A stretch of DNA of 64,000 bases from Alphaproteobacteria bacterium (GTDB lineage: Bacteria > Pseudomonadota > Alphaproteobacteria > 16-39-46). The stretch covers positions 105,695 through 169,694 of the forward strand of contig JAGYKM010000001.1 of assembly GCA_018401675.1 (NCBI GenBank). Direction: 5' to 3'. Positions 1-64,000 of the stretch are shown here, in pieces; positions within the stretch are counted from its first letter, which is position 1, and each line of letters starts with the position of its first letter. The notes beneath the pieces were generated by a model that was not told where the DNA came from, searched no databases, and worked only from the letters and a program-made list of their open reading frames with translations. The position numbers and the translations under genes are program-made.

Positions 1-461
1 TTCCATTTCTTGTGGCTGGAAATGGGGGTTCTGCATCGGATTCCATGCACATTGCGGGAGAATTGGTTGGCCGTTTCCACAAAAATAGAAAGGCATATCC
101 CGTTATTTCCTTGGCAGCTGACTCGGCGGTGCTGACTTGTATAGGAAATGATTTTGGTTATGAAAAGGTTTTTGAACGTCAAGTGGAGGCGTATGGAAAA
201 CCCGGGGGCGTATTTTTGGGGATTACCACTAGTGGAGGGTCACCCAATATACTGAAAGCCTTCGTCAAAGCCCGTGATTTGGGAATGACTACCATTGCCT
301 TAACGGGCGAAAAGGGATTCAAGACCCTTAAAAATCAATGCGACATTTTCTTAGGCGTGCCTACCTCATCTACCCCTCGTATCCAAGAAATTCATGTCTG
401 TTTGTATCACTACTTATGTGAACAAGTGGAAGCTCTTTTGAAATCAGCTGAACCGGGGTGA
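1..461 (+). CDS. gmhA: Phosphoheptose isomerase GmhA (SIS domain), 5'-partial; continues upstream of the window
   Basis: The translation from nt 3 ('FLVAGNGGSASDSMHIAGELVGR...GITTSGGSPNILKA') matches the GmhA core 'SCGNGGSHCDAMHFAEEL...ISTSGNS'. The first ~50 residues of the protein are missing, so the ORF is open at the window edge. Confidence 0.8.
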   Translation, partial: PFLVAGNGGSASDSMHIAGELVGRFHKNRKAYPVISLAADSAVLTCIGNDFGYEKVFERQVEAYGKPGGVFLGITTSGGSPNILKAFVKARDLGMTTIALTGEKGFKTLKNQCDIFLGVPTSSTPRIQEIHVCLYHYLCEQVEALLKSAEPG

Positions 462-463
462 GA

Positions 464-937
464 CTACAAAGCCTCCGGAGTGGCTGGGGTCGAGGATTTG
501 GGGCCTTTACAAAAGGACTCGCAAACCTTTGTTAAGGTAAGTAAATCATAATAACAGACCGCGTCATTTTTCTTCCCGTCGGAGCACATGAGCTGGGCTT
601 GTTCAATCATATACTGAGCGCATCCTGTACCTGACCCATTGCACTTAGAGCAGTCCGACCCGCAGGTCATTAGGACGTAGTCTTCAGCTGTTCGAGGGGT
701 TATTATGGGAGACTTAGTTTGATAAGTTTGGCGAGACAGTGAGTTATGGATATGGGGAGAAAAGAACGAGGGAAATAAAATCGTCGCTAGATAAAAGATG
801 GCAAGAAAGAGAAGAATAATCCCGCCTATTTTTAGAAGCATTTTCATAGTCCTAATACCCTTTATTTTTTTAGTATAACTTTCCCACAAACTCAACCTTA
901 CCAGAAAATAAGTAGTTAGGCTGTATAAAAACCGCAC
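464..937 (-). CDS. Hypothetical small Cys-rich protein with an N-terminal hydrophobic anchor. The true start is probably the internal Met (MKMLLKIGG...)
   Basis: ORF of 157 aa with a hydrophobic segment 'LLKIGGIILLFLAIFYLATILF' and 9 Cys in the C-terminal 60 aa. No recognisable family. Confidence 0.3.
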   Translation of the reverse strand: MRFLYSLTTYFLVRLSLWESYTKKIKGIRTMKMLLKIGGIILLFLAIFYLATILFPSFFSPHIHNSLSRQTYQTKSPIITPRTAEDYVLMTCGSDCSKCNGSGTGCAQYMIEQAQLMCSDGKKNDAVCYYDLLTLTKVCESFCKGPKSSTPATPEAL

Positions 938-1160
938 AAACCACCCGCCGCACTATAAAATAAAAGCGGCTCATTGGAAAACTTCCTGGCCAGAAGCCAT
1001 GATCTTTTAGATCTGCTTGATCACTTCTCGGGATGTCTCCAGGGGATACTTAAATAGCGATTGTTTGATGAAATTTCCCCCAGTCTCTCAATAAAGTCAG
1101 ATGGTTTATGCCTTTTCATCCTAGTTGTTCTGAAGAGAAATTGGCCATTATAAAGGGGAG

Positions 1161-2540
1161 TTAGATTGTATCTGAAGATGTGATAGCACCAACTTCCGCA
1201 TCAATGAATTCTATGAGGATTGAGGTGGGACCTTGGTCTAAGAGTGTGGAGGCTCGAAGAATGGGCTTTGATGTGTGGGCATCTTTTACTAACGCAAAAC
1301 CTTTGCGTAGAATTTTTGAATAGGACGCCGCTTCGAGTAATAAATGTTGTTGTTTGAGGGTGAGCTCGACGACCTGTATGCGCTGTCTTAGGGCACGGAG
1401 GACTCGATCCAGCAGACTCTGAGCATAGCTATTTCCCTCGTGAATTCTGTTTAGGGGGAATCTAAAGCGTTGAAGAGTAGTAAGGAGAGAAATCCTGAGG
1501 AGCGATAACTTTTTTTGCAGACCAGATCTTAACGCATCTGTTAAATCATCAAGCCGCTGAACTTTTGGTTCAAAAAGCCTTAAGGGATTTTTTAGTTTAT
1601 CATTTGTTTTGGCAAAAGTTAGGTGCGCTCGCTGAAGAACATGGTGACTATGGAGAACGAGCAAACGTTGCTTTTCAAGAAGAGCCTCAAAAAGATCTTG
1701 ACGCACAGGGACAACCATTTCAGCTGCTCCGGTAGGAGTCGGTGCTCTTAAATCAGAAACAAAATCTAAAAGAGACGTATCAGTTTCATGACCGATAGCG
1801 GATATGACGGGAATAGTACAAGAGAAAACCTCACGAATAAGAGCTTCATCGTTGAAAGCCCATAAATCTTCTATGCTGCCCCCACCGCGGGCTATAATAA
1901 TGACATCCGGTCGAGGAATAGGGCTGGACGCAGTGAGTGATTCAAATCCCCTTAGAGCGCGAATGATGGATGGGGGAGCGCCCTCTCCTTGGACAGCTAC
2001 GGGCCACAATAATACATGGCGAGGAAAGCGTGCTCGAAGACGGTGAAGAATATCTTGAATCACAGCGCCAGTAGGGGAGGTGATAATACCAATAGTGTTG
2101 GGTATAAAGGGCAAGGATCGTTTATGTTCTTGGCCGAAGAGCCCTTCAGCTCTCAGACGCTCTTTGCGCTCTTGTAATAGTTTAAGTAAGGACCCCTCCC
2201 CAAAGACTTGAGTTTTTTCGACGATTAACTGGTATTGAGAGCGTCCCGGATAAGTGGTTAGGCGTCCCGAGGCAATGATTTCCAAGCCCTCTTCCAAAAT
2301 TACCGATCCACTAGAAACAGTGCCGCGCCAACAGACAGCAGATAAAAGAGTGTCTCCCTCTTTTAAGGAGAAATAAACATGGCCCGAGGTGTGTTTTTTT
2401 AGTCCCGTAATTTCTCCACGTATGCCAATCCCTGAAAAGGTCGTTTCAATTGTTTGTTTTAAGGCCCTGGAAAACTGAGAGACCGTCAGAACAACCGGGG
2501 TATTTGTGGGATAGGAAGGAGAGGCAGAAGAATAGGTCAT
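1161..2540 (-). CDS. xseA: Exodeoxyribonuclease VII large subunit
   Basis: 459 aa. The N-terminal OB-fold 'VSQFSRALKQTIETTF...GEITGLKKHTSGHVYFSLKEGDTLLSAVCWRG' is the canonical XseA signature, followed by the catalytic core and a C-terminal coiled region. Confidence 0.85.
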   Translation of the reverse strand: MTYSSASPSYPTNTPVVLTVSQFSRALKQTIETTFSGIGIRGEITGLKKHTSGHVYFSLKEGDTLLSAVCWRGTVSSGSVILEEGLEIIASGRLTTYPGRSQYQLIVEKTQVFGEGSLLKLLQERKERLRAEGLFGQEHKRSLPFIPNTIGIITSPTGAVIQDILHRLRARFPRHVLLWPVAVQGEGAPPSIIRALRGFESLTASSPIPRPDVIIIARGGGSIEDLWAFNDEALIREVFSCTIPVISAIGHETDTSLLDFVSDLRAPTPTGAAEMVVPVRQDLFEALLEKQRLLVLHSHHVLQRAHLTFAKTNDKLKNPLRLFEPKVQRLDDLTDALRSGLQKKLSLLRISLLTTLQRFRFPLNRIHEGNSYAQSLLDRVLRALRQRIQVVELTLKQQHLLLEAASYSKILRKGFALVKDAHTSKPILRASTLLDQGPTSILIEFIDAEVGAITSSDTI

Positions 2541-2585
2541 GACCGTTCCCTTATATTAAAATGGAAAGTTAAGGGTGCGTAGGGG

Positions 2586-4024
2586 CTATTTTTTTTTATT
2601 TTTTGGTTTTGCGGGACCAAATACCGGACTCCGGTAGTTCCATATTAAACCAAAGAAAAAGGCGCTCATAAGCGAAGAAACAGCAAAAACTATAAAAGCA
2701 GCATCCCATCCCCAATGATCCACAATGATGCCGATGCCCACACCAGCTACACCGGCCCCAATATAACCAAAGGTTCCTGTAAGTCCATTTGCGGCTCCAG
2801 CGGCTTTTTTAGAAGCAAAATCTGCTGCTGCAACGCCTTGAAGGATTTGGGGGCCACTAACAAAAAAGCCTATCATTATCATAACAAAGGAACTTTGGAA
2901 ATTTGAACCAGAGGGAATTTGCCATAGATAGATTAAGAAAAGCATCAAGATAACCATAAAGACCATGGCAATAGGTCCGCGACGTCCTTTGAACGCGCGA
3001 TCTGATAAAGACCCAGCTACAATGCCTCCAAAGATGGCGGCAACATCAAAGCCAACAGTTTGCCAGGACGCACCCACCAAGGTGCTTCCTTTATTTTCTA
3101 TAAGAAAAGTAGGGGCCCAAGTTAAAAGACCAAAACGTAAGACATAAAAAAACATATTGGCCCAGCACATGTACCATACCAGTTTGTTTTTTAGGACACG
3201 ATCGACAAGAATCTCTCTTAAAGAAAGGGTCTGATCGCTCTCTTCTTGGATTACTAAAGAGGCGGATTTCTTTTCTTTATGTTCTTCAATGGACGGAAGC
3301 CCCAGAGATTCAGGGGTATCGCGCAAGCGGTTGTACAAAGCCAAGGCCAAAAAGACCGTAATAATACCTGGCACCCAAAAGGCGCTACGCCAACCCCATT
3401 CTACAATGAGGTATCCGCCGCCTACGGTTACAAGGGCAGCACCTATTTGATGAGAGGAATTCCAAATGGCCCACTTTGTGGCAATCTCTTTGGGATGAAA
3501 CCAGTGGGTAAGCAGTCTTTGACACGGGGGAGCCCCCATAGACTGAAAACACGCATTCAAGGCCCAGAAGAGAAAAATAAATAAATATTAGATATAAACC
3601 CCGTGGCGAAACACACAAAGGCCGACAGACATAAGCCTAGGGACATGAAATAACGGGCATTAGATCGGTCGCTGAAGGTGCCGCTAATAGCTTTTCCAAG
3701 GCCATATATAAAGGCAAATGAACTTCCTATCATCCCTAACTGAGCTTTGGAATAGCCGAATTCCAAACTCATTTGAGGCAGGGCAATGGCTAAGTTCTGG
3801 CGCACCAGATAAAAGGCAGCGTATCCGAACATTAAAGAGTAAAGGATGCGAAAACGCCAATAGCGAAAGGATTTCGATACCGAAGGAGAAGATCCTTGAG
3901 ACTGGGTCACGGGGTTTACAGTAGATAACGGACGGTGACCTGACTCACCAGATGCTCTCATGCCTATTCCTTTCTTGTAAAGTTGAAGTACTGATAGAGG
4001 ATTCTTTGCCAAAAAGCAATTCAA
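2586..4024 (-). pseudogene. GlpT/UhpC-family organophosphate:phosphate antiporter (MFS), interrupted by a frameshift near nt 3557-3575
   Basis: Two adjacent ORFs (3557..4024 and 2586..3560) together align along the full GlpT/UhpC length ('FGYAAFYLVRQNLAIALP', 'SMGAPPCQRLLTHWF', 'DTPESLGLPSIEE'). The junction lies in a T-rich run (sense 'tatttatttattttt'). Confidence 0.7.
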
Positions 4025-4722
4025 ATTACCATGGATAAGGGTTGGTATAGGTCAATTCCCAAAGGAGAGACTTGGCATTTATAGGCACAGGATTCCACAC
4101 CGAGAGATCTGGCTTTTAAAAAACGTATTTTGTACTCGGGGTCAATATCATCATTAAGGGTAAAGGAGGTGACGTCGCTGCGTTGCACTACGAAAACCAT
4201 CATGCTTCTGGCGCCAGAAGCTTTTAGGGTGATTAATTCGTCAAGGTGCTTTCTGCCTCGAGTCGTAGGAGAGTCAGGAAAGGCAGCGTGCTCCTTCCAT
4301 TTCATCTGTACGGATTTGACCTCGACATAACAAGGAGGCAAGCTATCATTTTGTAATTTGAAGTCGAGCCGACTACGGCTAGAAACTTTGGGCTCTCTAT
4401 GGATAAGAGTATATCCTGTTAAAGAAGCAATTCGGTCTTTTAAAAGAGCCTCATAGACTAGTTCATTAGGCAAATGGGTATTAATACCTACTATAGTTTC
4501 TTCTTCTTGCGAGAGCTCCCAGGTGTATGAAAGTTTGCGAGTGGGAGAAGGCGCGTGGCGTACCCAAACGGGCGTCCCTGGCAAGGTGACCCCAAGCATA
4601 GCCCCTGGATTAGGGCAGTGAGCGGTAACCATTTCTCCGGTGGACAGAATTTGAATATCGGCAAGGAAACGCTTATAGCGTTTGATGAGGCGTCCTTGAA
4701 TGAGTATAGAAGGGTAGATCAT
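4021..4722 (-). CDS. sfsA: Sugar fermentation stimulation protein SfsA family
   Basis: 233 aa with 'GRLIKRYKRFLADIQ...HCPNPGAM...YVEVK', typical of SfsA. The start overlaps the glpT/uhpC stop (ATGA). Confidence 0.7.
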   Translation of the reverse strand: MIYPSILIQGRLIKRYKRFLADIQILSTGEMVTAHCPNPGAMLGVTLPGTPVWVRHAPSPTRKLSYTWELSQEEETIVGINTHLPNELVYEALLKDRIASLTGYTLIHREPKVSSRSRLDFKLQNDSLPPCYVEVKSVQMKWKEHAAFPDSPTTRGRKHLDELITLKASGARSMMVFVVQRSDVTSFTLNDDIDPEYKIRFLKARSLGVESCAYKCQVSPLGIDLYQPLSMVI

Positions 4723-4825
4723 TGAAGAGGTCCCTAAGGTGTGAAAGATTTTGTGGGTGACGTACCTCTAAAGAGATACACCTTGACAGGGTTATGAAAC
4801 CTAGGTAGCACAAAAGGAACGGTCT

Positions 4826-4911
4826 GCCCAGGTGGCGGAATGGTAGACGCGCTAGATTCAGGTTCTAGTGAGCTTTAGCTTGTGGAAGTTCGAGTCTTCT
4901 CCTGGGCACCA
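4826..4911 (+). tRNA. tRNA-Leu (anticodon CAG) with long variable arm
   Basis: Sequence gcccaggtggcggaatggtagacgcgctagattCAGgttctag...gttcgagtcttctcctgggcacca. It has a 7-bp acceptor stem, D and T arms, a long extra arm, and an encoded CCA. Confidence 0.85.
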
Positions 4912-4971
4912 TTACTTTTAAGATCGCGCTAGGAACGCCATCACTTAAAGTCTACAAGTCTACGCTCAATT

Positions 4972-5631
4972 ATGGTCTGCAAAGAGAGTTTCCGTATAAT
5001 GAAAATTGAAATCTATCAAAATGATCTTCCTGACAATCACCCTTTTTTGGATCCAAGTTTCTCAAAAGAACTGGCTATAGATACAGAAACTATGGGGTTA
5101 GTGAGTGGGCGCGACCGATTATGCTTGGTTCAACTCTCTGCAGGAGATGGAGGGGCTGTCTTAATTCAATATAAAACACGAGAGCAAGGAGTTGGTCTCA
5201 ATTTGCAAAAGATCCTTCAAGATGAAACCAGGGGAAAAATTTTTCATTTTGCTCGTTTTGACTTACTCGCCCTTCAAACACATTTTAATGTGCCTATAAG
5301 GGGACCTCTATTTTGCACAAAAATGGCTTCTAAAATAGCCCGCACTTCTACTGATAAACATGGATTAAAAGATTTATCAAAATCTTTACTGGATATCGAC
5401 TTGCGCAAAGAGCAGCAAGGTACAGATTGGGGTTCGGATATTTTATCCGAGGAGCAAAAAAACTACGCGGCTAATGATGTGATTTACCTCCACGATTTAA
5501 AAGAGAAACTCACGGTTCTCCTTAAAAGAGAGCATCGTTGGGAAATAGCACAGAAGCTCTTTTCTTTTTTGCCTTTGCTTCTCGAGTTAGATCGCTTAGG
5601 ATTCAAAGCGGAAGAGATTTTATCTCATTAG
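4972..5631 (+). CDS. 3'-5' exonuclease, RNase D-like (DEDDy family), short form
   Basis: 'IDTETMGLVSGRDRLCLVQLS...ANDVIYLHDL' matches the Exo I-III motifs of the RNase D / 3'-5' exonuclease domain. Confidence 0.65.
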   Translation: MVCKESFRIMKIEIYQNDLPDNHPFLDPSFSKELAIDTETMGLVSGRDRLCLVQLSAGDGGAVLIQYKTREQGVGLNLQKILQDETRGKIFHFARFDLLALQTHFNVPIRGPLFCTKMASKIARTSTDKHGLKDLSKSLLDIDLRKEQQGTDWGSDILSEEQKNYAANDVIYLHDLKEKLTVLLKREHRWEIAQKLFSFLPLLLELDRLGFKAEEILSH

Positions 5632-5682
5632 AATAAGAAAACTTCCATCAAAACGTACCAGGGCCTGAGGACCATCGGTTTT

Positions 5683-6687
5683 ATGAATGAGCACACTAAT
5701 AGTACACCCTTACTGGATAGAGAAGAGAAAGAGGTTTTTGATGACCTTGGAGTGGCCCGTGCTGTATTTTCAAAAGAAATGGAAGGTCTTCAGAAAGTTT
5801 ATGCCACACTAGATCATTCTTTTGAGCAAGTGATTTCTTTACTCTATAAGCTAGAAGGTCGCGTCATAGTAAGTGGGATGGGAAAGAGTGGCCACGTGGC
5901 ACGAAAGATCGCGGCAACCCTTTCTTCCACTGGAACACCGGCTTTTTTCGTTCATCCAGGCGAGGCAAGCCATGGGGATTTAGGGATGATAACCCGTCAA
6001 GATTGTATTATCGCCCTCTCGAACTCGGGAAAAACCAAAGAACTTATTGATCTCTTGGAATATGCCCGTAGATCCCGTATCCCTTTAGTGGCTATCACCC
6101 AAAATGAAGATAGCCTTTTAGCGCAGGCTTCTACCATTTCTCTTATATTGCCTCCTTTTGAAGAGGCTTGCCCCAATCATTTGGCCCCAACTACGTCTAC
6201 TACTATAATGATGGTATTGGGGGATGCTATCGCCCTCGCTTTGCTGGTGCGTCAGGGGTTTTCTGCTCATGATTTTAGACGTTTTCATCCAGGGGGAGAA
6301 CTGGGTCGGAAGGTGCTTCAGGCAAGAGATCTGATGCATACTGGCCCCATGATTCCCTTGGTAGACACTAAGATGAAAATTCAAGAAGCCCTACCTTTGA
6401 TGACAGAAAAAAAATTCGGATGTTTGGGTGTGGTCAAGGGTAAAGAGCTGATTGGTGTTATTACCGATGGAGATCTTCGGAGACATTTGGTATTGGGGTT
6501 CTTTGATAAAACCGTAGATGATATTATGACTGCTGGAGGGCAAACCCTAAAGGAGAATGATCTTGCTGTGGACGCATTAGCCTGTATGCAAGAAAAAGGC
6601 ATAACGTCTTTGTTCGTGGTGAATGAAGCCCGGATTCCCGTTGGAATTTTGAATATTCATGACTGTTTGCGATCTGGTCTTATATGA
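5683..6687 (+). CDS. kdsD: Arabinose-5-phosphate isomerase (SIS + tandem CBS), KdsD/KpsF
   Basis: 334 aa with 'GRVIVSGMGKSGHVARKIAATLSSTGTPAFFVHPGEASHGDLGM' (SIS) and C-terminal CBS pairs. The conserved kdsD-lptC-lptA-lptB context follows. Confidence 0.85.
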   Translation: MNEHTNSTPLLDREEKEVFDDLGVARAVFSKEMEGLQKVYATLDHSFEQVISLLYKLEGRVIVSGMGKSGHVARKIAATLSSTGTPAFFVHPGEASHGDLGMITRQDCIIALSNSGKTKELIDLLEYARRSRIPLVAITQNEDSLLAQASTISLILPPFEEACPNHLAPTTSTTIMMVLGDAIALALLVRQGFSAHDFRRFHPGGELGRKVLQARDLMHTGPMIPLVDTKMKIQEALPLMTEKKFGCLGVVKGKELIGVITDGDLRRHLVLGFFDKTVDDIMTAGGQTLKENDLAVDALACMQEKGITSLFVVNEARIPVGILNIHDCLRSGLI

Positions 6688-6714
6688 TATAAAAAGCTGT
6701 GAAGAAAGGGTGTT

Positions 6715-7392
6715 TTGGTGTCAAAAACCTATTTCCATATAAAAAACAATGCGGTAAGGGCGAAAGATATTTTTACCTATCACCGCAAGATGAAGAGATT
6801 GAAGGGCGCATTCTTTCTTGTTGCCGTATTAGGCGGGGCTATTTTTTTGTTTTTTCCCATGGGTGTTAAAAATTTACATTGGATTAAAAAAAAAGAGACG
6901 GCCGTGGAAAGCATTGTGCCTTCGAAGCATGCTCTTACAATGAAAGAGACTCAAGATTTCCAGAAAGAAATGCTTTCGCCGGTATTTACGGGTAAAGATG
7001 CTCAGGATCGACCATTTAAAATCTCAGCCGACTATGCCAAAGAAGAACAAGACGGTGATGTGGACCTCATAGCGCCCAAAGGTGATCTAGATTTGGGAGG
7101 GGGAAATTCATTTACCGTCCGTGCTCTTAAGGGGAAATTTACGAATCATAGAAAAAAATTACAATTAGAAGGTCAAGTTGTCGTGACTTACGGTGATTGT
7201 GCGCTTGAAACTCCTGCAGCTGAGGCAAATCTTTCGTCAGGAGAGGCTAAAGGAGACCTTGAGGTGCGTACCCTTTGTCCTGGGGTTCAAATCCAAGCTA
7301 CAGGATTTACCATGGATAAAGCCAAGGGTACTTTCACCTACGCAGGCAGGCCTCGTGTCCTTTTCACCAAAAGTCCTACTCCATCCTTATAA
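6715..7392 (+). CDS. lptC: LptC-like LPS export protein (N-terminal TM anchor). The start is uncertain and may be the Met at ~6790
   Basis: Position between kdsD and lptA. It has a single N-terminal TM ('AFFLVAVLGGAIFLFF') followed by a periplasmic beta-jellyroll-like region. Sequence similarity is weak. Confidence 0.45.
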   Translation: MVSKTYFHIKNNAVRAKDIFTYHRKMKRLKGAFFLVAVLGGAIFLFFPMGVKNLHWIKKKETAVESIVPSKHALTMKETQDFQKEMLSPVFTGKDAQDRPFKISADYAKEEQDGDVDLIAPKGDLDLGGGNSFTVRALKGKFTNHRKKLQLEGQVVVTYGDCALETPAAEANLSSGEAKGDLEVRTLCPGVQIQATGFTMDKAKGTFTYAGRPRVLFTKSPTPSL

Positions 7393-7409
7393 CTTCGAAA
7401 GATAGCTCA

Positions 7410-8312
7410 ATGTTTTTTTTGCCCTCCTTTATACGTTATAACCAATGGATTCTTGGGGTTGTTTCTTGTCTGGTGGCGATCGTTTCGGTTTTGGGAGGAG
7501 CAGAAGGTATTGATCAAGGGCCCATTGAACTCGTAGCTGATGAGCTAAGGTACGAGGCTGGAGATGAAAAAGTCTTTGCGGAAGGGAATGTAGAGGTCAA
7601 GAAGGGAGAGGCTACCTTGAAGGCCAACAGACTTATTGGTTTAGTCCATAAATCAGCCAAGTTACCGTCTGAGTCCAATTTGGAGGGGAGAATGGAACTT
7701 AGAAAAATAGAAGCTTTTGGGCAAGTACGGTACAGTGCGCCACGCGAAATGGCCAGCGGAGCCCAGGCAACTTACGATACCGAGCGTGATATTCTGGTTC
7801 TTAAGGGAAATCCCGCTGAAGTGACCATGGGAGAGTCAACGTTGAGAGGAGATATTATTGAATTTGATAGGTCGGCTTACACGGTAGTATCTACCCATAA
7901 TGTGGTTCTTTCCGAGCCGGGTCAAATTCTAAAAGCTCAAAGAATAGTCGCGCATTTTAAAGAACAAAAGGACTCTGACGCGCTGGAACAAAAAACACCT
8001 AAGGATAAAAGTAAACTGGTGCTTAAGTATGCCGATGCCGAAGGAGGGGTAGAGATCATAGCGCCTCCTTACAAAGGAGAGGCGGAGACGGCAAGAGTTC
8101 TTGGGGATACCATAACTTTTCAAGGCAAGGTGCGCATAGCTCAAGGTCAGAGTTTGGTGGTGGGAGATTGTGGATGGTACCAAATGAAGGAAAAAACTGG
8201 AGGGGTGCGTCAGTGCCCAACAGATTGCGGGGCTAAGTTAGCCGCCTCAAAGCGAGTGCGCGCACTTTTTTATGCAAAAAAGATGGATTTTAGAAAAAGG
8301 AAGGCTCTTTAG
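7410..8312 (+). CDS. lptA: LptA/OstA-like periplasmic LPS transport protein with a C-terminal extension
   Basis: Signal-like N-terminus and an OstA-type repeat region ('LKANRLIGL...GNVEVKKGE'). It lies immediately upstream of lptB with a 1-nt gap. Confidence 0.55.
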   Translation: MFFLPSFIRYNQWILGVVSCLVAIVSVLGGAEGIDQGPIELVADELRYEAGDEKVFAEGNVEVKKGEATLKANRLIGLVHKSAKLPSESNLEGRMELRKIEAFGQVRYSAPREMASGAQATYDTERDILVLKGNPAEVTMGESTLRGDIIEFDRSAYTVVSTHNVVLSEPGQILKAQRIVAHFKEQKDSDALEQKTPKDKSKLVLKYADAEGGVEIIAPPYKGEAETARVLGDTITFQGKVRIAQGQSLVVGDCGWYQMKEKTGGVRQCPTDCGAKLAASKRVRALFYAKKMDFRKRKAL

Positions 8313-9074
8313 ATGAGTGAAAAACCCCCAGAAACGGGAAACGAAGAAGCGCGCATGTTGAGTTTAGACCGAGTGGGAAAAACCTATGGAAAAAGGCCTG
8401 TTCTGAGGAATATTAGCCTCACTATCCGCCGGGGGGAAGCTGTAGGCTTATTGGGCCCCAATGGCGCAGGAAAAACTACCTGTTTTTATATCATCATGGG
8501 TCTTATTCGTCCTGACTACGGCCAAGTTTTGCTGGATGGAAATGACATCACCATGCTGCCAATGTATCAACGAGCCCGATTAGGGGTGGGTTATTTGCCC
8601 CAAGAAGTATCGATTTTTAGAGGGTTATCAGTTGAGCAGAATATACAAGCTGTACTCGAAATCTCTGGCTTGTCTCGAGACGAGCAAGAAGGTCTTTTAG
8701 ACCATCTTTTGGCTATCTTTTCTATCGGTCATTTGCGCCGTGCGTCAGCCATGTCGTTGTCGGGAGGAGAGCGACGGCGTGTAGAGATTGCTAGGAGCCT
8801 TGCAGCCCGTCCCCAGTTTATTTTACTGGATGAACCTTTGGCAGGTATAGATCCCATTGCCGTGGGCGAGATAAGGGACGTAATCAGTCAGCTGAAAGAA
8901 TTAGGGATAGGTGTATTAATTACCGATCATAATGTCAGAGATGCCTTGGGGATCGTTGATAGAGCTTACATCGTCCATGAGGGGGTAATTATGGCAGAAG
9001 GGCCCCCAGAAGAAGTGACAGTCCACGAAGAGGTGAGAAAGGTCTACTTGGGAGAAAACTTTCAGCTCTCCTAG
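8313..9074 (+). CDS. lptB: LPS export ABC transporter ATP-binding protein LptB
   Basis: Walker A 'GPNGAGKTT', signature 'LSGGERRRVEIARSLA', Walker B 'ILLDEP'. This is near-identical in pattern to LptB. Confidence 0.9.
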   Translation: MSEKPPETGNEEARMLSLDRVGKTYGKRPVLRNISLTIRRGEAVGLLGPNGAGKTTCFYIIMGLIRPDYGQVLLDGNDITMLPMYQRARLGVGYLPQEVSIFRGLSVEQNIQAVLEISGLSRDEQEGLLDHLLAIFSIGHLRRASAMSLSGGERRRVEIARSLAARPQFILLDEPLAGIDPIAVGEIRDVISQLKELGIGVLITDHNVRDALGIVDRAYIVHEGVIMAEGPPEEVTVHEEVRKVYLGENFQLS

Positions 9075-9258
9075 GCACGTGAATCTGCCCGGGCGAGGAG
9101 ATAAAGCCTATAAGCCATATATTTAAAGGCAGAAAAATCAGTAAGTTAGAAAATAAAAAGAAACAAACAGACCCCCAGGGGGTGAAATATCCTAAAGCGG
9201 CATTATATACTATTAGGCGAGGCGTTTTTCAGGCTTTAAAAAATAAGATAAAAAAACC

Positions 9259-9287
9259 CTTGACACTTGAGTGAGCTGACGATATAA
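9259..9287 (+). promoter_or_regulatory. Sigma70-type promoter for the 23S-5S rRNA transcript (TTGACA-17-TATAAA) with an A-rich UP-like element upstream
   Basis: ttgaca (9259-9264), a 17-nt spacer, tataaa (9282-9287), preceded by 'aaaaaataagataaaaaaa'. It lies ~225 nt upstream of the mature 23S 5' end. Confidence 0.55.
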
Positions 9288-9512
9288 ACCCACTCACGCA
9301 TGACCACTGGTTCATGCAACTTGGCTCTTTGAAATTGTAAATATGTAAGATTATAAGGTACTCTGAACCTTTTGTTTTGCGAGTGTCTCTCTGAGAGATA
9401 TTTAAAAATCAAAAGATTTAAGAGAATACAAATGTGTTTTGTTTTTGTAGCGTAAGTTACGGCACAAAACATAAATTAATTAGCGAGAGATTTATCTCTG
9501 TACGCGAAATTG

Positions 9513-12236
<2,724 letters not shown>

Positions 12237-12342
12237 CTTTTTAGCGTACAGAAATAAATCTCTATACTCATTAATTAAGTACAGCCTCATAATCTTACAT
12301 ATTTCTCTTTCTTAGGCAAAGATACAGAATGCTTTAGAATGA

Positions 12343-12458
12343 CTTGGTGGTTTTAGCGAGGGTGTCACACACGATCCCATACCGAACTCGACAGTGAAAC
12401 CCCTCAGCGCCAATGGTACTATGTCTTAAGGCATGGGAGAGTAGGTCGCTGCCAGGTC
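12343..12458 (+). rRNA. rrf: 5S ribosomal RNA
   Basis: 'cttggtggttttagcgagggtgtcacacacgatcccataccgaactcg...gcatgggagagtaggtcgctgccaggtc' is a canonical 5S. It is flanked by a 12-bp perfect inverted repeat (aatgctttagaa / ttctaaagcatt) and then a T9 run. Confidence 0.95.
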
Positions 12459-12683
12459 TTTCTAAAGCATTTTTTTTTGTTTTAAGGTTTTTCATCTAAA
12501 AACCCCATTCCAAGGGCAAAAATCTGAACTAATGGAAAGGAAACCACGACTTTTTCTAGTTCCGCTCTGCTCGCATCCGTACAATTGTGTGAAGGTGTCC
12601 TTAAAATTCATTTGAAATTTGTTCGGCTAAAGCTATAACCTCATAATCTTACTGTATTCTCTACTTAGGCTTCAATAAAATTG

Positions 12684-12712
12684 TTGAACTTTTAGAAAAG
12701 CTCTAGTATATA
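12684..12712 (+). promoter_or_regulatory. Putative sigma70 promoter (TTGAAC-17-TATATA) for the UIM-protein gene
   Basis: ttgaac at 12684-12689, a 17-nt spacer, tatata at 12707-12712, in an AT-rich region. An RBS 'aggag' sits 7 nt before the ATG at 12793. Confidence 0.4.
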
Positions 12713-12792
12713 TTCTTTTATAGTATGCGTATTACTAAATGTCGTTTGGAATTTTATTATTGTATGCGGTTATTTTATATTAGGAGTTATTT

Positions 12793-13800
12793 ATGAAATT
12801 AAAAATTTTTATGGCATCCCTAGCCGGATTGCTTGTGGCTATGGAGCTTATTCCTCCCGTTGCGTCTGCTATGGAGCAAGATCCCAGCGAACAATCAGAA
12901 CGAGCGCGTCGCCGAGCCCAGGTGCTTGAAGCAGCGGAAAGACGAGCTAGAGCTCTTCAACAACCAACGGCTGATGCTGATGTCGTGACTGAAGATTTCG
13001 CAGTTACGCCGGGTGCATTTGGGTCCCAAGTTCCCGGATTAGGTTCTTTGGCGGTACATGAAGAGCCTTCTGATGATGAGGAATCTCTTCGTGAAGCCAT
13101 TGCGATGTCCTTGGGCGCTGTGGGAGACTTGTCCCTTGCTGCGCGAGATTTATCCGCCGTTGCTTTGGTGCCGTCGATGCCGACGGTGGTTGATCAAGAA
13201 GAGGGAGCTGCCTACTTGGAACCCTCAGCGGCATCCGCCGGATGGCCTGGTCAACGCCCTCTAGCCCCTAGAGATTTGAGTGTTCTTTCGGAGGAAGAGC
13301 AAGTGCAGCGTGCTATGGATGAATCCATGGGGTTGCCTTTAGCTCCAGTCCACAATATTGGTCAAGAACAGACGCGCCAACCAGACGCTCCTTATGAAGA
13401 TATTCTTGTTCCCCAAGGTCCCGTCCATGCTAATGCTCAAACATTGGAGTTGTTATCCCATATTCGAGCCCAAGGAAGGCATGAGGTCGTTAAAGAGTAC
13501 GAACGCGTTACCTCTTTAATAGCCGAAAGTTTATCCGCCGAGGCTGAAGTGGATGCACTGAATGCTTCTGCGATTCAGGACGCTCTTCTTCTCGATGTGC
13601 GAGCTGATATGAGAAGAGCTGCTCAGGAGTTAGGTGTTCAAGGTATCGATTTTCTGGGAGATGAAGGGTTATTGGAGGCCATTGAAGCCGCTCACTTTAC
13701 CCAGGTAATTATTCCGATGCTTAGATCAGAAATGCAGTTTACTTTGGGATTGCGTGAAGAGGAAATAGTGCGGATCATGGGAGATCTTGAGATTCAATAA
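12793..13800 (+). CDS. Secreted/membrane-anchored hypothetical protein with two ubiquitin-interacting-motif (UIM)-like segments; candidate host-interaction effector
   Basis: N-terminal hydrophobic signal 'MKLKIFMASLAGLLVAMELIPPVASA'. UIM-like 'DDEESLREAIAMSLG' and 'SEEEQVQRAMDESMG' match the acidic-x-ϕ-xxAϕxxS pattern. The sequence is rich in A/E/R and acidic residues. Confidence 0.5.
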   Translation: MKLKIFMASLAGLLVAMELIPPVASAMEQDPSEQSERARRRAQVLEAAERRARALQQPTADADVVTEDFAVTPGAFGSQVPGLGSLAVHEEPSDDEESLREAIAMSLGAVGDLSLAARDLSAVALVPSMPTVVDQEEGAAYLEPSAASAGWPGQRPLAPRDLSVLSEEEQVQRAMDESMGLPLAPVHNIGQEQTRQPDAPYEDILVPQGPVHANAQTLELLSHIRAQGRHEVVKEYERVTSLIAESLSAEAEVDALNASAIQDALLLDVRADMRRAAQELGVQGIDFLGDEGLLEAIEAAHFTQVIIPMLRSEMQFTLGLREEEIVRIMGDLEIQ

Positions 13801-13849
13801 GGTCAACGTCAGCTTCTAGGTTGACTTAAAAGACATTAATAAACAAGTT

Positions 13850-13886
13850 CAGGCCGTTTTGGAATATCCCAAAACGGCCTGTTTTT
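13850..13886 (+). terminator. Rho-independent terminator downstream of the UIM-protein gene
   Basis: Sequence caggccgttttgg-aatatccc-aaaacggcctg followed by ttttt. Confidence 0.7.
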
Positions 13887-14152
13887 GTCAGGTGATGGTA
13901 TCGGTTAGTTTCATAGGGTTGGAACTCCCCTTGATATAAAGTAAGGGTATATATGATCGAGCACGCAAAAGACGCGAGTTTGTAAGATAAGGAAGAAAAT
14001 TCTTGAAAGGTTTTTCGATAACTGTTGCATAGGCGGTCGAAACTATGTATTTTGAGGGCAAGTAGTAAAAAAGGCGTAAAAAAGGTGGGCAGTGTCCGCC
14101 TCTTTTTTTTTCTAAGGGTCTTTAAACTATAATAATAGAAAGAGGAAAACGC

Positions 14153-14719
14153 GTGGAGAAAGTAACGCTGTTTCAGGAGCAAATAGGGCCTATGCTTGAG
14201 CAAGCTGGGTATGTGTGTATCCTTATGGAACTCAAGGGGCAAGGCCGAAAGATCTTAGAGGTAAGCATAGAGCGGTTAGATGCAGTGTCTGTGGGAATAA
14301 GAGATTGTGTGGCTGTTACCCGTTTAGTGCAAGCGGCTTTAGAAGAGAAAGATCCTTTTGGGGTCGACTTTTCTATTGAGGTGAGTTCTCCAGGACCCAA
14401 TCGGCCCTTGGTAAGCGCTATTGATTTTGAGAGATTTAAAGGGCAACGTATAAAAATTGTTTTAAAGGAAGCTATTTTTGGGCATAAGGTGTATGAGGGT
14501 ATGCTCCAAGGGCTGAATGACGGCGCAGTGGCTTTAGAAAAAGAGCCAGGTTCCCCAGACCCACAAGAGGGGGGGCAGTGGCCAAGTACAATCCCTCAAA
14601 ATTTTATAAAGAGTGCGTGTTTGGCGCCTCTGTCGGAAAAGAAGCGATCTGAATCCCAACACTCGAAAGGGAATGCTTCTAAAAGTCCATCACGGTTAAC
14701 AAAGGTAAAAGAACGATGA
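14153..14719 (+). CDS. rimP: Ribosome maturation factor RimP
   Basis: 'IEVSSPGPNRPL...FERFKGQRIKI' matches the RimP motif. It heads the conserved rimP-nusA-infB operon. Confidence 0.8.
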   Translation: MEKVTLFQEQIGPMLEQAGYVCILMELKGQGRKILEVSIERLDAVSVGIRDCVAVTRLVQAALEEKDPFGVDFSIEVSSPGPNRPLVSAIDFERFKGQRIKIVLKEAIFGHKVYEGMLQGLNDGAVALEKEPGSPDPQEGGQWPSTIPQNFIKSACLAPLSEKKRSESQHSKGNASKSPSRLTKVKER

Positions 14720-16251
14720 GAGATACGATTTCCACATCTGGTGTGCGTCCCGAATTACTCCAAGCGGCAGAAGTAGCGGCGAGGGAAAAAGGGATTGATC
14801 GTAGCGAAATTATCGCGGCTATGGAATTGGCGATTCAAAAAGCCGCCCGTAGTGTTTATGGTGGTGATCTCGATATCAGAGCGCATATTGATACCAAATC
14901 AGGAGAGATACAGATTTGGCGCTATCGGGAAATTGTACCTGAAGTCGGAGATGATGCCCAGCAAATAACCTTGGAAGAGGCTCAAAAAATAGATCCTGAT
15001 CTGGTTGAAGGGGGCACTTTAAAGGAGCTTTTGCCTCCTATTGAGCTCGGGCGTGTTTCGGCTCAAACGGGCAAGCAAGTTATCGTACAGCACATTCGTG
15101 AAGCCGAGAGAGAGCGCCAGTACATTGAATTTAAGGACCGAGTGGGAGATATCGTAAGTGGTTTGGTAAAGAGGGTAGATTATGGATTCGTTACTGTAGA
15201 TTTAGGAGGCCGTGCAGAGGCTATCTTGAAAAAAGAAGAAGGTATTCCAAGAGAAACTTTCAGGCCTGGAGATCGGATACGAGCATACGTGGTTGATGTC
15301 CAGCGAGAAACCCGAGGACATCAAATATTTTTGTCTAGAACCCATCCGCAATTCATGGCGAAACTATTCATGCAAGAGGTTCCTGAGATCTATGATGGTA
15401 TTATTGAGATACGGTCTGTTTCTAGAGATCCGGGAAGTCGTGCTAAGATTGCCGTAACCACAAATGACTCATCTTTGGATCCAGTAGGATCTTGTGTTGG
15501 AGTGCGAGGGGTGCGGGTACAAGCAGTGGTAAACGAGCTTCAAGGAGAGAAGGTAGATATCATTTTATGGGCTCAAGATCCGTCTACTTTTATTGTTAAT
15601 GCTTTGACTCCTGCAGAGGTGTCTAAGGTAGTGATTGATGAAGAGTCCAGGGCAATTGAGGTGGTTGTTCCTGACGATCAGCTGAGTATTGCTATCGGAC
15701 GGCGTGGTCAAAACGTCCGCTTGGCGTCTATGTTGACGGGGTGGACCATAAACATAACCACTGAGTCAGTTGAGTCTGAGAGGCGGTCCAACGAAATGCG
15801 TGAGCGTACGGCCTTGTTCAAAGATTCATTGGATGTGGATGAAGTTATTGCACATTTGTTGGTCAACGAAGGCTTTAATACTTTGGAAGAGATTGCCTTT
15901 GTGGAAAAAGAAGAGCTTACGGAGATAGAAGGTTTCGATGAAACCATTGCTCAAGAGCTCTCTCAGCGCGCTCAAAAAGCCTTGGAGAAAAAATCTGTGG
16001 CTCAAGAAGAAGAATTGAGCGCTTTGAAAATGTTGCCGGATTTGACAAGCCTTGAAATTTCTTTGGACGTGTTGGTTCCCTTAGCTCGGAAGGGCATTTT
16101 GTCCCGGGAAGATTTAGCGGATCTTGCGGCTGACGAAGTAGTAGAATTGTTGGGTTCAGAGGTGCTCTCCCTCGATGAGGCGCAGGTTTTGATTATGAAG
16201 GCCCGTGCTCATTGGTTTGATGAGGACAATAAACCCAGTGAGAAAAAGTAA
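14716..16251 (+). CDS. nusA: Transcription termination/antitermination factor NusA
   Basis: 511 aa with S1 and KH domains and C-terminal acidic repeats. It overlaps the rimP stop (ATGA) in conserved operon order. Confidence 0.9.
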   Translation: MRDTISTSGVRPELLQAAEVAAREKGIDRSEIIAAMELAIQKAARSVYGGDLDIRAHIDTKSGEIQIWRYREIVPEVGDDAQQITLEEAQKIDPDLVEGGTLKELLPPIELGRVSAQTGKQVIVQHIREAERERQYIEFKDRVGDIVSGLVKRVDYGFVTVDLGGRAEAILKKEEGIPRETFRPGDRIRAYVVDVQRETRGHQIFLSRTHPQFMAKLFMQEVPEIYDGIIEIRSVSRDPGSRAKIAVTTNDSSLDPVGSCVGVRGVRVQAVVNELQGEKVDIILWAQDPSTFIVNALTPAEVSKVVIDEESRAIEVVVPDDQLSIAIGRRGQNVRLASMLTGWTINITTESVESERRSNEMRERTALFKDSLDVDEVIAHLLVNEGFNTLEEIAFVEKEELTEIEGFDETIAQELSQRAQKALEKKSVAQEEELSALKMLPDLTSLEISLDVLVPLARKGILSREDLADLAADEVVELLGSEVLSLDEAQVLIMKARAHWFDEDNKPSEKK

Positions 16252-16323
16252 TGAGATTGCCCCATGTAGAATAACAGGTGGTAAGTTTAGGTTAGATATT
16301 CCGTCAGGGAAGATGAAGGTATT

Positions 16324-18873
16324 ATGGCAGATCAAGAAGACAATGGGACTCCAAAAGAGACAAATTCTGGGAGTACTTTAACTCTCAATTCATTGGTGGG
16401 GAAAAAAAATCCTTCCCACCAAGTGCGGCAGAGCTTTACCCAAGGTCGTTCTAAGACGGTCACTGTGGAGGTCCGAAAAAAGCGTACCCTCCAAAGAGGT
16501 ATTTCATCTAAAGTAGAACCAGTTCAAACCACTGTTCAGCCCCAATCCGACGCCATTTCGCATCTCAGCACAAAGGAGCAGAAGGCGCGTGAAAAGGCTC
16601 TTCAAGGATCCCTTGAAGAGGCACAGAACAAGGAAGCTGAGGCAGATATTCAGCCCATTGTGGAAAAAGAAGTTTCTATTCCAGATCAAAGTGCTGACGG
16701 AGAAGAGCCGAGTGCGCCAGGTCTTACTTTTCGTGAACGGCAAGTGGATCTTTCTTATAAAAGCACAAACCCCGTAGAACGCATTGAAGCTTCTGAAGAT
16801 CCAGTGGTGACCGACGAGCCTATTTCTATTGTCTCTGAGGACACTCGGAAGAAAGAAAAGAAAGTAGTCTATGGAGAAGATGAGAAGGAAGGTTCTTCCT
16901 CGACTAAGAAAAAAGTAAGAAGAAAAGAGTACGGAGATGAGGAAAATATTAAGGTTGTCCTGCAGCGGTTGGATCTAAATCGATTAGAGGAGCCTTTAGA
17001 AGAGACTGAAGAGGCTGTTCAGAGCCAGACGCGCCGCCGTGCAGCGCCTTTGCCGAGAAGAATGAGGCCTCATACCCGTCACCAGAAGAGTTCCCAGGTT
17101 AAAAAAGAGCATCAAAAAGTGACTAGAGAGGTGATTATTCCAGAATTTATCACCGTCCAAGAGCTTTCAAATCGTATGGCGATTCAAGGCGCTCAAGTGG
17201 TTAAGATGCTGATGAAAATGGGCATGATGGTTTCTATGAACGAGGCCATTGATGGAGATACAGCGGAGCTGGTGGTAACAGAAGAAGGCCATATTCCCAA
17301 GAGAGTCACCGCGTCGGACAGTGATCTCATCGATATGCCCGACGACACAAAAGAGTCTTTGCTGCCTCGTCCTCCTGTAGTCACGGTGATGGGTCACGTG
17401 GATCATGGCAAGACCTCCTTGTTAGACGCATTGCGTAGCACGGATGTGGTGGCGGGAGAAGCTGGAGGAATTACACAGCATATTGGCGCTTATCAAATAA
17501 CTTTAGGCTCGGGTCAGAAAATTTCCTTTATTGATACCCCGGGTCACGCGGCTTTTTCCCAGATGCGCTTACGGGGCGCACAAGCAACAGATATAGTTGT
17601 TTTAGTAGTAGCTGCTGATGATGGTGTTAAAGATCAGACTGTTGAAGCTATTAATCACGCTAAAGCTGCTAATGTTCCTGTAGTGGTCGCAATAAATAAA
17701 TGCGATAAGCCGTCGGCCAACCCCAAGAAGATAAGAGAGGAACTATTATCCCACGAGATCGTTTTGGAAGAATTTGGCGGCGATGTTCTTGCGGTGGAGG
17801 TTTCTGCAAAGAATAAATCAGGATTAGCCGAGCTAGAAGAAGCTATTTTGCTTCAAGCTGAGATACTCCATTTATCGGCGAACCCAGATAGACCTGCGGA
17901 AGGTGTGGTTGTTGAGGCACGATTGGAAAAAGGCCGAGGTCCCGTGGCGACGGTGCTCATAAAGCGAGGTACTTTGAATAAAAGTGATGTTTTTGTGGCT
18001 GGGGGTCATTGGGGCCGTGTGAGATCTATGCATGATGATTTGGGGACTGTGGTGACTCAAGCATTGCCTTCTACTCCAGTAGAAGTGATTGGGTTTAACT
18101 CGCCTCCTAGCGCGGGTGATGTACTTCACGTGGTAGAGAGTGAAGAAAAAGCTCGAGAAATTGCCCAATATCGTCTGCACCGTGAAAAAGAAGCCCGCAA
18201 TCTCAAGACTTTTGGGACCTCTATGGAGCAAATGTTTTCTCGGGTGAAAATGGGTGGGCTCAAGGAGCTTCCTTTGCTGATAAAAACTGATGTGCAAGGG
18301 TCTTTAGAGGCTATACGAACGGCTCTTGAAAAACTAAGCACAGAAGAGGTTGCTGTGAAAGTGATTCATGGTGGCGTGGGAGGTATCCATGAATCTGACG
18401 TGACTTTAGCCTCGGCTTCTAAAGCCATTGTTGTTGGTTTTAACGTGAGGGCCAATGCTCAAGCGCGACAGGTGGCGGACAAAGATAAAACTGAGATCAG
18501 ATATTATTCCATTATCTATGATTTGTTGGATGACCTTAAAAAGACTCTGGGCGGTATGCTCAAGCCTGAACTCAAGGAAACTACTTTGGGGTATGCAGAG
18601 ATTCGTGAGGTGTTCAACATAACCAAAGTAGGTATTGTGGCAGGATGCTATGTGACTGAGGGAACAGTAAAGAGGGGTGCGAGAGTCCGGTTATTGCGTG
18701 ATAATGTGGTCATCCATGAAGGGGTGCTCAAAACCTTGAGACGCTTTAAAGACGAAGTTAAAGAAGTTAAAGAAACTTATGAGTGTGGTATGGCTTTTGA
18801 AAACTACTCGGACATTCGTGTCAAAGATCAAATAGAATGTTTTGAAGTTGAGAGTATTGCTCGTCACTTATAG
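16324..18873 (+). CDS. infB: Translation initiation factor IF-2
   Basis: 849 aa. G-domain '[19 protein letters not shown]', 'DTPGHAAF', 'NKCD', and a C-terminal beta-barrel domain. Confidence 0.95.
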
Positions 18874-18973
18874 TCCTTTAACTGACTTTTGAAAAAGACC
18901 TAATCCCGTTAGTTACAAGAGTCTTGGGAGAGCCAGGCCATCAAAGCTTGGATTTGAAAAAAAAGGGGAAGCT

Positions 18974-19417
18974 ATGGGAGACAGTTTTAAGCCCACCGGA
19001 AAGTCTAAGAGCAAAGAAAAGCTTCTTTATAAAAGCCACGTTCCAGGCAAAGGCGTACGACCTAAGCGAGTAGCAGAAACCATCCGCCAAGCCATTTCGT
19101 CTCTTTTGGTTCAAGGTCGTGTTGAGAACTTACCCTTAGGAGCGTTTATTACCGTAGGTGACGTGGACGTGAGTCCCGATTTAGCTCAAGCGGCAGTGTA
19201 TGTATCATGGTTTGATGAGTCTAAAGAAGGACGAGAGCGTTTGATTATGGAAGCATTGCGTGATGCAGAGCCTATGGTCCGCAATTTTCTGGCCCAAACT
19301 CTGTTATTGCGCCGCGCGCCTAAGGTAACTTTCAAATATGCCGGAACCCAAGAGAGGGTAGAAAACATAGAAGCTTTATTTAGATCTCCGGTGGTTCAAA
19401 AAGATATCAAGGAATAA
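18974..19417 (+). CDS. rbfA: Ribosome-binding factor A
   Basis: 147 aa with KH-like RbfA signatures ('AFITVGDVDVSPDLAQAAVYVS'), located after infB. Confidence 0.8.
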   Translation: MGDSFKPTGKSKSKEKLLYKSHVPGKGVRPKRVAETIRQAISSLLVQGRVENLPLGAFITVGDVDVSPDLAQAAVYVSWFDESKEGRERLIMEALRDAEPMVRNFLAQTLLLRRAPKVTFKYAGTQERVENIEALFRSPVVQKDIKE

Positions 19418-19433
19418 GCATTTTGAATACAGT

Positions 19434-20423
19434 TTGGTGCAAGGATCTATTATGAAGGGACCCGCACCCGTATTAGCGCATCCTGGCGATCAAGAGCCGT
19501 GCGTGCCAGGATGGTTGGTGATTGATAAGCCTTTGGGGCTGTCCTCCTTTGGTGTGGTGGCACGGTGCAAGGGCATTTTGCGGAATGCCTACTATGAAGG
19601 AAAACGCTTTCCTTTAAAGATCGGTCATGGAGGGACATTGGATCCTCTTGCGACGGGGGTATTGCCCATTGCTTTAGGGTGCGCCACTAAGACGATTTCC
19701 ATGGTTATGGATGCCACGAAGACCTATGTGTTTGAGGTAAAATGGGGAGAAGAACGCCTTACGGATGATGCCGAGGGAGAGGTAACTCGGACTTGTTTAT
19801 CCCGTCCTGACAAAAGAGAGATTCTCGAAGCTCTTGAGCATTTTCAAGGCACCATCCTCCAAAGGCCCCCCTTGTTTTGTGCCCTAAAAGTCAATGGCCG
19901 AAGGGCTTATAAAAGTGCGAGAGAGGGACACACGGTTATTTTGAAGGAGCGGTTGGTTGACATTCATGGACTCAGTCTGCTTAAGTGTACTCAAGAAAGT
20001 GCTTGTTTCGAGATTGAGTGTGGAAAAGGCTTTTATATTCGGGCGTTAGCTCGGGATTTAGCTCATTTTCTAGGTACTTGTGGGTATGTGGCGTCTTTGA
20101 GAAGGACGAGAGTTGGGTCTTTTTCCACTGATAATGCTATTTCACTGGATAATCTTGAAAGACTAGGGCATAAGATTACGAGTCAGATTCTTCCATTTGA
20201 TGTGCTGCTGGACGACATCCCGGCTCTTCATGTGGATCAGGATCAAGCAAAGCGATTATACCAAGGGCAAACCATCCGAGGATGCTGGGAAGGTAAGTCT
20301 GGGGTACCCCATGAAGGGGAAGAAGTCGTTGTGATTAAATCCCAAGGTCAAACTTTGGGGATGGGGACGCTGAGAAGATCTCAAGGCTTCCTTCACCTAA
20401 GTCGTGGCTTTAAGGGGGTGTAA
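19434..20423 (+). CDS. truB: tRNA pseudouridine(55) synthase TruB
   Basis: '[19 protein letters not shown]' is the catalytic Asp motif of TruB, with a PUA-like C-terminus. Confidence 0.85.
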
Positions 20424-20443
20424 CATTTTATACGAGGAGAATT

Positions 20444-20716
20444 TTGATGTCGTTTACAAGAGAAGAAAAACCAAAGATTATCGATAAATATGCCATTAAG
20501 AAGGGCGATACGGGATCTCCTGAAGTTCAAGTAGCGCTTCTAACAGACCGGATTTTGTCCCTTGCGGACCATTTAGAAACTCACAAGAAAGATATGCATT
20601 CTCGCCGCGGGCTTCTCGTTATGGTAGGTCGCAGACGGCGTTTATTAGATTATCTCAAAGCCACAAATACTGAGCGTTATGAGGCTTTGATAGCTTCATT
20701 AGGGTTGCGCCGCTAA
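20444..20716 (+). CDS. rpsO: 30S ribosomal protein S15
   Basis: '[37 protein letters not shown]' is canonical S15. Confidence 0.9.
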
Positions 20717-20771
20717 AACTACGTAGCCATATGAATAAATTGCGCCTCCATAGGCGTCACAGAAGGGAAAA

Positions 20772-22895
20772 TTGATGTTTAAATGTGTTAAAGAGGAAAT
20801 TACCTGGGGAGGAAGACCTCTGGTTTTTGAAACTGGTCGTATGGCTCGTCAAGCTGACGGAGCGGTTTTAATGAGTTATGGTGATACGGTGGTCTTATGC
20901 ACTGTGGTTGCTAATAAAAAAGCGACCCCAGGACTCGATTTTTTTCCTCTTTCTGTTCATTATCAAGAAAAAACTTTTTCTGTGGGTCGTATACCAGGTG
21001 GTTTTTTCAAAAGGGAAGGTCGGCCTAGCGAGAAAGCGACCCTTACTTCTCGGTTGATAGACAGGCCTATTCGTCCTCTTTTCCCGAAAGAGTTTAAAAA
21101 TGAAACCCAAGTCGTATGTACAGTTTTAAGTCATGATCATGAAAATGATCCGGACATTGTTGCTTTAATAGGAGCTTCAGCTGCATTAACTCTCTCAGGG
21201 GTTCCTTTTTTGGGCCCTGTGGCCGCCGCTCGGGTAGGATATAAGGACGGTGCTTATATATTGAATCCGAGGATTGACGAACAAGCAGGATCACTTTTGG
21301 ATTTGGTTGTTGCAGGAACCCAAGAAGGGGTTTTAATGGTCGAATCAGAAGCTTATGAGCTCAGTGAAGAAGTGATGTTAGGTGCGGTTTCTTTTGGACA
21401 TAAAGAGATGGAACCGGTCATTGACGCTATTATTCGTTTAGCGGAGAAGGCGGCCAAGGATCCTTGGGATTTAACAGGAGAAGATCCTATTGAACAAGGC
21501 TTGGTTCAAAAAATCCACACTGTGGCGAAGCAAGATCTAGAAAAGGCTTATCAAGAGCGTGAAAAAGGTGAGCGTTATAAAGCTATTGACGCGGTGCGTG
21601 CCAAGCTTCTTGCTGCTTTTATGGAAGACACGGTGGCCGGTCATGTAAAAACCCATACTTTAGAAAAAGAGTTTGAAGTCCTCCGTGAGGAAATTGTTCG
21701 TGGTGCCTTGATTAAAACCGGGATACGTATTGATGGGCGCGACTCTACTACCATTCGGCCTATTGTAGCTGACGTGCATGTTTTGCCCAAAGCCCATGGA
21801 AGCGCTTTGTTTACCCGTGGAGAAACCCAAGCTTTGGTGGTGACCACCTTGGGAACGGGAGAAGATGAGCAAATAATTGATGCTTTGGAAGGCGAATATA
21901 AAGAGAGATTTATGCTTCATTATAACTTTCCGAGTTTTTCTGTGGGAGAAGTGGGACGTATGAGTTCACCAGGTCGGAGAGAAATTGGCCATGGTAAACT
22001 TGCGTGGCGTGCGCTCCGTCCTATGTTGCCAACCAAGGAAAATTTTCCTTATACCATTCGCGTGGTATCAGAAATACTTGAATCCAACGGATCTTCGTCC
22101 ATGGCTACCGTATGTGGTGCTTCATTGGCTTTAATGGACGCGGGTGTTCCTCTTCCATCTCCAGTAGCTGGAATTGCCATGGGATTGGTTAAAGAAGGAA
22201 ATGATGTGGTTATTCTTTCCGATATCTTAGGAGATGAAGATCACTTAGGAGATATGGACTTTAAAGTAGCTGGTACCCAAAAAGGAATAACCGCCTTACA
22301 GATGGATTTAAAAATTACTAGCATTACCGCTGATATTATGGGCAAAGCTTTAGAGCAAGCTCGTCATGGAAGACAACACATCTTGCAAGAAATGAGTAAG
22401 GGGTTGTCCCAAGCCCGAGAAGATGTGAGCGACAATGCGCCTAGAATTCATACGATCATGGTACCTCGGGATAAGATCCGAGACATCATTGGAACGGGCG
22501 GAAAGGTTATCAGAGAGATCACAGAAACCACTGGGGTTAAGATTGATATCACTGATGATGGAACCACCCGGATTTCTGGTATAGATGAAAAATCCATTGC
22601 AGCGGCTCTTGCACGTATTAATGACATCATTGCTGTAGCTGAGGTCGGAAAGATCTATACAGGTAAGGTTGTCAAAACTACAGATTTTGGTGCCTTTGTG
22701 GCCTTTTTAGGGGCTCAACAGGGTCTTGTGCATATTAGTGAGCTTGCAGCCAACCGGGTAGACAAGGTCACTGATGTGGTGAATGTGTCAGATACGGTGA
22801 AGGTTAAGGTGGTGGGTATTGATGATCAAGGACGTGTGCGATTGAGCATCAAAGCTGTTGATGCGCCTACCCCATCTTCTGCAGAAGGAGCCTAA
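20772..22895 (+). CDS. pnp: Polyribonucleotide nucleotidyltransferase (PNPase)
   Basis: 707 aa with two RNase PH domains plus KH and S1 ('[28 protein letters not shown]'). Confidence 0.95.
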
Positions 22896-22939
22896 GGATT
22901 TTTGTAGTATTATTACTGTCCCTCGAGGTATAGAAAACC

Positions 22940-24337
22940 ATGTCTATTGTATCGCCTCTTTTGTTATCAGGTGCTCAGGTCTTTCCTCTAGTCGAGGGCG
23001 GAAAGGGTGTTGGTGTATCTAATGGTCTAACGGCAGGTGCCTGGGCTAAAGCGGGGGGCGTAGGGACATTTTCTGGAGTTAATGCTGATTTATTGGATGA
23101 TAATGGGGTGTATGTGCCTCTTGTTTATCAAGGCAAAACCCGTCGAGATCGTCATGATGAGATGATTGCCTACTCTATCGAGAGTGGTATTTCTCAGGCT
23201 CGACGTGCTTTTGATGTGGCTGGCGGTGCCGGACGCATCCACATCAATGTCCTGTGGGAAATGGCGGCTGTAGAAAAAGTGCTTCACGGTATTTTGTCTC
23301 GAACCAAGGGCCTGATTCATGGGGTGACTTGTGGTGCAGGTATGCCATATCGTCTGGGAGAAATTGCCGCTCAATACGGGGTTTATTTTTATCCTATTGT
23401 ATCTTCTGGGCGGGCTTTTCGGGCTCTTTGGAAGCGTGCGTATCATAAAACAAAAGACTGGCTGGGTGGCGTGGTATATGAAGATCCTTGGTTGGCAGGA
23501 GGGCATAATGGCCTCAGTAATAGTGAGAACCCTGTAGAACCCCAAGATCCATACCCAAGGGTAGCTGCACTACGCGCCGTGATGAATGAAGCGGGTCTTA
23601 ATCACGTGCCTATAGTGATGGCGGGTGGGGTTTGGTATTTGAGGGATTGGAAAAATTGGATTAACAATGAAGAGCTGGGGCCTATTGCCTTTCAGTTTGG
23701 AACGCGTCCTTTGTTGACTCAAGAAAGTCCTATTTCTGAAGCGTGGAAGAAAAAATTACTGACCTTGAAGCCTGGTGATGTTTATCTCAACGCTTTCAGT
23801 CCCACGGGCTTCTATTCTTCGGCGGTAGATAACGCGTACATTAAAGAACTGAAGGGACGGGCTGATAGGCAGATTGTCTTTTCTGTGGAGCCAAAAGGCG
23901 AGCATTCTACCCCCTTTCCAATTGGGCCACGTCAGCGGTTGGTGTACTTAGTTGAGGGCGATCGTGATCGTGCCCAACAGTGGATGGTCGCAGGGTACAC
24001 TGAGACTCTTAAAACGCCTGATTCTACTTTGATCTTTGTGACGCCGGAAAAAGCCCAAGAAATAAGGCAAGACCAGGTAGATTGTATGGGGTGCTTGAGC
24101 GCTTGCAAGTTTAGTAATTGGGCCCAATCTGAAGAAGGAACCACGGGGAAGAAAGCTGATCCTCGCTCTTTTTGCATTCAAAAAACCCTTCAAGCAATAA
24201 TCCACACGGATGATGTAGAAACTCAGCTTATGTTTGCGGGTCATGGTGCCTATAAATTTGCGTCTGATCCTTTCTACGCCCATGGACATATCCCCACAGT
24301 TCAAGAACTGGTGGATCGGATCTTAACCGGCGACTAA
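22940..24337 (+). CDS. NMO/FabK-family FMN-dependent oxidoreductase (nitronate monooxygenase-like TIM barrel), unusually long at 465 aa
   Basis: The N-terminal 'GGKGVGVSNGLTAGAWAKAGGVGTF' matches the NMO motif 'GGMaggvst.eLaaAVsnAGGlG'. The insertions, length and substrate are unknown. Confidence 0.45.
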   Translation: MSIVSPLLLSGAQVFPLVEGGKGVGVSNGLTAGAWAKAGGVGTFSGVNADLLDDNGVYVPLVYQGKTRRDRHDEMIAYSIESGISQARRAFDVAGGAGRIHINVLWEMAAVEKVLHGILSRTKGLIHGVTCGAGMPYRLGEIAAQYGVYFYPIVSSGRAFRALWKRAYHKTKDWLGGVVYEDPWLAGGHNGLSNSENPVEPQDPYPRVAALRAVMNEAGLNHVPIVMAGGVWYLRDWKNWINNEELGPIAFQFGTRPLLTQESPISEAWKKKLLTLKPGDVYLNAFSPTGFYSSAVDNAYIKELKGRADRQIVFSVEPKGEHSTPFPIGPRQRLVYLVEGDRDRAQQWMVAGYTETLKTPDSTLIFVTPEKAQEIRQDQVDCMGCLSACKFSNWAQSEEGTTGKKADPRSFCIQKTLQAIIHTDDVETQLMFAGHGAYKFASDPFYAHGHIPTVQELVDRILTGD

Positions 24338-24829
24338 GTCTATTTGTTGAAAAATCTCTTTGATCCTCCAAAAAACGCGATTCACAAGCTTGGTGATATA
24401 AGCTTGTGCGTGAGTGTATCCCACACACTAAAAAAGGAGATGGTTATGTGGGGCTAATATGTAAGACAGAACGTAACTCCCAGGTACTTTACTCAGCTAA
24501 CTGGAGAGTGAGGGCATCATAATTCCTATTTAAGTTACTGGCTGGCCTCATAGCTTATGTCTTCAAGCCCAATAAAGTCTCCATTGGCCTCAAAAAACTC
24601 CCGCTTTCAAGGATTGTTTCGTCGAACTCAGATTACTATTTTGCTTGCCCAGGGTTCTTTTTTAATTTCAATAAGAGCCTTCAGCTCTCTCAAATGGTGG
24701 GCGTTGCACAAATCTTACCCTACCACTCGCATAAGTGAAACTTGTGTGACATGTAAGGGTGAGGTAAATTCCAAAATGAGGATAAAAAGAGAGAAGATAC
24801 GATGAGTTGAGGCAACAACTAACCAAAGG

Positions 24830-27202
24830 ATGCAAGCTGTGAATAAAATAGTAAAGATGCTCTTAAGTGTATGCGTGGTTTTCCTAATGGCATCGACCAT
24901 GGTCATGGGGATGCATCAAAGAGGCGGCATGACATTGGATGACGACAGAAGGCCCAGTGAGCATCTGTGTCCTATTACCCTTAACGTGATGAGAGACCCG
25001 GTTGTTGCCGCGGATGGACACTCCTATGAAAGAACTTCTATTGTGGAACAATTTAAACGTAGGGTCCAGAGTCCCATGACAGGCTTGCCCATAACCAGGC
25101 ACCTTTTTGATAATAATGCCCTACGAACAATGATTAGAGAATGGCAAGCGGGTAGGCAAAGTGAGCCTTGTGAGCTAGACACACGAGAGGCAAGCAGCAT
25201 AGCTCAACGGGTCAAAGATGAGTTTGAAAGACATGCGTATCTTTTAACCTCAGAGAAAGGTGCTTTAGGGCAGCATATTGTTGCTTTTTTAGGCAATACG
25301 GGAGCAGGCAAGAGTACCTTAATCAATTTTCTGGCTGGAAAAGCACTTAAGGTAGGTGACTATGGGGAGGATTACGTCTTAAGAGATAGTGGGGACACAA
25401 CAGCCATGATCATTGGACAAGGAGGAAGATCAGAAACCCTTTATCCAAAGTCTATTGATGTGGGAGAACTGCGATTTTTTGATCTTCCGGGGTTTAATGA
25501 CACCGATGGATCAGAGCGGAACTTAGTCAATGCAGCCTTTATTAGGAAGATTCTTTTGGATGCAGAATCGGTACGTTTTGTTTTTGTTGCGGGACAAGAT
25601 CAGTTTACGTCGGATCGGAGTGCTTCTATAAGAAAGATGTTTCAGTCCATTAATCGTCTATTTGTGGGAGAAGAAGAGATCAATTTTACGGATAATGGAA
25701 TATTTGTTGCGACAAAAGTGACTTGTGCTGCGGATAGGGACATAATCCCCTTTTTGTTAAGAAAAACAGATTCTTCTGACAAAGAAGAGCTGCAAGAGCA
25801 GTTGGATGCTTGGTCGAATAACGACAAAATAGGTCGTATGTTTCATCCTTTGCTTGGCGCATCCAATGAAGCCATGGGCGATGAGATCCTAAGACGCATC
25901 CGAAACGTGAGACCAGTGAAGGTTCGAGGCGTTAATGTAAGTGCTCTGTATCCACCCGAAACAAAAACAGCTTTAGAAAGAATGTTTTCGAGTATGATGG
26001 AAGGCGCGTTAGAACAGAAGAGAGCAGCCCCTTTAGAAACACTCAGTCAGTACAACGAAGCCATAAGAGAATACAGAGACGAAAGATTTTGGGAACTGTT
26101 GGATGCTGATCTTTGCGTGAAGGAGCAGGCTATGAGATTGCTGAAAGAGTTTTGCATTACGCCTTACACTAAAGCCCTTAAAGATTTTGAAAAAAACGAG
26201 GCAATAAGGCATCAAGCGCACATTCAGAATCTGGAAGAGAAGAAGCAAGCTCGGGTGAGCGATATTGAGGATAGAACGGAAGAGAGAGCCAAGAGGGTTA
26301 TTGCTTCCATATTTCCAAGACCACAAGGAGAAGATGTTGTGCCTTTTGATTTTGCCTATCACAAAGACTACTACGAAGGGGTATGTGGATCAGTATCAAT
26401 CACCCAGCTGGCTACTGATGCCACGGAACAAGAGCTCGTGAGACAGCATTATGCCGGTGTCATCAGTCGTCATAGTCACGACCAGATGATGCGTTGGCAG
26501 GAAAGATTTAGTGGGGTTGCGGAGCTATTCAGGGAAGTTGCCCAAATGAAAAAGGAATTAGAAGCCTTGCGTGGAGAAAAGGCTGAAGGTGCCACGCTTG
26601 TGGCGCAACCTGAGAGGGTATCGATCCCAGAAGTTGCTTTGGGACACGAAGCGGTTTACGAAAGATTTTTAAAAGGAGTCTTGGTTTATCGCCCAAACCC
26701 AAACAGCGATGAGGGAAAAATAGAGCTCCCTATTGCCGCGTTAGAAAATCCCCTTGAGGGCACCTTTGATTTATCTAACTGTGGTGATGCGGGACAGTAC
26801 TTAAGTATAGCGACAGGGTATCGCAAGTATGTTAATGCTGAAAATGCCAAGAAGGTTGAAATCTGGATCGCACCGAGATTTTTGATAGAAAAGGACATAA
26901 GAGGACCGGCCCGACATCTAGCACCTATCATGGGGGCGTGGGATAAGACTACCGTCCCGGTTGGCCTTTTCTTCAATTGGGGAGGATGGAATGAAATGGA
27001 TTCTTTTGATTATGCCGTCACCCACACGCGCAAGAAGCTATGTAGCATGCATATGCACAGCGTGTATGCATCAGCTTCCGGCGCAGGATTAAACGGGCAT
27101 AAGCCACAAAACAGTTACATCTGTATGGCAAAAGAGTCGAGGTGCCCGGTATGCGTCGTGGCGGAGGTTGGTCATCCAGATCATTTCATGTTTCGTTTAT
27201 GA
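24830..27202 (+). CDS. Chimeric U-box (E3 ubiquitin-ligase fold) + P-loop GTPase (AIG1/GIMAP-/MMR_HSR1-like) protein with a coiled-coil and unknown C-terminal domain; candidate secreted effector
   Basis: U-box: 'CPITLNVMRDPVVAADGHSYERTSIVEQF...LPITRHLFDNNALRTMIREW' aligns motif-for-motif with eukaryotic U-boxes (CPISLELMRDPV..GQTYER.SI..W...P.T...L.PN..LR.LI..W). GTPase: G1 'GNTGAGKST', G3 'DLPGFND'. The N-terminus is hydrophobic. Confidence 0.8.
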   Translation: MQAVNKIVKMLLSVCVVFLMASTMVMGMHQRGGMTLDDDRRPSEHLCPITLNVMRDPVVAADGHSYERTSIVEQFKRRVQSPMTGLPITRHLFDNNALRTMIREWQAGRQSEPCELDTREASSIAQRVKDEFERHAYLLTSEKGALGQHIVAFLGNTGAGKSTLINFLAGKALKVGDYGEDYVLRDSGDTTAMIIGQGGRSETLYPKSIDVGELRFFDLPGFNDTDGSERNLVNAAFIRKILLDAESVRFVFVAGQDQFTSDRSASIRKMFQSINRLFVGEEEINFTDNGIFVATKVTCAADRDIIPFLLRKTDSSDKEELQEQLDAWSNNDKIGRMFHPLLGASNEAMGDEILRRIRNVRPVKVRGVNVSALYPPETKTALERMFSSMMEGALEQKRAAPLETLSQYNEAIREYRDERFWELLDADLCVKEQAMRLLKEFCITPYTKALKDFEKNEAIRHQAHIQNLEEKKQARVSDIEDRTEERAKRVIASIFPRPQGEDVVPFDFAYHKDYYEGVCGSVSITQLATDATEQELVRQHYAGVISRHSHDQMMRWQERFSGVAELFREVAQMKKELEALRGEKAEGATLVAQPERVSIPEVALGHEAVYERFLKGVLVYRPNPNSDEGKIELPIAALENPLEGTFDLSNCGDAGQYLSIATGYRKYVNAENAKKVEIWIAPRFLIEKDIRGPARHLAPIMGAWDKTTVPVGLFFNWGGWNEMDSFDYAVTHTRKKLCSMHMHSVYASASGAGLNGHKPQNSYICMAKESRCPVCVVAEVGHPDHFMFRL

Positions 27203-27215
27203 ACTAAAAAAATGA

Positions 27216-28152
27216 TTAAACAAGTGACCCAGCAGCCACGCATGGACCCAGACTCCAACATGAAAAGAGACTGGGCAGAGACGTTTGCACACAAGATGCA
27301 AACGTCTCGATCGATGATAATCCTAATTTCAGCCAGCGTGTCCATTGATCGATGTACCGACGCAACCGCTTTGTTTTATCAAGGTCAGAAGAAGCCTGTG
27401 CGCGCAACGATAGGAGAAGGTTTTTAAAATAGTCATCACAAGGAGGGGCTTCGTTCACTTGATATAAAGATATATCCCGTGTTTCTGCTTTTTTTTGATA
27501 GCGACGGGAATTGGTCTTCCTGGGCGGGCGCTCATAAAGCGCGCTGGCACGTTCGTGAAAACGCCTGATAGTTTCTTTGGCAAGGAGTATTTTTTTGTGC
27601 TCAAAGTAATAAGCTAAAAAGGTAAAGCCTTGGCTTATTTTTCCAATGTAAGTTTTTGAGGAGTGAAGGTGTAGTTTTAGTTCTGCAATAATCTTATGGG
27701 TACGTCTAACAACCTTACGCAAAGCGGTTTTACTTTTGGCAAAAACCACCCAATCATCCATAAAACGGGAATAAAAAACCATCTTGAATTGTCCCCATGG
27801 CTTGATCAAGAGGCATTAAGTCGATAGCACCAAGCAAGGGAGATCAAGGACTCCCCATAGGAATGCCTTTTTCAAGATAGTCATAGAAAATGCCGCCATA
27901 GGTTTTCGTACGATGGCATGCTTTGCTAATAAGGCTTAAAAGAGCAGGATTCTTAATGTAAGATTCAAGAATGCCCATTAAAACGTCAAAGTTAATGGAG
28001 TCATAGTACCCTTTAATATCACTCCGCATCACGTAATGATAATTAGGTAAAGCCCTATGAGTATCGTGATTACACATTATGGCCTTTGATATGATAACAG
28101 GATTATGGAATATGGTGGCCCATTTGAGATTCAATGGCTTGGGTGATGAGCT
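27216..28152 (-). pseudogene. Degenerate reverse transcriptase (group II intron / retron-like RT), 5'-truncated and frameshifted; retroelement remnant
   Basis: Two out-of-frame ORFs carry RT motif 3 'SDIKGYYDSINFDVLM', motif 4 'GIPMGSP', motif 5 'RFMDDWVVF' (YADD-type) and motif 6/7 'LHLHSSKTYI...GFTFLAY'. The N-terminal motifs 0-2 are absent or degenerate, and no intron domain V was found. Confidence 0.6.
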
Positions 28153-28765
28153 TTAAGGTAATCATATCTTATGAAGCCCAAAGAGAGATAATAGCGTCTT
28201 CTAACACGTAGAGATTAAGAGCGCTAAATTGATACGTTCCCTCATTGAGTTAGCTGAGCATGATGGGTTTGATTTCATTCCAGCCGTGGCGAAGATGCCA
28301 AATATCCGAATTGGGGCCGTGTTTTTTACGAAGAGATACAATCCACAGGTAAGCACGATCCATAGCATCTAGGGTATGTAATAAGGGTTATTTGACAAGG
28401 TGTTATTAATCTCCCTATAAGAGCAGTTAATGGGCATATTAGACAAAGTAATCTCGGTCCGAGGAAATAATCTATGTCAGAATGCATTTGTTTGAAGGCA
28501 AAAGTGAATATATGGATGAAAAAAGAGCAGAACATCCAAGAGGTTGTCTTGCGATCCCAATAAGGTTTAAACTTTGTCGGGTGGTAAGGTGGCTTATAGG
28601 AGAAAGCCCCAAGGGGCTTGGTTTGTTAAGTGTCAGGCTAAAGAACCAAGGCCAAAAAGGCTTTTTTGAGACTAGAAAGTCTGATAATGTTAAAAAGAAT
28701 AAGAATTCCTTGAAAACTCAGGGGGGGTAAGAACCATAATAAACAGTGAGAACGGGAGACTGAAA

Positions 28766-29506
28766 ATGAGAATTTTGTCTTTAAATAAAAGCGTATCGAT
28801 GAGCATCCTAGGGGCCTTAATTCTGGGGGGTGCCTTGACAACACCACTTTTTGCAAAAGAGTATACTCTAAAAAACTCCCAAGTGGTGAGCCAAGGCCCG
28901 GTCTCTAAGTATTTTCCTCATTTTACGGCAAACACGGCAGCCTCCACGCCTTTGAAACAAGTCGAGGAGTGGGCAAGCGCTTACGAAGCTTTTTACCGGA
29001 AAAATAAAGGAAAAGTAGCGCCAGGGGGGCACTGTGTATCTCTTGGTACCTACGATAATAAGACTGGTGATGTATTTCAAAGTACTGTGTATATCAAGGA
29101 GATTACAAAAGAGGGGGTTGTTTTCGAGTCTCGTCCTAACACTCAAAAGGTACGCAATGCAACGGCTCATCCCAAAGCCAGTATGCTTTTTCTAGTAGCC
29201 TATCCTGATCGGGCAGAGCAAGTTGAATTCAGAGGTGTGGTGGAGCCCGTAGAAGATACTAACACAGATGCTCGATCTGATAGAAAAAATATGTGGAAGC
29301 GTTATATTCTTAAGCCAAGAATGGCAACTGTGGCATTGGTTAAATTCTATGATCTAGGGACTGAGGGCAGCATTCTTCCTATTGTGGACAGGGTGTCTTT
29401 TGCCTTGGGAAAAGATGGAAAGTGGGCTAAGAAAAGTCAACCTCCGTATTATGGTGGAAATGATCTTTTGGAAAAGATAGAAAAAGAGCACGATCCTAGA
29501 GGCTAG
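28766..29506 (+). CDS. Secreted PNPOx-like (pyridoxamine-5'-phosphate-oxidase/general-stress-protein-26-like) FMN-binding split-barrel protein
   Basis: Signal peptide 'MRILSLNKSVSMSILGALILGGALTTPLFA'. The core 'ATAHPKASMLFLVAYPDRAEQVEFRGVVEPVED...KNMWKRY' resembles the PNPOx-like fold. Confidence 0.4.
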   Translation: MRILSLNKSVSMSILGALILGGALTTPLFAKEYTLKNSQVVSQGPVSKYFPHFTANTAASTPLKQVEEWASAYEAFYRKNKGKVAPGGHCVSLGTYDNKTGDVFQSTVYIKEITKEGVVFESRPNTQKVRNATAHPKASMLFLVAYPDRAEQVEFRGVVEPVEDTNTDARSDRKNMWKRYILKPRMATVALVKFYDLGTEGSILPIVDRVSFALGKDGKWAKKSQPPYYGGNDLLEKIEKEHDPRG

Positions 29507-29875
29507 GCTACCGAAGAGTATAACTCAAGCGAGGATAGACCTCCGCCTTCAAGAAGGTGGAGGTCGCCAGATATTAGCTGTTCCATTAGATGACCATTTA
29601 TTGATTTTTGTGCTTGTCAAAAACGAGATAGGAGATGTTGCCTAGTATATTGATGGATTGAGAGATCCTTGCTTATTTCAAGATATTTATTGATGAACTT
29701 AAGGAAATTTTCAAAGAAAGTACCGAGTGGCGATTGTGAGTTTCCTTTTTTCCAGTTTCTTGAAAAGAGAATTGCTTCGTAAGATACACTGCCGTATAAA
29801 GAAAGGAACTCGATTAAGCAAGCGCGTTCTTAATGGTATCTTCAGTGGAATCTTTAATAGAAAAGGGTAACGTCA

Positions 29876-31072
29876 ATGTCCGATTTAACAAGAAAACCTC
29901 CAAAAGGGGGAAAGATTTTGTTGGCTGAAGGACCTTGGGGAAAGGATCCACAACGTGGATCTAAGCCAGAGTCTAAGGGGCAAGAAGGAAATGATCCTTG
30001 GGGCTCTCAAGCCGATGGTCTGAAAGATATTGTATCGGGGGCAAAGGAATTTTTTGATAAGTTTTTTAAAGATACCTCTTCCCATCGGAAAAAAAGCAGC
30101 CCCCCTATAAAGGGCTTTAGTCCAAAAGGAATTATTCTTTTAGTCGGAGTTGTATTGCTTGCCCTATGGCTAGGCCAAGGGTTTTACCGAGTGCAGCCTG
30201 ACCAAAAAGGGGTGGTATTGAGATTTGGAAAATGGGTTCGTACCGATTTACCAGGTTTGAATTATCACCTGCCGTTTCCCATAGAAACAGTTTTTTTACC
30301 CAGCGTAACCCGCGTCAATCGAGTGGATATAGGGTTTCGTCCTGGATCCGGTGATGTGAAGCAGATCCCTGAAGAAAGTCTCATGTTGACGGGAGATGAA
30401 AACATAGTCGACATTAACTTTACTGTCTTTTGGCTTATTAAGGATTCTGGGGCTTTCTTATTTAATATAAGATCTCCAGAAGCTACAGTAAAAGCCGCAG
30501 CGGAGAGTGCTATGCGGGAAGTTGTCAGCCATACGCCTATTGCTCAAGCTTTGGCGGAAGGCCGTAAAGTAATTGAAGATGATGTAAGAACACTTCTTCA
30601 AGCCCATCTTAATCAATATGGTTCAGGGATAGAAATAACCGAAGTGCAGCTTCAAAGAGTTGATCCACCAAGTGAGGTCATTGAGTCCTACAGAGATGTT
30701 CAAAGAGCCCGCACGGACTTTAGCCGCCTTAAGAATGATTCGGAAGCTTATCGAAATAAGATTATTCCAGAAGCTCGTGGAGATGCTGAGCGTATTTTAC
30801 AAGAGGCAGAAGGCTACAAAAAAAGTGTGGTAGCTCATGCAGAGGGAGAAGCAAGCCGCTTGAATTCAATTCTAGCTGGGTACGCTACAGCGCCTCAAGT
30901 GACTCAAAAGAGGCTTTACATTGAAGCTATGGAGTCTGTGTTAAAAGGGGCAAAAAAGGTGATTTTGGATAAGTCTGGATCTGGTGTAGTCCCTTATCTT
31001 CCTTTAGACGCTTTAGCGCCCAAATCTTCTGTGGAAGAGAATCCGCAATCTGAAGAAGGAGACGTTTCATGA
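29876..31072 (+). CDS. hflK: Protease modulator HflK (SPFH/band 7)
   Basis: 398 aa with an N-terminal TM and an SPFH domain ('NYHLPFPIETVFLPSVTRVNRVDIG...'). It overlaps hflC (ATGA). Confidence 0.85.
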   Translation: MSDLTRKPPKGGKILLAEGPWGKDPQRGSKPESKGQEGNDPWGSQADGLKDIVSGAKEFFDKFFKDTSSHRKKSSPPIKGFSPKGIILLVGVVLLALWLGQGFYRVQPDQKGVVLRFGKWVRTDLPGLNYHLPFPIETVFLPSVTRVNRVDIGFRPGSGDVKQIPEESLMLTGDENIVDINFTVFWLIKDSGAFLFNIRSPEATVKAAAESAMREVVSHTPIAQALAEGRKVIEDDVRTLLQAHLNQYGSGIEITEVQLQRVDPPSEVIESYRDVQRARTDFSRLKNDSEAYRNKIIPEARGDAERILQEAEGYKKSVVAHAEGEASRLNSILAGYATAPQVTQKRLYIEAMESVLKGAKKVILDKSGSGVVPYLPLDALAPKSSVEENPQSEEGDVS

Positions 31073-31944
31073 TGAACCATTTGTGGGCCCGATTTAAGGG
31101 ACTTATCCTGGTGACGGCAGGCGTTTTGGCAATTTTGGTTTGGGCGTCAGCTTTTATAGTTACTCAATCTGAAATCGCTCTGTTACTGCAAATGGGCCGG
31201 CCTATAAAAGCTGTGGATACGCCAGGCTTGTTTTTTAAAGTGCCTTTTATTCAAAACGTGATTACTTATGATAAAAGATTGATTGATGTGGATCTCCCAT
31301 CAGCTGAGATTATTTCTTCTGATCAAAAGCGATTGGTGGTGGATTCATATGTGCTTTATAAAATTACCAATCCACTCCAATTTTATGAGACTCTGGGTAC
31401 AGAAGAAGTGGCGAGAACCAGGCTCCAAACTCTGGCTGGAGCTAGTTTGAGGCGGGTATTAGGAAACAATCCCCTGGCCAACTTACTTTCGCAAGATCGG
31501 AAGCATATTATGGCGCAGATTCAAGAAGGTGTATGGAAAGCCGCGCAGCCTTTCGGTATTGATGTTGTTGATGTGAGAATCAGGCATGCGGATCTTCCTA
31601 AGGCGAACAGTGAAGCTATTTATCTTCGGATGGAAAGTGAACGCAAGAGAGAAGCTAAGGAGTTTCGGGCTCAAGGAGAAGAAGAAGCACGGAAAATACG
31701 CTCTCATGCGGATAAGGAGCGCATTATTTTGCTTGCCAATGCGGATAAGCAATCTCAAAAACTAAGAGGCGAAGGTGAGTCTGAAGCCATTACACTTTTG
31801 GGTCGTATTTTTTCCAAAGATCCTAAATTCTTTGAATTTTATCGATCCTTAGAAGCCTATAAAAATGCCCTAACCCCGTCAACCACCACCTTGGTGTTAG
31901 AGCCTTCGGGAGACTTTTTTAAATTCTTCAAACGAGGTGCCTAA
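31069..31944 (+). CDS. hflC: Protease modulator HflC (SPFH/band 7)
   Basis: 291 aa with a TM plus SPFH domain, paired with hflK. Confidence 0.85.
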   Translation: MMNHLWARFKGLILVTAGVLAILVWASAFIVTQSEIALLLQMGRPIKAVDTPGLFFKVPFIQNVITYDKRLIDVDLPSAEIISSDQKRLVVDSYVLYKITNPLQFYETLGTEEVARTRLQTLAGASLRRVLGNNPLANLLSQDRKHIMAQIQEGVWKAAQPFGIDVVDVRIRHADLPKANSEAIYLRMESERKREAKEFRAQGEEEARKIRSHADKERIILLANADKQSQKLRGEGESEAITLLGRIFSKDPKFFEFYRSLEAYKNALTPSTTTLVLEPSGDFFKFFKRGA

Positions 31945-32017
31945 GACAAAGTCATCCAAAAAGAGTATTCAAATGAGGGGTATTCTTCAAAGAGTCTAAT
32001 ATCAAGGAAGACATATA

Positions 32018-33609
32018 ATGCAGGGAGTTGCCAAGAAAATAACCCACGAGGGGGGGCGATGGGGAGATAAAATTTGGTTTTTCTCCGGTGCTTCTTGCCC
32101 TTGTTATTATAGGAATATTGGGAAAAACGGCCTCTGAAAAGAACCCGAGAAATGTTCTTGCCGGCATAGTTTTGCAGATGTTGCTCAACAAATACTTCCC
32201 ACTGTGGTTGATGTTTCAGGAACGAGCGCCCCAAGTGAATCGGGGTCGGATGGTGGCTCTTTGGGAGGCGCGCCTCATGGGGATCCCCGGCTTGCTCCAA
32301 GTGGCGGGCATCGCCGCTCCTTGGGAGGCTTTGTAGTAGACCCTTCAGGATATATTTTGACCAACGGACATGTCATTTACGAAATAGAGGCAGTGACCGT
32401 ATCCTTATCTGATGGATCGGTATACCCAGCGGAAGTTATTGGAAAAGATGAACGCACTGACCTGGCTCTTTTGAAATAAAAACGCCTATGAAATTGCCTT
32501 CATTGTCCTGGGGCGACTCCCACCAAGCGCGTGTAGGAGACTGGGTATTAGTGGCAGGAAGTCCTTTTGGATTTGGACGGTCGATTTCTGCAGGTATTAT
32601 TTCAGCTCGAGCTCGTGATATTTCTAAGATGTCGGGAGAGGGAGGACCAGAGGGTTTATTTGTGGGTTATGTGGATGATTTGATTCAAACGGATGCGGCT
32701 ATTAATCTGGGCAACTCAGGAGGGCCCATGGTGGATGTCCAAGGAAATGTGATCGGCGTTAATGTGGCTATTTATTCACCATCGGGGGGAAGTGTAGGTA
32801 TTGGTTTTGCGGTTCCGGCTTGTGTAGCTCAACGGGTGTATGAAGCTTTACGCGCAAAGGGCCATGTGTCTTATGGGTGGATAGGCGTGAGAGTGCAAGA
32901 GGTGGACGATTTTATAGCGACTTCATTGAGGTCACAAGAATACTATAAAAAGGGCGTCAAAGGCGCTTTGGTGAGTGGTATAGACCCGGAAGGATCAGCA
33001 GCAAAAGCTGGTCTGGAGCTTTCGGATATTATTCTTTCATTTGGGGGGCACCCCATAGAATCCTACGATCGTCTCACGCGCATTGTGGGTGAAACGAGTC
33101 CTGGAAAATCCGTTTCAGTTCGTTTTTTACGTGATGGAAAGGTTCTTGATAGAAAAGTAAGGGTGGAGGCATGGTCTTTAGATAAAGGTACTCAAAAAAA
33201 CCTTCCATCTCATGTAGAGCCCTCTTTTCTTCCCTATTCTGCCGATATGCCTGGTTTATTTAGAATGGATCTTTTAGGGATATCTTTGCTCCCATTAACT
33301 GCTTCAATGAGTGGAGCTTTGTACCTACTTGAGGGGACAAAAGGACTGTACGTGGTCCAAAGCAATGGAACAGGTGAGACAGTCTCTATGACGATGGGGG
33401 GTATAAGGGCTGGAGATGTAATTGTGGAGGTTAATAATGAACCAGTGGGGTCTCCTCAGCGCCTGAATGATCTTTTGGCTGCGTGGCAGAAGGAAAATAA
33501 GAGGACGCTTTTGCTAAAAATTTGGCGGCAAGGTCAAGTTCATTACATCGGGGTAGCTTTGCCTTCAGAAAAAAAAGATCATGAAATGAGTTCTAATCTT
33601 TCTTCCTAA
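32018..33609 (+). pseudogene. htrA: Periplasmic serine endoprotease HtrA/DegP (trypsin + 2 PDZ), interrupted by 2-3 single-nucleotide frameshifts (genuine pseudogene or homopolymer sequencing errors)
   Basis: The pieces are in three frames: a signal region 'LLALVIIGILG', 'SFADVAQQILPTVVDVSGT...YILTNGHVI...DERTDLALLK' (catalytic His), then 'GDSHQARVGDWVLVAGSPFGFGRSISAGIISA' (catalytic Ser) plus PDZ domains. The breaks are at the G7 run 32050-56, at ~32135-32170, and at the A-run 32477-32482. Confidence 0.75.
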
Positions 33610-33639
33610 TCACATGGCAATAGTCTAAGGATTTTTGAG

Positions 33640-34632
33640 GTGACCTCAACCCACTCTCCTATTCTTGTTGAAAAAAATCAGGACAAGGCGTTGCCAGTGG
33701 TAATTCTCGCGGGAGCAACAGCCAGCGGAAAATCTGCCTTGGCTTTAGAGATTGCCCAAGCGGTTGGAGCTGTTATTATCAATGCGGATAGTATTCAAGT
33801 TTATAAACAGTTGCCCACACTCACTGCTTTTCCGTCCCAGGAGGAGTGTCTAAAGGTTCCCCATCTGCTTTATGGACAGCTTTCTTTAGAAGTGAAAGCG
33901 ACAGCTGTGTGGTGGCGTGACCAGGTAATGACCTTATTAGGTCGTTGTTACGAAGAAAGACAAGTTCCCATAATAGTAGGCGGCACTGGTTTTTATATCC
34001 GTACATTGCTTCACGGGATAAGCCAGATTCCCTCTGTGGATCCTGTTGTTTTTGACCAAGGGCGCAACAGGTTAGCTTCTGAAGGATCCCAGGATCTCTG
34101 GAGAGCTCTTAAGGAAGTTGATCCCATAAGTGCTTCAAGAATTGAGCCCATGGATTCCCACAGAGTCTTACGGGCTTGGACGGTATGGTGTTCCAGTGGC
34201 CAACCTCTGTCTTCGTGGCAGACTCAAGCCACCGGGGGCATGAATTCAGATCCCCGATTTGAAGGGATTAACGTTTTTTTGAACCCTTCTAGGCCTCTCT
34301 TAAAAGACCGAATCACACAAAGATTAGAACAGATGGAGATGAGGGGTGTAAAAGAGGAAGTGGATCACTTTCTTAATGTCCATCAAGGCGTGATAACACC
34401 GCTCCATAAGGCCGTTGGTGTGGAGGAAATAGGCGGTTTTTTAAGGAAAAAATGGAGCTATGAAGAAGCAAAAGTTCGGATGAATTATAAAACTTGCCAA
34501 TTAGCAAAGAGGCAAGTGACTTGGTTTAAGCATCAATATGATCACTCCATATTATTGTCGGAGCCTGATTATGAAAAAAGCCGCCATCATCTTTCTCCTT
34601 TGCTCCGTCAACTTAAGAAAGTGAGTCGATGA
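33640..34632 (+). CDS. miaA: tRNA dimethylallyltransferase MiaA
   Basis: P-loop 'GATASGKSALALEIA' plus the MiaA core; hflKC-htrA-miaA synteny. Confidence 0.85.
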   Translation: MTSTHSPILVEKNQDKALPVVILAGATASGKSALALEIAQAVGAVIINADSIQVYKQLPTLTAFPSQEECLKVPHLLYGQLSLEVKATAVWWRDQVMTLLGRCYEERQVPIIVGGTGFYIRTLLHGISQIPSVDPVVFDQGRNRLASEGSQDLWRALKEVDPISASRIEPMDSHRVLRAWTVWCSSGQPLSSWQTQATGGMNSDPRFEGINVFLNPSRPLLKDRITQRLEQMEMRGVKEEVDHFLNVHQGVITPLHKAVGVEEIGGFLRKKWSYEEAKVRMNYKTCQLAKRQVTWFKHQYDHSILLSEPDYEKSRHHLSPLLRQLKKVSR

Positions 34633-35069
34633 CAAACTCAAAGAAGAGTAATCTCTTGGTGAGTGCGGGGATCCTTTTTATGAAAAATGGAGTAGCTCTT
34701 GATTCAAAAAAAGCACTAAGCGAAACACCTTTTTTGATGACGTCGAGGCCTTTGGGGAAGTTTATGGAAGGGTACTGGGAGTTTCCTGGAGGTAAGATAG
34801 AGTCAGATGAAAGTCCAAAAAAGGCCTTATGCAGAGAACTTTTTGAAGAAATTAATATTCAGGTTTTTCAAAAAGATTTGATGTTTATCTTAAAACGGAT
34901 TCACGAATATGAGACCTTTTCAGTCACCTTGTATGTATTCAAAGTCCTCAAGTGGGCAGGAAATCTGAAGCCGAAAGAGGGTCAACAAGTGGCATTTATG
35001 ACAAAAGAAGAGAGCTTGACAAAGCCTGTTCTCCCCTCAAACAAAGATCTCTTAAGAGATCTTTGTTGA
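34629..35069 (+). CDS. NUDIX hydrolase (MutT-like)
   Basis: Nudix box 'GYWEFPGGKIESDESPKKALCRELFEEINI'. Confidence 0.8.
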   Translation: MTNSKKSNLLVSAGILFMKNGVALDSKKALSETPFLMTSRPLGKFMEGYWEFPGGKIESDESPKKALCRELFEEINIQVFQKDLMFILKRIHEYETFSVTLYVFKVLKWAGNLKPKEGQQVAFMTKEESLTKPVLPSNKDLLRDLC

Positions 35070-35090
35070 GGAGAAGAAGGCTTAGAAAAG

Positions 35091-36332
35091 TTACTTATCA
35101 CCACCCACTGGGGTTTTTCCAGAAAACTTTTGTTCCAGCTTTTGGAGGAGCCTTTCCGTTTCAGCATTGCTCGACGGAGTGCGCTTCGGTGCCGATAAAG
35201 TTGCTGATAACGGAACACGGGCATGGTTTTTTTGAAGCCCTATTCCTGGACGCCTCTTGCCCTTAGTGCCTGTATTGGTAGGAGAGAGAGGCAGACTCCT
35301 TGATAGCTGATCTGAAGAATAATCGGAGATCCCTTGAGCGTCAGGAGCGAGTTCCGCTTTTGCCGGTTCTTCATCCCTAGCTATTGTACTTTCCTGTTGT
35401 GTTATTCCAGATGCTTCTTCTGACAGGGGCACCACAGGCAAGGCTCTTTGAGGAAATCTTCTGGCAGTCGGTATATTGGCGTAAGCTACTTTAAATGTCT
35501 CAAAAGACTGCAAATCCTGATCTGAATAGGGAAATCCTGTTTCTTGAGATCCTAGATAGATAGGCCCCTTTACGTCTTCATCAAAATGCTCTCCCAGAGC
35601 GGCATAAAGTTTGCTAAGAGCGGGCTTAGCTTGATCCCAGATGGCAAAAAGTTCAGGATCAGATGTGGGAAAAAGAACCTTGGGGTTTTTTAAAGTGGTA
35701 AATCGGTATCCTAACCCAGCGCTTTCAAAGAGATCAGGTTTTTCTACCAGTAATCGACTTAACCGGACAGGGCCATAAGCCTCAGCTAAGCTGCTAAAGT
35801 AATCACTCTTGAGTCCTTGCTCTGGGGCCTCTAGTGAAGCATCCAATTCTTCGGTCAAAGCACTAGAGGCGAGAGCGGAATAGTGAGCCTGGCGTGAGGC
35901 AGAAAATTTTTGCTCCAAGCGGCGCCCGTTACTGTCTCCATATAGCCATGAAGCGTTATAAGGGATCACACCTGATGATTTTTGGAGGCGTGATTCAAAG
36001 GTGTCTCTAATCTCTGAAAGCGTGGTTCGCGCTTCTTGAGAGAGGGGTTGAGTTTCTGTATGCTTATCTATGAGGCCAGAAAAGAGAGAGATTTGATTAA
36101 GAAATAGTAAATCTTCACCGATATCGCTAATGCTTTGTATGTGCTTTGTATGTGCGGCATCATTGGCTTCAACTACTTGAGGGGCTGGTAGAGCCTTTGC
36201 AACTCTTTCTGCACCAGGGTCTTCTGGATTTACTTGCGGTTTGACTGCCATAAGAGGGTTTCCAGTCAAAGACAAAACAAGTGCAGCGAAAGAAAGAGAG
36301 GGTGTATATATTCGAGATGATTTGTTATTCAT
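35091..36332 (-). CDS. Secreted hypothetical protein (413 aa; signal peptide, Pro/Ser-rich C-terminus); candidate surface or effector protein
   Basis: N-terminus 'MNNKSSRIYTPSLSFAALVLSLTGNPLMA'. No recognisable domain. It contains an 11-bp tandem duplication at 36131-36152. Confidence 0.4.
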   Translation of the reverse strand: MNNKSSRIYTPSLSFAALVLSLTGNPLMAVKPQVNPEDPGAERVAKALPAPQVVEANDAAHTKHIQSISDIGEDLLFLNQISLFSGLIDKHTETQPLSQEARTTLSEIRDTFESRLQKSSGVIPYNASWLYGDSNGRRLEQKFSASRQAHYSALASSALTEELDASLEAPEQGLKSDYFSSLAEAYGPVRLSRLLVEKPDLFESAGLGYRFTTLKNPKVLFPTSDPELFAIWDQAKPALSKLYAALGEHFDEDVKGPIYLGSQETGFPYSDQDLQSFETFKVAYANIPTARRFPQRALPVVPLSEEASGITQQESTIARDEEPAKAELAPDAQGISDYSSDQLSRSLPLSPTNTGTKGKRRPGIGLQKNHARVPLSATLSAPKRTPSSNAETERLLQKLEQKFSGKTPVGGDK

Positions 36333-36686
36333 TTAAATATCTCCTATTTTTTTTATTGTTAATAATGATTCTTCTTTTTTACTTTATTAAATTCTACTTT
36401 AGCTATTTAGTTTGTCAAACTATATTTACACAAAGCAATATATCAGTTGGAAAAAATGACAAATAAAAAATCTTTACTTGGGGAGGGTTTTTTTAGTGGA
36501 GAGTGATGGTTTGCGAATTCATGCCAGAGTGTGATTTCTGAACCTCATTCCCCAAAGCTTTGAAATATAGTGAGCTTGAATCTGTGCGAAGGAGTTGCTA
36601 GTTGTGGTTTATGTTGCAATAGTATATTCAGGATTTTAGTAGAAGTGAACTAGATCGCTTCTTATTATGAAGGAAGTAGTATTTAT

Positions 36687-36905
36687 ATGTCTAAAGAAGA
36701 GTTGATGGAGTTTTCAGGGGTGGTTACGGAACTGCTTCCTAATGCAATGTTTCGGGTGCAGTTGGATAATGAACATGTGATTCTAGCGCATACCTCTGGT
36801 AAAATGCGAAAGAATAGAATTAGGGTTCTTCTTGGAGATCGCGTCACAGTAGAAATGACTCCCTACGATTTATCCAAGGGCCGTATTTCGTTCCGAGAGA
36901 AATAG
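36687..36905 (+). CDS. infA: Translation initiation factor IF-1
   Basis: 72 aa with S1-like '[57 protein letters not shown]'. Confidence 0.95.
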
Positions 36906-37051
36906 GTGCTAGGGGTGCGTGTAGCCACTACCAGAGTATAAGAAGGCGAGATGAGCAAGTATCGCCGAGGATCGTGCCGTATTCTGCTTAGCGCTGAGGA
37001 AAAACAGATTTTTAGTGTATTCTAGATTTAAGCGATAGAAATAGGAAAAAG

Positions 37052-37645
37052 ATGTTAATACTTGCTTCCCAATCACCGCGTCGCTCTGCTCTTTTAGGCG
37101 TATTGGGCCTGGATTCCTTTAAGGTTATTCCTTCCCAGTTAGATGAGTCGGCCCAGCCAAAAGAGTTGCCCCAAAAGTTGGTGCGCCGGCTTGCTCAAGA
37201 GAAGGCGGAGAAAGTTTTTCAAGAAACAAGTCAGTTTGGAGAGAAGCGAGTTGTTTTGGCGGCCGATACGTTGGTGAGCATGGGAAGACGCGTGGTGGAG
37301 GCGCCCCATAACGAGGAAGAAGCACGGGCTTGTTTGCGACGTTTATCGGGGAGAAGTCATTGTGTTCATACCTCAGTGGCTGTGATCTCTATTGGGACTG
37401 GGCTCAGACAGAAAAGTGTTCTAACCCGGGTTTCTTTTAAAGTTCTTTCTGAAGAGGAAATACAAAGCTACACAAGAAGTGGTGAAGGTTTAGGTAAAGC
37501 AGGAGGATATTCTATCCAAGGGTTTGCGGGATCTTATGTGAGACGGCTGAATGGTTCTTGGTCTGGGGTGGTGGGATTGCCTTTGCTTGAGACGCGAACT
37601 TTACTCATGAGCGCAGGTGTTCAAGTCTGGCCCACTATACTATAA
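37052..37645 (+). CDS. maf: Maf-like nucleoside triphosphate pyrophosphatase
   Basis: 'LILASQSPRRSALL...AADTLV...KAGGYSIQG' is the Maf signature. infA-maf adjacency is typical of Alphaproteobacteria. Confidence 0.85.
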   Translation: MLILASQSPRRSALLGVLGLDSFKVIPSQLDESAQPKELPQKLVRRLAQEKAEKVFQETSQFGEKRVVLAADTLVSMGRRVVEAPHNEEEARACLRRLSGRSHCVHTSVAVISIGTGLRQKSVLTRVSFKVLSEEEIQSYTRSGEGLGKAGGYSIQGFAGSYVRRLNGSWSGVVGLPLLETRTLLMSAGVQVWPTIL

Positions 37646-37706
37646 GTGAGCAAAAAGAAGAGTAACCAAATAATTTAATAAGAAAAGTGGGAGAAAAGGT
37701 AAAAAT

Positions 37707-38708
37707 ATGAAGCGATATTCTTACTCAGACAAGGCTATAGACCAAGCAGTTGGTACTCTAAGAGACGGCGGGCTCGTGTGCTTTCCCACTGAGACCGTGT
37801 ATGGCCTTGGTGCAGACGCAACAAATGATGAAGCTTGCAAGAATATCTACCGCGTAAAAGGACGCCCTTCTGTTAACCCTCTTATTGTTCATTGTGATTC
37901 CTTAACCCAAGCTGAGTCTATAGGTTTTTTTTCCCCTATGGCAAAGATGCTGGCTACTCTATTTTGGCCTGGTCCATTGACACTTATACTCCCCCTTAAA
38001 AAACCTCTTGCCTGTGCTTCTGTGGTAGTAGCGGGATTGGAGACTGTAGGTATCCGCCTGCCTGCTCATCCGGTGGCCCGAAGGCTTCTTGAAGCTTACG
38101 GTAAACCCATTGCTGCCCCTAGTGCCAATCTTTCGGGTTATCTCTCTCCCACAGCCGCAGATCACGTCGAGAAGTACTTTAAGGATACCCCTGGTATTTT
38201 AATAGAAGGTGGACATTCTTCGGTAGGGCTGGAGTCCACTATTGTGGATGTGACCCAAGATCCTCCCCATATCTTACGTTATGGGGGATTAGATGTGGAT
38301 CGTTTGCTTATGGTTTATCCTTTTATGGAGTTTCAAGGCACTAAGGAGGGGGGTTCAATTACATCTCCGGGTCAACTTCTTGCCCATTATGCGCCTCGGG
38401 TGCCCTTACGATTGAATGCCACTTCGGTTACTAACCAAGAAGCATTGCTGGCCTTCGGCAAACCTTTGAAAGGAGCGAAGGTAACCTTTAATTTGTCTTT
38501 AGAGCAGTCCTTGTTGGAAGCGAGTCATTGTTTATTCCAAGGACTTCATTGGTTAGAGGAACAGCCGGGAATTCAAGGTATTGCGGTGCAATCTATTCCT
38601 GAGATAGGATTGGGTGTTGCCATCAATGATCGATTAAGACGAGGCGCTCAGGGTCCGAAGATTAAAAATGGTGATCTTCCTACTGCCGCGAAGATCTGCG
38701 AGATATAA
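37707..38708 (+). CDS. tsaC: L-threonylcarbamoyladenylate synthase (YrdC domain + Sua5 C-terminal domain)
   Basis: 'GGLVCFPTETVYGLGADATN', 'VKGRPSVNPLIVH', 'AAPSANLSG' are YrdC motifs. The C-terminal ~120 aa is a Sua5-type extension. Confidence 0.8.
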   Translation: MKRYSYSDKAIDQAVGTLRDGGLVCFPTETVYGLGADATNDEACKNIYRVKGRPSVNPLIVHCDSLTQAESIGFFSPMAKMLATLFWPGPLTLILPLKKPLACASVVVAGLETVGIRLPAHPVARRLLEAYGKPIAAPSANLSGYLSPTAADHVEKYFKDTPGILIEGGHSSVGLESTIVDVTQDPPHILRYGGLDVDRLLMVYPFMEFQGTKEGGSITSPGQLLAHYAPRVPLRLNATSVTNQEALLAFGKPLKGAKVTFNLSLEQSLLEASHCLFQGLHWLEEQPGIQGIAVQSIPEIGLGVAINDRLRRGAQGPKIKNGDLPTAAKICEI

Positions 38709-38922
38709 TCCCAGATCTTGAGAAAGAAAGGATATTTTGTCCAAATAAGAACTTGAATTTTACAAGCTGTAATGGTTGACTGATAGGGGACTGCACAGGA
38801 AGAAATAGAAAAGAGTCTTATGCTTACAAAAGTGATATTCTTGCTAAACGTGAGGGCTTCTTTTTTATGTAGTTTAGTCCAAAAGCAATGAACGAGAGAG
38901 CAAAAAATAAAAGGATTATAGT

Positions 38923-39354
38923 ATGACATCACTTTCTTCAGGTTCCTCAATTTCTCCAGACTACAAGCCTACTCCCGACGAACCTTATATGAATCCAATG
39001 CAATTAGCTTACTTTAGACAAAAACTTCTTTCGTGGAGGAATAGTCTTTTGCAAGGCGCAGAGGATACCATTCACCATCTTCAAGAAGAAGATCACAATG
39101 AGCCTGATCCTACCGATAGAGCTGCTTCTGAGACGACCAGGGCTTTTGAATTAAGAACACGGGATAGAGCACGTAAGTTGATTATGAAGATAGATGCGGC
39201 GTTGGAGCGGATTGAAGAGGGCGTATATGGGTATTGCCAAGAGACGGGTGAGCCTATTGGACTCCCAAGATTGAGGGCGCGTCCTATTGCCACGTTATGT
39301 TTGGAAGCTCAAGAAAAGCATGAAAAGCTAGAGCGAATGTATCGAGATGACTGA
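38923..39354 (+). CDS. dksA: RNA polymerase-binding transcription factor DksA (variant with incomplete Cys4 zinc finger)
   Basis: Coiled-coil plus a C-terminal 'GVYGYCQETGEPIG...ATLCLEAQ'. Only 2 of the 4 canonical Cys are present. Confidence 0.7.
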   Translation: MTSLSSGSSISPDYKPTPDEPYMNPMQLAYFRQKLLSWRNSLLQGAEDTIHHLQEEDHNEPDPTDRAASETTRAFELRTRDRARKLIMKIDAALERIEEGVYGYCQETGEPIGLPRLRARPIATLCLEAQEKHEKLERMYRDD

Positions 39355-39490
39355 TCAGTAAGGTGAAGAAGAGTAAAGGCGGTGTTTCCTGCAGGTTCCT
39401 AATGGAATTTAGGTGACGGAAGGTATGTTTTGAAGTGGATTTTCCTCAAAAATGGTCCTTTGTAGATAGATAGAATGAAATAAAAGGACC

Positions 39491-41395
39491 ATGGTTTTGA
39501 GGTATGGTGATGGATTATCGCGTAGAGGAGTAGGGTATAGGCTGTTTGGCCTGGCCGTAGGAATAGGTTTTTGTTTTCCTAAGATCAGTCTGGCCACTCC
39601 CCAAGCTTCTTACTATGAAACCAGACCCATTATGATTCCTGTTTCCACTTCTTTTATAGAGTCTGAAAGTGCCTCTCTTCCTGTTCCCGGAACGAATAAT
39701 AATCCCCTGTATCCCTTAAGTCTATTTGAAGCTCTTCAAGTGAGCCCGGAGTTGTCCGCCGTTAAAACGGCAGGTACTGAAAAAGTACTTTTTCCTGGCG
39801 CACCCTCGGGGGGCAGTTTGGTGGTCTGGGAAGGGGTGGTTCTCAATGATCCATCCACGGTTCGAGGTTCTTTTGATTTTTCCCTACTAAAAGGAGCTTC
39901 TTTTCAGACAGTGAATCTTGAGAGAGGAACAAATCCACTGGTGACCACGGCGGCTATGGGGGGTATTATGACTTTGGAAACTCCCGAGAGACTGTTCCTT
40001 GCCCAGAAAATGGATAGTTCTTCTTTTGTAGGTCAAGGCGACTTGGATTCTATGGGAGGAAGATTTGTTCAGTTAACTCAATTTGTGCCTTTTTCTCAAG
40101 GTGCTTTATATCTTGGAGGTTCCTTTTCCGACACACCTAGATCCCCTGTGGGGACAGCCCCTTTACGAAAACAGTCTCGGAGGAAGGATGAATCTTTATC
40201 CCTTACAGGAAATTATGGATCTGTGGATAAGACCCAATTGGTTTTTCTATGCCGAACCGCTGATGAAAAATTTGATGATGTCTATGATTCCCAAGGTACT
40301 TTCCAAGGTGCTTCTCACTACCTTATTGGTCGTTTAAAGAATCTTTCCCAGGATGGACGGACACGCTCAAGCATGTCGATTGGGCAAATTATGTATGATC
40401 GAAGGGCTTATCATCAAAGTCAAACTCTTTCGAAATATAAAGGTATGAGTCAAACTCTGAAGGTAGATAGCACTCATATTGTGCAAAAAGGGATTCAACT
40501 TCAAGGGGGAATTGAAACTGAAAGGGAATCAGCTAAAGATTATGGCTTCTCAGAAGTGAGGGATACTATAAGCCTTTTTATGGGGCCCAAAGTGAGGTTT
40601 CACGAATATTGGACAAGTGAAGGGTCAATCAGAGTGAATCAAGGTCCCCATGATACCCTAATGGGTATTATGACGGGTGTTGGTTACCAGAGAAAGGGTG
40701 ATGGGTTCTTTATTAAAGCAGATGTGGCCCAAAAAAGACCTAGCCTTTATTATCTGCATGCACAAGACTATTCTTTACCTCAATTTGGGACCTTGCCTCA
40801 GATTTCTTATCCTGTAGGTAACGCGTCTTTAAAAAAGGAGTCCTCTTGGGGGGTACTGACTCGGGTGAGCAAAGGCTACTGGGAAGGCCAAATGGTAGGG
40901 GGGTTCGAGATTTTTTACAGAAAATTTGAGAACTATATTTATCCTACAGCAACCATTCCGCGGACCTATACGCAAGGTGGTGGGGCAAGCACCTGGGGAT
41001 TTGGGCCTAAAGTACAGATTGGAACTCACTCAATTCGGTTTTTGAGTCAAATTCAGTGGTTTCAGGTGTCTCATAGCTCTCAAGTACCGGACTTAGTTTT
41101 GAGTCCAGCTCATGCTCAGGCTCTCAATCAGCTCTCTTATGACTCTCCAGACACGACCTCTCCAAAGTTCGGAGGAATCGTGTCTATTACCACTCACTAT
41201 AAACCCTATTCGACTGTGGGCCAAACGAAGAGCTATTCATTAGTGACCATGGGGATGCACTATGGCATTCAAGAGAATATCCTTGGATTTGTGCGTGTGA
41301 ACAATCTTCTGAATAAACGGATTCAAGACCCCTATGATTCTCTCTTGGAATTGGATCCTTTTAGTTTTAGGGTAGGTATCAAGATAGAACTCTAA
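39491..41395 (+). CDS. Large hypothetical outer-membrane/beta-barrel-like protein (634 aa), uncharacterised
   Basis: N-terminal hydrophobic signal 'LFGLAVGIGFCFPKISLA' and alternating amphipathic beta-strand-like segments toward the C-terminus. There is no TonB box and the protein does not end in a terminal Phe/Trp. Confidence 0.3.
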   Translation: MVLRYGDGLSRRGVGYRLFGLAVGIGFCFPKISLATPQASYYETRPIMIPVSTSFIESESASLPVPGTNNNPLYPLSLFEALQVSPELSAVKTAGTEKVLFPGAPSGGSLVVWEGVVLNDPSTVRGSFDFSLLKGASFQTVNLERGTNPLVTTAAMGGIMTLETPERLFLAQKMDSSSFVGQGDLDSMGGRFVQLTQFVPFSQGALYLGGSFSDTPRSPVGTAPLRKQSRRKDESLSLTGNYGSVDKTQLVFLCRTADEKFDDVYDSQGTFQGASHYLIGRLKNLSQDGRTRSSMSIGQIMYDRRAYHQSQTLSKYKGMSQTLKVDSTHIVQKGIQLQGGIETERESAKDYGFSEVRDTISLFMGPKVRFHEYWTSEGSIRVNQGPHDTLMGIMTGVGYQRKGDGFFIKADVAQKRPSLYYLHAQDYSLPQFGTLPQISYPVGNASLKKESSWGVLTRVSKGYWEGQMVGGFEIFYRKFENYIYPTATIPRTYTQGGGASTWGFGPKVQIGTHSIRFLSQIQWFQVSHSSQVPDLVLSPAHAQALNQLSYDSPDTTSPKFGGIVSITTHYKPYSTVGQTKSYSLVTMGMHYGIQENILGFVRVNNLLNKRIQDPYDSLLELDPFSFRVGIKIEL

Positions 41396-41439
41396 CCATA
41401 ATAAAGTCCTTTACACAAAAACAAGAGAAAGCGAGTGAT

Positions 41440-42345
41440 ATGAAACGACAGAAAATTTCTCTTAGGGGTGTGCCCTGTGGAGTTGGAGCCGGGCAATGGG
41501 GATCTTCCTTTGGGCCAGAGGCCCTTTTCAAAAAAGGAATAAAGGCACGTTTTGAAAGCATGGGCTTTGATGTGAATTGGCGTCTCTTGCCGGACCCACT
41601 GCCACACAAAGAGCCCTTTATTTCAGGATTTCAGCACAAAGAAGCCGTTCTGGCATGGTGTGAGCAGCTGCAAAAAGAAATCCAGAATTGTTTGGCAGAC
41701 CACAGTCTTCCGGTGATTATAGGAGGAGATCACTCAATTTCTATGGGTTCTTTGTCCGGGGTTGCTCAGTACTGTGAAGCCAATGACCATTCGCTAACAG
41801 TGGTATGGCTGGATGCCCATGGAGATTTTAATACCAGTGAAACTTCCCAATCAGGTCATATTCATGGAATGCCCCTAGCCAGTTTATGTGGTCATGGTGA
41901 TGGTGATTTTTTGTCCATGATAGGTAAGACTGGGAAAATCAATCCCAAGGACGTCCATCTGTTAGGTGTACGGGATTTAGATGCTCAAGAAGAGCACCTC
42001 CTTGCGTCTTCGGGAGTTCATACCTATCCTATGGAAGTACTACGGTTGCTTGGTTTTGGGACAGTTTTGCAAGATATTCTAGAAAAAGCACGTTTAAAAC
42101 CATCGCCCCATGTTCATCTTAGTTTTGATCTAGATTTTATGGATGCATCCTTAGCTCAAGGGACAGGAACTCCAGTGCCTAATGGACCCACCTATGGGGA
42201 AGTAAAAGAATTGTTTCAAGTGATAAACAAGTCTGACTTATTGAAGTCAATGGATATTGTGGAATATAATCCCCTTTTAGACGGACAAACACAGACAGCA
42301 GAGGTTCTTTTTGAGCTTCTTACAGTTCTTTTTTCCGTTTCTTAA
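41440..42345 (+). CDS. Arginase/agmatinase/formiminoglutamase-family metalloenzyme
   Basis: Manganese-binding motifs 'GGDHSISMGSLSG', 'DAHGDFN', 'SFDLDFMD'. Confidence 0.75.
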   Translation: MKRQKISLRGVPCGVGAGQWGSSFGPEALFKKGIKARFESMGFDVNWRLLPDPLPHKEPFISGFQHKEAVLAWCEQLQKEIQNCLADHSLPVIIGGDHSISMGSLSGVAQYCEANDHSLTVVWLDAHGDFNTSETSQSGHIHGMPLASLCGHGDGDFLSMIGKTGKINPKDVHLLGVRDLDAQEEHLLASSGVHTYPMEVLRLLGFGTVLQDILEKARLKPSPHVHLSFDLDFMDASLAQGTGTPVPNGPTYGEVKELFQVINKSDLLKSMDIVEYNPLLDGQTQTAEVLFELLTVLFSVS

Positions 42346-42399
42346 AAGAATTGTCAAAAAATAAGAGAGTTTCCATAAGACGTGGTTAGATTTGAGAAA

Positions 42400-42436
42400 T
42401 AAAAAACCCCGAAGGACTTGGTCCTTCGGGGTTTTT
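42400..42436. terminator. Bidirectional rho-independent terminator between the convergent arginase-family and omp25 genes
   Basis: aaaaaa-ccccgaaggac-ttg-gtccttcgggg-ttttt: a perfect 11-bp stem with an A-tract on one side and a T-tract on the other. Confidence 0.85.
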
Positions 42437-42452
42437 GATGGCTTTTTCTAGA

Positions 42453-43163
42453 CTAGAAAGAGTAAGCTACACCAACGCGGAAGATGTTATCGATAGGCTT
42501 AATCTTGGAAGCATAGGGACCAGCTGCTGCGGTCAAAGACACGCCAGAAGTGGCTGATGCAGTTGGGTATACAGTACGGATGTACTCAGCACGCAACTTC
42601 ATTTTGCTTGAGATACATGTTTCCATACCGGCGCCCATGGTGAAGCCCCAAAGAGTATGAGTTTTCTTGTAGTTCACTGCAACACCAGAGTTTGAGCTTA
42701 CGGACTGCTTGAATGAAGTTCCTGCAACACCGAGCTTAATGAAAGCGAGAGTCTTAGGAGCAATCAAGTAACCGAGGCGAGCTGTAGGAGAAACTGAAAG
42801 TCCACGAGTCAACTTAACCGAGTCTCTGCTGCTTCCGGCGATGCCCACTGGTTGAATAGAATCTTCTACTTGGCCACCTTGGAGATCCAAGCCTAGTTCA
42901 GCTCCAACATAGAACTGATTAAAGCATTTGCCCCAACCACCGTAGACCGCACCACCCCAAAGGGTTCCGCCAGAGTTTGAGCTTGAACTGCCGTTTGCGG
43001 CTCCTGCGACGTTACCATTGCGGTCATCATTGACGGTTATTTGAGAGCTAAGAGCATTGAGATCAAGTCCCACACCGGCATAGGCACCACTAAAAGTATC
43101 CGCATTCGCTGCAAAAGGTGCAGCTGCTGCGATGGCAAAAGTTGCTGCAATAAGTTTTTTCAT
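42453..43163 (-). CDS. Omp25/Omp31/RopB-family outer-membrane porin (OmpA-like beta-barrel, PF13505-type)
   Basis: Signal 'MKKLIAATFAIAAAAPFAANA'. The C-terminus 'DNIFRVGVAYSF' parallels Brucella Omp25 '...QDIRVGIGYKF'. The sequence is Gly/Ala/Ser-rich with beta-strand periodicity. Confidence 0.75.
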   Translation of the reverse strand: MKKLIAATFAIAAAAPFAANADTFSGAYAGVGLDLNALSSQITVNDDRNGNVAGAANGSSSSNSGGTLWGGAVYGGWGKCFNQFYVGAELGLDLQGGQVEDSIQPVGIAGSSRDSVKLTRGLSVSPTARLGYLIAPKTLAFIKLGVAGTSFKQSVSSNSGVAVNYKKTHTLWGFTMGAGMETCISSKMKLRAEYIRTVYPTASATSGVSLTAAAGPYASKIKPIDNIFRVGVAYSF

Positions 43164-43414
43164 GTGTAATTCCTTACGTTAAAGAGTTAGGAGATTTAAT
43201 GTCAAAGAACCAAGGTCCTGTCAAAGAATCTAGGTCCTCAAACACGCGTCTCATAGAGCTATGATTAAGAAATATCGCCCTTGCTGTCAACAACGCGGGG
43301 GAACCAGAAGGGTCATTTTCCTGAATATGTGGCCATTAAGTCACGGGTGGAGGGGCTTCCCTGCCCTTGTGCTTGAAGAGCCGATCTCTAGAGTTTCCTA
43401 GAGAATAAAGATAT

Positions 43415-43490
<76 letters not shown>

Positions 43491-43838
43491 TACAATTTTT
43501 CGTGTAGCAACCCTGGGGACAGATGCCCACTTTTGGGTTTCTTTCTTATTTTTAAAGAAGGTTGTTCTTTGTACCTGGCTTTCTATGGTTTGTCACCATC
43601 CAAATAGGGGTAAAAACAAGGTGCTTACCCTTTTGTGTACCTTCTTTACCTAAGAGGTCAATAATTTTACATCATCCTTCTCTAAGAGATTTTCTATCTC
43701 CACGAAACTTCAAAAACAGCGTTTCTAGTCTTAGTTTAAAGGGGGTTCTTTGCAAAAAAATGCCACCCTTGGGGGCAATTAACCAGTGGCAACTGTCCCT
43801 CAAGCAGTATCTTTAGTCTCGGAGTGGTGAGGGCACAA

Positions 43839-44705
43839 TCACAGCTGAGCTCTTGGGTGGAGCCAAGTGGGATGTGGGATCGGGTGAAACGTTTCTTCAG
43901 AGGTGGTGGGGAAGAAGAGGAATCCCCTCCTTTGCTCACGGATCAAGCCTTCCATGAGTTCTGAGAGCATTTTTGAGGTAAAGCCCTGCAATGATCTCAT
44001 AATGTTAAGGACAAATGATTGGGTTTGATGAATGTCTATAGTTTGGGCAAGGGATTGGGTATTAGCAATTTTCTTCTTGAGAAGGGGGTCGTTCATGGAA
44101 GATTTGAGTTTTTCCATGTCAAGGTCTAAAGATGTGGCAATTTCAAAAGCCCGGCTCAAAGTAAGAGGCGTTGTTTCTTTCATCAAAGCATTATGAAATT
44201 CAGCGTATTTTCCTTGTTCTTGAGTGGCTAAAGCCATTAAAGCCAATTTCATGGATAGGGGGCCAAATAAAGGAAGATCCCTGAAGATAACCATAACACG
44301 TGGATCTAAAGCAACTAGTCCCGACAGCTCGCTTGAGAAGGTCTTGCAATAGCCGCATTGGTAATCCGAAAAAGAAACTATCTTAATATCCCCCTCAGGA
44401 TTGCCGATAAAGGGATAGTCTTTGAAATCATATAAATCATGGGCATGAGTTCTAATAGCTGTTTTTTGCTTTATTTCCTGAACTTTTTTCTCTTCTTCTA
44501 AGGATTGGCGCATAGCTGTCAGAAGGAAGGATGGATTTTGAGTTACAAAGCTCTCGATTTGTCTTTCAAAGGAGGGGGTAGGGGTGGGGAGAGAATGCTT
44601 AACATCTTTCTTGGTAAAACAAACATAACTGATAAGAGTGGAAAGGGCCACCGCCACGAGGCAGGTGATGCTATAGCCAATGATAGAATGTTGTTTAGGG
44701 CGCAT
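43839..44705 (-). CDS. DsbA-like thiol:disulfide oxidoreductase (thioredoxin fold, CxxC), membrane-anchored
   Basis: The active site 'DYQCGYCKTF' is embedded in a DsbA-like domain ('NPEGDIKIVSFSDYQCGYCK...'), with an N-terminal TM 'IIGYSITCLVAVALSTLISYVCF'. Confidence 0.65.
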   Translation of the reverse strand: MRPKQHSIIGYSITCLVAVALSTLISYVCFTKKDVKHSLPTPTPSFERQIESFVTQNPSFLLTAMRQSLEEEKKVQEIKQKTAIRTHAHDLYDFKDYPFIGNPEGDIKIVSFSDYQCGYCKTFSSELSGLVALDPRVMVIFRDLPLFGPLSMKLALMALATQEQGKYAEFHNALMKETTPLTLSRAFEIATSLDLDMEKLKSSMNDPLLKKKIANTQSLAQTIDIHQTQSFVLNIMRSLQGFTSKMLSELMEGLIREQRRGFLFFPTTSEETFHPIPHPTWLHPRAQL

Positions 44706-44843
44706 AATTCCTCCTAAAGGATAAAATATAAATAAAAGAAGCGAGACGATGAACTAAAGAGCACAAGGGTCTAAGAAGCGAGTTTAAGAAAAGCATGAAC
44801 TTTTCCAAAGGAGCTAAAACTTATAGACGCATAGATTACTCAT

Positions 44844-46397
44844 TTAAACACGGAACCGCTCACTTGAAACCTGAGCGTCTGAGGGTATTGTTGGGGTTTC
44901 TTCTAAAGATGTCAAGACGTCTTGGGCGCGCATATAGCTCGGATCTTTCTTAGTTAAAAGGGTGTGGGCGCGATGGGCCTGTTTTTTTGCCTCTTCCTTA
45001 TCACCAATGAGACCATAAAATTCACTAAGAGCGAGAGCCGAGGCACCCAGCCTGCCCAGTCTTCCTAAGGCGACCGCTTTTAGTTTCCAACACCAAGGAT
45101 CATCTTTTTCCCTTTTTAGTACACTCTCTAAAATCACGAGTGCATCTCGTGCCGCATGATCTGTAGATAATTCCAAGAGGCAATGGGCATAAGTATAAGC
45201 AATAATGGGGTCATTGGGAGTAAGATCGTGAACCTTCTTATAAATGGAGGTGGCCTCCTTCACTCTCCCCGCGCCATAAAGAATTTGTCCTTTGAGCTCC
45301 ATAAAATAGGGGTCCGTGGGATGAGATGCCAAAAGGATCTCAATTTCTTTGAGAGCTTCTTGGGTATGACTTTTTTTTAAATAGGCTATGGAGCGTGCAT
45401 AAGTAGCCTCAAGACTTAAGTCTGTGGGGGGGTACATTGAAAGGATATGGTCCGGAGGAGAGACGAAAGCCAGGACTTTAATTTTAACGCGGTTAAAACG
45501 TGTGTAGAAATCTGCGGGGAAATCTACCGCGTGGGGGTTCATTTTTTGGCAGTGATCTTCTAAGACTTTAATACGTTCTTGGGTTAAAGGGTGAGTTCGT
45601 ACATAAGGATCTTGATTTTGCGCTAAGAGTAAATCTTGAGACGACATGGTTGCCAATACATCTACAAGCCCTTGAGATGACCATTTCAACTGATCTAAGA
45701 AGCGGAGCGCTGCTTGATCAGCTGCAGATTCTTGTCCCCGACTATGAAGAAGGAAGCTTCTTTCTCCCATGTGCATGCCGCCGTAAAGAGACGCCATAAT
45801 GGCTTCTGGTCCACCGCCAGCGAGAAAAGATACCGCACTACCCAATAAAGAGGCGAGCAAGGAAGGAGCAAGAAGACGGTCTTGGGCATTGATGCCCTTA
45901 ACGATATGTTGCCCTGCCATGTGGCCAATTTCATGGGCCAATACCCCAATAAGTTCTCTAGGTGATTTCACATGGGAAAAAAGGCCCGTGTTTAAAATCA
46001 TTAGATTGCCTATAGTAGCGGCAGCATTAAAATCTGGGTCCACAATAATAATAAATTTCTGCTTTCCTGCAGACAGTCCAGCGACCGAAAATATAGGGTT
46101 AGTATAGGCATACAAGAGGGCAGAAATCTCACTATCTTGGATAATAGCTCCTCTTTTGAAGTCGTAAATAGCGTCACTTTTTCTTAATGAAAGCGACATG
46201 AGAAGGAGGACCGTTAGGATAAAGCTGAGGGGACGTTTCTTTATAAAAGAAGGAAGCCCACACCTGGTTTGTCTAGAGCTAGACTTTTTTAGTATTCCAA
46301 GTAGGGATAACCAGCTCGGCTCCGCTTTTAAAAGGCCTTTTGCCATCAACCCTAAAGAAAATGGTCTGTTCCAAAAGAAAGAGAGGTGTTGAGCCAC
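44844..46397 (-). CDS. bepA: M48-family Zn-metalloprotease with TPR repeats (BepA/YfgC-like beta-barrel assembly-enhancing protease)
   Basis: Zincin motif 'LAHEIGHMAGQH' in an M48 domain, followed by a C-terminal TPR region. The start is probably an internal Met. Confidence 0.7.
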   Translation of the reverse strand: MAQHLSFFWNRPFSLGLMAKGLLKAEPSWLSLLGILKKSSSRQTRCGLPSFIKKRPLSFILTVLLLMSLSLRKSDAIYDFKRGAIIQDSEISALLYAYTNPIFSVAGLSAGKQKFIIIVDPDFNAAATIGNLMILNTGLFSHVKSPRELIGVLAHEIGHMAGQHIVKGINAQDRLLAPSLLASLLGSAVSFLAGGGPEAIMASLYGGMHMGERSFLLHSRGQESAADQAALRFLDQLKWSSQGLVDVLATMSSQDLLLAQNQDPYVRTHPLTQERIKVLEDHCQKMNPHAVDFPADFYTRFNRVKIKVLAFVSPPDHILSMYPPTDLSLEATYARSIAYLKKSHTQEALKEIEILLASHPTDPYFMELKGQILYGAGRVKEATSIYKKVHDLTPNDPIIAYTYAHCLLELSTDHAARDALVILESVLKREKDDPWCWKLKAVALGRLGRLGASALALSEFYGLIGDKEEAKKQAHRAHTLLTKKDPSYMRAQDVLTSLEETPTIPSDAQVSSERFRV

Positions 46398-46412
46398 GTA
46401 TCGTCCTTTTCT

Positions 46413-48782
46413 TTAATCAAGAAGTTTTTGCCACCACCCTTTTCGTCTTTCAAGTGTAGATGGAGATTTCTCCTCAGGTGCTAACGCTTCTCGTGCTCTA
46501 GGGGTTTCCGTGGAAGGTGTTTTAGGAGGTGCTGAAGGAGCGGGGGTGCTAGGGGCACTTTGCGGATTACTTTTAACCGCAGCAGCGCCAACTGCATCTC
46601 CGGTGCGGCGATCTCGACGAACGCGGTTATTAGTAAGTGGATATCGACTTTTTCTCCTAGGGGGAGCCTCACCGGTCGATGATTTTTTATGATTTGAGGA
46701 AGAGGAATCGGTATTCTCAGAAGTAGGTAGTCGTTCACTTCTTGTTTGAATAGGTATAGAAGGAACGTCAGAAGGCGTAGGGACTGGGGTCGTGGGTGTG
46801 ATAGCGCTTGCGGGTGATTGGGAAGAAGTGTTTTCCGATTCAGGAGAAGAAGGATGGGGACTGGTGCGTCCTTTACGACGTCTTTTAGAAAAACCCTCCT
46901 TTGTGGTGGAAGGAGCCGTAGCTTCACTCACGGGAACTTTGGGGCCAGAAGGTCTGGGATGGGGCTTGTTAACAGAACTTGGCGTTGTTTTTGGGAGTGG
47001 AGGAAGAATGTCCGTAAGAGAGGTTCTAAAATCCGGAGTGATTATGGAGTCATCCATGGAGAAGGTGATTTGGAGTCCAAATTTGGACTCTAGACTACAA
47101 AGATGCTCTTTTTTCGTATTAAGAAGATAAAGAGTGACGGGGGTAGGGGCATACACAGTAAAATCCCCAGTCCGATCAGAAAGCCTATTCATATTTTTTT
47201 GCAAAGAGTCTTCTACACTCCGGAGTATATGAAGGGCGTAGGATTCAGTAGACCGAACCAATCCGGTCCCTCCACAGTGGATGCACATAGACGAACTAGA
47301 CTCTAAAAGGGTAGGACGCAGACGTTGCCTGGAGAATTCCAACAACCCGAACATACTAATCCGACCGATTTGAATACGGGCCCGGTCAATCTTCATAGCC
47401 TCCTTCAAGCATCGCTCAACTTGATGGTTATGCTTGGAATCTGTCATATCAATAAAATCAATGACGATCAAACCGGCAATATCTCTTAATCGGACCTGGC
47501 GCGCTACTTCTGCAGCAGCTTCTAAGTTGGTATTTAAAGCCGTCTCATCGATGTGCCGCTCTCTATTAGACCGTCCAGAGTTCACATCCACAGCGGTCAG
47601 GGCTTCTGTAGGATTAATGACAATGTATCCGCCGGATTTAAGCTGTACGATGGGATTGTGGATTTCATCAATCTGTTCTTGGACTCTAAATTTCTGGAAA
47701 AGAGGAATAGTTCCTGTATGGAGTTGAATCTTGCGCGCATGGCTGGGCATAAGGAGTTTCATGAACCCCTTAGCATTGGCGAAGGCATGGTCACCTTCTA
47801 CGTATATTTCTTCAGTGTCTTTTGAGTAAAGATCTCTTAGCGCGCGTTTGATTAAATCTCCCTCTCGATAGATCAAAGCCGGTGCAGTGGACGTCAGAGT
47901 GGTTTCTCGGATGTCGCTCCACAATTTAATTAAATAGTCTAAGTCACGCTTAATTTCAGCTTTGGTACGTTCCATTCCAGCGGTGCGAACAATGACACTC
48001 ATGGAAGGAGGGAGATCAAAATCAGCCAGCAAAGAGCGAAGGCGTTTACGGTTCTGAATGTCAGTTATTTTCCGCGATATTCCTCCACCTTTTAAGGCAT
48101 TGGGCATCAAGACACAGTAGCGGCCCGCGAGAGAGATAAAGGTAGTAAGTGCGGCACCTTTATTGCCACGTTCTTCTTTAGTGGCTTGAATGAGAAGTAT
48201 TTGTCTACTTTTTATGACTTCTTGGATTTTGTATTTGGAATGAAAGATTCTTGATGTATGTGCCCGAACGGGTTTTTCTTCTTCAAAGATTTCGTCTTTG
48301 CCCGGAATGGCATCGAGATAGATGTTGGAGGAAACTTCTGCCTCAGAATCTTGAGTATCGATGACCCGTAAGAAAGACATATCGCTCTTGGTCTCTGGAG
48401 TGTTTTCTCGAGAGATAGATGGCTCAGCCTCTTCTAGGGCTACCGGCGCAAGAGCGCTACCCCCAAGGGATTCGTCGAGGTCTTCTTCGGGGCGGACCGA
48501 GTCTTCGGCCGCCTCTAATCGCTTACGGTCTTCGACGGGAATTCTAAAATAGTCAGGGTGTATTTCATTGAAAGCAAGAAAACCATGTTTTCCTCCTCCG
48601 TATTCCACAAAAGCGGCTTGCAGAGACGGTTCTACGCGAATGACTTTCGCTAAGTAAATATTGCCTTTAATCGACTGTTTATTAGCGGTTTCTATATCAT
48701 ATTCTTCAAGAACGCTTCGATTAACAATAGCAACTCGGGTTTCTTCAGGATGAGATCCGTCGATTAGGATGGTACGTGTCAT
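46413..48782 (-). CDS. rne: Ribonuclease E (N-terminal catalytic S1/DNase I-like/Zn-link; low-complexity P/S/T-rich scaffold C-terminus)
   Basis: 'MTRTILIDGSHPEETRVAIV...GNIYLAKVIRVEPSLQAAFVEYGGGKHGFL' (S1), 'CIHCGGTGLVRS' (Zn-link), and a C-terminal ~250-aa PST-rich disordered region. Confidence 0.9.
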   Translation of the reverse strand: MTRTILIDGSHPEETRVAIVNRSVLEEYDIETANKQSIKGNIYLAKVIRVEPSLQAAFVEYGGGKHGFLAFNEIHPDYFRIPVEDRKRLEAAEDSVRPEEDLDESLGGSALAPVALEEAEPSISRENTPETKSDMSFLRVIDTQDSEAEVSSNIYLDAIPGKDEIFEEEKPVRAHTSRIFHSKYKIQEVIKSRQILLIQATKEERGNKGAALTTFISLAGRYCVLMPNALKGGGISRKITDIQNRKRLRSLLADFDLPPSMSVIVRTAGMERTKAEIKRDLDYLIKLWSDIRETTLTSTAPALIYREGDLIKRALRDLYSKDTEEIYVEGDHAFANAKGFMKLLMPSHARKIQLHTGTIPLFQKFRVQEQIDEIHNPIVQLKSGGYIVINPTEALTAVDVNSGRSNRERHIDETALNTNLEAAAEVARQVRLRDIAGLIVIDFIDMTDSKHNHQVERCLKEAMKIDRARIQIGRISMFGLLEFSRQRLRPTLLESSSSMCIHCGGTGLVRSTESYALHILRSVEDSLQKNMNRLSDRTGDFTVYAPTPVTLYLLNTKKEHLCSLESKFGLQITFSMDDSIITPDFRTSLTDILPPLPKTTPSSVNKPHPRPSGPKVPVSEATAPSTTKEGFSKRRRKGRTSPHPSSPESENTSSQSPASAITPTTPVPTPSDVPSIPIQTRSERLPTSENTDSSSSNHKKSSTGEAPPRRKSRYPLTNNRVRRDRRTGDAVGAAAVKSNPQSAPSTPAPSAPPKTPSTETPRAREALAPEEKSPSTLERRKGWWQKLLD

Positions 48783-49630
48783 TTGAAAGGGTGCTCCAAT
48801 TTATTGTAAAGGATAGATACCCGCTCATCCATGAATTCTCAAGAATTTTTGACTTTGTCACCTTCTTATTTGCTCTTTCCTTCCAAACACGGAAGGGCAT
48901 ATTGCCCAAGAAGGGGACACGCCACAGATGGTTTTTTGGGATGTTTCTAGAGGAATACTGAGAGGCTATTGAATTTAACCTTTCGTATTTAAGGGAAACA
49001 AAACCGATCAGGGCGTCTACGTAAAATTTAAATTCCTTCGAATTTCTCTGCCTAAACACACCTACTGCCTTGGGTATCTTGATAAGATACCTTACATAAG
49101 AAAGAAGCAGTAAGAAGGAATAAGGACTAGAGCGCATCTATCTATATTTCTAATTAAGTTGAGACGACTTTAACTTTCCTTGAGTCTTTTATAAGAAAGC
49201 CGTCAATTAAAAGAGCTCCGCTACTGCGGAGAGTGAAAGATTCGTCGATTTATGTGATTAAAGGACTTGATTGCCAAGCTCTTCTAACATAAAGCACTAG
49301 CTTCGTATCCCAAAAAGTATTCAAAACGAGCCTACCTATACTTCATTCAGGCGTTATAAATAGGTATGGATCCACTTAAGTTGTTGAAAGAAAGAAACCA
49401 TGGCCTAAGGGTAACTTCTTTGGGTCAGAATTCAAGTTACAAAAATCTTAGGTGAGAGTGTACTGACTTTCCATAAAATCTACAATTGGTTTCTTAATTT
49501 TTTTTGTGCTATAAGAAAAAAGTTATTTAAGAGACCTTAAGTGGAAAGCTGGTACAGCTAGGGGTGAATGCGCCTCTTTTGAATAGTATAAGGTAGCCTC
49601 TTTTTGTTAGAAAATTGAAAGTACTCAACC

Positions 49631-50209
49631 ATGATTCACGACGCCCCAAAAACCCCTCTTATGCCTAAGGCAACAGCTGTTTGGTTAATTGAAAACAGCA
49701 CCCTTTCTTTCGAGCAGATCGCTGCATTTTGTCATATGCATCTTCTGGAAATCAAAGCTATATCTAACGGAGAAGCCGCTTTAGGAATAAAAGGGCTCAA
49801 TCCCGTAGATATGGGTCAAATTAGTCAAGAAGATCTGGAGAGATGTCAAAAAGATGATTCTTTAAGGCTCACTTTAGTTGGGGCTGCCCAAAAAGAGCAT
49901 ACTTCGGGAGGAAAAGGCAAAAAAGGCGGAGCCAGTCGGTATACGCCTTTGGCGCGTAGAGGAGATCGTCCTGATGCTATAGCATGGCTTATCAAGCAAT
50001 ATCCCAATTTTTCTGATGCACGGATAATGAGGCTTGTGGGAACAACAAAGCCTACGGTAGAGAGTATCCGCAAAAGAACTCACTGGAACATGGTTAATAT
50101 CAAGTTACGAAGCCCCGTTAGTTTGGGGTTTTGCACCCAAGAAGAGTTAGATGCCTTGGCACTTCTTACATCATCGGGAGAGCTGAAAGAACAAGGCGGT
50201 AAGTTGTAG
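49631..50209 (+). CDS. DUF1013-like conserved alphaproteobacterial protein (two HTH-like repeats)
   Basis: 'MPKATAVWLIENSTLSFEQIAAFCHMHLLEIKAISNGE' and the second repeat 'DAIAWLIKQYPNFSDARIMRLVGTTKPTVESIRKRTHWN' match the conserved alphaproteobacterial DUF1013 pattern as I recall it. Confidence 0.5.
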   Translation: MIHDAPKTPLMPKATAVWLIENSTLSFEQIAAFCHMHLLEIKAISNGEAALGIKGLNPVDMGQISQEDLERCQKDDSLRLTLVGAAQKEHTSGGKGKKGGASRYTPLARRGDRPDAIAWLIKQYPNFSDARIMRLVGTTKPTVESIRKRTHWNMVNIKLRSPVSLGFCTQEELDALALLTSSGELKEQGGKL

Positions 50210-50477
50210 GACCCACCATCCTCCAAAATTTTATTGGGAAAATCGGGAAAAGTGGGAATAGATCTCCGAGGAAACACTAGAGACAGAGGGGTTTCGACGG
50301 TGAAAAATTCTTGCATTTTAAGGTGGAGTGCGGTAAGGACAAGGCTCACTATCCGAAATGATCTTGGGTAAAGCAAAAAGCTTGGTATCTAAGGTCTCAT
50401 ACAATGAGGGTAGCTGAGTCCATTTAAGAGCGTATAAAAGAGTGTGATATGCTTTTCTATTTAACAAAGGAAACGTT

Positions 50478-50663
50478 ATGGCTGTTCCAAAGAAAAAAAC
50501 ATCCCCTTCTCGACGTGGAATGCGTCGTTCTCATCACGCGCTTACACCGGTAACGCATGCTGAGTGTGCCAATTGTGGTGAAATGAAGCGACCCCATCAT
50601 ATGTGTGATGCTTGTGGGCATTATAAAGGTCGTGCTGTTTTGGTATCTGCGTCTGTCCACTAA
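50478..50663 (+). CDS. rpmF: 50S ribosomal protein L32
   Basis: '[23 protein letters not shown]...[23 protein letters not shown]' is canonical L32 with its Zn ribbon. Confidence 0.95.
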
Positions 50664-50704
50664 GGCTTTCTCCTCTTTAAAGGAGAAAGAAGAAAGGCAA
50701 CCTT

Positions 50705-51764
50705 ATGGTAGCAAAGGTAGTGCTTGCATTAGATGGCATGGGAGGAGAGTCTGCGCCAGATGTGGTCGTCCAGGGAGCTGCTTTAGCCTGGAAAAAAGCG
50801 CCTTATCTGAGTTTCAAAGTTTTTGGGGATAGTCAGCGATTGCTGCCATTGGTCAAAAAATATGGAAATAGTGACGTTTTCACAGTGGTTCATACAGATG
50901 GGGTCATTGATGATCATATGAAACCATCTCAAGCCATTCGATCAGCACGAGGCTCGAGTATGGCTCAAGCCATCCAATCAGTAGCTGATCAAGAGACCAT
51001 GGGTGTGGTTTCTGGGGGCAATACGGGAGCCTACATGGCTCTTTCCAAAATTCTTCTTAAAACCATTCCAGGTGTTTCTCGGCCTGCTATTGCCTCTTAC
51101 CTTCCCAACCGCAAAGGAGGCGAGACGGTCTTTCTTGATTTGGGCGCTAATGTGCTGTGTGACGAAGAAAATTTGTCTCAGTTTGCGGTTATGGGAAGTA
51201 TTTTTGCCCAACATGTTTTAGGGATTCATAATCCCCGTATTGGACTTTTAAATATTGGAGAAGAGGAGCTCAAGGGCAATCAAACCCTCAGGAGGGTTTA
51301 CGGTTTACTCAAGGGGCTTCCGTCACTCAATTTTCACGGATACGTAGAAGGGGATGACATCACTGCTGGCATAGTGGATGTGGTGGTGACAGATGGATTT
51401 ACGGGCAATATAGCTCTCAAGACTATTGAAGGCACAGCGCGACTTTTGAAATATTTTCTCAAGCAAGGATTCTGCGGCTCTTTGATGGGACGTTTGGGGC
51501 CTTATGTGTGCATCCTCTGCTCTACGGCAGGTTCAAGAACGAATGGATCCGAGCCGATATAATGGGGCTGCTTTTTTGGGTTTAAATGGGTTGGCCATAA
51601 AAAGTCATGGCTCTACCGATGCGCTTGGGTTTTCTAATGCAGTTGGGGTCGCTCTTGATATGCTTCGCCATGGTTTCAAGGCTCATATTGAGAGAGATAT
51701 AGAAAATTTAAGGGCCTATGAAGCGGCTATCATGTTGGATTCTAATAAAGATAGGTCACCATGA
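50705..51764 (+). CDS. plsX: Phosphate acyltransferase PlsX, C-terminal ~75 aa in a different frame (frameshift near 51500-51512)
   Basis: 50705..51562 encodes the PlsX core 'LALDGMGGESAPDVVVQGAALA...'. The ORF 51504..51764 encodes the C-terminus 'RMDPSRYNGAAFLGLNGLAIKSHGSTDALGFSNAV'. The junction lies in 'ccttatgtgtgcatcc'. Confidence 0.8.
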
Positions 51765-52738
51765 GTCAGAAATATTCTGCCATCATTGGATGTGGAGGAT
51801 GTGTTCCTGAACGGAAGGTATCCAATAAAGATCTTGAGGCTCAGGTGAATACCACTGATGAGTGGATTCGAGAGCGAACCGGTATTGAGACTCGGTACAT
51901 TTCCTCCAAGGAAGAAACGTCCTCTTTTTTAGGGGCTCAAGCCGCTGTAGCGGCTTTGAAGCAAGCGAATATAAATGCTTCGCAGATCGATTTTTTGGTA
52001 TGTGCCACCTCAACACCTGATCTTACTTTTCCCGCCACGGCTACCTTAATTCAAAAAGCCATCGGTATGAAACAAGGGTTTGCCTTTGATCTTCAAGCCG
52101 TTTGTAGTGGCTTTGTATACGGATTGAGCGTGGTGGATGCTATGATGAAGGCAGGCCATGGGCGCCGGGCACTCCTTATCGGGGTAGATGTTTTTTCAAA
52201 AATTGTGGATTGGCAGGATCGAAATACCTGCGTTTTGTTTGGAGATGGGGCGGGGGCCGTTGTTTTAGAGCAAATAGAGACTCAAGATTCTGAAAAACCT
52301 CGGGGTATTTTAGACTCTGCTTTATATTCTGATGGGGCATTTGTCGATTTATTGAGAACCTCAGGCGGCGTGGGAACCACTCAAGAGGGTGGTGTGATTC
52401 TCATGAAAGGTCCAGAAGTATATCGACACGCGGTAGAAAAGATGACCCAATCAGTCCAAGATTTGCTTGATAAAAATAAGCTGTCCATTGACGATGTTAG
52501 GTGGTTAATTCCTCATCAGGCCAATAAACGTATTATGATGGCGGTAGCGACTCGTCTTGGCTTGCCCGAAGAAAGGGTTATTGTCACCGTTGGGATGCAT
52601 GCAAACACCTCTGCGGCAACCATTCCTTTGGCACTGAACGAGGCAGTGAAAAAAGATCTCATTAAGCCCGGAGATTTAGTGGTATTCGAGGCTCTTGGGG
52701 GGGGATTTACCTGGGGTTCTGTCCTGGTTCGCTGGTAA
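51761..52738 (+). CDS. fabH: 3-oxoacyl-ACP synthase III (FabH)
   Basis: Active-site Cys context 'AFDLQAVCSGFVYGL', with 'HQANKRI' and 'GMHANTSAATIPLAL'. It follows rpmF-plsX. Confidence 0.9.
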   Translation: MSQKYSAIIGCGGCVPERKVSNKDLEAQVNTTDEWIRERTGIETRYISSKEETSSFLGAQAAVAALKQANINASQIDFLVCATSTPDLTFPATATLIQKAIGMKQGFAFDLQAVCSGFVYGLSVVDAMMKAGHGRRALLIGVDVFSKIVDWQDRNTCVLFGDGAGAVVLEQIETQDSEKPRGILDSALYSDGAFVDLLRTSGGVGTTQEGGVILMKGPEVYRHAVEKMTQSVQDLLDKNKLSIDDVRWLIPHQANKRIMMAVATRLGLPEERVIVTVGMHANTSAATIPLALNEAVKKDLIKPGDLVVFEALGGGFTWGSVLVRW

Positions 52739-52926
52739 ATAATAAGGGTTAGGGATGGCCATGAGATGGCGAGTCATTCTTGTAATGTAGCCCGCATACA
52801 TACCTAGGAGAGGGTAGCCTAAAGCTCCTATACAAGGATCTTGATAAAATGAGATGCCTTGAGATTGAAACAAAAAAGCCTTTGACTCTTTTTCTAACTT
52901 TTTGAAAAGAACCAAAGGCTTTTGTT

Positions 52927-53403
52927 TTAACGCTTGGAGAATTGGAAACGACGACGAGCCTTCTTATGGCCGTATTTCTTGCGCTCCACCACGCGGGAAT
53001 CTCGTGTTAAGAAACCGTTGGTTTTTAATACAGGACGAAGCTCTGGTTCATATAAGGTCAGAGCCTTGCTGATACCATGACGTACAGCGCCCGCTTGACC
53101 GGAGAGACCGCCGCCAACTACCGTGCATACCACATCAAACTGGGCAGTACGGCTAGCGGTATCAATAGGTTGATTAATAATCATCCGCAACACTGGACGA
53201 GCAAAATAAGTTTCCAAGGATCGACCGTTAACGGTGATAACACCTTTTCCAGGCTTTACCCATACGCGGGCAATGGCATTCTTTCGTTTGCCTGTGGCAT
53301 AGGCGCGACCTTGCTTGTCTAGCTTTTGTACATAAACATGAGGGGAAGAGCCTGAGGTGCCAGTGGTCTCTTCCTTAAGTGTATTAAGAGATACGTTTTC
53401 CAT
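52927..53403 (-). CDS. rpsI: 30S ribosomal protein S9
   Basis: C-terminus '...[17 protein letters not shown]'. Confidence 0.9.
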
Positions 53404-53406
53404 GAC

Positions 53407-53871
53407 CTACTCTGCCTTTTTGTTTTTGCGGTTAAGCGATCCAATATCTAATGGATGGGGTTGCTGTGCTTGGTGAGGGTGAGTGTCTTCAGCATAAACA
53501 AACATATTTTTAAGCTGCATCCGGCCCAAGGTGCCTTTAGGGAGCATGCGCTCTACGGCTTTGCGTAGAACCCTTTCAGGATGGGCGCTCTCTAATAATT
53601 TTCCAACGGTCCTCTCTTTGAGGCCTCCTGGATATCCCGTGTGCCAGAAAAATTTCTTCTGGGCGAGCTTATCTCCAGTTAGGTATACATGTTGTGCGTT
53701 TACCACCACAATATAATCACCACAATCAAGATGGGGCGTAAATTCTGGCTTATGTTTGCCCCGTAAAATAATAGCAAGCTGAGATGCTAAACGACCCAGA
53801 ACCAGGTCTTTCGCATCCACAATGTGCCATTCTTTTTTTATTTCGCTGGGTTTTATAGAAAAAGTTTTCAT
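53407..53871 (-). CDS. rplM: 50S ribosomal protein L13 (start at the internal Met MKTFSIKPSEIKK)
   Basis: 'MKTFSIKPSEIKKEWHIVDAKDLVLGRLASQLAIILRGKHKPEFTPH' is canonical L13. The upstream in-frame extension is probably not translated. Confidence 0.85.
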   Translation of the reverse strand: MKTFSIKPSEIKKEWHIVDAKDLVLGRLASQLAIILRGKHKPEFTPHLDCGDYIVVVNAQHVYLTGDKLAQKKFFWHTGYPGGLKERTVGKLLESAHPERVLRKAVERMLPKGTLGRMQLKNMFVYAEDTHPHQAQQPHPLDIGSLNRKNKKAE

Positions 53872-54027
53872 AAATGATAGCCTCTTATAGAGTGAGTCTC
53901 TAACGGTTTCTTGATACGACATGAATGGTTTTTACAAAACAAAAAGAAAAGTGTCAAGAAAAATGTCTTCTCAATCTCTCCTAGCTCCTATAATCATTGG
54001 AGAGTGGGGGCGGTACCAGGATACCTC

Positions 54028-55449
54028 TCAGCTAAAGTCCTTCTGAAGACGCTTACGAACCTCCTCTAGACCCAGGATCTCCATGAGTTCAAAAAGACTG
54101 GGAGAGACCAAAGAACCTGTGAGCAAAAATCTTAAGGGTTGGGCGATATCCTTTAAAAGAATGTCTTGAGAATGGCAAAATGCTTTGATCTCCCGTTCAT
54201 AATCTGTGTGAGACCAAGGAGTGGGGACGGATTTTGTTGCTTCCTCAAGGGTACGGAGTAGTTTTTCAAGAGTTTCAGATGTAGAACAAGTAAGAAAGCT
54301 CTGACCTTTTTCATCATAGGTGAAGGGGGCATCATCCAAATAAAGGGTGCTTGATACTTCTAAGTCGCATAGGGTTTTAGCCCGGGTTTTTAACGAGGGG
54401 AGTCCTTTAGTGAGTCGCATAATCTCTAGGGAAGACAGGGGAGATTTTTTAATATTCTCTAAAGGGGGCGTCAAAAGAGAGAGAAGATGAGACTCGGGCG
54501 TTTTGGCAAGATAATGGGCGTTAAGGTGACTCAATTTGGCCATATCAAATCGAGAAGGAGAACGTCCTACGTGCTCTAAGGAAAACCAAGAGATGGCTTC
54601 ATCTATGGATATGATCTCATCATCCCCATGACTCCATCCAAGCCGCAAGAGGTAGTTAAAAAGAGCTTCAGGAAGAAATCCCATTTCTTTGTAGGCGTCT
54701 ACGCCCAAAGCGCCATGACGTTTTGAGAGTTTGGCGCCATCAGGGCCGTGAATTAAAGGAATGTGGGCAAAGTGGGGAAGATCCCACCCCATAGCTTGGT
54801 AAATCATGATTTGACGAAAGGTATTGGTGAGATGATCGTCGCCACGGATAACGTGGGAAATGGCCATGTCAAAATCATCCACCACCACAGCCAGGAGATA
54901 AGTAGGGGAGCCATCACTGCGCAGGAGAATCATATCATCCAACTGGTTATTGGCTATTTTGATTTCTCCTTGAATTAAGTCCTGAAGCACGGTGTCTCCC
55001 TCTAAGGGAGTCTTCAGCCGAACCACAGGAGGCAAGTCGGAGGGTGGGGGAGCCAAGGCGCTATCGCGCCAAGGGCTGTGATATCTAAAGGACTTATTTT
55101 CCGCTCTTGCGGCTTCTCTTAAGGTGGCAAGCTCTTCAGGCGAGGTATAGCAATAGTAAGCCGCTCCTTTGGCGACTAAGGCGTGAGCTATTTCTTGATG
55201 ACGCTTCGCCCGTTCATATTGAAAAATAGCCTCCCCATCCCAAGAAAGGCCCATCCAAGTGAGCCCACTCAAGATAGCCGTCACGGCCTCAGGCGTTGAG
55301 CGCTCCCTATCCGTATCCTCAACTCTTAGGAGAAACTGACCACCATGATGACGGGCAAAGAGCCAATTGAATAGGGCGGTACGTAGGGATCCAATATGGA
55401 GATATCCTGTGGGAGAAGGGGCAAAACGAGTGATAACAGTCATGGTCAT
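54028..55449 (-). CDS. gltX: Glutamyl-tRNA synthetase
   Basis: 'RFAPSPTGYLHIGSLRTALFNW' (HIGH) and 'KLSKRHGA' (KMSKS). Confidence 0.9.
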   Translation of the reverse strand: MTMTVITRFAPSPTGYLHIGSLRTALFNWLFARHHGGQFLLRVEDTDRERSTPEAVTAILSGLTWMGLSWDGEAIFQYERAKRHQEIAHALVAKGAAYYCYTSPEELATLREAARAENKSFRYHSPWRDSALAPPPSDLPPVVRLKTPLEGDTVLQDLIQGEIKIANNQLDDMILLRSDGSPTYLLAVVVDDFDMAISHVIRGDDHLTNTFRQIMIYQAMGWDLPHFAHIPLIHGPDGAKLSKRHGALGVDAYKEMGFLPEALFNYLLRLGWSHGDDEIISIDEAISWFSLEHVGRSPSRFDMAKLSHLNAHYLAKTPESHLLSLLTPPLENIKKSPLSSLEIMRLTKGLPSLKTRAKTLCDLEVSSTLYLDDAPFTYDEKGQSFLTCSTSETLEKLLRTLEEATKSVPTPWSHTDYEREIKAFCHSQDILLKDIAQPLRFLLTGSLVSPSLFELMEILGLEEVRKRLQKDFS

Positions 55450-55667
55450 TCCTTAGAAAATCTGATGGATGGGGCGCCTATAAAAGCATTCACACTGAAG
55501 ACAAGGATAAACTTAGATGCACACCATAGTTTATGACCTATGGGTTAATTCTTAAAAAAGCGCCGAGAAGACACTCTTGTCAATTCCCAAAAAATACCTT
55601 AGAGAACAAATACGATAAAAATGTATTTATTATTAATCTTATAGTAAATTCATCGAAGGAATAGGGG

Positions 55668-57683
55668 TTGACCATGATAGATTATTGGAAAAAGAGACTC
55701 CACCCAGAGGCCAATCGATTTTTTTTATGGGGACCTGTCATTTTTGGGATGGGTATAAGTGGGTATTTCTTATGGCCTTTTGAGCCGACGTTGATGGGGG
55801 TAGGGGTGGTATGGACTATTTCTGCAAGTCTTGCTTTTTTAAGTCTTAAAATCAGAAGATCATGGATATGCTTGTGGATAATTGTGTTCTTAAGTGTATC
55901 GGGGTTTTCTTGTATAACCTTGAGGACCTCTTTAATAGGCACAGTACTGGTGCAAGATGCCCAGTGGATTCGTTTGGAAAAAGCATATATTGAATCAATG
56001 GTGCAAAGAGCGAGTGGCTGGCATGCTGATGTGGTGATTGAGAAGTTCACTCCCTACAATATAGGGCATCAAAAGGCGCGAAGAGGTATAAAAGAAAAGA
56101 CACAAGAACGGGCCTTCAAGAAAACCTGGGTTGGGTATTTCAAGAAACCCCATTCTTATGGGGTGGGAGGAACCCCTTCAGCTCGAAACTTAAAAATACG
56201 TGTTTTTATGAAATCCATGCCGCCTTTTGTTCAAGGAAATTCAATAACGGGTGGAATGCACATAATGCCTTTGCCAGAGGCGAATTGCTTTGGAGGATTT
56301 TCTTTGAGACGGCAAGCTTACTACAGCAAATTGGCGGGCTATGGATTTTTTAAGGGTAGGCCCACAGTAGACCTTACTAGGAAACAGGCTAATAAAGAGA
56401 GTTTTTTCTCCCGGAAACGGCAAGCCATTACGCACCATCTTAAAGAAGCGCTTTCTCCTGTGCAATCTGCCATTGGAGAAGCGCTTATTACGGGAAACCG
56501 TTATGGTATTCCACAAAAGTTAGTGGATGACTTCAGTATCTCAGGCTTATCTCATGTCTTGGCGATATCGGGGCTTCATATGAGCTTGATTGCCGCTCTT
56601 ATTTTCTTTGTCATCCAAAGGGTTTTAAACGTTTCTCGATCCGTATATGTAGTGGTTTATGGCCCTAAATTATTGGTGTTTTTGACAGGTGGGGCCTCTT
56701 TTATGTATTTGGGATTATCTGGGTTTAGCTTGTCCGCTTTGCGGGCTTTTTTGATGACGTGTTTGGTTCTCTTGGCGTTCTTGCGCTATGGATGGGTAAT
56801 TTCTTTGCGCAGCGTGGCGATAGCCGCATGGGCTATTTTGATCTGTCTTCCAGAAAGTTTAATGAATCCCAGTTTTTCTCTTTCTTTTGCGGCGGTGACA
56901 GGACTTATTGGCGGATATGAAACGATCAAGATGCCCGTTTTTTTAAAAAAAGAACTTCATAGATCGAAGGTGGTGAAAAGATTCTTTTACAAAATCCTAG
57001 GGTATGGGAGTGGAATTTTTGTGTCCTCTTGTATCGCAAGCATAAGCACCCTTCCCCTTTTGCTTTTTTATTTTCATACCTTCTCAGCCCAAGGGCTTGT
57101 CTCAAATTTTATTGGGATACCCTTGGTGGCTTTTTGGATTCTTCCTTGGGGTTTTTTAGGCACTTTAGTATGCCCTATAGGACTTCACATATATCCTTAC
57201 AAGCTCATGGGACTGGGCATAGACCTTCTTGTCTTCTTTATTCAAGTGATGGCAAAGATCCCCGGGATGACTGTGGTGGTGCCTCATCCTCCCGATGGAT
57301 TCTTGATCGGATCCGTGTTGGGAGGGGCTTGGTTTATTATATGGAAGACACCGTGGCGGAGGGTAGGGTTATTAGGGCCATGTGTGGGGGTGTTTCTTTG
57401 GATTTTTCAAACCTATCCCACACTTATTATCATACCAGACGTCTGTATGATTGGTTTTAAAGATAAAAGTACCCTTTGGGTGGGGGATTTTTCAAAAATT
57501 CAACCAACTACTTTTAAAAAAACCCCGGGGTCATCCGAGAGGATTTTGGATCAGTGGAAAAGGGCTTTAGGATGCACCAACGTCAAGCCTTTAAAGGTTT
57601 GTGGGTCACAAAATTCCCAAGACCCTTGTTATAGATTATCCCAGATATCTTCTCCAAAACCTATAAAGTCACCCTCTCGATAG
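55668..57683 (+). CDS. comEC: ComEC/Rec2-family DNA internalisation-related membrane protein (DUF4131 + competence domain), lacking a C-terminal metallo-beta-lactamase domain
   Basis: Polytopic membrane protein with the competence-domain motif 'ISGLSHVLAISGLHMSLIAALIFF' and an OB-fold-like insert. No HxHxDH motif is present. Confidence 0.65.
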   Translation: MTMIDYWKKRLHPEANRFFLWGPVIFGMGISGYFLWPFEPTLMGVGVVWTISASLAFLSLKIRRSWICLWIIVFLSVSGFSCITLRTSLIGTVLVQDAQWIRLEKAYIESMVQRASGWHADVVIEKFTPYNIGHQKARRGIKEKTQERAFKKTWVGYFKKPHSYGVGGTPSARNLKIRVFMKSMPPFVQGNSITGGMHIMPLPEANCFGGFSLRRQAYYSKLAGYGFFKGRPTVDLTRKQANKESFFSRKRQAITHHLKEALSPVQSAIGEALITGNRYGIPQKLVDDFSISGLSHVLAISGLHMSLIAALIFFVIQRVLNVSRSVYVVVYGPKLLVFLTGGASFMYLGLSGFSLSALRAFLMTCLVLLAFLRYGWVISLRSVAIAAWAILICLPESLMNPSFSLSFAAVTGLIGGYETIKMPVFLKKELHRSKVVKRFFYKILGYGSGIFVSSCIASISTLPLLLFYFHTFSAQGLVSNFIGIPLVAFWILPWGFLGTLVCPIGLHIYPYKLMGLGIDLLVFFIQVMAKIPGMTVVVPHPPDGFLIGSVLGGAWFIIWKTPWRRVGLLGPCVGVFLWIFQTYPTLIIIPDVCMIGFKDKSTLWVGDFSKIQPTTFKKTPGSSERILDQWKRALGCTNVKPLKVCGSQNSQDPCYRLSQISSPKPIKSPSR

Positions 57684-57918
57684 GGGGCCTTGGCTCAAAT
57701 AAGAATCGAAGGACAGTAAGTATAGACTTTAAGAAGGGGAAACTCAACTTTAGAAGGTGTCCACAGGGCAATAAGGGAGGCAAGAAATCTCAAGATAAGA
57801 AAGTCCTAACTTTTAGGATTACCAAGGAGGGGTATTTACAAGAGTGGGTACCGCCGGGATGGACCATAGGAAAAAGACCTTGGGACAGAAAAGGTAAGAG
57901 TTTATGAATTTTTGTGAC

Positions 57919-58353
57919 TCAGATAGCGGGATGATGGGGTGTAAAAACTGTGGGCCAGCAGGTTTCGGTATCTGTGAGATAAAGGGGAGTCTGGCAGGTG
58001 ATAAGGCGCAAGGCCTTATCACCTGCGAAGGTAAATACTAGGGTGTCACGTTCTTGTGATAAAGTGAGCAACACCAGCTGCTCTTCTGGATTACTAGCGT
58101 CGATGGAGTATCTTTGGAGATGAGAAATTTTTGGAATATGGAGGTGGCTTATAATGCGGAGATTATTGTCTGGGGTGCTTGAAGAAGAGGCGCGATGGTA
58201 TCGATATAAAACCATGGTAAAAGTTTCTGAGATTAAATCATGAACAAGCCCCACAGATGGAACCAAAGCATCTTGAAGCAAAGCAGACATAATTTCTATA
58301 TCTTCAAGAGTCTCTGCCTTGATTTTTAGTAAAGAGGGGGTGCTTTTTTTCAT
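57919..58353 (-). CDS. Hypothetical protein (144 aa)
   Basis: ORF with good coding periodicity; no recognisable motif. Confidence 0.3.
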   Translation of the reverse strand: MKKSTPSLLKIKAETLEDIEIMSALLQDALVPSVGLVHDLISETFTMVLYRYHRASSSSTPDNNLRIISHLHIPKISHLQRYSIDASNPEEQLVLLTLSQERDTLVFTFAGDKALRLITCQTPLYLTDTETCWPTVFTPHHPAI

Positions 58354-58643
58354 GGCAATCTTTCATTAAGAGAAATTAGCGAGATATGGTTGAGTACTAA
58401 GTTCTGCTGTCCAGTTCACAACTATTTCAAAGAATAATACCTCTGGAAGGGGAAGGTAAGGTGAGTGAATGCCTCTTTTGAACGAGAGGAAAAATGGAGT
58501 GCAAAAGACAGCTCCTGCATTTTTCTTATGGAATTAAAATACCATAGATTTAAGGGTAATGGTGAATTTTTAGAGTGATTGGGATTATCTAGGGGACCGG
58601 TGAATGGAAGGACCTCATCCTGGATAGGCCTCGGTCTTTTTTT

Positions 58644-59342
58644 TTATTTTCTTTTGGGATTAAGGTCATTGGTGTCGGGGGTATGGTCTATGAGTAAGGG
58701 AACCGGCGTACTTTCTACGCCGTGGTTTTTTTGTATGATGGTGTGGAAGAGTTGATTATGAAAAATTTGTTGGTTTAAAATATAGGACTGATGATTTACT
58801 GATACTTCAAAGGGTTCTTGGGTGGTAAACCGATCTAGGTAGATGTCCCAATGGGTCTTTAGAGCTTGAGGAAGGCCCAGTCCGCGGGATTTAGCTAAGG
58901 CTTCCTTGGCGGTCCAAAGAGCATAAAAACCAAGAGGACCTTTTTTTTCTACGTACTGAGCTTCTTTTTTGGAAAAACCCCAGTGAGCGATTTTTTCGTA
59001 AGGCCTCGTGAGGCTCATGTCTTCAATATCTATGGCACAGGGGAAAGAATAGGAAGACAACAACACGCTCACCCAAGATTGGGAGTGGCTCACACTGATA
59101 TCTGGGAGGCTGGGGGTTTCGGATGAGGGGGCCCATAAATAGGGTTGTCCAGAATTTGCATGTTTAATGACCACTTCTTGTGCTTGGCTTTTTGAAAGCA
59201 AAGGAAAGTGGGTGAGGAGACCTTGGGTGAGGACATGAGCGCGCTGGCGGAGAAGAAATCGGGAGGGACGAAAGGATTTTATAGTGGCACTGCAGTTTGT
59301 TGGTTGCGCAAGGCGACCTAAGGCCACCACAATATTTGACAT
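58644..59342 (-). CDS. 4'-phosphopantetheinyl transferase (Sfp/EntD-type)
   Basis: 'FPCAIDIE' (Mg-binding) and 'WTAKEALAKSRGLGL' (W/KEA motif) are characteristic of Sfp-type PPTases. Confidence 0.65.
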   Translation of the reverse strand: MSNIVVALGRLAQPTNCSATIKSFRPSRFLLRQRAHVLTQGLLTHFPLLSKSQAQEVVIKHANSGQPYLWAPSSETPSLPDISVSHSQSWVSVLLSSYSFPCAIDIEDMSLTRPYEKIAHWGFSKKEAQYVEKKGPLGFYALWTAKEALAKSRGLGLPQALKTHWDIYLDRFTTQEPFEVSVNHQSYILNQQIFHNQLFHTIIQKNHGVESTPVPLLIDHTPDTNDLNPKRK

Positions 59343-59479
59343 GAATAGACTTCCAAGAGTAGAGTGAGACCGGAAACGAAGGGGTGGTATTTCTGCCCGT
59401 AGGTGGTCAGAAAACTTGGGCAGTGGTTCTATTTCTAAGAGTGCAGATAACCATACCTTGGCAAAAAAGGAAACGAAAA

Positions 59480-59650
59480 ATGAACCTTAGACAAACAGTC
59501 AAAAGAATAGGACTGAGTTCAGTCATAATGGTCAGTCTCGGAGGTTGTGGGCATAAAACAGTGCCTATTAGGGCCTTTGATCAAGGATCGCCTTACACAG
59601 CTTCTGTGTTGTCTTTGCAAGAATTTGGAAACCGTATCCAATTCGCTTAA
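59480..59650 (+). CDS. Putative small lipoprotein (56 aa)
   Basis: 'MNLRQTVKRIGLSSVIMVSLGGC' is a lipobox-type signal (L-G-G-C). Confidence 0.3.
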   Translation: MNLRQTVKRIGLSSVIMVSLGGCGHKTVPIRAFDQGSPYTASVLSLQEFGNRIQFA

Positions 59651-59868
59651 TAATTGTACCAAAAGTATGACAACATATATGAGTCATAATTTTTAACGTT
59701 GTTGTGCACAAAAGGGCAGTCAGGTAAGGACTGGGAATAGGTATCGAGACGGCCGTTTGGCCCATAGGGACTAAAGAAGGGACTTTTTGTCCGCCCCAAG
59801 AAGAAATTAGGTTGCCAAGAGGTGGCCAAGGGCGTCGATTGTCAGCTTTGGGAAAACTGAATTCTTAA

Positions 59869-60195
59869 GGCCATGGAACAGCCACTGAATATGGTGATAT
59901 TGCTGAAAGCCAAGCTACCTATAAGGTCTTTGGACAGAAAGTTCCTTTTCATTCACTGAAAAGCTACTTTGGGCATACCTTAGGCGCTTGTGGCGCTCTA
60001 GAAGCTTGGCTGGGGATTGAGATGCTCCATGACCACTGGTGGGCGCCTACTCTTAACTTAGAGACCGTAGATCCTCGCTGTTCTGAGTTGGACTATGTGA
60101 CCAAAACTGGTAGGACTTTAGTCCTCGATACATTTATGACGAATAATTTTGCTTTCGGGGGCATAAACACCAGTTTGATATTCTCAAAAAGGTGA
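59869..60195 (+). pseudogene. 3'-terminal fragment (~108 aa) of a beta-ketoacyl-ACP synthase (FabF/KAS II-like); N-terminal ~300 aa absent
   Basis: Translation 'HGTATEYGDIAESQATYKVFGQ...SLKSYFGHTLGACGALEAWLGIEMLHDHWWAPTLNLETVDPRC..DYV...NNFAFGGINTSLIF' matches the KS C-terminal His-Gly-Thr / Lys / His motifs. An in-frame stop lies immediately upstream. Confidence 0.7.
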
Positions 60196-60280
60196 GTGGA
60201 ATCTAGGTGCGATATGCCAATTTTCATAGCTTGAAAATCCACTATATCTTTTCGGCTTCAAAAACCCGTCACGGGATCCC

Positions 60281-61366
60281 TTAAAGAAGGTTCTTCGGGA
60301 GCATTTTGTAAATAAGAGGGTTTTTAGCATAAAGTTCTTGAAACTCTTTTTTGTAGATAGGCTCGCTCAAGGTTATATCCATCTTGGATACAACCTGTGG
60401 CGTCGTGGCCCATAAGAAAGAGCCTAACCCACCCAAGAGGGGGAGCACATTATCAAGGTTTTCCGCTGCCGGTCCGACGACCTCAAACTCTATGGCATAT
60501 CCTTCACCTTCAAAAATAGAACGGATAATAGCCTGTTGGTAATCCACATGAGGTTGATTAGAGACAAAGACAATGCGACGTATATCTGGATGTTGTTTTA
60601 ACCAAGAGATCAGGTCTAACATCGTGGTTTGAGTGGTGGGTCGAGGAAGATCTCCGGCAGGTGTATCGATAAGGATGAAGGGGAGATTTCTTTGTGATAA
60701 GGGGGAGTCATAGTACAAAGCTTCACCTAATTGGGCCTCAGTCAACAAACGCCAATCATTTTTTCCCATAGCTTGCGCCAAATCATGGAGCGTTTCTTTT
60801 GATCCATCTACGTCAAGGGTGACATACCGCTCTCCTGACAAGAGGATAATGGTACTAGGCGTAAGGCCTTGATCAATTAGAGCATCAACGTAGGCTATCC
60901 GTTCAGCCATCCGATTCCTAGTAGCGCCCAGAATGCAAATAGCATCAGGGTTCTTTATCGTAGGATCTCTAGCGGCCACAAATCCTAAAATAGTGAGATC
61001 TTTTAATACGCTTGAAGTGTTTTTCTCCATCCAAGCTAAAGGTTTTACTTCCCACCGTTCTTGGGTTCCCGTCCGCACCGTAAATTTAGCCTGGGTTTCT
61101 TTTACTAAAGTTAGAAGGTTTTGGATAAGGTGAGATTGTTTTTTTCCACAAGAAAAAGTATCTCTCCACTGAGACTGGTCTATATGAATGTTGGCTTTTT
61201 GGAGAAGGTTATCCAAGGTTTCTTTTTGTTCAGTTGAAGCGAATCCATAACAGGTAAGGGCATCATTCCAGGTATATTTGTTATAATAATGATAAGAGAT
61301 ACCCACGGCTAAAATGCTGGCGATAAGAAATAACCCTAAAAAGAATCTAGTAGAATATTTGCGCAT
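60281..61366 (-). CDS. Membrane-anchored hypothetical protein, possibly DUF218/YdcF(ElyC)-like
   Basis: N-terminal TM 'FFLGLFLIASILAVGI'. 'AICILGA' and 'RIVFVSNQPHVDYQ' resemble DUF218 motifs (VVLGG...LVTSxxHMxRA). Weak. Confidence 0.3.
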   Translation of the reverse strand: MRKYSTRFFLGLFLIASILAVGISYHYYNKYTWNDALTCYGFASTEQKETLDNLLQKANIHIDQSQWRDTFSCGKKQSHLIQNLLTLVKETQAKFTVRTGTQERWEVKPLAWMEKNTSSVLKDLTILGFVAARDPTIKNPDAICILGATRNRMAERIAYVDALIDQGLTPSTIILLSGERYVTLDVDGSKETLHDLAQAMGKNDWRLLTEAQLGEALYYDSPLSQRNLPFILIDTPAGDLPRPTTQTTMLDLISWLKQHPDIRRIVFVSNQPHVDYQQAIIRSIFEGEGYAIEFEVVGPAAENLDNVLPLLGGLGSFLWATTPQVVSKMDITLSEPIYKKEFQELYAKNPLIYKMLPKNLL

Positions 61367-61466
61367 TCATTACTCTCCTTACAATTATGATATCTATATC
61401 TTGTCTGTTGATAAAATTCAAGAAGTTATGGGTGGGCCCTTTAGGGGAGGGCGTCAGCCATGAGAG

Positions 61467-62429
61467 TTAATCTATACCGCTATGGGAGCTTTGCGATTTA
61501 TCTATAAGGGAAGTGAGTTTTTTATTTTCATGGTGAATCACGTAAAAACCTGCCCCAATAATGACGACACTTCCTAATATAGTGATGCCATCTGGAACTT
61601 CTCCCCAAAATAGAAAGCCAAAAAGAACGCTCCATAAAATAGAGGAAAAAATCATAGGGGCTAAGGTAGCTGCAGGGGCATAAGTAACAGCTCTGGTGAT
61701 GCAAAGTTGGCCCATAAGTGCTGCTACGCTTTGTCCGAGAAAACAACCGGCATCTCCCCAACTGGTGATGGGGACCCATCCTTGAAGGAAAAGAAGAATG
61801 CATACCATGGGGAAAGCGAATAAAGCATAACAGTAAATAATAGTATTCATGGGCATCTTTTTAATGAGGAGCTTGGGGGAAATCAAAACGAAAGCATCCA
61901 TCAAGGCCCCGAGAAGAACCACGTAAGAAGCTATATGGACTAAATTGAACAATGTGTGACTGGGTCTAAGGATAATAAGAATGCCCACAAATCCCAATCC
62001 CAGAGCAATCCATTGAGATCCGGAAATTTTTTCCTTGAGAATAGGGATAGCTAGGAGATTAACAAAAAAGATGCCAGAAAAGAGGAGAACCGAAACAGTG
62101 CCTAAAGGCAGATTTTGAACACCATATGCAATACTCCACAAAGAGAGAGCCGCCAGAAGACCTCTAAGGAGTAATAGTCCTTTTGAGGGCACGGACCATA
62201 GAGTTCGCAAGGTAATTTTGTTTTTTCCAAAAAAAGTCATAGGTGTTAAAAGAGCTATGAAAAATACGAATCGCACAAAAAGGATCTCAGCGATGGGAAA
62301 AGAAGTGGCAAGCGTTTTTATGAAAACATTGGCACAGATAAAGAAAAAAATCGCGCCCAGCATCAAGCTGATGCCGTAGATAAAAGATTTTTGACGCAAA
62401 GTGAAGATACGTTTTATGAAAAGCGGCAT
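61467..62429 (-). CDS. EamA/DMT-superfamily transporter (10 TM)
   Basis: Two EamA repeats with typical hydrophobic periodicity; 320 aa. Confidence 0.6.
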   Translation of the reverse strand: MPLFIKRIFTLRQKSFIYGISLMLGAIFFFICANVFIKTLATSFPIAEILFVRFVFFIALLTPMTFFGKNKITLRTLWSVPSKGLLLLRGLLAALSLWSIAYGVQNLPLGTVSVLLFSGIFFVNLLAIPILKEKISGSQWIALGLGFVGILIILRPSHTLFNLVHIASYVVLLGALMDAFVLISPKLLIKKMPMNTIIYCYALFAFPMVCILLFLQGWVPITSWGDAGCFLGQSVAALMGQLCITRAVTYAPAATLAPMIFSSILWSVLFGFLFWGEVPDGITILGSVVIIGAGFYVIHHENKKLTSLIDKSQSSHSGID

Positions 62430-62461
62430 GGGTGCATTTCCAAAAGAAGTAATAAGAGGTT

Positions 62462-63689
62462 TTAAGAGATATTTGCTGTAGAATTTTTCCCGTTGATAAT
62501 CCGCTCTAAAACCATGAGGGGCGTTAGAGGAGAAGGTTCAGCCAACCCTTGATGATAGAGGACTGTGGAGGGTGTAAGGGCTGGGAGTGAATTGGCCTCA
62601 ATGACGATAATCTGGTCAGTGGATGGATTCACAAAACAATCTATGCGGGCATAGTTTATTCCCAAGGCACGGCTATTTTGATAGCGGCTTGTTTGATTTT
62701 GACAAGCGACTCTGGTGAGATCAGGGTGGAGGTGGCGGGGTAATATTCGTACCCGTACCTCCTTGAAACTTTTCTTCTACATTGAGAACCTGATTTGATG
62801 AAACCGTCAGGCTAGGATTAAGGGCGTGGTAGGCTCCATGGGATTCAAATACGGCAATAGTGATCTCCATCCATCCTGAGCGGGGCGTATGGACCAGGGT
62901 GCATCCAGATACTGTGAGTCCATCGGTTTGTAAGAATGGTTCTAGCACATAGGCACTCTGGGAAGCTGTGGAGCTTAATTCTATAATACTTTCTTGGCCC
63001 TTAAAGCTATGGATAGGAATACAAGAAGCCCCTTTGTGAACCAGGTTCATATAAGTTGTAAGATCTTCACTAGACTCTAGAGGAACGATGCCGGAAGAGC
63101 ATCCATCATGTTGGGGCTTAATAATGTAAGGAGGGAGACCTAAGTGATTTTGCAGAGCTGCCCAGTAGGAAGCGATTTTTTCTGGCGTAGGGTTTTTAAA
63201 GGTGGAAGCATGAAGCACATATTTGGGGAGAGCGATGAGGGCAGGATCTGCTATGTGGTTAATGACGTTACCAGTTTCTAGCTTATCCATGCATAAGTGT
63301 GAGGCTTTTTCTCCTGACCCGTTATAAGGAAGACCCGCTAGATCCAACATTTTTTGCCAAGTTCCATTCTCTCCAGAACCGCCATGAAGCGCGATGAAGA
63401 CGAAAGCATGGGCCTTTAGGGCTTTATCCATAAATTCTTCCACGGATATCTTTTCTAAAGAAGCCAAGACAGGGGTTGGATCAAGGCCTAAACGGGTCCT
63501 AATGGTATCCACATAAATATGAGCATCATGAGAATGCCCCAGGCATTTTTTATAGATTTCCTCTACCGTGTGATGAAGACAATAGGCATAGGGAATTTGC
63601 CATAAAAACCCATCGGGATCTAAGAAAAAAGGAGTAGGTTCGTAGCGAGAGGAACGCATGAGTTTTAGCCATACATTGGTTCCGCTCAT
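62462..63689 (-). pseudogene. Ddl-like ATP-grasp ligase (D-Ala-D-Ala ligase family paralog), split by a frameshift near 62700-62725
   Basis: N/central 'VFIALHGGSGENGTWQKMLDLAGLPYNGSG' and 'YIIKPQHDGCSSGIVPLES' match Ddl motifs. The C-terminal ORF 'GINYARIDCFVNPSTDQIIVIEANSLPALTPSTVLY' is in another frame; the alternative-frame read-through 'PDLTRVACQNQTSRYQNSRALGINYARIDCF' restores continuity. Confidence 0.6.
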
Positions 63690-63761
63690 TACAGAAACTT
63701 GTCGTTCAGCGGTATTCCCTCCAAAAACTACCCAGACCGCATCATGTTTGGATGTGGTGGG

Positions 63762-64000
63762 CTATGGGGCGCTATTTAAAGGCAAGCCATATCTGGAACA
63801 GGCATTTGTCATAATGTAGCCCAGAATCTCTTCGTGCTTCATGCCTACATGAGCGGCTTGAAGGAACAAAAAGCTGTTTTGTTCCATGCCGCTAATGGGG
63901 TTAAAATCTGTAAAAAGAATGCGCCCATCCTCCAAGACCCATCCATCGATGCGGACAAAATCTCGCAAGTCAAAAAGGGAAAAGAGGTCTTCGGCTTTTT
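63762..64000 (-). CDS. C-terminal part of a second Ddl-like ATP-grasp ligase (gene continues beyond window end)
   Basis: 'RDFVRIDGWVLEDGRILFTDFNPISGMEQNSFLFLQAAHVGMKHEEIL' matches the Ddl C-terminal 'RVDFFL..DG.IYLNEINTIPG'. The ORF is open at the window edge. Confidence 0.55.
   Translation of the reverse strand, partial: KAEDLFSLFDLRDFVRIDGWVLEDGRILFTDFNPISGMEQNSFLFLQAAHVGMKHEEILGYIMTNACSRYGLPLNSAP

Follow-up and report, generated by a model that had tools for sequence, protein, structure and literature searches.

Orphan open reading frame P0001 of the ORF listing occupies positions 12793-13800 on the forward strand of the window (the whole stretch of DNA analysed, 64,000 nucleotides) and encodes 335 amino acids in an intact frame of 1,008 nt. 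It begins 335 nt downstream of a 5S rRNA gene (12343-12457), which follows a 23S rRNA gene (9516-12238) in a pair without a linked 16S gene in the window; rimP and nusA (14153-16251) lie downstream. A Shine-Dalgarno sequence, AGGAG (12782-12786, forward strand), was read directly in the sequence 6 nt 5' of the ATG. It supports the first ATG as the start codon, and hence translation of the hydrophobic N-terminus.

The gene is followed by an intrinsic terminator at 13850-13887 (forward strand), with a stem of 13-14 bp containing 8 G-C pairs and then TTTTTG. The terminator proposed in the first-pass annotation is thus borne out (inverted repeat 13850-13881 and a T-run). The promoter proposed there, TTGAAC-17-TATATA at 12684-12712, was not upheld: 8 of its 12 positions match, its -10 hexamer ends without the T and the promoter scan was silent. 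A search of the flanks of the reading frame for RNA elements returned none.

The GC3 (0.396) and the codon-preference score (0.101) both fall inside the range of the window, the latter above the median, and GC1 (0.69) far exceeds GC3 (0.40), which is the pattern of a true coding sequence. The identical protein was recovered from an independent assembly of run SRR14300309. The reading frame is real, as judged by its Shine-Dalgarno sequence, native codon usage, strong terminator and signal-peptide-like N-terminus. The same intact frame, codon statistics and independent recovery make it very improbable that this is a non-functional or decaying frame in a genome under reduction (81.8% coding density), an explanation to which the orphan status, the low coding density and the large amount of predicted disorder would lend themselves.

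No homologues were found in about 15 billion proteins: a word-indexed search (5.8 billion proteins), an exhaustive phmmer search (1.84 billion representatives) and a metagenome contig scan returned the self-match only. One extra match, P0002, was discarded as spurious, being a repetitive eukaryotic sequence aligned on a low-complexity stretch. Scans against Pfam, NCBIfam, PHROG and PADLOC gave no family for the whole protein. A search with the C-terminal part only was empty and missed even the self-match, and is uninformative.

The position of the gene had been described as consistent with an insertion into a tightly conserved rRNA-rimP arrangement. In each of 13 relatives, the surroundings of nusA, scanned out to as much as 10 kb, were free of rRNA; the two closest (72% NusA identity) carry an S9-type peptidase gene upstream of rimP, and one of them also a priA-like gene. 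No convincing flanking repeats were found as an insertion signature, the sole pair being T-rich and 71% identical, and neither GC3 nor codon preference sets the gene apart from the rest of the window. Neither the insertion nor a foreign origin was borne out; the gene is lineage-specific and not visibly foreign.

Two UIM-like segments

Two segments of the protein resemble the ubiquitin-interacting motif (UIM). Segment 1 (DDEESLREAIAMSLG; residues 94-108, positions 13072-13116, forward strand) scored 14.2 bits (E 0.039) as an isolated 24-mer against Pfam UIM (PF02809), and segment 2 (SEEEQVQRAMDESMG; residues 166-180, positions 13288-13332, forward strand) scored 15.8 bits (E 0.015) against Pfam UIM_2 (PF23625). 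Both carry the core consensus, in which an acidic run precedes a large hydrophobic residue and the invariant Ala and conserved Ser come after it, as DDEES-L-RE-A-IAM-S and SEEEQ-V-QR-A-MDE-S. The only Pfam families that scored the isolated segments were UIM, UIM_2 and RAP80_UIM, and a 99-residue fragment containing both motifs scored 19.9 bits over two stretches (E 6.8e-4). All three values (14.2, 15.8 and 19.9 bits) lie below the curated Pfam cut-off of 21 bits, and the Pfam scan of the whole protein gave zero matches. As controls, canonical eukaryotic UIM 24-mers scored 18.9-27.5 bits, three of the five likewise falling under 21 bits (18.9-19.9), and four shuffled versions of the segments gave zero UIM matches. 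The Pfam alignments of both motifs reach profile positions 1-14 of 17 only, and the acidic residues usual 2-3 positions after the Ser are absent from both (SLGAVGD, SMGLPLA).

The sub-threshold scores, the missing C-terminal acidic positions and the silent whole-protein scan are what would be expected of a chance or convergent look-alike. On that reading, a protein of the periplasm or envelope, acidic, rich in Ala, Leu and Glu and evolving fast, would have no tie to ubiquitin, and the agreement of its two amphipathic helices with a consensus of 8-11 residues would be fortuitous. With no homologues, purifying selection on the motif cannot be demonstrated, which also suits a look-alike. The bearing of composition was assessed with 200,000 composition-preserving shuffles of the mature protein. 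The bare core phi-xx-A-xxx-S, without the acidic run, is common in a protein with so much Ala, Leu, Glu and Ser (P for at least two copies 0.19), whereas with the acidic run included, as [DE][DE]x-phi-xx-A-xxx-S, the pattern occurs twice in the protein with a P for at least two copies of 8e-5, a figure to be read with the fact that the motif regular expressions and segment boundaries were set after the sequence had been viewed. The same acidic-run pattern occurs elsewhere as three matches, each of them single, in 655,141 residues of related reading frames.

A test free of that bias used a UIM hidden Markov model built from eukaryotic sequences only, with filters off. The protein ranked first among 3,055 alphaproteobacterial reading frames (800,694 residues) with 19.8 bits (E 1e-4), the runner-up scoring 5.1 bits, a gap of 15 bits; the two motifs contributed 12.0 bits at residues 94-107 and 12.8 bits at residues 166-179. 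Reciprocally, a profile made from the two segments was run against 177,635 PDB sequences and placed the tandem UIMs of RAP80 (3a1q_C, E 8.8e-4) and the UIMs of ataxin-3 (2klz_A, E 0.0019) among its top three matches; it also retrieved the UIMs of Vps27, PSMD4/S5a and ZFAND2B, and UIM chains made up 13 of its 29 PDB matches. The low shuffle probability with the acidic run, the lead over all other reading frames and the reciprocal retrieval of solved UIMs argue against a look-alike, which we consider possible, though on the unlikely side.

Designed alphaRep proteins made up about a third of the same PDB matches, and segment 1, read as DDEESLREAIAMSLGAVGD, is like the unit D-E-D-x-x-V-R-x-A-A-x-x-A-L-G-x-I-G-D of such proteins (4xl5_C, 4zv6_A, E 0.8-2). 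That segment 1 is a degenerate HEAT-like repeat unit (PBS-lyase or alphaRep type) and not a UIM is nevertheless extremely unlikely. There is one unit only, a tandem array of helical hairpins of about 31 residues is absent, no unit scores above 6 bits and Pfam reports no HEAT family for the segment; segment 2 has no such likeness, and UIM chains outscore the alphaRep-type proteins.

A third UIM candidate, ERVTSLIAESLSAE (residues 227-240), was rejected, as it has Leu at the invariant Ala position and no Pfam score.

Judged at the sequence level, two UIM-like segments are present, far beyond chance. The UIM assignment of the first-pass annotation stands in so far as the profile and reciprocal tests agree with it, while the curated Pfam threshold is missed and the whole-protein scan is silent. 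The PF02809-type profile search that it had suggested did score the isolated motifs, and no orthologues were found in free-living relatives, where their presence alongside unscored motifs had been named as the sign of a chance match in an acidic region.

Signal peptide, predicted structure and lysine content

A basic n-region opens the N-terminus, MKLKIFMASLAGLLVAMELIPPVASA|MEQ; a hydrophobic core of 13 residues (Kyte-Doolittle mean >2) follows, and A-S-A occupies positions -3 to -1. Read from the sequence together with a hydropathy scan, these features mark a Sec-type signal-peptide-like segment, residues 1-26 (12793-12870, forward strand), divided as MKLK / IFMASLAGLLVAM / ELIPPVASA with cleavage predicted after ASA. 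It was judged not to be of the lipoprotein type because it has no Cys, and a twin-arginine motif is absent from residues 1-26. With n-, h- and c-regions and an ASA cleavage motif, the N-terminus looks like the signal peptide claimed earlier. The Sec route by itself ends in the periplasm, and the signal alone would predict a periplasmic location, as a look-alike envelope protein would have.

An Arg-rich helix, SEQSERARRRAQVLEAAERRARALQ, is predicted at residues 31-55 (12883-12957, forward strand) in the AF2 single-sequence model (pLDDT 62-67). The same model places helices at residues 96-123, over motif 1, and 169-176, over motif 2, with flanks that are coil and probably disordered (pLDDT <50 there); the structure models are of low confidence (pLDDT 49 and 60). 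The linker between the UIM-like helices is long, presumably flexible and rich in Pro, Ala and Ser, and a C-terminal helical region spans residues 211-335 (13423-13797, forward strand). An assignment of the latter as a SAM or Sla1 SHD2 domain was dropped, there being no significant sequence or fold match to the five-helix SAM bundle. The protein is strongly acidic (net charge about -32) and probably largely disordered.

The mature protein (309 residues) contains one Lys (K234) against 22 Arg, and a count of residues gave a lysine-free stretch of 229 residues, 5-233 (12805-13491, forward strand). Among the 49 reading frames of the window it is the lowest in Lys (0.9%) and has the longest Lys-free run, the next longest being 149 residues. 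Given a K/(K+R) of 0.52 across the window, the probability of at most one Lys among 23 basic residues is 1.2e-6. Lysine averages 6.1% in the window and 4.6-11.1% in its other exported proteins; the protein is a lysine desert in the sense of a long Lys-free stretch in surroundings with normal lysine content. Halophily as the source of the acidity and low lysine was rejected because the other exported proteins in the window keep normal lysine.

Lysine deserts are enriched in disordered components of the ubiquitin-proteasome system, where they prevent adventitious ubiquitylation (PMC10169902). The depletion found here is a new supporting feature and fits a protein that needs to escape ubiquitination. 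It is independent of the motifs, and a periplasmic site offers no obvious reason for low lysine; on both counts it weighs against a look-alike.

The position reached by the Sec route also bears on a reading in which eukaryotic ubiquitin is not the target. The helices would then engage a partner of bacterial origin, such as a beta-grasp or ubiquitin-like protein, either in the periplasm or extracellularly, competition between bacteria being one setting. UIM-type helices do recognize a beta-grasp surface, and the signal would bring the protein to the site of action of secreted ubiquitin homologues of bacteria; the ubiquitin-like toxin BfUbb of Bacteroides fragilis is reported to act in the periplasm (PMC5705921, PMC11467351). 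Against such a partner, no ubiquitin-like gene was seen within the window, avoidance of lysine is sensible only where lysine-directed conjugation machinery exists and the U-box domain that co-occurs in the genome requires eukaryotic E2 enzymes. We regard a bacterial partner as highly unlikely.

Genome context, interpretation and comparison with known systems

The window derives from MAG M30B67 of Lake Shunet, a genome of GTDB order 16-39-46 with 1.29 Mb, 92% completeness and 81.8% coding density (PMC8382752 supplement). The source material was lake water and the genome is a planktonic metagenome bin from an uncultured organism. Its small size, low coding density, 23S-5S pair without a 16S gene and U-box protein are features typically met in bacteria that depend on a host, and so are indirect evidence for one. 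Within the window, a secretion system was looked for in vain.

As context, the U-box protein noted earlier at 24.8 kb was confirmed: a U-box and dynamin-like GTPase is encoded at 24830-27202 (forward strand), its U-box (PF04564) scoring 47.6 bits (cut-off 21.4) and its Dynamin_N domain 32.1 bits. Its N-terminus carries a signal-like hydrophobic segment. There are 145 homologues at E <= 1e-5, self excluded, and a hydrophobic N-terminus precedes the U-box in all eight whose sequences were read. The GTPase, a putative ubiquitin 'writer', shares its genome with the UIM-like protein, a co-occurrence that again disfavours a look-alike. The further proposal of a ubiquitin toolkit was not sustained in a physical sense. 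The U-box gene lies at a distance of 11 kb, with the housekeeping genes nusA, infB, rbfA, truB and pnp between; because of this distance and these genes, the two are associated at the level of the genome and do not form a cluster. On three other contigs, no UIM-like reading frames adjoin U-box GTPase genes.

The orphan gene product is a credible candidate for a bacterial binder of host-cell ubiquitin, since it appears to be exported, is almost free of lysine and has two predicted helices closely like the eukaryotic UIM. We give about an even chance to its being a Sec-exported tandem-UIM ubiquitin binder directed at a eukaryotic host, the binding, the delivery and the host all being presumed. 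Such a protein would work outside the bacterial cytoplasm on the ubiquitin system of the host, which would entail export past the periplasm. Once the signal peptide had been cleaved off, each of two short amphipathic helices, separated by about 72 residues, would turn a UIM face (N-terminal acidic run, hydrophobic residue, invariant Ala and Ser) towards the hydrophobic Ile44 patch on ubiquitin. The flexible linker could let both helices hold two ubiquitins simultaneously, and double binding would make for tighter association with polyubiquitin, or with targets that bear several ubiquitins, through avidity; the linkage-specific ruler of RAP80 would be lacking. Near-zero lysine would shield the protein from ubiquitination beside ligases, whether those of the host or the bacterium's own exported U-box protein, with which it may cooperate. 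The C-terminal helical region may give an output function such as localization, oligomerization or contact with a second partner.

A more specific scenario is doubtful: a lysine-free tandem-UIM 'reader' would have evolved in order 16-39-46 without a detectable donor and would be Sec-exported along with the U-box GTPase 'writer', the two forming a minimal writer-reader pair that acts on the ubiquitin of a protist host, with the reader perhaps a decoy that hides ubiquitin marks from autophagy or sorting receptors.

Manipulation of host ubiquitin by bacteria is known mainly through ligases and deubiquitylases, and canonical UIM-type readers are barely documented. Ubiquitin binding by the protein would mean that an orphan gene of a bacterium can evolve or capture a linear motif of eukaryotes, and that the lysine avoidance of eukaryotic ubiquitin-system proteins is also employed by a bacterial one; it would further provide molecular evidence for host association in the unstudied order 16-39-46. 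The combination of a motif pair, a lysine desert and a signal peptide may serve as a search strategy for effectors of uncultured symbionts.

The protein is like the eukaryotic tandem-UIM receptors (S5a/Rpn10/PSMD4, Vps27/Hrs, RAP80/UIMC1, ataxin-3 and ZFAND2B; PF02809, PF23625) in that an acidic run precedes phi-xx-A-xxx-S at two places, in short predicted helices with flexible surroundings. Its motif spacing of 72 residues is close to that in S5a, whose two UIMs are roughly 71 residues apart. It is unlike these receptors in having no homology outside the motifs, in scoring 4-5 bits below canonical UIMs, in lacking the acidic residues after the Ser, both motifs ending in S-[LM]-G, and in being a bacterial protein with a predicted Sec-type signal peptide and no VWA, VHS, Josephin or other partner domain.

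UIMs had been described as characteristic of bacterial effectors, a generalization that the literature does not support: the search for bacterial proteins with UIMs yielded essentially only the UIM-like region of Mycobacterium tuberculosis PtpA. This secreted protein reportedly exploits the ubiquitin of its host by means of a UIM-like stretch (PMC5048167). The present protein is likewise a candidate secreted bacterial protein with UIM-like sequence, but PtpA, a tyrosine phosphatase, has a single UIM-like region of atypical form, whereas here there are two near-canonical motifs, no recognizable catalytic domain and no homology to PtpA. In the obligate intracellular alphaproteobacterium Orientia tsutsugamushi, the likely effector OtDUB has a ubiquitin-binding domain (PMC7214410). 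That domain, OtUBD, is folded, of high affinity, unrelated to the UIM and joined to a deubiquitylase, unlike the two candidate linear-motif helices without an enzyme domain found here.

The long lysine-free, probably disordered region with Arg retained is like those of RAD23A, UBQLN1/2 and BAG6, in which lysine-free disordered stretches that retain arginine occur in proteins that bind ubiquitin or act beside E3 ligases (PMC10169902); the deserts of those proteins are conserved across eukaryotic orthologues, whereas the present one is in a bacterial protein without orthologues. Host-dependent Chlamydiae, Legionella and Amoebophilus encode eukaryotic ubiquitin-pathway modules, with expansions of U-box, F-box and BTB proteins (PMC4209131, PMC7542358), and the genome of the present protein resembles these repertoires of protist symbionts in having a U-box protein. 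Those repertoires consist mostly of 'writers' and 'erasers' (E3 ligases and deubiquitylases) in large families, whereas the protein described here is a putative 'reader' encoded by a singleton orphan.

Gene, lineage and predicted N-terminal signal of P0001

P0001 is encoded on the + strand by an intact ORF of 335 codons (12793-13800), with a Shine-Dalgarno sequence AGGAG at 12782-12786, 6 nt 5' of the start. As proposed in the first-pass annotation, an intrinsic terminator follows on the same strand (13850-13881); it is strong, with a 13-14 bp stem containing eight G-C pairs and then a T-run. The promoter placed at 12684-12712 (TTGAAC-17-TATATA) stays putative: no more than 8 of its 12 positions match, and the scan did not pick it up. 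GC1 was 0.69 and GC3 was 0.40; in GC3 and codon-preference score, P0001 fell inside the spread of the 48 other window ORFs or exceeded their median. From the ORF, its signals, GC1/GC3 and codon preference, P0001 is therefore a real gene of native composition; that it is a decaying ORF is highly improbable.

The gene starts 335 nt downstream of 5S rRNA (12343-12457; 23S rRNA at 9516-12238) and lies upstream of rimP (14153-14719) and nusA (14716-16251). An insertion into an otherwise tight rRNA-rimP synteny had been proposed, and this was not borne out. Thirteen related loci, covered over as much as 10 kb 5' of rimP/nusA, showed no rRNA there; the two closest relatives both have an S9-type peptidase gene ahead of rimP, and one of them also has a priA-like gene. 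Neither convincing flanking repeats nor a compositional anomaly relative to the 48 window ORFs was detected at P0001. A second terminator-like hairpin (14083-14101, then T9) was observed just 5' of rimP; the approximately 200 nt between it and the P0001 terminator carry no annotation, and 13887-14152 yielded nothing significant when scanned permissively against Rfam.

The source MAG M30B67 (JAGYKM000000000) comprises 1,294,506 bp in 44 contigs with 43.1% GC, 92.4% completeness, 2.7% contamination, a coding density of 81.8% and 1,256 genes, and was assigned by GTDB to the class Alphaproteobacteria, order and family 16-39-46, as a novel genus (PMC8382752 supplement). The closest NusA (72% identity), from "Alphaproteobacteria bacterium 16-39-46", agrees with this placement. 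P0001 was also present in the Logan assembly of SRR14300309, from the metagenomes of the meromictic Lake Shunet sampled at 3.0-5.5 m (PMC8382752). No homologue but P0001 itself was returned by a search of 5.8 billion proteins, by exhaustive phmmer over 1.84 billion cluster representatives or by a metagenome contig scan; one extra match was discarded as a spurious repeat protein. The gene 5' of 23S is lptB, ending at 9074, and the 64-kb window contains the 23S-5S pair only, with no 16S rRNA or spacer tRNAs anywhere. Such unlinking of rRNA genes is typical of host-dependent alphaproteobacteria with reduced genomes, and the small size and sparse coding of this genome, together with its 23S-5S pair lacking 16S and spacer tRNAs, form a pattern typical of host dependence.

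The predicted signal peptide, its n-, h- and c-regions read from the sequence, is MKLK-IFMASLAGLLVAM-ELIPPVASA, followed by MEQ. It has a basic n-region, a 13-residue hydrophobic core (11-residue Kyte-Doolittle mean up to 2.5) and a c-region with Pro residues and A-S-A at -3 to -1; the N-terminal segment contains no Cys and no twin-arginine motif. It looks like a Sec signal peptidase I substrate, with cleavage predicted at this site. The single-sequence AF2 model is of low confidence (pLDDT 49). It contains the signal helix, an Arg-rich helix at residues 31-55, helices at 96-123 and 169-176 that coincide with the two ubiquitin-interacting motif (UIM)-like segments and are parted by low-confidence Pro/Ala/Ser-rich linkers, and four helices over residues 212-334 (pLDDT 50-78).

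Two UIM-like segments

Segment 1, DDEESLREAIAMSLG (residues 94-108, nt 13072-13116, + strand), and segment 2, SEEEQVQRAMDESMG (residues 166-180, nt 13288-13332, + strand), both follow the pattern acidic-acidic-x-φ-xx-A-xxx-S. Shuffling the mature protein 200,000 times showed the core φ-xx-A-xxx-S by itself to be common [P(≥2) = 0.19]; when the acidic run was also required, P(≥1) was 0.012 and P(≥2) was 8e-5. The acidic-run pattern occurred three more times, each singly, in 655,141 residues of ORFs taken from the window and from 80 related loci.

A Pfam scan of the whole protein gave no match. The isolated segments matched UIM (14.2 bits, E 0.039) and UIM_2 (15.8 bits, E 0.015) with no other family reported, and a 99-residue fragment carrying both matched UIM_2 over two stretches (19.9 bits, E 6.8e-4) as well as RAP80_UIM and UIM. 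Segments and fragment alike fell below the curated cut-off of 21 bits, as did three of the five canonical eukaryotic UIM 24-mers that served as controls, all recognized by Pfam, with scores of 18.9-27.5 bits. Four shuffles of the segments gave no UIM match. A third look-alike in P0001, ERVTSLIAESLSAE, was rejected, Pfam giving it no UIM match.

For the reciprocal search, a profile built from the two segments alone was run against all 177,635 distinct PDB sequences. The tandem UIMs of RAP80/UIMC1 (3a1q_C, E 8.8e-4) and the UIMs of ataxin-3 (2klz_A, E 0.0019) were within the top three, the UIMs of Vps27, PSMD4/S5a and ZFAND2B were also recovered, and UIM chains made up 13 of the 29 matches. Most of the others were designed alphaRep/HEAT-like repeats, which resemble segment 1 only; that the segment is a HEAT-like unit is the remotest of the readings considered. 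An HMM of nine eukaryotic UIMs, run with all filters off against 3,055 ORFs (800,694 residues), scored P0001 at 19.8 bits (E 1e-4), finding the motifs singly at 12.0 and 12.8 bits; the next-best ORF scored 5.1 bits.

The UIM-like segments are thus real, beyond chance. Both end in S-[LM]-G and lack the acidic residue(s) that follow the Ser of canonical UIMs, which accounts for their 4-5-bit deficit. The earlier claim of two UIM-like segments therefore stands by the core consensus, the sub-threshold Pfam matches and both profile searches, whereas formal family membership is not established because the segments score below the curated threshold and lack the C-terminal acidic feature. Judged by its sequence, P0001 probably works like a tandem UIM. 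That it is an envelope protein with a chance UIM look-alike is unlikely, though with appreciable weight; the 15-bit gap to the next ORF argues against it. Binding to a bacterial beta-grasp protein is a very unlikely reading.

Two further features of the linkers were noted. PYEDIL (13390-13407, residues 200-205) lies in the disordered linker past segment 2 and satisfies the YxxΦ sorting signal as well as the Atg8-interacting core ([WFY]xx[LIV] with acidic surroundings); a protein like P0001 should contain about 2-3 of these by chance, so alone it means little. DLS occurs three times between the segments (13123-13290, residues 111-166; GDLSLAA, ARDLSAVA, PRDLSVLS), a repeated 4-mer in a protein of this size being about chance level.

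Lysine desert

The lysine desert is an unexpected second signature. P0001 has three lysines, K2 and K4 in the signal peptide and K234, so that a single Lys is left in the 309 residues of the mature protein, compared with 22 Arg and 56 Asp+Glu. Its Lys-free run of 229 residues is the longest among the 49 window ORFs (runner-up 149). Given the window-wide composition [6.1% Lys, K/(K+R) = 0.52], the probability of at most one Lys among 23 basic residues is 1.2e-6, and these statistics also speak against a chance look-alike. A mutational cause was ruled out because GC3 is native, and a general trait of exported proteins in a saline-lake organism was rejected, since LptA, an LptC-like protein, an OMP, a DsbA-like protein, an M48-TPR protease, two orphans and the U-box protein contain 4.6-11.1% Lys. 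Long lysine deserts are overrepresented among disordered proteins of the ubiquitin-proteasome system, ubiquitin-binding shuttle factors among them, and were found by experiment to prevent adventitious ubiquitylation (PMC10169902). We take the depletion as independent evidence that P0001 would work where lysine-directed conjugation occurs.

Other ORFs were noted in the window. A 413-aa orphan ORF (35091-36332, - strand) with a signal-peptide-like N-terminus, low complexity, probable disorder, no Pfam family and normal Lys (5.8%) is another candidate secreted protein. A Gly/Ser/Tyr-rich 634-aa ORF (39491-41395, + strand) with a signal-like N-terminus and no Pfam match suggests an outer-membrane beta-barrel protein. 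An HtrA/DegP-like protease ORF (32488-33609, + strand) matches the Trypsin_2 profile from position 65 onward, with about 540 nt free of listed ORFs on its 5' side, and may be N-terminally truncated, frameshifted or mis-started.

U-box protein and proposed mechanism

The U-box reported earlier was confirmed as bona fide (47.6 bits, cut-off 21.4 bits), in a fusion with a dynamin-like GTPase (24830-27202, + strand). Unlike the orphan P0001, this protein has 145 homologues in metagenomes and MAGs at E <= 1e-5. A hydrophobic signal-like segment precedes the U-box in all eight homologues inspected and in the window protein, so the genome encodes a ubiquitin-pathway mimic that too appears to use an N-terminal signal. 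Directly downstream lies a truncated RVT_1 (reverse-transcriptase) ORF (27216-27809, - strand) covering only the last ~60 profile positions (29.4 bits, slightly below cut-off); contig L082 has an intact RVT_1 gene at the same relative place. On other contigs (L082-L084) the U-box gene is beside an RVT_1 gene or within Tra/MobA conjugative-element contexts, and these neighbours give it the look of mobile-element cargo. A distance of 11 kb, with nusA, infB, rbfA, truB and pnp, separates it from P0001. Of the proposed ubiquitin toolkit, genomic co-occurrence holds; an operon or island does not.

We consider it an evenly balanced proposition that P0001 is a Sec-exported, tandem-UIM-like ubiquitin binder acting in a eukaryotic host and shielded by its lysine desert. 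Once exported through Sec and freed of its signal peptide, the acidic, disordered protein would reach a host compartment by putative delivery. UIMs bind the Ile44 patch of ubiquitin, and each UIM-type helix would do so on one ubiquitin moiety, the flexible linker of ~57 residues letting both engage a chain or a multi-ubiquitinated target together, with a gain in avidity. UIM proteins typically undergo coupled ubiquitination; the lysine desert would protect P0001 from ubiquitination, this form included. The C-terminal helical region may serve localization or a second interaction. A plausible but speculative outcome would be the masking of ubiquitin marks from host receptors.

The UIM motif class and bacterial mimicry of ubiquitin-system modules as a general strategy are already known. 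What is new is a lysine-free, Sec-signal-bearing, tandem-UIM-like orphan in an unstudied reduced-genome alphaproteobacterial order, and this candidate tandem-UIM reading, which builds on short motifs in a MAG-derived protein of orphan status, is directly testable. To call UIMs characteristic of bacterial effectors was an overstatement: full-text searches of the literature turned up essentially one case, a UIM-like region in PtpA of M. tuberculosis (PMC5048167), and otherwise non-UIM ubiquitin binders such as OtDUB. In RAP80, fixed spacing of the UIMs gives K63 selectivity, whereas the flexible linker of P0001 would provide no such fixed spacing.

Follow-up and report, generated by a model that had tools for sequence, protein, structure and literature searches.

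A putative secreted U-box–GTPase protein of an alphaproteobacterium, with a UG4-class reverse transcriptase pseudogene at its 3′ end

The DNA analysed here is a 64,000-nucleotide stretch of an alphaproteobacterial genome (hereafter the window), and we confirmed that one of its open reading frames (ORFs) encodes a U-box and a P-loop GTPase fused in a single protein. The gene and the elements at its 3′ end are listed below; residue numbers refer to this protein.

24830..27202, + strand: U-box–GTPase ORF, 790 aa (signal peptide, U-box, GIMAP-like GTPase, helical stalk, C-terminal module, variable tail)
24830..24913, + strand: Sec-type signal peptide, residues 1 to ~28 (heuristic call)
24953..25156, + strand: U-box domain, residues 42-109
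25262..25819, + strand: P-loop GTPase domain, GIMAP/Toc-like, residues ~145-330
25820..26584, + strand: helical stalk or bundle, residues ~331-585 (modelled helices, Foldseek)
26627..27079, + strand: C-terminal alpha/beta domain, residues ~600-750, defining a large superfamily of secreted proteins
27089..27183, + strand: variable tail, residues ~754-785, the window's counterpart of the hypervariable block
27184..27218, no strand assigned: conserved nucleotide element TTTCATGTTTCGTTTATGAACTAAAAAAATGATTA, between two convergent stop codons
27231..28387, − strand: UG4-class reverse transcriptase (RT) pseudogene in three frame pieces, convergent with the U-box gene

The preliminary description of this locus had recognised a eukaryote-type U-box and suggested a profile search as a check. 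For the U-box, this search bears the claim out: the window ORF scored 47.6 bits against PF04564, well above the gathering threshold of 21.4, over positions 2-71 of the 73 in the profile, and ten relatives scored 55-64 bits. The domain has a RING-like fold devoid of zinc ligands, which superposes on solved U-boxes, and residues I49, P82 and W105 were invariant among 41 aligned homologs. From established knowledge of the CHIP and PUB U-boxes, we take these three positions to be the E2 contacts, namely the Ile of the CPI motif, the loop-2 Pro and the hydrophobic residue of the C-terminal helix. Moreover, LubX was found as a direct sequence match to the window protein (E = 1.8e-4). No E1, E2 or ubiquitin-like genes were present close by in any locus examined. 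As judged from its sequence, the U-box is a candidate E3 that is predicted to use host E2s.

The P-loop GTPase reported next to the U-box is also a real domain. Its fold lies nearest to GIMAP/Toc structures, with GIMAP7 and GIMAP4 as the closest solved relatives, and the homolog alignment revealed conservation of G1 (residues 155-163), T203, D218-x-P-G221 and K296. Its earlier labelling as of "AIG1/GIMAP/MMR_HSR1 flavour" held for the GIMAP/Toc fold and for MMR_HSR1, which passed its cutoff, but not for Pfam AIG1 (PF04548), to which the window protein gave no match at E <= 1. Dynamin_N passed its cutoff as well (32.1 versus 27), its best stretch covering only profile positions 91-154. Since G4 reads TKxT instead of [NT]KxD and thus lacks the conserved Asp, the guanine specificity of this GTPase is uncertain.

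Long helices are modelled in the stalk at residues 340-359, 376-398 and 443-494. Foldseek aligned this region over 400-578 columns with IRG, atlastin, RNF112, mitofusin, IniA and bacterial dynamin-like proteins, but the TM-scores were only 0.2-0.3. No Pfam match was obtained for it. PADLOC returned a match to LeoBC (Eleos, dynamin-like) at 2.4e-13, spanning 129 of the 601 profile positions, while a second dynamin-like gene, the LeoA partner, was adjacent neither in the window nor in eight related loci. The preliminary description had placed here a coiled coil of about 450 residues together with a C-terminal domain. Both a helical stalk and a C-terminal domain are indeed present, but the domain stops at about residue 750 and is followed by a hypervariable read-through whose frame varies. 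Taken together, the GTPase and the U-box would make this protein a candidate nucleotide-gated E3 ligase.

The C-terminal domain, an alpha/beta module of some 150 residues without a relative in the PDB, is shared by a superfamily of 742 clusters. Elsewhere it is fused to Pkinase, PARP, Ank, LRR, Sel1, TIR, SEFIR and trypsin domains, and in one locus (L001) it stands alone behind a signal peptide. In some relatives of the U-box–GTPase protein a TIR domain takes the place of the U-box, and in one relative phage tail-collar/Gp10_C domains take that of the C-domain. Only two carriers of the C-domain have names, Ca. Odyssella acanthamoebae and Ca. Finniella inopinata. Both are Holosporales that live as amoeba endosymbionts, and every characterised member of this lineage is obligately eukaryote-associated (PMC11909080). 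The reading of the window protein as an effector is supported by indirect evidence of this kind only. The superfamily, defined by a previously undescribed domain, would consist of host-directed proteins, in which the C-domain would most likely be a common export, entry or host-targeting module.

We found about 110 homolog clusters of the U-box–GTPase protein, nearly all metagenomic, and a scan of a genome collection yielded one locus only; an exact look-up of the window protein gave no match. Conjugative-element, transposase, Fic and ankyrin genes neighbour the relatives, whose mobile elements also carry a PDC-S01 candidate defence gene and CdiA-like toxin/SUKH immunity genes. In line with the preliminary description, the family is mobile-element cargo in uncultured alphaproteobacteria and not a housekeeping family of free-living bacteria. 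Some family members come from metagenome-assembled genomes labelled as Bacteroidota or Bacillota, which could reflect mis-binning or a broader host range. Our literature searches found nothing specific on a bacterial U-box–GTPase or U-box–dynamin architecture, in agreement with the preliminary description, which did not recognise this domain architecture as a described effector family. The window organism itself is a deep-branching alphaproteobacterium with 23S-5S genes unlinked from 16S and with interrupted genes, and we infer that it is Holosporales-like and lives with protists; neither an ATP/ADP translocase nor another lifestyle hallmark was found within the 64-kb window.

At its N-terminus, the window protein shows a K-rich n-region and a hydrophobic core, and an acidic DDDRRP stretch opens the mature protein. 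A Sec-type signal peptide was called in 60 of the 68 family members, the window's included, by a heuristic that follows the tripartite layout and not by a trained predictor; the remaining members look truncated. Small-residue c-regions recur in the family (AFG, ASA, SFA, AIA), and a signal peptide was also found in most of the wider C-domain superfamily. In the window protein, a hydrophobic helix is modelled at residues 2-26, and this helix could be a membrane anchor since its hydrophobic core is long (~19 residues).

Beyond the C-domain, the variable tail is modelled with pLDDT < 50 and is unalignable among homologs. At the DNA level, compared in three closely related loci (L003, L013 and L014), the hypervariable block measures 60, 75 and 106 nt, respectively, with a similarity no higher than that of shuffled sequence, and lies between flanks that are 93.5% and 98.2% identical. 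Overall, the block spans about 60-110 nt and cannot be aligned even in near-identical genes; inside one 90%-identity cluster the tails were wholly different, and they are often basic. Next to an intact RT the block is rich in GC and poor in A, whereas next to a degraded one its composition is ordinary.

The element that follows the block, TTTCATGTTTCGTTTATGAACTAAAAAAATGATTA, has one copy in the window, against a chance expectation of none, and an 83-88% identical block is common to the window, L003 and L011. It is conserved across loci, read in all three frames and provided with a stop in each of them, at offsets 16, 21 and 29 in the window copy and at the fixed offsets 16, 21 and 26 in six of seven loci, with all three in use. 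The conserved "C-terminal motif" therefore resides in the nucleotides and cannot be a peptide signal, and we rejected a C-terminal peptide secretion signal (basic tail, hF-x-F-x-L end) since the same nucleotides are used in three frames. Essentially every family member has the terminal element, which looks more like a built-in piece of the gene module than like a sporadic insertion; a clean empty site lacking it was not identified. A MITE-like repeated element was likewise rejected, there being a single copy per locus. Fold z-scores between -2.3 and +0.25, without consistency, gave no indication of structured RNA in the tail, and no terminator-like site was found there on the + strand. On the minus strand, the RT transcript might end at a hairpin that is followed by a T-tract (27239-27224).

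The RT ORF fragments of the window match the PADLOC RT_UG4 model at 9.8e-27 and 1e-16, and the intact RT of L003 does so at E = 6.6e-84. A tblastn search of the latter against the window recovered, at 52-64% identity, three pieces that lie in different frames and correspond to its residues 29-132, 139-240 and 225-422; broken into three frames, the window RT is therefore a pseudogene. The gene is intact in L003 and L014, which come from the metagenomes ERZ26695388 and SRR29605852. In six of ten loci an RT or an RT remnant adjoins the terminal element, always via the RT 3′ end, and the lone remnants derive from the C-terminal part of the RT; three loci show no RT trace. Upstream of the RT, we did not find a known ncRNA (no credible Rfam match; fold z-score 0.08). 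The pseudogene and its recurring link to the 3′ end of the gene had been missed in the first reading of the window.

UG4 RTs are described as plasmid-borne, not enriched in defence contexts and the only non-intron RTs with hints of retromobility, and their published neighbours are fimbrial-like proteins (Simon & Zimmerly 2008; Mestre et al. 2022). In the UG4 literature consulted, we found no reported association with U-box or effector genes, with a hypervariable block or with a three-frame stop element. We considered and rejected a DGR: there are no direct or inverted repeats, the RT class is UG4 and not DGR, an adenine-tolerant template scan gave only A-rich tracts, and the C-domain is not a lectin fold.

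The preliminary description had invoked the LubX/GobX paradigm, but delivery as for these two effectors is unlikely in view of the signal peptides and of the nature of the C-terminal "motif". Under this alternative, a type IV or type VI system would inject the protein straight out of the cytoplasm, as happens with LubX and GobX in Legionella, and the N-terminal helix would act as a host-membrane anchor and not as a Sec signal. The hydrophobic core of the window protein is indeed rather long for a signal peptide, but an n-region, a short core and a small-residue c-region recur in the 60 members and in front of unrelated cargo types, so that recruitment from the cytoplasm to a type IV system is unlikely. 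Similarly, the often basic tails recall VirB/D4-type signals, but what is conserved at the C-terminus is the three-frame nucleotide element and not a peptide. Genes for a type IV coupling protein and TraG_N are found a few ORFs upstream of the gene in two loci, L002 and L012; since these neighbours are F-type conjugation genes accompanied by relaxases, they look like DNA-transfer machinery with its cargo. No secretion systems, Dot/Icm genes included, were found within the 64-kb window. In favour of injection, nearly all Holosporales have conserved a type VI system (PMC11909080). On balance, we regard injection as unlikely. It is improbable, in our opinion, that the protein belongs to a conflict or anti-phage system acting within or between bacteria, in which a dynamin/GIMAP-like NTPase sensor with swappable U-box or TIR heads would be partnered by a UG/Abi RT. 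Such a system would agree with the TIR found in place of the U-box and with the mobile-element setting beside the PDC-S01 and CdiA-like toxin/SUKH immunity genes, but a Sec signal would put the protein outside the cytoplasm, away from GTP and phage DNA. The LeoBC match, which would favour a defence role, is confined to 129 of 601 positions with no LeoA adjacent, and although many groups of the UG/Abi lineage, to which the adjacent RT belongs, are defensive, UG4 is not enriched in defence islands. Furthermore, the C-domain is fused in the great majority of cases to domains for interaction with eukaryotes, its named carriers are obligate protist symbionts, and ubiquitin-like, E1 and E2 genes are missing nearby.

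Concerning the 3′ end, the RT might actively diversify the effector tails without a template repeat, by placing untemplated sequence between fixed boundaries while the stop element ends any frame. Some RTs of the UG/Abi lineage, such as AbiK, make untemplated DNA. The sharp edge between conserved flanks and an unalignable, length-variable block, the wholly different tails within one 90%-identity cluster, the use of all three stop offsets and the differing block composition beside intact and degraded RTs are all consistent with this mechanism. However, the DNA comparison covers three closely related loci, the RT is missing or dead in many carriers, the window included, and it can be argued that the tail peptide itself is not under selection because its frame varies. 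We therefore give active diversification little credence. A more inclusive proposal, still speculative and in our view rather unlikely, is that the C-module, the block, the stop element and the UG4 RT form a new retroelement system, be it a site-specific element dedicated to the 3′ ends of this one effector superfamily or one that rewrites the tails of secreted host-directed proteins without a template repeat. If this were true, the long-orphan UG4 RTs would gain a biological role.

We favour instead, as reasonably probable, a Sec-exported, modular, host-directed protein of a Holosporales-like protist associate, the 3′ end of whose gene is tied to a UG4 retroelement. What the sequences show are conserved domains, a recurring layout of the signal peptide and a modular family with its taxonomic setting; the E3 activity, its regulation by the GTPase, the secretion route and the host target are what we infer. 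The protein would leave the bacterium via Sec and act on the eukaryotic host, where the U-box, at the mature N-terminus, would recruit a ubiquitin-loaded host E2. The GIMAP-like GTPase and the stalk may serve as a nucleotide-dependent switch or as an oligomerisation or membrane-binding unit, and the C-terminal domain would fulfil the export, entry or targeting role common to its superfamily. The UG4 RT would be part of a retroelement site-specifically associated with the 3′ ends of C-module genes, whose terminal element would halt translation in any frame. The hypervariable block might then be junction sequence made or replaced in RT-dependent events, and the RT copy in the window is a dead one.

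The C-domain provides a sequence handle for hundreds of candidate host-directed proteins, among them kinases, PARPs, U-box ligases and TIR, ankyrin and LRR proteins. Such a handle is of value in the Holosporales, a major lineage of protist endosymbionts, whose host-interaction mechanisms and secreted molecules are described as poorly understood in a 2025 review. The combination of a U-box with a GIMAP-like GTPase is an unusual enzyme architecture, for which vertebrate RNF112 was the only analogue we found, and host mimicry is a testable idea since the immune factors of hosts include GIMAP and IRG GTPases. Likewise, the recurrent association of a UG4 RT with a gene end that is hypervariable and independent of frame gives an RT class without known function a context in which it can be tested.

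Several known systems resemble parts of this module. As in DGRs, an RT neighbours a gene whose product is exported and whose 3′ end is hypervariable, with a conserved element at the boundary. The C-terminal domains of the T9SS and autotransporter domains follow the same logic of a Sec signal, highly variable passengers and one conserved C-terminal domain common to hundreds of proteins; this is an analogy only, as such sorting modules have no sequence or structure similarity to the window C-domain and the T9SS belongs to Bacteroidota. According to Zhang et al. 2012 (PMC3482391), endosymbionts make use of U-box domains as well as GIMAP-type GTPase domains, but as alternatives on different proteins and mainly in Amoebophilus (Bacteroidota), whereas they are fused in the window protein, whose GTPase also departs from GIMAP/AIG1 in its missing Pfam AIG1 score and in its TKxT G4. 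RNF112, among the top Foldseek matches for the GTPase and helical region (9jjx, E = 8e-5) at ~12% identity, likewise carries a RING-class E2-recruiting domain N-terminal to a large dynamin/GBP-like GTPase and a helical domain, but it has a zinc RING and C-terminal transmembrane segments where the window protein has a U-box and an N-terminal signal peptide. As a nucleotide-regulated E3 it offers the closest functional parallel, the likeness being one of architecture.

The closest counterparts are Legionella LubX and GobX and E. coli NleG, which are likewise bacterial proteins with a eukaryote-type U-box, and the window protein is predicted to use host E2s as well. It shares with LubX and GobX a carrier that is probably an intracellular protist associate. 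These effectors enter the host by type IV or type III injection, have no Sec signal and lack any GTPase, any helical stalk and this C-terminal module. The window protein, by contrast, has a Sec-type signal and all three of these parts, and it is carried by an alphaproteobacterium instead of Legionella or E. coli. Altogether, we regard the U-box–GTPase protein as a variation on bacterial U-box effectors, with an additional link to a retroelement.

The ORF singled out in the preliminary description was recovered at exactly the position reported there, and its combination of a U-box with a GTPase is confirmed.

24830..27202, + strand: U-box-GTPase ORF, ATG start, 790 aa

The identity of the U-box is established by a Pfam match that passes the cutoff over an almost full profile (47.6 bits vs 21.4, E = 1.8e-12, residues 42-109), and in sequence searches it matched plant PUB U-boxes of solved structure (E about 3e-6), Legionella LubX (1.8e-4) and CHIP. 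Pfam also returned Dynamin_N (32.1 vs a cutoff of 27) and MMR_HSR1 (28.2 vs 21.9). NCBIfam matches stayed at the P-loop level, and the top PADLOC match, a dynamin-like LeoBC model, covered just 129 of 601 positions.

Homolog searches retrieved an identical protein from an NCBI contig of 223.5 kb and the same architecture in about 110 clusters, almost all unnamed and metagenome-derived. Across an alignment of 41 family members, the U-box core and E2-contact positions (I49, P57, D62, G63, Y66, P82, W105) were invariant or nearly so, as were the GTPase motifs (G1 GNTGAGKST, T203, DxPG at 218-221, K296), with G4 reading TKxT rather than [NT]KxD. The AlphaFold model built from this alignment had a mean pLDDT of 83, and its G domain and helical region gave long Foldseek alignments to IRG/p47 GTPases, atlastin, mitofusin, bacterial dynamin-like proteins and RNF112, a vertebrate ligase combining a RING with a GTPase. 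Some members of the GTPase family carry a TIR where others have the U-box, and the place of the C-domain, the alpha/beta module at residues about 600-750, can be taken by phage tail-collar/Gp10_C domains. A second U-box-GTPase paralog, of 935 aa and with a different C-terminus, was seen in the related locus L003.

We found a common N-terminal layout in 60 of the 68 members whose U-box start could be recognised, the remainder looking truncated: a K/R-rich n-region, a hydrophobic core of 10-15 residues, a small-residue c-region (AFG, ASA, SFA, AIA) and an acidic stretch. Judged by heuristics rather than by a trained predictor, this is a Sec signal-peptide pattern, because of which a cytoplasmic role and LubX-style recruitment from the cytoplasm are disfavoured. 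The 64-kb window contains no secretion system. The effector reading originally proposed is supported in part, with its delivery route corrected to a Sec-type signal peptide and its C-terminus to a DNA element read in three frames.

A profile search with the C-domain returned 742 representative clusters (460 at E <= 1e-30), in proteins of 178 to 1826 aa where it is nearly always C-terminal. Its N-terminal partners, tallied in 98 proteins, were trypsin-like peptidases (9), PARP (6), Sel1 (5), U-box (5), eukaryote-type protein kinases (5, E about 1e-55), ankyrin (3), LRR (3) and TIR (2), with SEFIR and TPR as well. The locus L001 encodes a standalone form consisting of a signal peptide and the C-domain, and a GTPase-free protein from Ca. 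Finniella inopinata shows that U-box and C-domain can be joined directly.

L015 6001-7026 (SCFB01000010.1): 341-aa 'U-box domain-containing protein', signal peptide + U-box + C-domain, without GTPase

The sole named carriers are Ca. Finniella inopinata and Ca. Odyssella acanthamoebae, both in the Paracaedibacteraceae (Holosporales). According to a 2025 review, every characterised member of the Holosporales is obligately tied to eukaryotes and their host-interaction mechanisms are poorly understood; it does not mention such effectors (PMC11909080).

At the 3' end of the gene, the last six residues, seemingly conserved, sort into the classes xFMFRL, FHVxFVN and SCFVCELK. Behind them is a single DNA element, about TTTCAYGTTTYGTTTRTGAACTRAAA, that is translated in three frames. 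Its stops at offsets 16, 21 and 26-29, one for each frame, are present in 6 of 7 loci, and all three are used by real genes.

27184-27218: element, about 35 nt, single-copy in the window
L003 12410; L013 8404; L014 2954; L011 10453; L017 6883: element in other loci

The tail before the element is unalignable among homologs, has a pLDDT below 50 and showed no consistent RNA structure; even within one 90%-identity cluster the tails differ entirely. The DNA of three close relatives, L003, L013 and L014, is near-identical as far as ...GAAAATTGGAAAAAA (93.5% in the flank before the block), followed by a block of 60, 75 or 106 nt whose similarity (58.7%) is no better than shuffled sequence (mean 56%), and is again 98% identical from the element onward. 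Tail and element also occur throughout the wider C-domain superfamily.

Directly downstream of the U-box gene, and convergent with it, lies a reverse transcriptase (RT) remnant.

28387-27231, - strand: UG4-class RT pseudogene in three frame pieces, ending 13 nt from the U-box stop codon
L003 13732-14081, L014 4270-4619: upstream stretch of about 350 nt preceding the intact RT, 87% conserved, poly-C tract C9-C12 on the RT-sense strand

Orthologs of this RT are intact at the corresponding position in L003 (UG4 group, PADLOC E = 6.6e-84) and L014. Between these two loci, a 4.2-kb unit that spans the U-box gene, the RT and these 350 nt is 87% identical. In UG/Abi RTs a partner ncRNA is usually encoded upstream of the RT gene; in the 350 nt of both loci we found no credible ORF, and neither a credible Rfam match nor a signal of folding. 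DNA was at hand for ten C-domain loci, and in six of them (window, L003, L014, L013, L011 and Ca. Odyssella L017) an RT or its remnant abuts the element, always with its 3' end facing the element. L002 has a displaced remnant, and neither was found in L012, Finniella L015 or L001. A diversity-generating retroelement was rejected: the RT class is wrong, a template repeat was not found and the target domain does not have a lectin fold.

The window itself is ordinary alphaproteobacterial chromosome, with nusA-infB-truB-pnp upstream, hflK-hflC-degP-miaA downstream, and Lpt genes, PlsX/FabH, GltX, TrcR and ComEC. Its PNPase reaches at most 73% identity to any match, the nearest named ones (about 69%) being Rhodospirillales-type families.

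9516-12457, + strand: 23S and 5S rRNA genes (the 23S match covers 2723 nt of a model with 2925 positions)
31945-33609, + strand: degP/htrA, apparently interrupted
2586-4024, - strand: MFS transporter, seemingly split in two, with overlapping ORFs of 155 aa and 324 aa
12793-13800 (+), 35091-36332 (-), 39491-41395 (+): ORFs of 335, 413 and 634 aa with signal-peptide-like N-termini

The 23S-5S pair has no 16S upstream of it (the end of lptB is at 9074) and is thus unlinked from 16S. The ORF at 32488 begins in the middle of the DegP protease domain, whose N-terminal half (including TNGHV) lies in another frame and runs into a stop just short of this ORF, possibly reflecting a pseudogene or an assembly error. 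The second MFS ORF matches profile positions 97-346 only, and the split may represent further gene decay. The last three ORFs have no Pfam match and may be further secreted proteins; the signal of the 335-aa one ends in VASA followed by MEQD, in the style of the U-box protein.

In relatives, the U-box gene is mobile-element cargo, neighboured by F-type TraG_N, a coupling protein, a relaxase, transposases, Fic and ankyrin proteins, a group II intron and a CdiA-like toxin accompanied by SUKH immunity genes.

L003 507-9476, L013 1-5476: giant DUF637 (CdiA-like) protein, about 2500-2600 aa, shortly upstream of the U-box-GTPase gene

In both loci SUKH/SMI1_KNR4 immunity-type genes come next, and the stretch is a polymorphic-toxin locus.

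The best-supported reading is that the U-box protein is a Sec-exported, host-directed modular effector, whose activities we infer throughout: the U-box would bring in E2 enzymes of the host, the GIMAP-like GTPase and its stalk would provide a switch or a unit for assembly, and the common C-domain would serve export, entry or targeting. Direct injection by a type IV or type VI system is disfavoured, since the signal peptide speaks against it. The same signal argues against a bacterial defence system, a role also disfavoured by the fusion partners of the C-domain, by the carrier organisms and by the lack of a defence association for UG4.

As for the 3' end, we propose that a UG4 retroelement is associated site-specifically with the C-domain gene module. 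Confidence in this is low, because the element is present in nearly all members and no clean empty site was identified. Active RT-driven diversification of the tails is possible. This retroelement-linked hypervariable gene end may be the most novel part of the case.

UG4 RTs in the literature are plasmid-borne, without defence enrichment and possibly retromobile. Our literature search found no description of a U-box-GTPase fusion or of the C-domain, and neither the architecture nor the C-terminal module appears to have been described so far. The protein would therefore add a novel form to the bacterial U-box effectors already known, an effector reading that is supported in part. U-box and GIMAP-type GTPase domains are both listed, separately, among endosymbiont effector modules (Zhang et al. 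2012, PMC3482391).

Follow-up and report, generated by a model that had tools for sequence, protein, structure and literature searches.

The locus described here raises the question why a decayed reverse transcriptase (RT) gene lies tail to tail with an intact gene for a secreted effector, and whether the enzyme had anything to do with the end of the gene that it faces. The stretch of DNA analyzed (the window, 64,000 nucleotides) carries the RT copy on the chromosome amid the core genes nusA, infB, truB, pnp, hflKC, degP, and miaA. By comparison with intact relatives we asked to which class the RT belongs, whether the pairing with the effector gene is conserved, and what could account for the unusual sequence between the two genes.

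Extent and class of the reverse transcriptase gene

The first-pass annotation had described a 5′-truncated RT remnant at positions 27216–28152 which is split over two frames. The motifs behind this description are real, as DIKGYYD, GIPMGSP, RFMDDWVVF, and GFTFLAY are encoded on the minus strand within the open reading frames 27844–28134 and 27216–27809, and the matches are not spurious (Pfam RVT_1, E=2.4e-17; PADLOC RT_UG4, E=4e-75). The gene is, however, not truncated. A tblastn search with an intact homologue (P0001) gave three collinear segments in three frames (residues 1–95, 103–204, and 194–382), and together with the PADLOC match and a nucleotide alignment to the closest intact gene (L001) it delimits a pseudogene at positions 27216–28363 of the minus strand that covers a UG4-like RT (class 2 UG/Abi) in its full length, with the ATG at 28363–28361 and the stop codon at 27218–27216. 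The motifs 0–2, which had been reported missing, are found at 28079–28363 in the third frame, where the first 95 residues, start codon included, read MDRAYLWIVSLRKKHGPNSDIWHLRHGWNEIKPIMLS*LNEGTYQFSALNLYVLEDAIISLWAS*DMITLKLITQAIESQMGHHIP*SCYHIKGH. Of the stretch 28135–28765 that had been taken as non-coding, the part 28135–28363 is RT coding sequence and only 28364–28765 is intergenic.

The gene L001 shares 86% nucleotide identity with the window RT and served as the reference for calling lesions, six of which are present: four codons have turned into premature stops, 11 nt are deleted at one site, and 1 nt is inserted at another. All are on the minus strand. Three of the stops are changes of CAA to TAA (Gln38 at 28250–28252, Gln65 at 28169–28171, and Gln87 at 28103–28105), the fourth is a change of TTA to TGA (Leu177) at 27844–27846 within RT motif 4 (GSP*SPLL). 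The deletion, located by tblastn and by the alignment at 28070–28079, cost the gene the GGLKKAV of its homologues and shifted the frame; the inserted base at 27780, directly before motif 5, shifted it a second time. All RT motifs can still be recognized and the YxDD box is kept as FMDD, yet the reading frame is broken and an intact catalytic gene is not left. The possibility that correction of one sequencing error would uncover a live element does not apply here, as a single correction cannot restore an open reading frame with six lesions. With six independent lesions and neighboring reading frames that are all intact, a single sequencing error or a live RT gene was rejected.

The RT family had been left open by the annotation, and profile HMMs now point to UG4. 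The reconstructed window RT matches the RT_UG4 profile with 250.7 bits over the profile positions 5–305 of 307, that is, over its whole length and clear of the other UG/Abi groups; the next best family is UG17 with 112 bits. Intact members of the clade reach 287–309 bits and the canonical plasmid UG4 proteins 431–452 bits, with the next family at 147 bits or less and UG17 and UG18 as the next-best profiles. In Pfam only RVT_1 is recognized, and the homologues (385–420 aa) likewise contain RVT_1 without any fused domain; the intact ones match the window RT with up to 76% identity at 98% coverage (E=4e-187). A full-length best profile match and a single-domain RT agree with the UG4 group as described (Simon & Zimmerly 2008; Mestre et al. 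2022). In contrast to the plasmid-borne UG4 proteins, the RTs of this clade are only ∼30–33% identical to them, reach about two thirds of their bit score, and are about 80 residues longer at the C-terminus. Judged by these sequence comparisons, the feature is almost certainly a full-length pseudogene of an RT from a divergent branch of UG4.

Other RT classes fit poorly. The group II intron RT model TIGR04416 gave 95.9 bits against a cut-off of 300 with a match limited to the palm region, and no Rfam family of group II intron RNA was found at the gathering threshold in the whole window or at E≤10 between 26900 and 28900. The best retron model, St85, gave 45 bits against a cut-off of 235 and the other retron models scored lower. 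An RT of a diversity-generating retroelement (DGR) is rejected, as UG4 is the best match by a wide margin in libraries which hold no DGR-specific RT model. No DGR template repeat turned up when the 3′ end of the effector gene was compared with its surroundings, either in the window or at three intact loci (L001, L004, and L005), and no small accessory (Avd-like) gene is conserved beside the RT in L003–L005. The earlier failure to find an intron RNA or a TR/VR pair in the flanks is therefore borne out by Rfam scans and repeat searches.

The idea of a decayed retron with an msr/msd-like RNA at 28135–28765 did not hold up. Part of this stretch codes for the RT, and the remaining 28364–28765 (minus strand), the former 5′ leader or promoter of the RT, gave no credible Rfam match at E≤10, folds no better than shuffled sequence (z=−1.5), and contains no long inverted repeat of the type flanking msr/msd. 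A highly divergent msr in this region stays formally conceivable. Only the last ∼90 nt can be aligned to the relatives L001 and L002, and the region is poorly conserved across the clade. Most loci have ∼400 nt of non-coding DNA upstream of the RT; no conserved ncRNA was found there, these leaders being too divergent across the clade for a strong test.

The tail-to-tail cassette and its junction

The partner gene in the window (24830–27202, plus strand) is intact and encodes 790 aa with a hydrophobic N-terminal leader, a U-box, a dynamin/MMR_HSR1-like GTPase, a conserved C-terminal domain (CTD, 26585–27067, plus strand) common to the convergent partner genes, and a tail. Its stop codon at 27200–27202 faces the RT stop codon at 27216–27218; thus the decayed RT gene is indeed convergent with the U-box gene. 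Exact-match searches with the window effector and with P0129 gave no hit, and hflC from the flanks matched only a 1.3-kb Logan contig. The CTD belongs to no Pfam family and has no solved structural relative, so that its fold yields no functional hint. In an AlphaFold model it is confidently folded, residues 171–200, which correspond to the hypervariable stretch (VR) described below, have low confidence, and the residues after them, encoded by the anchor, form a terminal strand.

Most related loci that extend far enough downstream of the RT show a tight junction, and 17 of the loci analyzed have a CTD gene that converges on the RT. Including the window, the gap from stop to stop is −7 to 15 nt in 16 of 18 junctions, the two others being 45 nt (L011) and 105 nt (L018). 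The RTs of the CTD1-paired loci are roughly 53–76% identical, and the partners have different N-termini: U-box plus GTPase, Ank/TIR/Sel1, or those of small secreted proteins. The partner leaders are hydrophobic at the N-terminus, the reading as signal peptides having been made by eye. The link between RT and effector is not accidental and is stronger than first suspected, as the tail-to-tail pairing is conserved across the whole RT clade, and we consider it very probable that an RT and a convergent secreted-effector gene constitute a conserved two-gene cassette.

The intact RT relatives come from Holosporales-type protist endosymbionts and lie in prophage-like or small plasmid-like contigs. 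Methyltransferase genes neighbor the RT in L004 and L005, and the intact prophage copies adjoin methyltransferase and specificity genes. Several copies per genome and tandem arrays of paralogous cassettes exist, and many copies retain the 3′ end of the RT gene while lacking varying lengths of its 5′ part.

The junction between the genes has a fixed order. On the RT strand, a GC-rich hairpin in the last RT codons is followed by the RT stop codon, a conserved anchor of 21–28 nt, the VR, and a run of five to seven T, which is an A-run on the effector strand. The layout of A-run, G, and GC-rich stretch is the same in L009 and L014, which carry another C-terminal family, and in the Legionella locus L017, whose RT is 44% identical. 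In the window the anchor (AGTTCATAAACGAAACATGAA on the RT strand, 27185–27205, one mismatch to the clade consensus) carries the effector stop codon. Translation of the effector continues past the VR and ends within the anchor, which closes all three frames and in any of them gives a short hydrophobic strand-like peptide followed by the stop (FHVSFVN*, F[TM]FRL*, or SxFVCELK*, depending on the locus). The anchor also marks a point of recombination, as L077 and L082 share 99.7% identity until the middle of the anchor and have nothing in common past it. When the anchor pattern was used for scanning, 10 of 15 metagenome matches were true cassettes, and the other five as well as all three viral-contig matches had neither RT nor CTD; a protein-pattern scan of IMG/VR found only a 25%-identical relative.

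In the relatives the hairpin fills the last ∼45 nt of the RT reading frame. It was judged by a positional test in which the terminal segment is compared with control segments of the RT gene, and in 10 of 16 loci no control reaches the stability of the terminal segment. The arm sequences vary between lineages yet remain complementary. With MAFFT and RNAalifold no consensus structure was obtained, the unequal arm lengths being out of register. In the window a weakened GC-rich remnant was located by a terminator-like scan and the stability test (GTGGCT-GCTG-GGTCAC, 27224–27239, minus strand), with a stability that stands out from the controls only at the 10% level.

Comparison with the VRs identifies 27068–27184 (plus strand) as the corresponding effector tail in the window; it has 117 nt and 53% GC and is similar to no other tail. 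The 21 unique VRs are 48–117 nt long, with lengths modulo 3 of 0, 1, and 2 in 6, 9, and 6 cases. Their GC content is 63% compared to 45% in the adjacent CTD. They fold like shuffled sequences (mean z −0.09), which excludes that the VR is a terminator hairpin. None of the 21 VRs has a second copy in any examined locus, and against the 23S rRNA, 5S rRNA, and tRNA genes or the remainder of the loci only chance matches of 12–18 nt were found.

The VR cannot be aligned even where the flanks of two copies are 100% identical. Over ∼3 kb, the VR is the sole difference between the loci L016 and L063 (44 and 57 nt, ending in different frames); L050 compared with L062 and L064 gives the same picture, and the pattern of identical flanks and different VRs also occurs within three or four protein clusters at 90% identity. 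Between P0126 and P0232 the VR differs only in its anchor-proximal part. In CTD genes without a nearby RT or anchor (L071, L073) the tails are conserved among diverged orthologues. The composition is uneven, one VR being C-rich and not G-rich on the effector strand, and in the wider protein set many tails are not rich in Gly, Arg, or Ala. Each protein cluster has two tail alleles only and no cloud of variants, and in a plasmid-like element from five samples the VR is identical.

Possible origins of the hypervariable stretch

We favor, with some reserve, the view that the window harbors a decayed RT–effector cassette whose RT builds or rewrites the C-terminal tail of the effector. That the VR itself is made by the RT is, on the present sequence comparisons, a proposition to which we give slightly less than an even chance. 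In such a mechanism the RT, in cis or in trans, would make or replace the VR through DNA synthesis without a stored template, probably primed at a nick beside the anchor or the A-run. The effector family would thereby gain new C-terminal loops or tails, and the anchor could be the point at which RT-proximal modules are coupled to new effector cassettes. The cassette in the window, which sits alone among core genes, would then be a domesticated remnant with a decayed RT, a weakened hairpin, an intact effector reading frame, and a frozen tail. A more far-reaching and tentative proposal is that UG4 RTs are template-free diversity generators which recognize the hairpin and anchor at the 3′ end of their own gene and write a random, GC-rich segment of any length into the terminal part of the convergent gene.

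Several observations temper these proposals, among them the two tail alleles per protein cluster, the identical VR in five samples of a plasmid-like element, and the uneven composition of the VRs. As tandem paralogous cassettes exist, gene conversion that stops at the unalignable VR could mimic the combination of identical flanks and different VRs. The class 2 UG/Abi RTs characterized so far are described as copying an ncRNA template and untemplated synthesis as a trait of class 1 (PMC13174585). It would be unexpected for a class 2 enzyme to yield an untemplated product. It also counts against the mechanism that the canonical UG4 genes on Escherichia albertii plasmids are co-directional inside fimbrial operons and not arranged tail to tail; a tail-to-tail rule for all canonical UG4 genes, true on Salmonella plasmids, fails there.

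The most serious competing explanation, which we nevertheless regard as unlikely, is that the VRs are scars of retroelement insertion. RT, hairpin, and anchor would be the 3′ end of a mobile element that integrates by target-primed reverse transcription (TPRT) at an A/T run near the 3′ ends of secreted-protein genes, the VR being untemplated DNA added once per insertion. Truncated RTs would be incomplete reverse transcripts and the window copy an old, decayed full-length insertion. Indeed, as in non-LTR retrotransposons, the copies share their 3′ end, are truncated at the 5′ side to varying extents, and occur in tandem arrays; extra nucleotides at the 3′ junction are also alike, and the 3′-terminal stem–loop could be the recognition site of the RT. 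There are several copies per genome. The RT module has been joined to unrelated effector cassettes precisely at the anchor, and independent insertions into one target would account for the fact that L063 has a full-length RT, L016 an RT truncated at nt 599, and each its own VR. Among the non-intron RTs, moreover, Simon and Zimmerly saw a hint of retromobility for UG4 alone, in two copies whose 3′ flanks are unrelated although ∼100 bp of the 5′ flank are shared (PMC2602772). On the other hand, the cassettes are bacterial, and no endonuclease domain, poly(A), target-site duplication, or defined 5′ end was found. The element always ends within the reading frame of one gene class, and as all CTD genes seen end in anchor-derived sequence no empty target is known. 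The truncation point at nt 599 recurs beside different upstream sequences. The C-terminal strand and the three-frame stop of the anchor look selected for the benefit of the effector, and the restriction of the difference between P0126 and P0232 to the anchor-proximal part of the VR suggests rewriting in place.

It is improbable, we think, that the RT is not involved at all. In that case RT and effector would be mere neighbors in prophage or plasmid cargo, the tail an unconstrained linker that evolves fast or recombines, and anchor plus hairpin a terminator between convergent genes. In the window, the hairpin followed by T-rich sequence does have a terminator-like score. Moreover, the effector genes recombine readily, are polymorphic, and occur in multiple copies, and each cluster holds only two tail alleles. 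However, the hairpin is 20–25 nt away from the nearest T-run in most loci, which is not the geometry of a canonical terminator, and the tight junction persists across RT identities of 53–76% among the CTD1 partners and 44% in Legionella and with partner C-termini of at least three unrelated kinds. Nor does a drifting linker explain a VR that is unalignable between copies identical over ∼3 kb of flank, exceeds its surroundings by 18 points of GC without hairpin potential, and uses three frames, each closed by the anchor, while orthologues without RT have conserved tails.

A DRT-type anti-phage module, in which the RT and an unrecognized ncRNA sense infection, the convergent TIR or GTPase protein is the toxic effector, and the window holds a dead defense gene, is very unlikely: it would accord with the class 2 membership shared with the defense systems DRT2, DRT9, and DRT10 (UG2, UG28, and UG17) and their upstream ncRNAs, with the methyltransferase and specificity genes beside the prophage copies, with the TIR domain of one partner, with the non-coding leader of ∼400 nt, and with the occasional partner effector of these systems (SLATT in DRT10), but UG4 lacks enrichment in defense islands and is predicted to have a non-defense role (Mestre et al., PMC9226505), the hosts are obligate endosymbionts, the leaders are not conserved, the partners combine eukaryote-type domains (U-box, ankyrin, Sel1) with hydrophobic leaders that were read by eye as signal peptides, as is typical when intracellular bacteria direct effectors at their host, and the hypervariable junction with its three-frame anchor would be left unexplained. 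In addition, abortive infection by DRT2, DRT9, and DRT10 relies on repetitive or homopolymeric cDNA made from a conserved ncRNA. The present loci yielded no conserved ncRNA, their partners look host-directed, and their variable DNA is chromosomal and unique.

Relation to known systems and significance

Returning to an RT that builds or rewrites the effector tail, a parallel in layout is the DGR, for example, Brt, TR, VR, and Mtd of the Bordetella phage BPP-1. DGR targets carry an IMH and a hairpin or cruciform. Both systems are phage-borne and place an RT beside the 3′ end of a gene whose product is displayed or secreted, and variability is limited to the last codons, with a conserved sequence and a GC-rich short-loop hairpin just past it. 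The resemblance is one of layout only: the cassettes have no nearby template repeat, their variants differ in length and frame and are unalignable and do not vary at adenine positions, the RT falls outside the DGR clade, and no Avd-like accessory gene was noticed.

Polymerases that write random-looking, compositionally biased DNA are found among the class 1 UG/Abi RTs (AbiK, DRT4, DRT7) and in the N-addition of terminal transferase. The products of the former, however, are free or protein-linked single-stranded DNA and not genomic insertions. V(D)J joining likewise yields a GC-rich junction of variable length which changes the frame and diversifies a displayed loop; this is a functional parallel without homology.

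Within UG4, the clade appears to share with the known members the position outside defense islands, the location on mobile elements, and the occurrence in multiple copies with differing 3′ flanks. It also appears to share the vicinity of genes for surface or secreted proteins, the UG4 gene of Salmonella plasmids being convergent with the gene of an inverse-autotransporter adhesin and overlapping its 3′ end. The variability of this adhesin, though, lies in an ordinary diverged domain of 200 aa and not in a VR. UG4 is described as plasmid-borne, with a subgroup beside fimbrial genes and without enrichment in defense islands (Mestre 2022, PMC9226505). By contrast, the hosts of this clade are alphaproteobacterial endosymbionts and the partner is a CTD effector and not a fimbrial gene, which also holds for the chromosomal window copy with its secreted effector; the junction of VR, anchor, and hairpin has not been described for UG4, and in the window the gene has decayed to a pseudogene.

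Few groups of bacterial RTs still lack an assigned function; UG4 belongs to them and is predicted to be unrelated to defense, and the cassette provides the first functional lead. In the literature examined we found no earlier description of the RT–effector architecture with its hairpin, three-frame anchor, and template-less hypervariable segment. Taken alone, the dead copy in the window has little to offer; its value lies in the conserved architecture of its relatives, and the locus illustrates how a cassette is domesticated in reduced genomes, with the effector retained and the RT lost. With ∼2.5 kb the cassette is small, and the question can be tested directly either way. If the VR were left behind by insertions, UG4 would represent a retroelement that moves in bacteria by a TPRT-like process, which would also be new. 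If the RT writes the VR, this would be a new route of diversification for proteins aimed at eukaryotic hosts and a new natural DNA writer. Should UG4 RTs even work without a template, they would provide effectors of endosymbionts and phages, and perhaps plasmid adhesins, with a hypervariable loop resembling an N-region, and this would be a second RT-based mode of protein diversification beside the DGRs, distinct from them in mechanism, and the first function of UG4.

Reverse transcriptase pseudogene of the UG4 group

The reverse transcriptase (RT) motifs that the first-pass annotation had reported on the minus strand are real and lie in two open reading frames at 27844–28134 and 27216–27809. 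By three-frame translation and tblastn, however, the gene is neither 5′-truncated nor split over two frames only. It has its full length (27216–28363, minus strand) and uses a third frame at 28079–28363 (minus), which carries the N-terminal part with an ATG start (MDRAYLWIV...DIWHLRHGWNEIKPIMLS*LNEGTYQF...LWAS*DMITLKLI...IP*SCYHIKGH). The protein reconstructed by joining the three frames matches Pfam RVT_1 (E=2.4e-17) and PADLOC RT_UG4 (E=4e-75, profile positions 5–305 of 307) as well as 158 database proteins, the best of which are intact, 385–420 aa long and up to 76% identical at 98–100% query coverage. With the best homologue, tblastn gave three collinear segments corresponding to residues 1–95, 103–204 and 194–382.

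The lesions were placed by nucleotide alignment to the closest intact gene (related locus L001, 86% identity). On the minus strand we found nonsense changes at 28250–28252, 28169–28171 and 28103–28105, an 11-nt deletion at 28070–28079, a TTA>TGA change within motif 4 at 27844–27846 and one extra base at 27780. As no single correction repairs the open reading frame and the adjoining open reading frames are intact, the window RT is a genuine pseudogene, and not a live gene hidden by one sequencing error. The three N-terminal nonsense codons are all CAA>TAA transitions at Gln codons, which is expected for AT-biased mutation in a reduced genome and not for sequencing error; given the two additional frameshifts, stop-codon reassignment is unlikely. 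The first-pass annotation was thus partly right, and a dead RT alone is a modest finding.

The class of the RT had been left open. Profile-based classification of RT families gave RT_UG4 as the top profile by a factor of two over the others, with 251 bits for the window RT, 287–309 bits for intact members of the clade and 431–452 bits for canonical plasmid UG4 RTs, to which the identity is ∼30–33% over residues 1–290. The UG17 and UG18 profiles reach at most 147 bits. A group II intron RT and a retron RT were ruled out, as the curated group II RT/maturase model scores 96 bits versus a cut-off of 300, the curated retron models score at most 45 bits versus cut-offs of 235 or more, and no intron RNA was found by Rfam; the curated Drt2–5 models are likewise far under threshold. 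Over the whole window Rfam reports only 23S rRNA, 5S rRNA and two tRNAs, and a permissive scan of 26900–28900 yielded nothing credible, in agreement with the earlier failure to find a group II intron domain V in the flanks. The stretch 28135–28765, once considered as a possible msr/msd-like RNA, is RT coding sequence up to 28363; its intergenic remainder (28364–28765) has no Rfam match and folds no better than shuffled sequences (z=−1.5). On its profile scores we assigned this pseudogene to a divergent branch of UG4. This group belongs to class 2 of the UG/Abi RTs, has no extra domain and is carried on plasmids, and one of its subgroups adjoins fimbrial genes (PMC9226505). The window RT thus falls into a known group that is functionally orphan.

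Junction between the RT and the effector gene

Downstream of the RT, 17 related loci have a convergent partner gene that shares a C-terminal domain (CTD) of ∼150 aa with the effector of the window, so that both genes form a conserved tail-to-tail cassette. The stop-to-stop distance is −7 to 15 nt in 16 of the 18 junctions measured (the 17 loci and the window, where it is 13 nt); it is 45 nt in L011 and 105 nt in L018. The N-terminal part of the partner is a U-box with a dynamin-like GTPase in the window, L005 and L006 and an ankyrin/TIR/Sel1 protein in L004, and other partners are short secreted proteins. The junction layout is unchanged in L009 and L014, where the partner has a different C-terminal family, and recurs in Legionella, where the partner is a small secreted protein. 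At the Legionella yabuuchiae locus (L017, 6849–7330 and 8010–8255) this convergent 97-aa secreted-protein gene contains GAAAAAG followed by a G-rich stretch (GCGGAGGGGGGGAATACTAGGGCGGCGGTGGGTGGG) with its stop codon, and a paralogue with identical N-terminus is found 1 kb off. On Salmonella plasmids a canonical UG4 RT likewise faces an inverse-autotransporter adhesin gene in convergent orientation, and the RT gene extends into the 3′ end of the adhesin gene; on E. albertii plasmids the UG4 RT is co-directional within a fimbrial operon. The Salmonella overlap amounts to 19–99 nt on IncF-type plasmids (L065, 3929–5035 / 5017–8894; L068, 2630–3748 / 3650–6623) with intimin/invasin-like adhesins. 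Between plasmids, the similarity of these RTs breaks off ∼117 nt short of the annotated RT stop, and the C-terminal ∼200 aa of the adhesin are highly diverged between plasmids otherwise 93–95% identical.

Read on the RT strand, the junction comprises a hairpin, the RT stop, a conserved anchor, a hypervariable stretch (VR) coding for the effector tail, and a T-run. The hairpin is GC-rich, has 7–10 bp and a loop of 3–4 nt and lies inside the last ∼45 nt of the RT gene. Its arms vary by lineage yet stay complementary (CCCTGACG/CGTCAGGG, CCCAGACG/CGTCTGGG, CCATGGC/GCCATGG, CGGCGTGGC/GCCACGCCG, GCCGCGCCCA/TGGGCGCGGC and CCCGAGG/CCTCGGG). In 10 of 16 loci, none of the 164 control windows taken from the RT gene itself is as stable as the terminal RT stretch with the hairpin, and in 13 loci this stretch ranks in the top 5%; the weakened hairpin of the window (GTGGCT/GGTCAC, 27224–27239, minus) reaches the top 10% only.

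The anchor, T(T/C)AGTTCACAAACGAAACATGAAA, is conserved at the DNA level and is present in the window at 27185–27205 with one mismatch in the 21-nt core. On the effector strand all three frames are used across the loci (FHVSFVN*, F[T/M]FRL* in the window, SxFVCELK*), and each of them encodes an alternating hydrophobic peptide and then a stop; a structure model predicts these residues to form a terminal strand. The exact 21-nt pattern also occurs in contigs without RT and CTD (L054, L055, L056, L058, L061 and L074–L076, including a 65-kb viral contig), which we take as chance or unrelated matches. A T5–7 run follows the VR (on the effector strand, A5–7 then G) whatever the partner family.

The 21 distinct VRs are 48–117 nt long and fall into the length classes modulo 3 as 6, 9 and 6. 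On the effector strand they consist of G 38%, C 25%, A 19% and T 18%, compared with 27%, 18%, 29% and 26% in the neighboring CTD, and they contain 2.6-fold fewer off-frame stop codons than the CTD. The VRs show no structure beyond that of shuffled sequences (mean z −0.09). None of them has a second copy among the related loci examined and therefore there is no template repeat (TR) nearby, which confirms the earlier failure to find a TR/VR pair.

The VR is replaced between otherwise identical sequences. Apart from the VR, which has 44 nt in L016 (from a MAG) and 57 nt in L063 (from another metagenome), these two loci do not differ over ∼3 kb, and their effectors finish in different anchor frames; L050 versus L062/L064 likewise combine identical flanks with a different VR. 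Protein clusters at 90% identity contain two unrelated tails among members at least 98% identical (...KKYQK-GARNLGWRFPAMYRPCGGVGSFQISFVN versus ...KKYQK-ATDGPVGVVWLGGRGNFTFRL; also the clusters of the homologous proteins P0156 and P0134), and the tails of P0126 and P0232 differ only in the anchor-proximal part. On the RT side L057 and L062 are ∼100% identical; their VRs cannot be aligned, and beyond the VR the identity is 85–90%. Whole modules are exchanged at the anchor: L077 and L082 are 99.7% identical to mid-anchor and then continue into unrelated effector cassettes. As the identity stops at this point, the anchor is also a joint between modules. A natural control is given by L071 (in Finniella inopinata) and L073, CTD genes whose surroundings contain neither an RT or RT fragment nor an anchor: there, diverged orthologues have kept conserved tails.

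Hosts, genomic setting and decay

A scan of one genome per species revealed close relatives (53–70% identity) in Ca. Finniella MAGs, Ca. Caedibacter acanthamoebae (complete genome CP008936) and several Alphaproteobacteria MAGs, some with more than one RT copy, and the more distant Legionella yabuuchiae RT (44% identity). The long contigs on which the RT is intact resemble prophages in that they encode terminase, lysozyme, RecT, YqaJ and methyltransferases; R-body genes are present on one of them. On this phage-like contig (L003, 5952–7321) the intact RT is 3 kb away from four RebB genes and a DDE transposase, a set reminiscent of the R-body-bearing phages and plasmids in Caedibacter-type killer symbionts. 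A ∼6.6 kb contig with RPA, HU and HicAB genes recurs in several samples and has end repeats as in a ∼6.3–6.4 kb circle; it looks like a small plasmid.

Unlike these settings, the window pair sits among core genes, with nusA, infB, truB, pnp and an NMO-family gene on one flank and a PNPOx-like gene, hflK, hflC, degP and miaA on the other. The window also contains 23S and 5S rRNA genes (9516–12457; the 23S match has 2723 nt versus 2925 model positions) with no 16S gene upstream inside it; rRNA genes unlinked in this way are in keeping with a Rickettsiales/Holosporales-type genome. Two long open reading frames without Pfam match at E≤1e-5 (35091–36332, minus, 413 aa; 39491–41395, plus, 634 aa) may be further lineage-specific or effector-type genes. 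Many intact loci carry a tract of 6–12 C just upstream of the RT start (L004, 7524–7551; L007, L009, L010, L012, L013, L014), ∼10–25 nt before the conserved CTCTTTACCATGGA. The tract, which is missing in the window and L001, could serve to switch RT expression through slippage. The RT leader of L006 (∼880–980, RT at 1153) contains ∼12 tandem copies of the heptamer CTGCAAC.

The clade spans all stages of decay from intact RTs to CTD genes without RT. Frameshifted RTs are found in L013 and L021; only the RT 3′ part, with many different truncation points, is kept in L016, L019, L022, L026 and L077; and in L057, L060 and L062 a unit made up of RT 3′ fragment, anchor, VR and effector is repeated in tandem. 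The arrays (L057, reverse complement, 1000–3874; L062, reverse complement, 1–3172; L060, 300–2200) have convergent effectors of the CTD type and RT fragments of different length, one with an inserted GC-rich palindromic element. In L016 (805–2565 and 4171–5439) the RT truncated at nt 599 abuts what we take, from its N-terminal sequence, to be a large serine-recombinase-like gene, and beyond the effector lies presumably an IS256-like transposase. A second RT copy in L063 (reverse complement, 2285–3553 and 3673–3775) begins at nt 599 after a putative transposase; thus one breakpoint occurs beside different sequences. The window copy is an intermediate stage, with a full-length but dead RT, an intact anchor, a weakened hairpin and an intact effector gene, whose CTD end (LYEKW) is diverged and whose tail is less GC-rich (53%).

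Origin of the variable tail

We suggest that the RT recognizes the hairpin/anchor element and that the VR would result from synthesis without a stored template, starting from a break next to the anchor or the A-run and completed by rejoining in the homopolymer run. The C-rich RT strand and the P0126/P0232 pair would favor a start at the anchor; extension from the A-run would also fit the constant "A-run then G" boundary. The main argument against such untemplated synthesis is that characterized class 2 enzymes are reported to copy an ncRNA and untemplated synthesis is known from class 1 (PMC13174585; PMC12783706; 10.64898/2026.02.16.706125). In addition, there are only two tail alleles per protein cluster, and the VR of one plasmid-like element is identical across five samples.

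Alternatively, the VR could be the insertion scar of a retroelement moving by something like target-primed reverse transcription. This would explain the 5′-truncated copies and also the hint of retromobility for which UG4 was picked out in 2008 as the sole non-intron RT (PMC2602772). The VR differences might also stem from recombination independent of the RT, with the flanks homogenized by gene conversion. A DRT-like defense module is a further, unlikely alternative; UG4 shows no enrichment in defense islands and is predicted to have a non-defense role (PMC9226505).

The cassette resembles DGR targets in its layout, with a variable 3′ end, a conserved element, a GC hairpin and phage carriage. 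However, a TR is lacking, and the changes are neither adenine-specific nor of fixed length, which rules out a DGR. The likeness to non-LTR elements (5′-truncated copies) and to V(D)J N-regions (junction character) is a functional analogy only.

In the literature searched on UG4, on Holosporales RTs and on RT-linked hypervariable tails, we found no description of this architecture. The relatives of the window RT share a conserved and so far undescribed RT–effector junction, and this junction renders the function of UG4 testable.

Follow-up and report, generated by a model that had tools for sequence, protein, structure and literature searches.

We found that the htrA gene of an uncultured alphaproteobacterium, which is spread over three reading frames as deposited, most likely owes its breaks to residual uncorrected Nanopore indels and not to biological gene loss. 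The gene lies in a stretch of 64,000 nucleotides of contig JAGYKM010000001.1, here called the window. In the organism itself htrA is most likely intact and functional, and its predicted product is a periplasmic serine protease of the Do family that carries two PDZ domains. The preliminary description of this locus had left the choice between a recent pseudogene and homopolymer read errors. The provenance of the assembly, the like lesions in other genes and the lack of decay in the corrected protein favor read error and disfavor a recent pseudogene.

Reading frames and lesions of htrA

The htrA gene (32018-33609, + strand) begins with an ATG at 32018 and ends with a TAA stop at 33607-09. It is flanked by hflK-hflC (29876-31944) on one side and miaA (33640-34632) on the other. 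By direct reading, a Shine-Dalgarno-like AAGGAAG is found 7 nt upstream of the ATG (32004-32010, +), in support of ATG 32018 being the true start, and hence of the first break being real. Three-frame translation of the deposited sequence gave no single uninterrupted open reading frame; the gene is made up of segments in three frames, all on the + strand. The first segment (32018-32056, frame 2) reads MQGVAKKITHEGG, the positively charged n-region of a predicted signal peptide. The second (32058-32138, frame 0) reads DGEIKFGFSPVLLALVIIGILGKTASE and provides the hydrophobic core (FGFSPVLLALVIIGILG) and c-region of that signal peptide. The third (32138-32476, frame 2) opens KEPEKCSCRHSFADV / CSCRHSFADV and encodes the N-terminal half of the protease domain, including TNGHV with His118 (32369-71) and RTDLALLK with Asp148 (32459-61). 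The fourth (32476-33609, frame 1) carries the remainder of the protease from IKTPMKLP on, with Ser234 (codon 32716-18) in a GNSGGP context, both PDZ domains and the stop.

When the pieces were compared to NCBIfam TIGR02037, the frame-2 piece matched profile positions 4-113 and the frame-1 piece matched from position 119 onward. Similarly, tblastn with the intact relative P0007 placed a frame switch where segments 3 and 4 meet. Translation, profile matches and tblastn together bear out the earlier claim that htrA is split over three frames.

The preliminary description counted two to three single-nucleotide frameshifts; we found three, and single-base edits at each (removal of one G, addition of one A, addition of one A) restore one frame encoding a 530-aa HtrA. 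Lesion 1 is located in the G7 run at 32050-32056 (+), which has either a surplus of one G (G6 expected) or a deficit of two, and the frame passes from 2 to 0. Lesion 2 is located in the A4 run at 32137-32140 (+), which lacks one A (A5 expected). Lesion 3 (32474-32479, +) is the loss of one A from the A3 run at 32474-76 (A4 expected), and results in a frame-2 TAA at 32477-79. Adding one A at lesion 3 produces LLKIKTPMKLP, the counterpart of LLKIETPVSLP in P0007. Thus the G7 run had been correctly identified as a break site, while the other two sites are shifted: the second break, previously put in a stretch at ~32135-32170, is the A4 run, and the third, previously assigned to an A-run at 32477-82, is the A3 run, which lies outside the A5 run at 32478-82.

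Frame 2 also contains a TGA at 32135-37, which raised the alternative that the N-terminus of htrA has a single nonsense codon or a reassigned UGA in place of two frame changes. However, for 32058-32135 the codon-usage log-likelihood is +7.5 in frame 0 and -5.8 in frame 2. The best 15-residue Kyte-Doolittle hydropathy of the same region is 2.57 in frame 0 compared to 0.25 in frame 2, and 13 relatives have values of 1.6-2.5. In addition, TGA is an ordinary stop here, used by 11 of 42 intact genes. We therefore rejected both the nonsense codon and the reassignment. Since both codon usage and hydropathy favor frame 0, the two N-terminal breaks are genuine frame changes and the TGA is a by-product of the shifts. 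A CxC motif (32153-61) follows the signal peptide and is common to relatives; its conservation fixes frame 2 from 32138 on. The distance from hydrophobic core to CxC, 11 residues in the window HtrA and 15 in P0007, is comparable.

We also weighed recoding, in which the deposited sequence would yield full-length HtrA unedited, whether through phase variation at the G7 tract, transcriptional slippage or programmed ribosomal frameshifting. Slippage at a G7 tract is possible in principle, and we found no positive evidence for it here. Three separate events (+1, -1, -1) would be required, no X XXY YYZ slippery heptamer is in register at 32137-40 or 32474-76, and transcriptional slippage needs much longer runs than A3 or A4. 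Moreover, P0007 encodes HtrA as one uninterrupted open reading frame, so the shift is not conserved, and like lesions occur in unrelated genes. Programmed frameshifting was rejected because of the three events needed, the lack of a slippery motif in register and the single open reading frame of the relative. Recoding of any kind is the least probable of the explanations weighed here, and we regard it as highly improbable.

In addition to the frameshifts, htrA has a one-codon in-frame deletion at 32324-32329 (+), where the protein reads SLG-GF and relatives have SLGSGF. The missing position is Ser in 12 of 13 relatives and Ala in the other. The lost codon sits within the same 430-bp lesion-rich stretch as the frameshifts and is probably likewise an uncorrected Nanopore error. 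However, a 3-nt change is less typical of Nanopore consensus error, and the shortened motif could be counted in favor of a decaying gene.

The corrected HtrA protein

The corrected HtrA gives one continuous match to TIGR02037 covering profile positions 2-431 of 434, with 361 bits (361.1). P0007, the nearest intact homolog (63% identity, a single 541-aa open reading frame from Logan run SRR14932693), scores 358 bits (358.4). Both proteins alike miss the curated cutoff of 416 bits (416.2). Since the intact P0007 is also below the cutoff, the low score suggests a divergent clade and is no sign of decay. Pfam searches of the corrected protein identified Trypsin_2 at 104-248, PDZ_2 at 288-382 and PDZ_6 at about 461-503. 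The signal peptide predicted from the sequence has a core with a hydropathy of 2.57 preceded by Lys residues.

H118, D148 and S234 are invariant in a 14-sequence alignment of the clade that includes the window HtrA after its three single-base corrections. This agrees with the earlier observation that the context of the catalytic triad is intact (TNGHV, TDLALLK and GNSGGP). In contrast, the description of the protein between the breaks as a near-perfect DegP was overstated, as its closest intact homolog is only 63% identical. HtrA identity between the window organism and the P0007 organism is 63-67%, and other orthologs of the pair range from 56% (MiaA) to 85% (HflC).

These features are consistent with the Do family (HtrA/DegP/DegQ, MEROPS S1C, TIGR02037), to which the corrected protein is similar in its predicted signal peptide, trypsin-like triad domain and two PDZ domains. 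The gene order hflK-hflC-htrA-miaA is the same in the window and in P0007, its nearest relative. Unlike typical members, the window HtrA belongs to a divergent clade and, like P0007, falls below the TIGR02037 cutoff. Proteins of this clade carry a CxC motif downstream of the signal peptide, and in them YVDDLIQTDA is preceded by an insertion, SKMSGEGGPEGLFVG. The gene also differs in extending over three frames as deposited. The window htrA can thus be regarded as an ordinary Do/HtrA relative that belongs to a divergent clade of alphaproteobacteria.

An alternative explanation is that htrA is a real and very recent pseudogene, in which slipped-strand indels were followed by further hits in an alphaproteobacterium with a reduced genome. 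Homopolymers are natural indel hotspots, and among natural inactivating mutations ±1 homopolymer indels are the most common, which weighs against read error. If htrA were a pseudogene, its three fixed indels should have been accompanied by substitutions. Bacterial mutation spectra contain roughly ten substitutions per indel, so that one would predict ~20-30 additional substitutions together with about one nonsense codon. We found nothing of this kind. We compared relative rates at alignment columns with a conservation of 90% or more among twelve outgroup sequences: the window HtrA differs privately 3 times, in each case conservatively (A to T, I to V and V to I), and P0007 does so 9 times. The two proteins have equal profile scores. 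There are no in-frame stops in the corrected frame. Apart from the missing Ser of SLGSGF, no sign of relaxed selection (excess non-conservative changes, nonsense or truncation) was observed in htrA beyond the frameshifts. This lack of decay in the corrected protein (361 compared to 358 bits, 3 compared to 9 private changes) favors residual sequencing error, and we consider a recent htrA pseudogene unlikely.

Other broken genes and the distribution of lesions

A survey of open reading frame families combined with a codon-usage scan revealed the same ±1 homopolymer damage in three further genes of the window. A glpT/uhpC-like MFS transporter gene is split by one lesion at the T5 run at 3573-77. 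In plsX an additional base at GGGGCC (51496-51501) splits the gene. A ddl-like ATP-grasp gene has two single-base deletions, at 62724-26 (C3) and at about 62674-79 (an A-run), and possibly a third lesion near its start. The idea that the neighbors of htrA in the window are intact was therefore overstated. In total seven lesions were confirmed in four genes (three in htrA, one in the glpT-like gene, one in plsX and two in the ddl-like gene). Every one of them changes the length of a short run by ±1 nt; the lack of nonsense codons among them argues against pseudogenes, and the four genes are otherwise intact. The corrected PlsX scores 329 bits over its full profile (cutoff 243) and aligns without a gap at the lesion to an intact ortholog of 81% identity; the corrected glpT/uhpC-like transporter spans its full profile.

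Taken as pseudogenes, htrA, the ddl-like gene, the glpT-like gene and plsX would represent an ongoing loss of envelope and transport functions. That the genome is small with a low coding density is in keeping with such loss. However, plsX is normally indispensable in bacteria without PlsB, and it is affected too. That plsX is broken in the same manner and otherwise intact favors an artefact.

The window does contain genuine gene remnants, which supports the occurrence of real pseudogenes in this organism. A group II intron reverse transcriptase remnant (27216-28134) and a C-terminal fragment of a ketoacyl-synthase (KAS, 59363-60195) are both eroded, with in-frame stops and truncation. Thus the window holds two classes of broken genes, old decayed remnants and pristine genes with only single-base changes in run length. 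The seven lesions, all ±1 in homopolymers, differ from the remnants with their in-frame stops, and this too favors consensus error as the source of the lesions.

The clustering of three lesions in htrA had been considered odd for random error. To a degree this is the case: when seven lesions were placed uniformly over 49 genes in a simulation, at least three fell in one gene with P = 0.026, and the fuller pattern, with two more in a second gene as in the ddl-like gene, arose with P = 0.004. Multiple hits are therefore unexpected under uniform error, and two or three hits per gene, as in htrA and the ddl-like gene, are also typical of a true pseudogene. Taken alone, the span of the three htrA lesions does not reach significance (P = 0.18), and their confinement to the first 460 nt gave P = 0.024 in a post hoc test. 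Against patchy error, however, the clustering argument fails. Like lesions are present in the glpT-like, plsX and ddl-like genes, a mosaic assembly of short-read-supported and Nanopore-only stretches would place errors in patches, and the sole short-read contig recovered beside htrA stops 62 nt before lesion 1. Clustering is predicted both by multi-hit pseudogenes and by patchy polishing, and several points favor patchy polishing.

The lengths of the affected runs provide one of these points. Further down htrA an A7, an A8 and four G6/T6 runs are in frame, while an A3 and an A4 run are hit. With short runs hit and longer downstream runs intact, a spatial patch fits better than mutation dependent on run length, which also counts against a pseudogene. 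Local GC content, a possible cause of a gap in the short reads near the htrA lesions, is unusual only at 32200-32299 (62% GC).

Source of the assembly and consequences

Lake Shunet bin M30B67 (JAGYKM000000000) is very probably the source of the window. This bin comprises 1,294,506 bp in 44 contigs, the longest of 223,501 bp (PMC8382752, Supplementary Data), with a GC content of 43.1%, a coding density of 81.8% and a CheckM strain heterogeneity of 0 (PMC8382752). In GTDB it is placed in the Alphaproteobacteria, order and family 16-39-46, as a novel genus (PMC8382752); we found no papers on order 16-39-46 in the literature. The small genome (1.29 Mb), the coding density and the genuine remnants indicate that real pseudogenes occur in this organism, and this weighs against read error as the cause of the htrA breaks.

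The method by which the bin was assembled is known to leave such errors. Nanopore reads of the 3.0 m sample had a mean quality of 10.6 and were assembled with metaFlye (PMC8382752). The assembly was polished by Pilon with Illumina reads of 45-100 nt, merged with MEGAHIT contigs by quickmerge, polished a second time and reassembled by Unicycler with the Flye contigs as bridges (PMC8382752). The authors themselves noted many indels in long-read assemblies that lead to false open reading frames, and bins were discarded only if short-read coverage was below 80% (PMC8382752). With such a threshold, a retained bin can hold sizeable unpolished Nanopore stretches. Residual homopolymer indels that fragment genes are a standard failure without short-read correction (PMC9262707, PMC8812927).

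Consistent with this, sequence from the same study matches the window exactly where it is available. Run SRR14300309 is a read set of BioProject PRJNA721826 from the Lake Shunet study (PMC8382752), and we took it to be an Illumina run from its error-free contigs. Three of its Logan contigs are 100% identical to the window at 30692-31988, 3788-4853 and 38031-39705. At 9 homopolymers of 6-7 nt these contigs and the assembly agree exactly, which suggests that the assembly is exact where short reads exist. The contig that reaches furthest towards htrA (L001) ends at 31988, the position 62 nt before lesion 1 noted above, and another ends 211 nt before the glpT-like lesion; the contig ends are not at homopolymers. 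Short-read-covered sequence would thus be exact, with long-read indels surviving elsewhere, so that errors would fall in patches. Short reads would have been absent or too sparse over 31989-32480, and the true runs at the three htrA lesions would be G6, A5 and A4.

Searches for independent sequence over any of the lesions returned none, and all three SRR14300309 contigs stop short of every lesion. Exact look-ups found the 373-aa and 91-aa htrA open reading frames only in the NCBI record and found no record for rpmF. Contigs with hflC, sfsA and dksA were recovered in this way, none of which extends to a lesion. A scan of genome contigs with the HtrA protein returned no sister-strain htrA; the best clade alignment was at 45% identity, and scans of metagenome contigs returned only relatives of at most 38%. 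No near-identical fragments of the N-terminal 215 aa of HtrA or the C-terminal half of PlsX were found among proteins of about 0.66-1.75x query length.

A sister population (L086) does exist in another run, SRR29774407. It has 94.8% nucleotide identity to the window, with two indels, both intergenic, and is thus uninformative about the lesions. The contig could be a mis-join or mixed-strain consensus, a chimera of close populations whose indels arose as long reads from different haplotypes were averaged, and the workflow does merge assemblies of different sources. However, strain heterogeneity in M30B67 is 0, the flanks are 100% identical to short-read contigs, and the lesions are ±1 changes in homopolymers only, unaccompanied by any local burst of substitutions. 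We consider mixed strains a very unlikely source of the breaks, if a slightly better one than recoding.

The lesions resemble those of incompletely polished R9-era Nanopore assemblies, in which ±1 homopolymer lesions fragment several otherwise intact genes per 64 kb (PMC8382752, PMC9262707, PMC8812927). Unlike the residual indels of such assemblies, those of the window are mostly in runs of 3-5 nt, and most runs of at least 7 nt are correct. Short-run lesions combined with correct long runs suggest a local lack of polishing and not a genome-wide homopolymer problem.

The comparison with gene loss is less close. The window organism is similar to bacteria with reductive genomes, which carry split genes and young pseudogenes (the split genes of Rickettsia are an example), in its small genome, its unlinked 23S-5S rRNA and some eroded remnants, and its frameshifted genes keep recognizable pieces in the original order. 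However, true young pseudogenes usually have mixed lesion types and relaxed substitution, whereas the window genes have only ±1 indels and no detectable relaxation.

If the lesions were nevertheless real, this 1.3-Mb uncultured alphaproteobacterium (order 16-39-46, Lake Shunet) would only just have inactivated htrA and plsX, along with a sugar-phosphate transporter and a ddl-like ligase. We think this improbable, marginally more so than the loss of htrA by itself. Quality control of the envelope would then have been lost at the same time as lipid and cell-wall functions, so recently that no decay by substitution had yet set in. Gene loss would have been caught unusually early, in a lineage of alphaproteobacteria that is novel and probably host-associated.

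With consensus error as the preferred explanation, the breaks in htrA are of value mainly as a flag of data quality, marking a public bin in which stretches of unpolished Nanopore sequence break up four or more genes within 64 kb. Pseudogene counts, metabolic reconstruction and inferences of genome reduction from this bin, such as the loss of htrA, plsX or ddl, are unreliable until it is re-polished. As biology the htrA breaks probably do not matter, since htrA is most likely normal in the organism.

Genes split by single-base lesions

Single-base lesions, changes in run length that shift the frame, were found in three genes besides htrA. The plsX gene (50705-51764, forward strand) carries one surplus base at GGGGCC (51496-51501), which splits its reading frame. 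After this base was edited, the corrected plsX scored 329 bits vs a cutoff of 243, and its alignment to an intact orthologue (81% identical) is gap-free at the lesion. Both neighbors of plsX, rpmF upstream and fabH downstream, are intact. Similarly, one T is missing from the T5 run at 3573-3577 of a glpT/uhpC-type sugar-phosphate MFS transporter gene (2586-4024, reverse strand), breaking it into ORFs of 155 aa and 324 aa. The corrected transporter covers the full profile (TIGR00881 2-379 of 379) with 367 bits.

We also found that a D-Ala-D-Ala-ligase-like ATP-grasp gene (62462-63761, reverse strand) is spread over three frames by two single-base deletions, at 62724-26 and ~62674-79. This gene is divergent and scores only 117 bits against Ddl models. 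Since the conserved N-terminus (VWVVFGGNTAERQVS) precedes the first usable start codon, the sequence suggests a third lesion, possibly near 63727.

Decayed remnants with in-frame stops

In contrast to the genes broken by single-base lesions, two remnants in the window contain in-frame stops. A group II intron reverse transcriptase/maturase remnant (27216-28134, perhaps to 28625, reverse strand) consists of two fragments which match profile positions 121-184 and 202-289, and it carries both a frameshift and an in-frame stop (GSP*SPLLG). This is a mobile element in genuine decay. What is left of a beta-ketoacyl-ACP synthase (59363-60195, forward strand) is a C-terminal fragment that matches Ketoacyl-synt_C positions 51-119 of 119, and its HGTAT motif is immediately preceded by an in-frame stop. 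Since there is no space for the remainder of the gene, this fragment is a truncated remnant.

Relatives, unmatched ORFs and rRNA genes

Three further public runs hold relatives of this uncultured lineage. The metagenome contig L086 (SRR29774407) represents a sister population with 94.8% nucleotide identity to the window, L003 (SRR8570466) a relative at 78%, and L002 and L089 (SRR14932693) a relative at ~73% in which htrA and plsX are both intact. Directly behind the HtrA signal peptide lies a CxC motif (32153-32161, forward strand; ~residues 46-48 in alignments A1/A2 of clade relatives). These alignments show it kept throughout this HtrA clade, e.g. as CSC, CIC, CEC or CDC, whereas ordinary DegQ sequences are without it.

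At the thresholds used, the NCBIfam search gave zero matches for four large intact ORFs, of 790 aa (24830-27202), 634 aa (39491-41395) and 465 aa (22940-24337) on the forward strand and 413 aa (35091-36332) on the reverse strand. The 23S and 5S rRNA genes (9516-12457, forward strand) directly follow lptB, with no 16S gene upstream of them within the window. The rRNA operon is unlinked, a state shared by many reduced-genome alphaproteobacteria.
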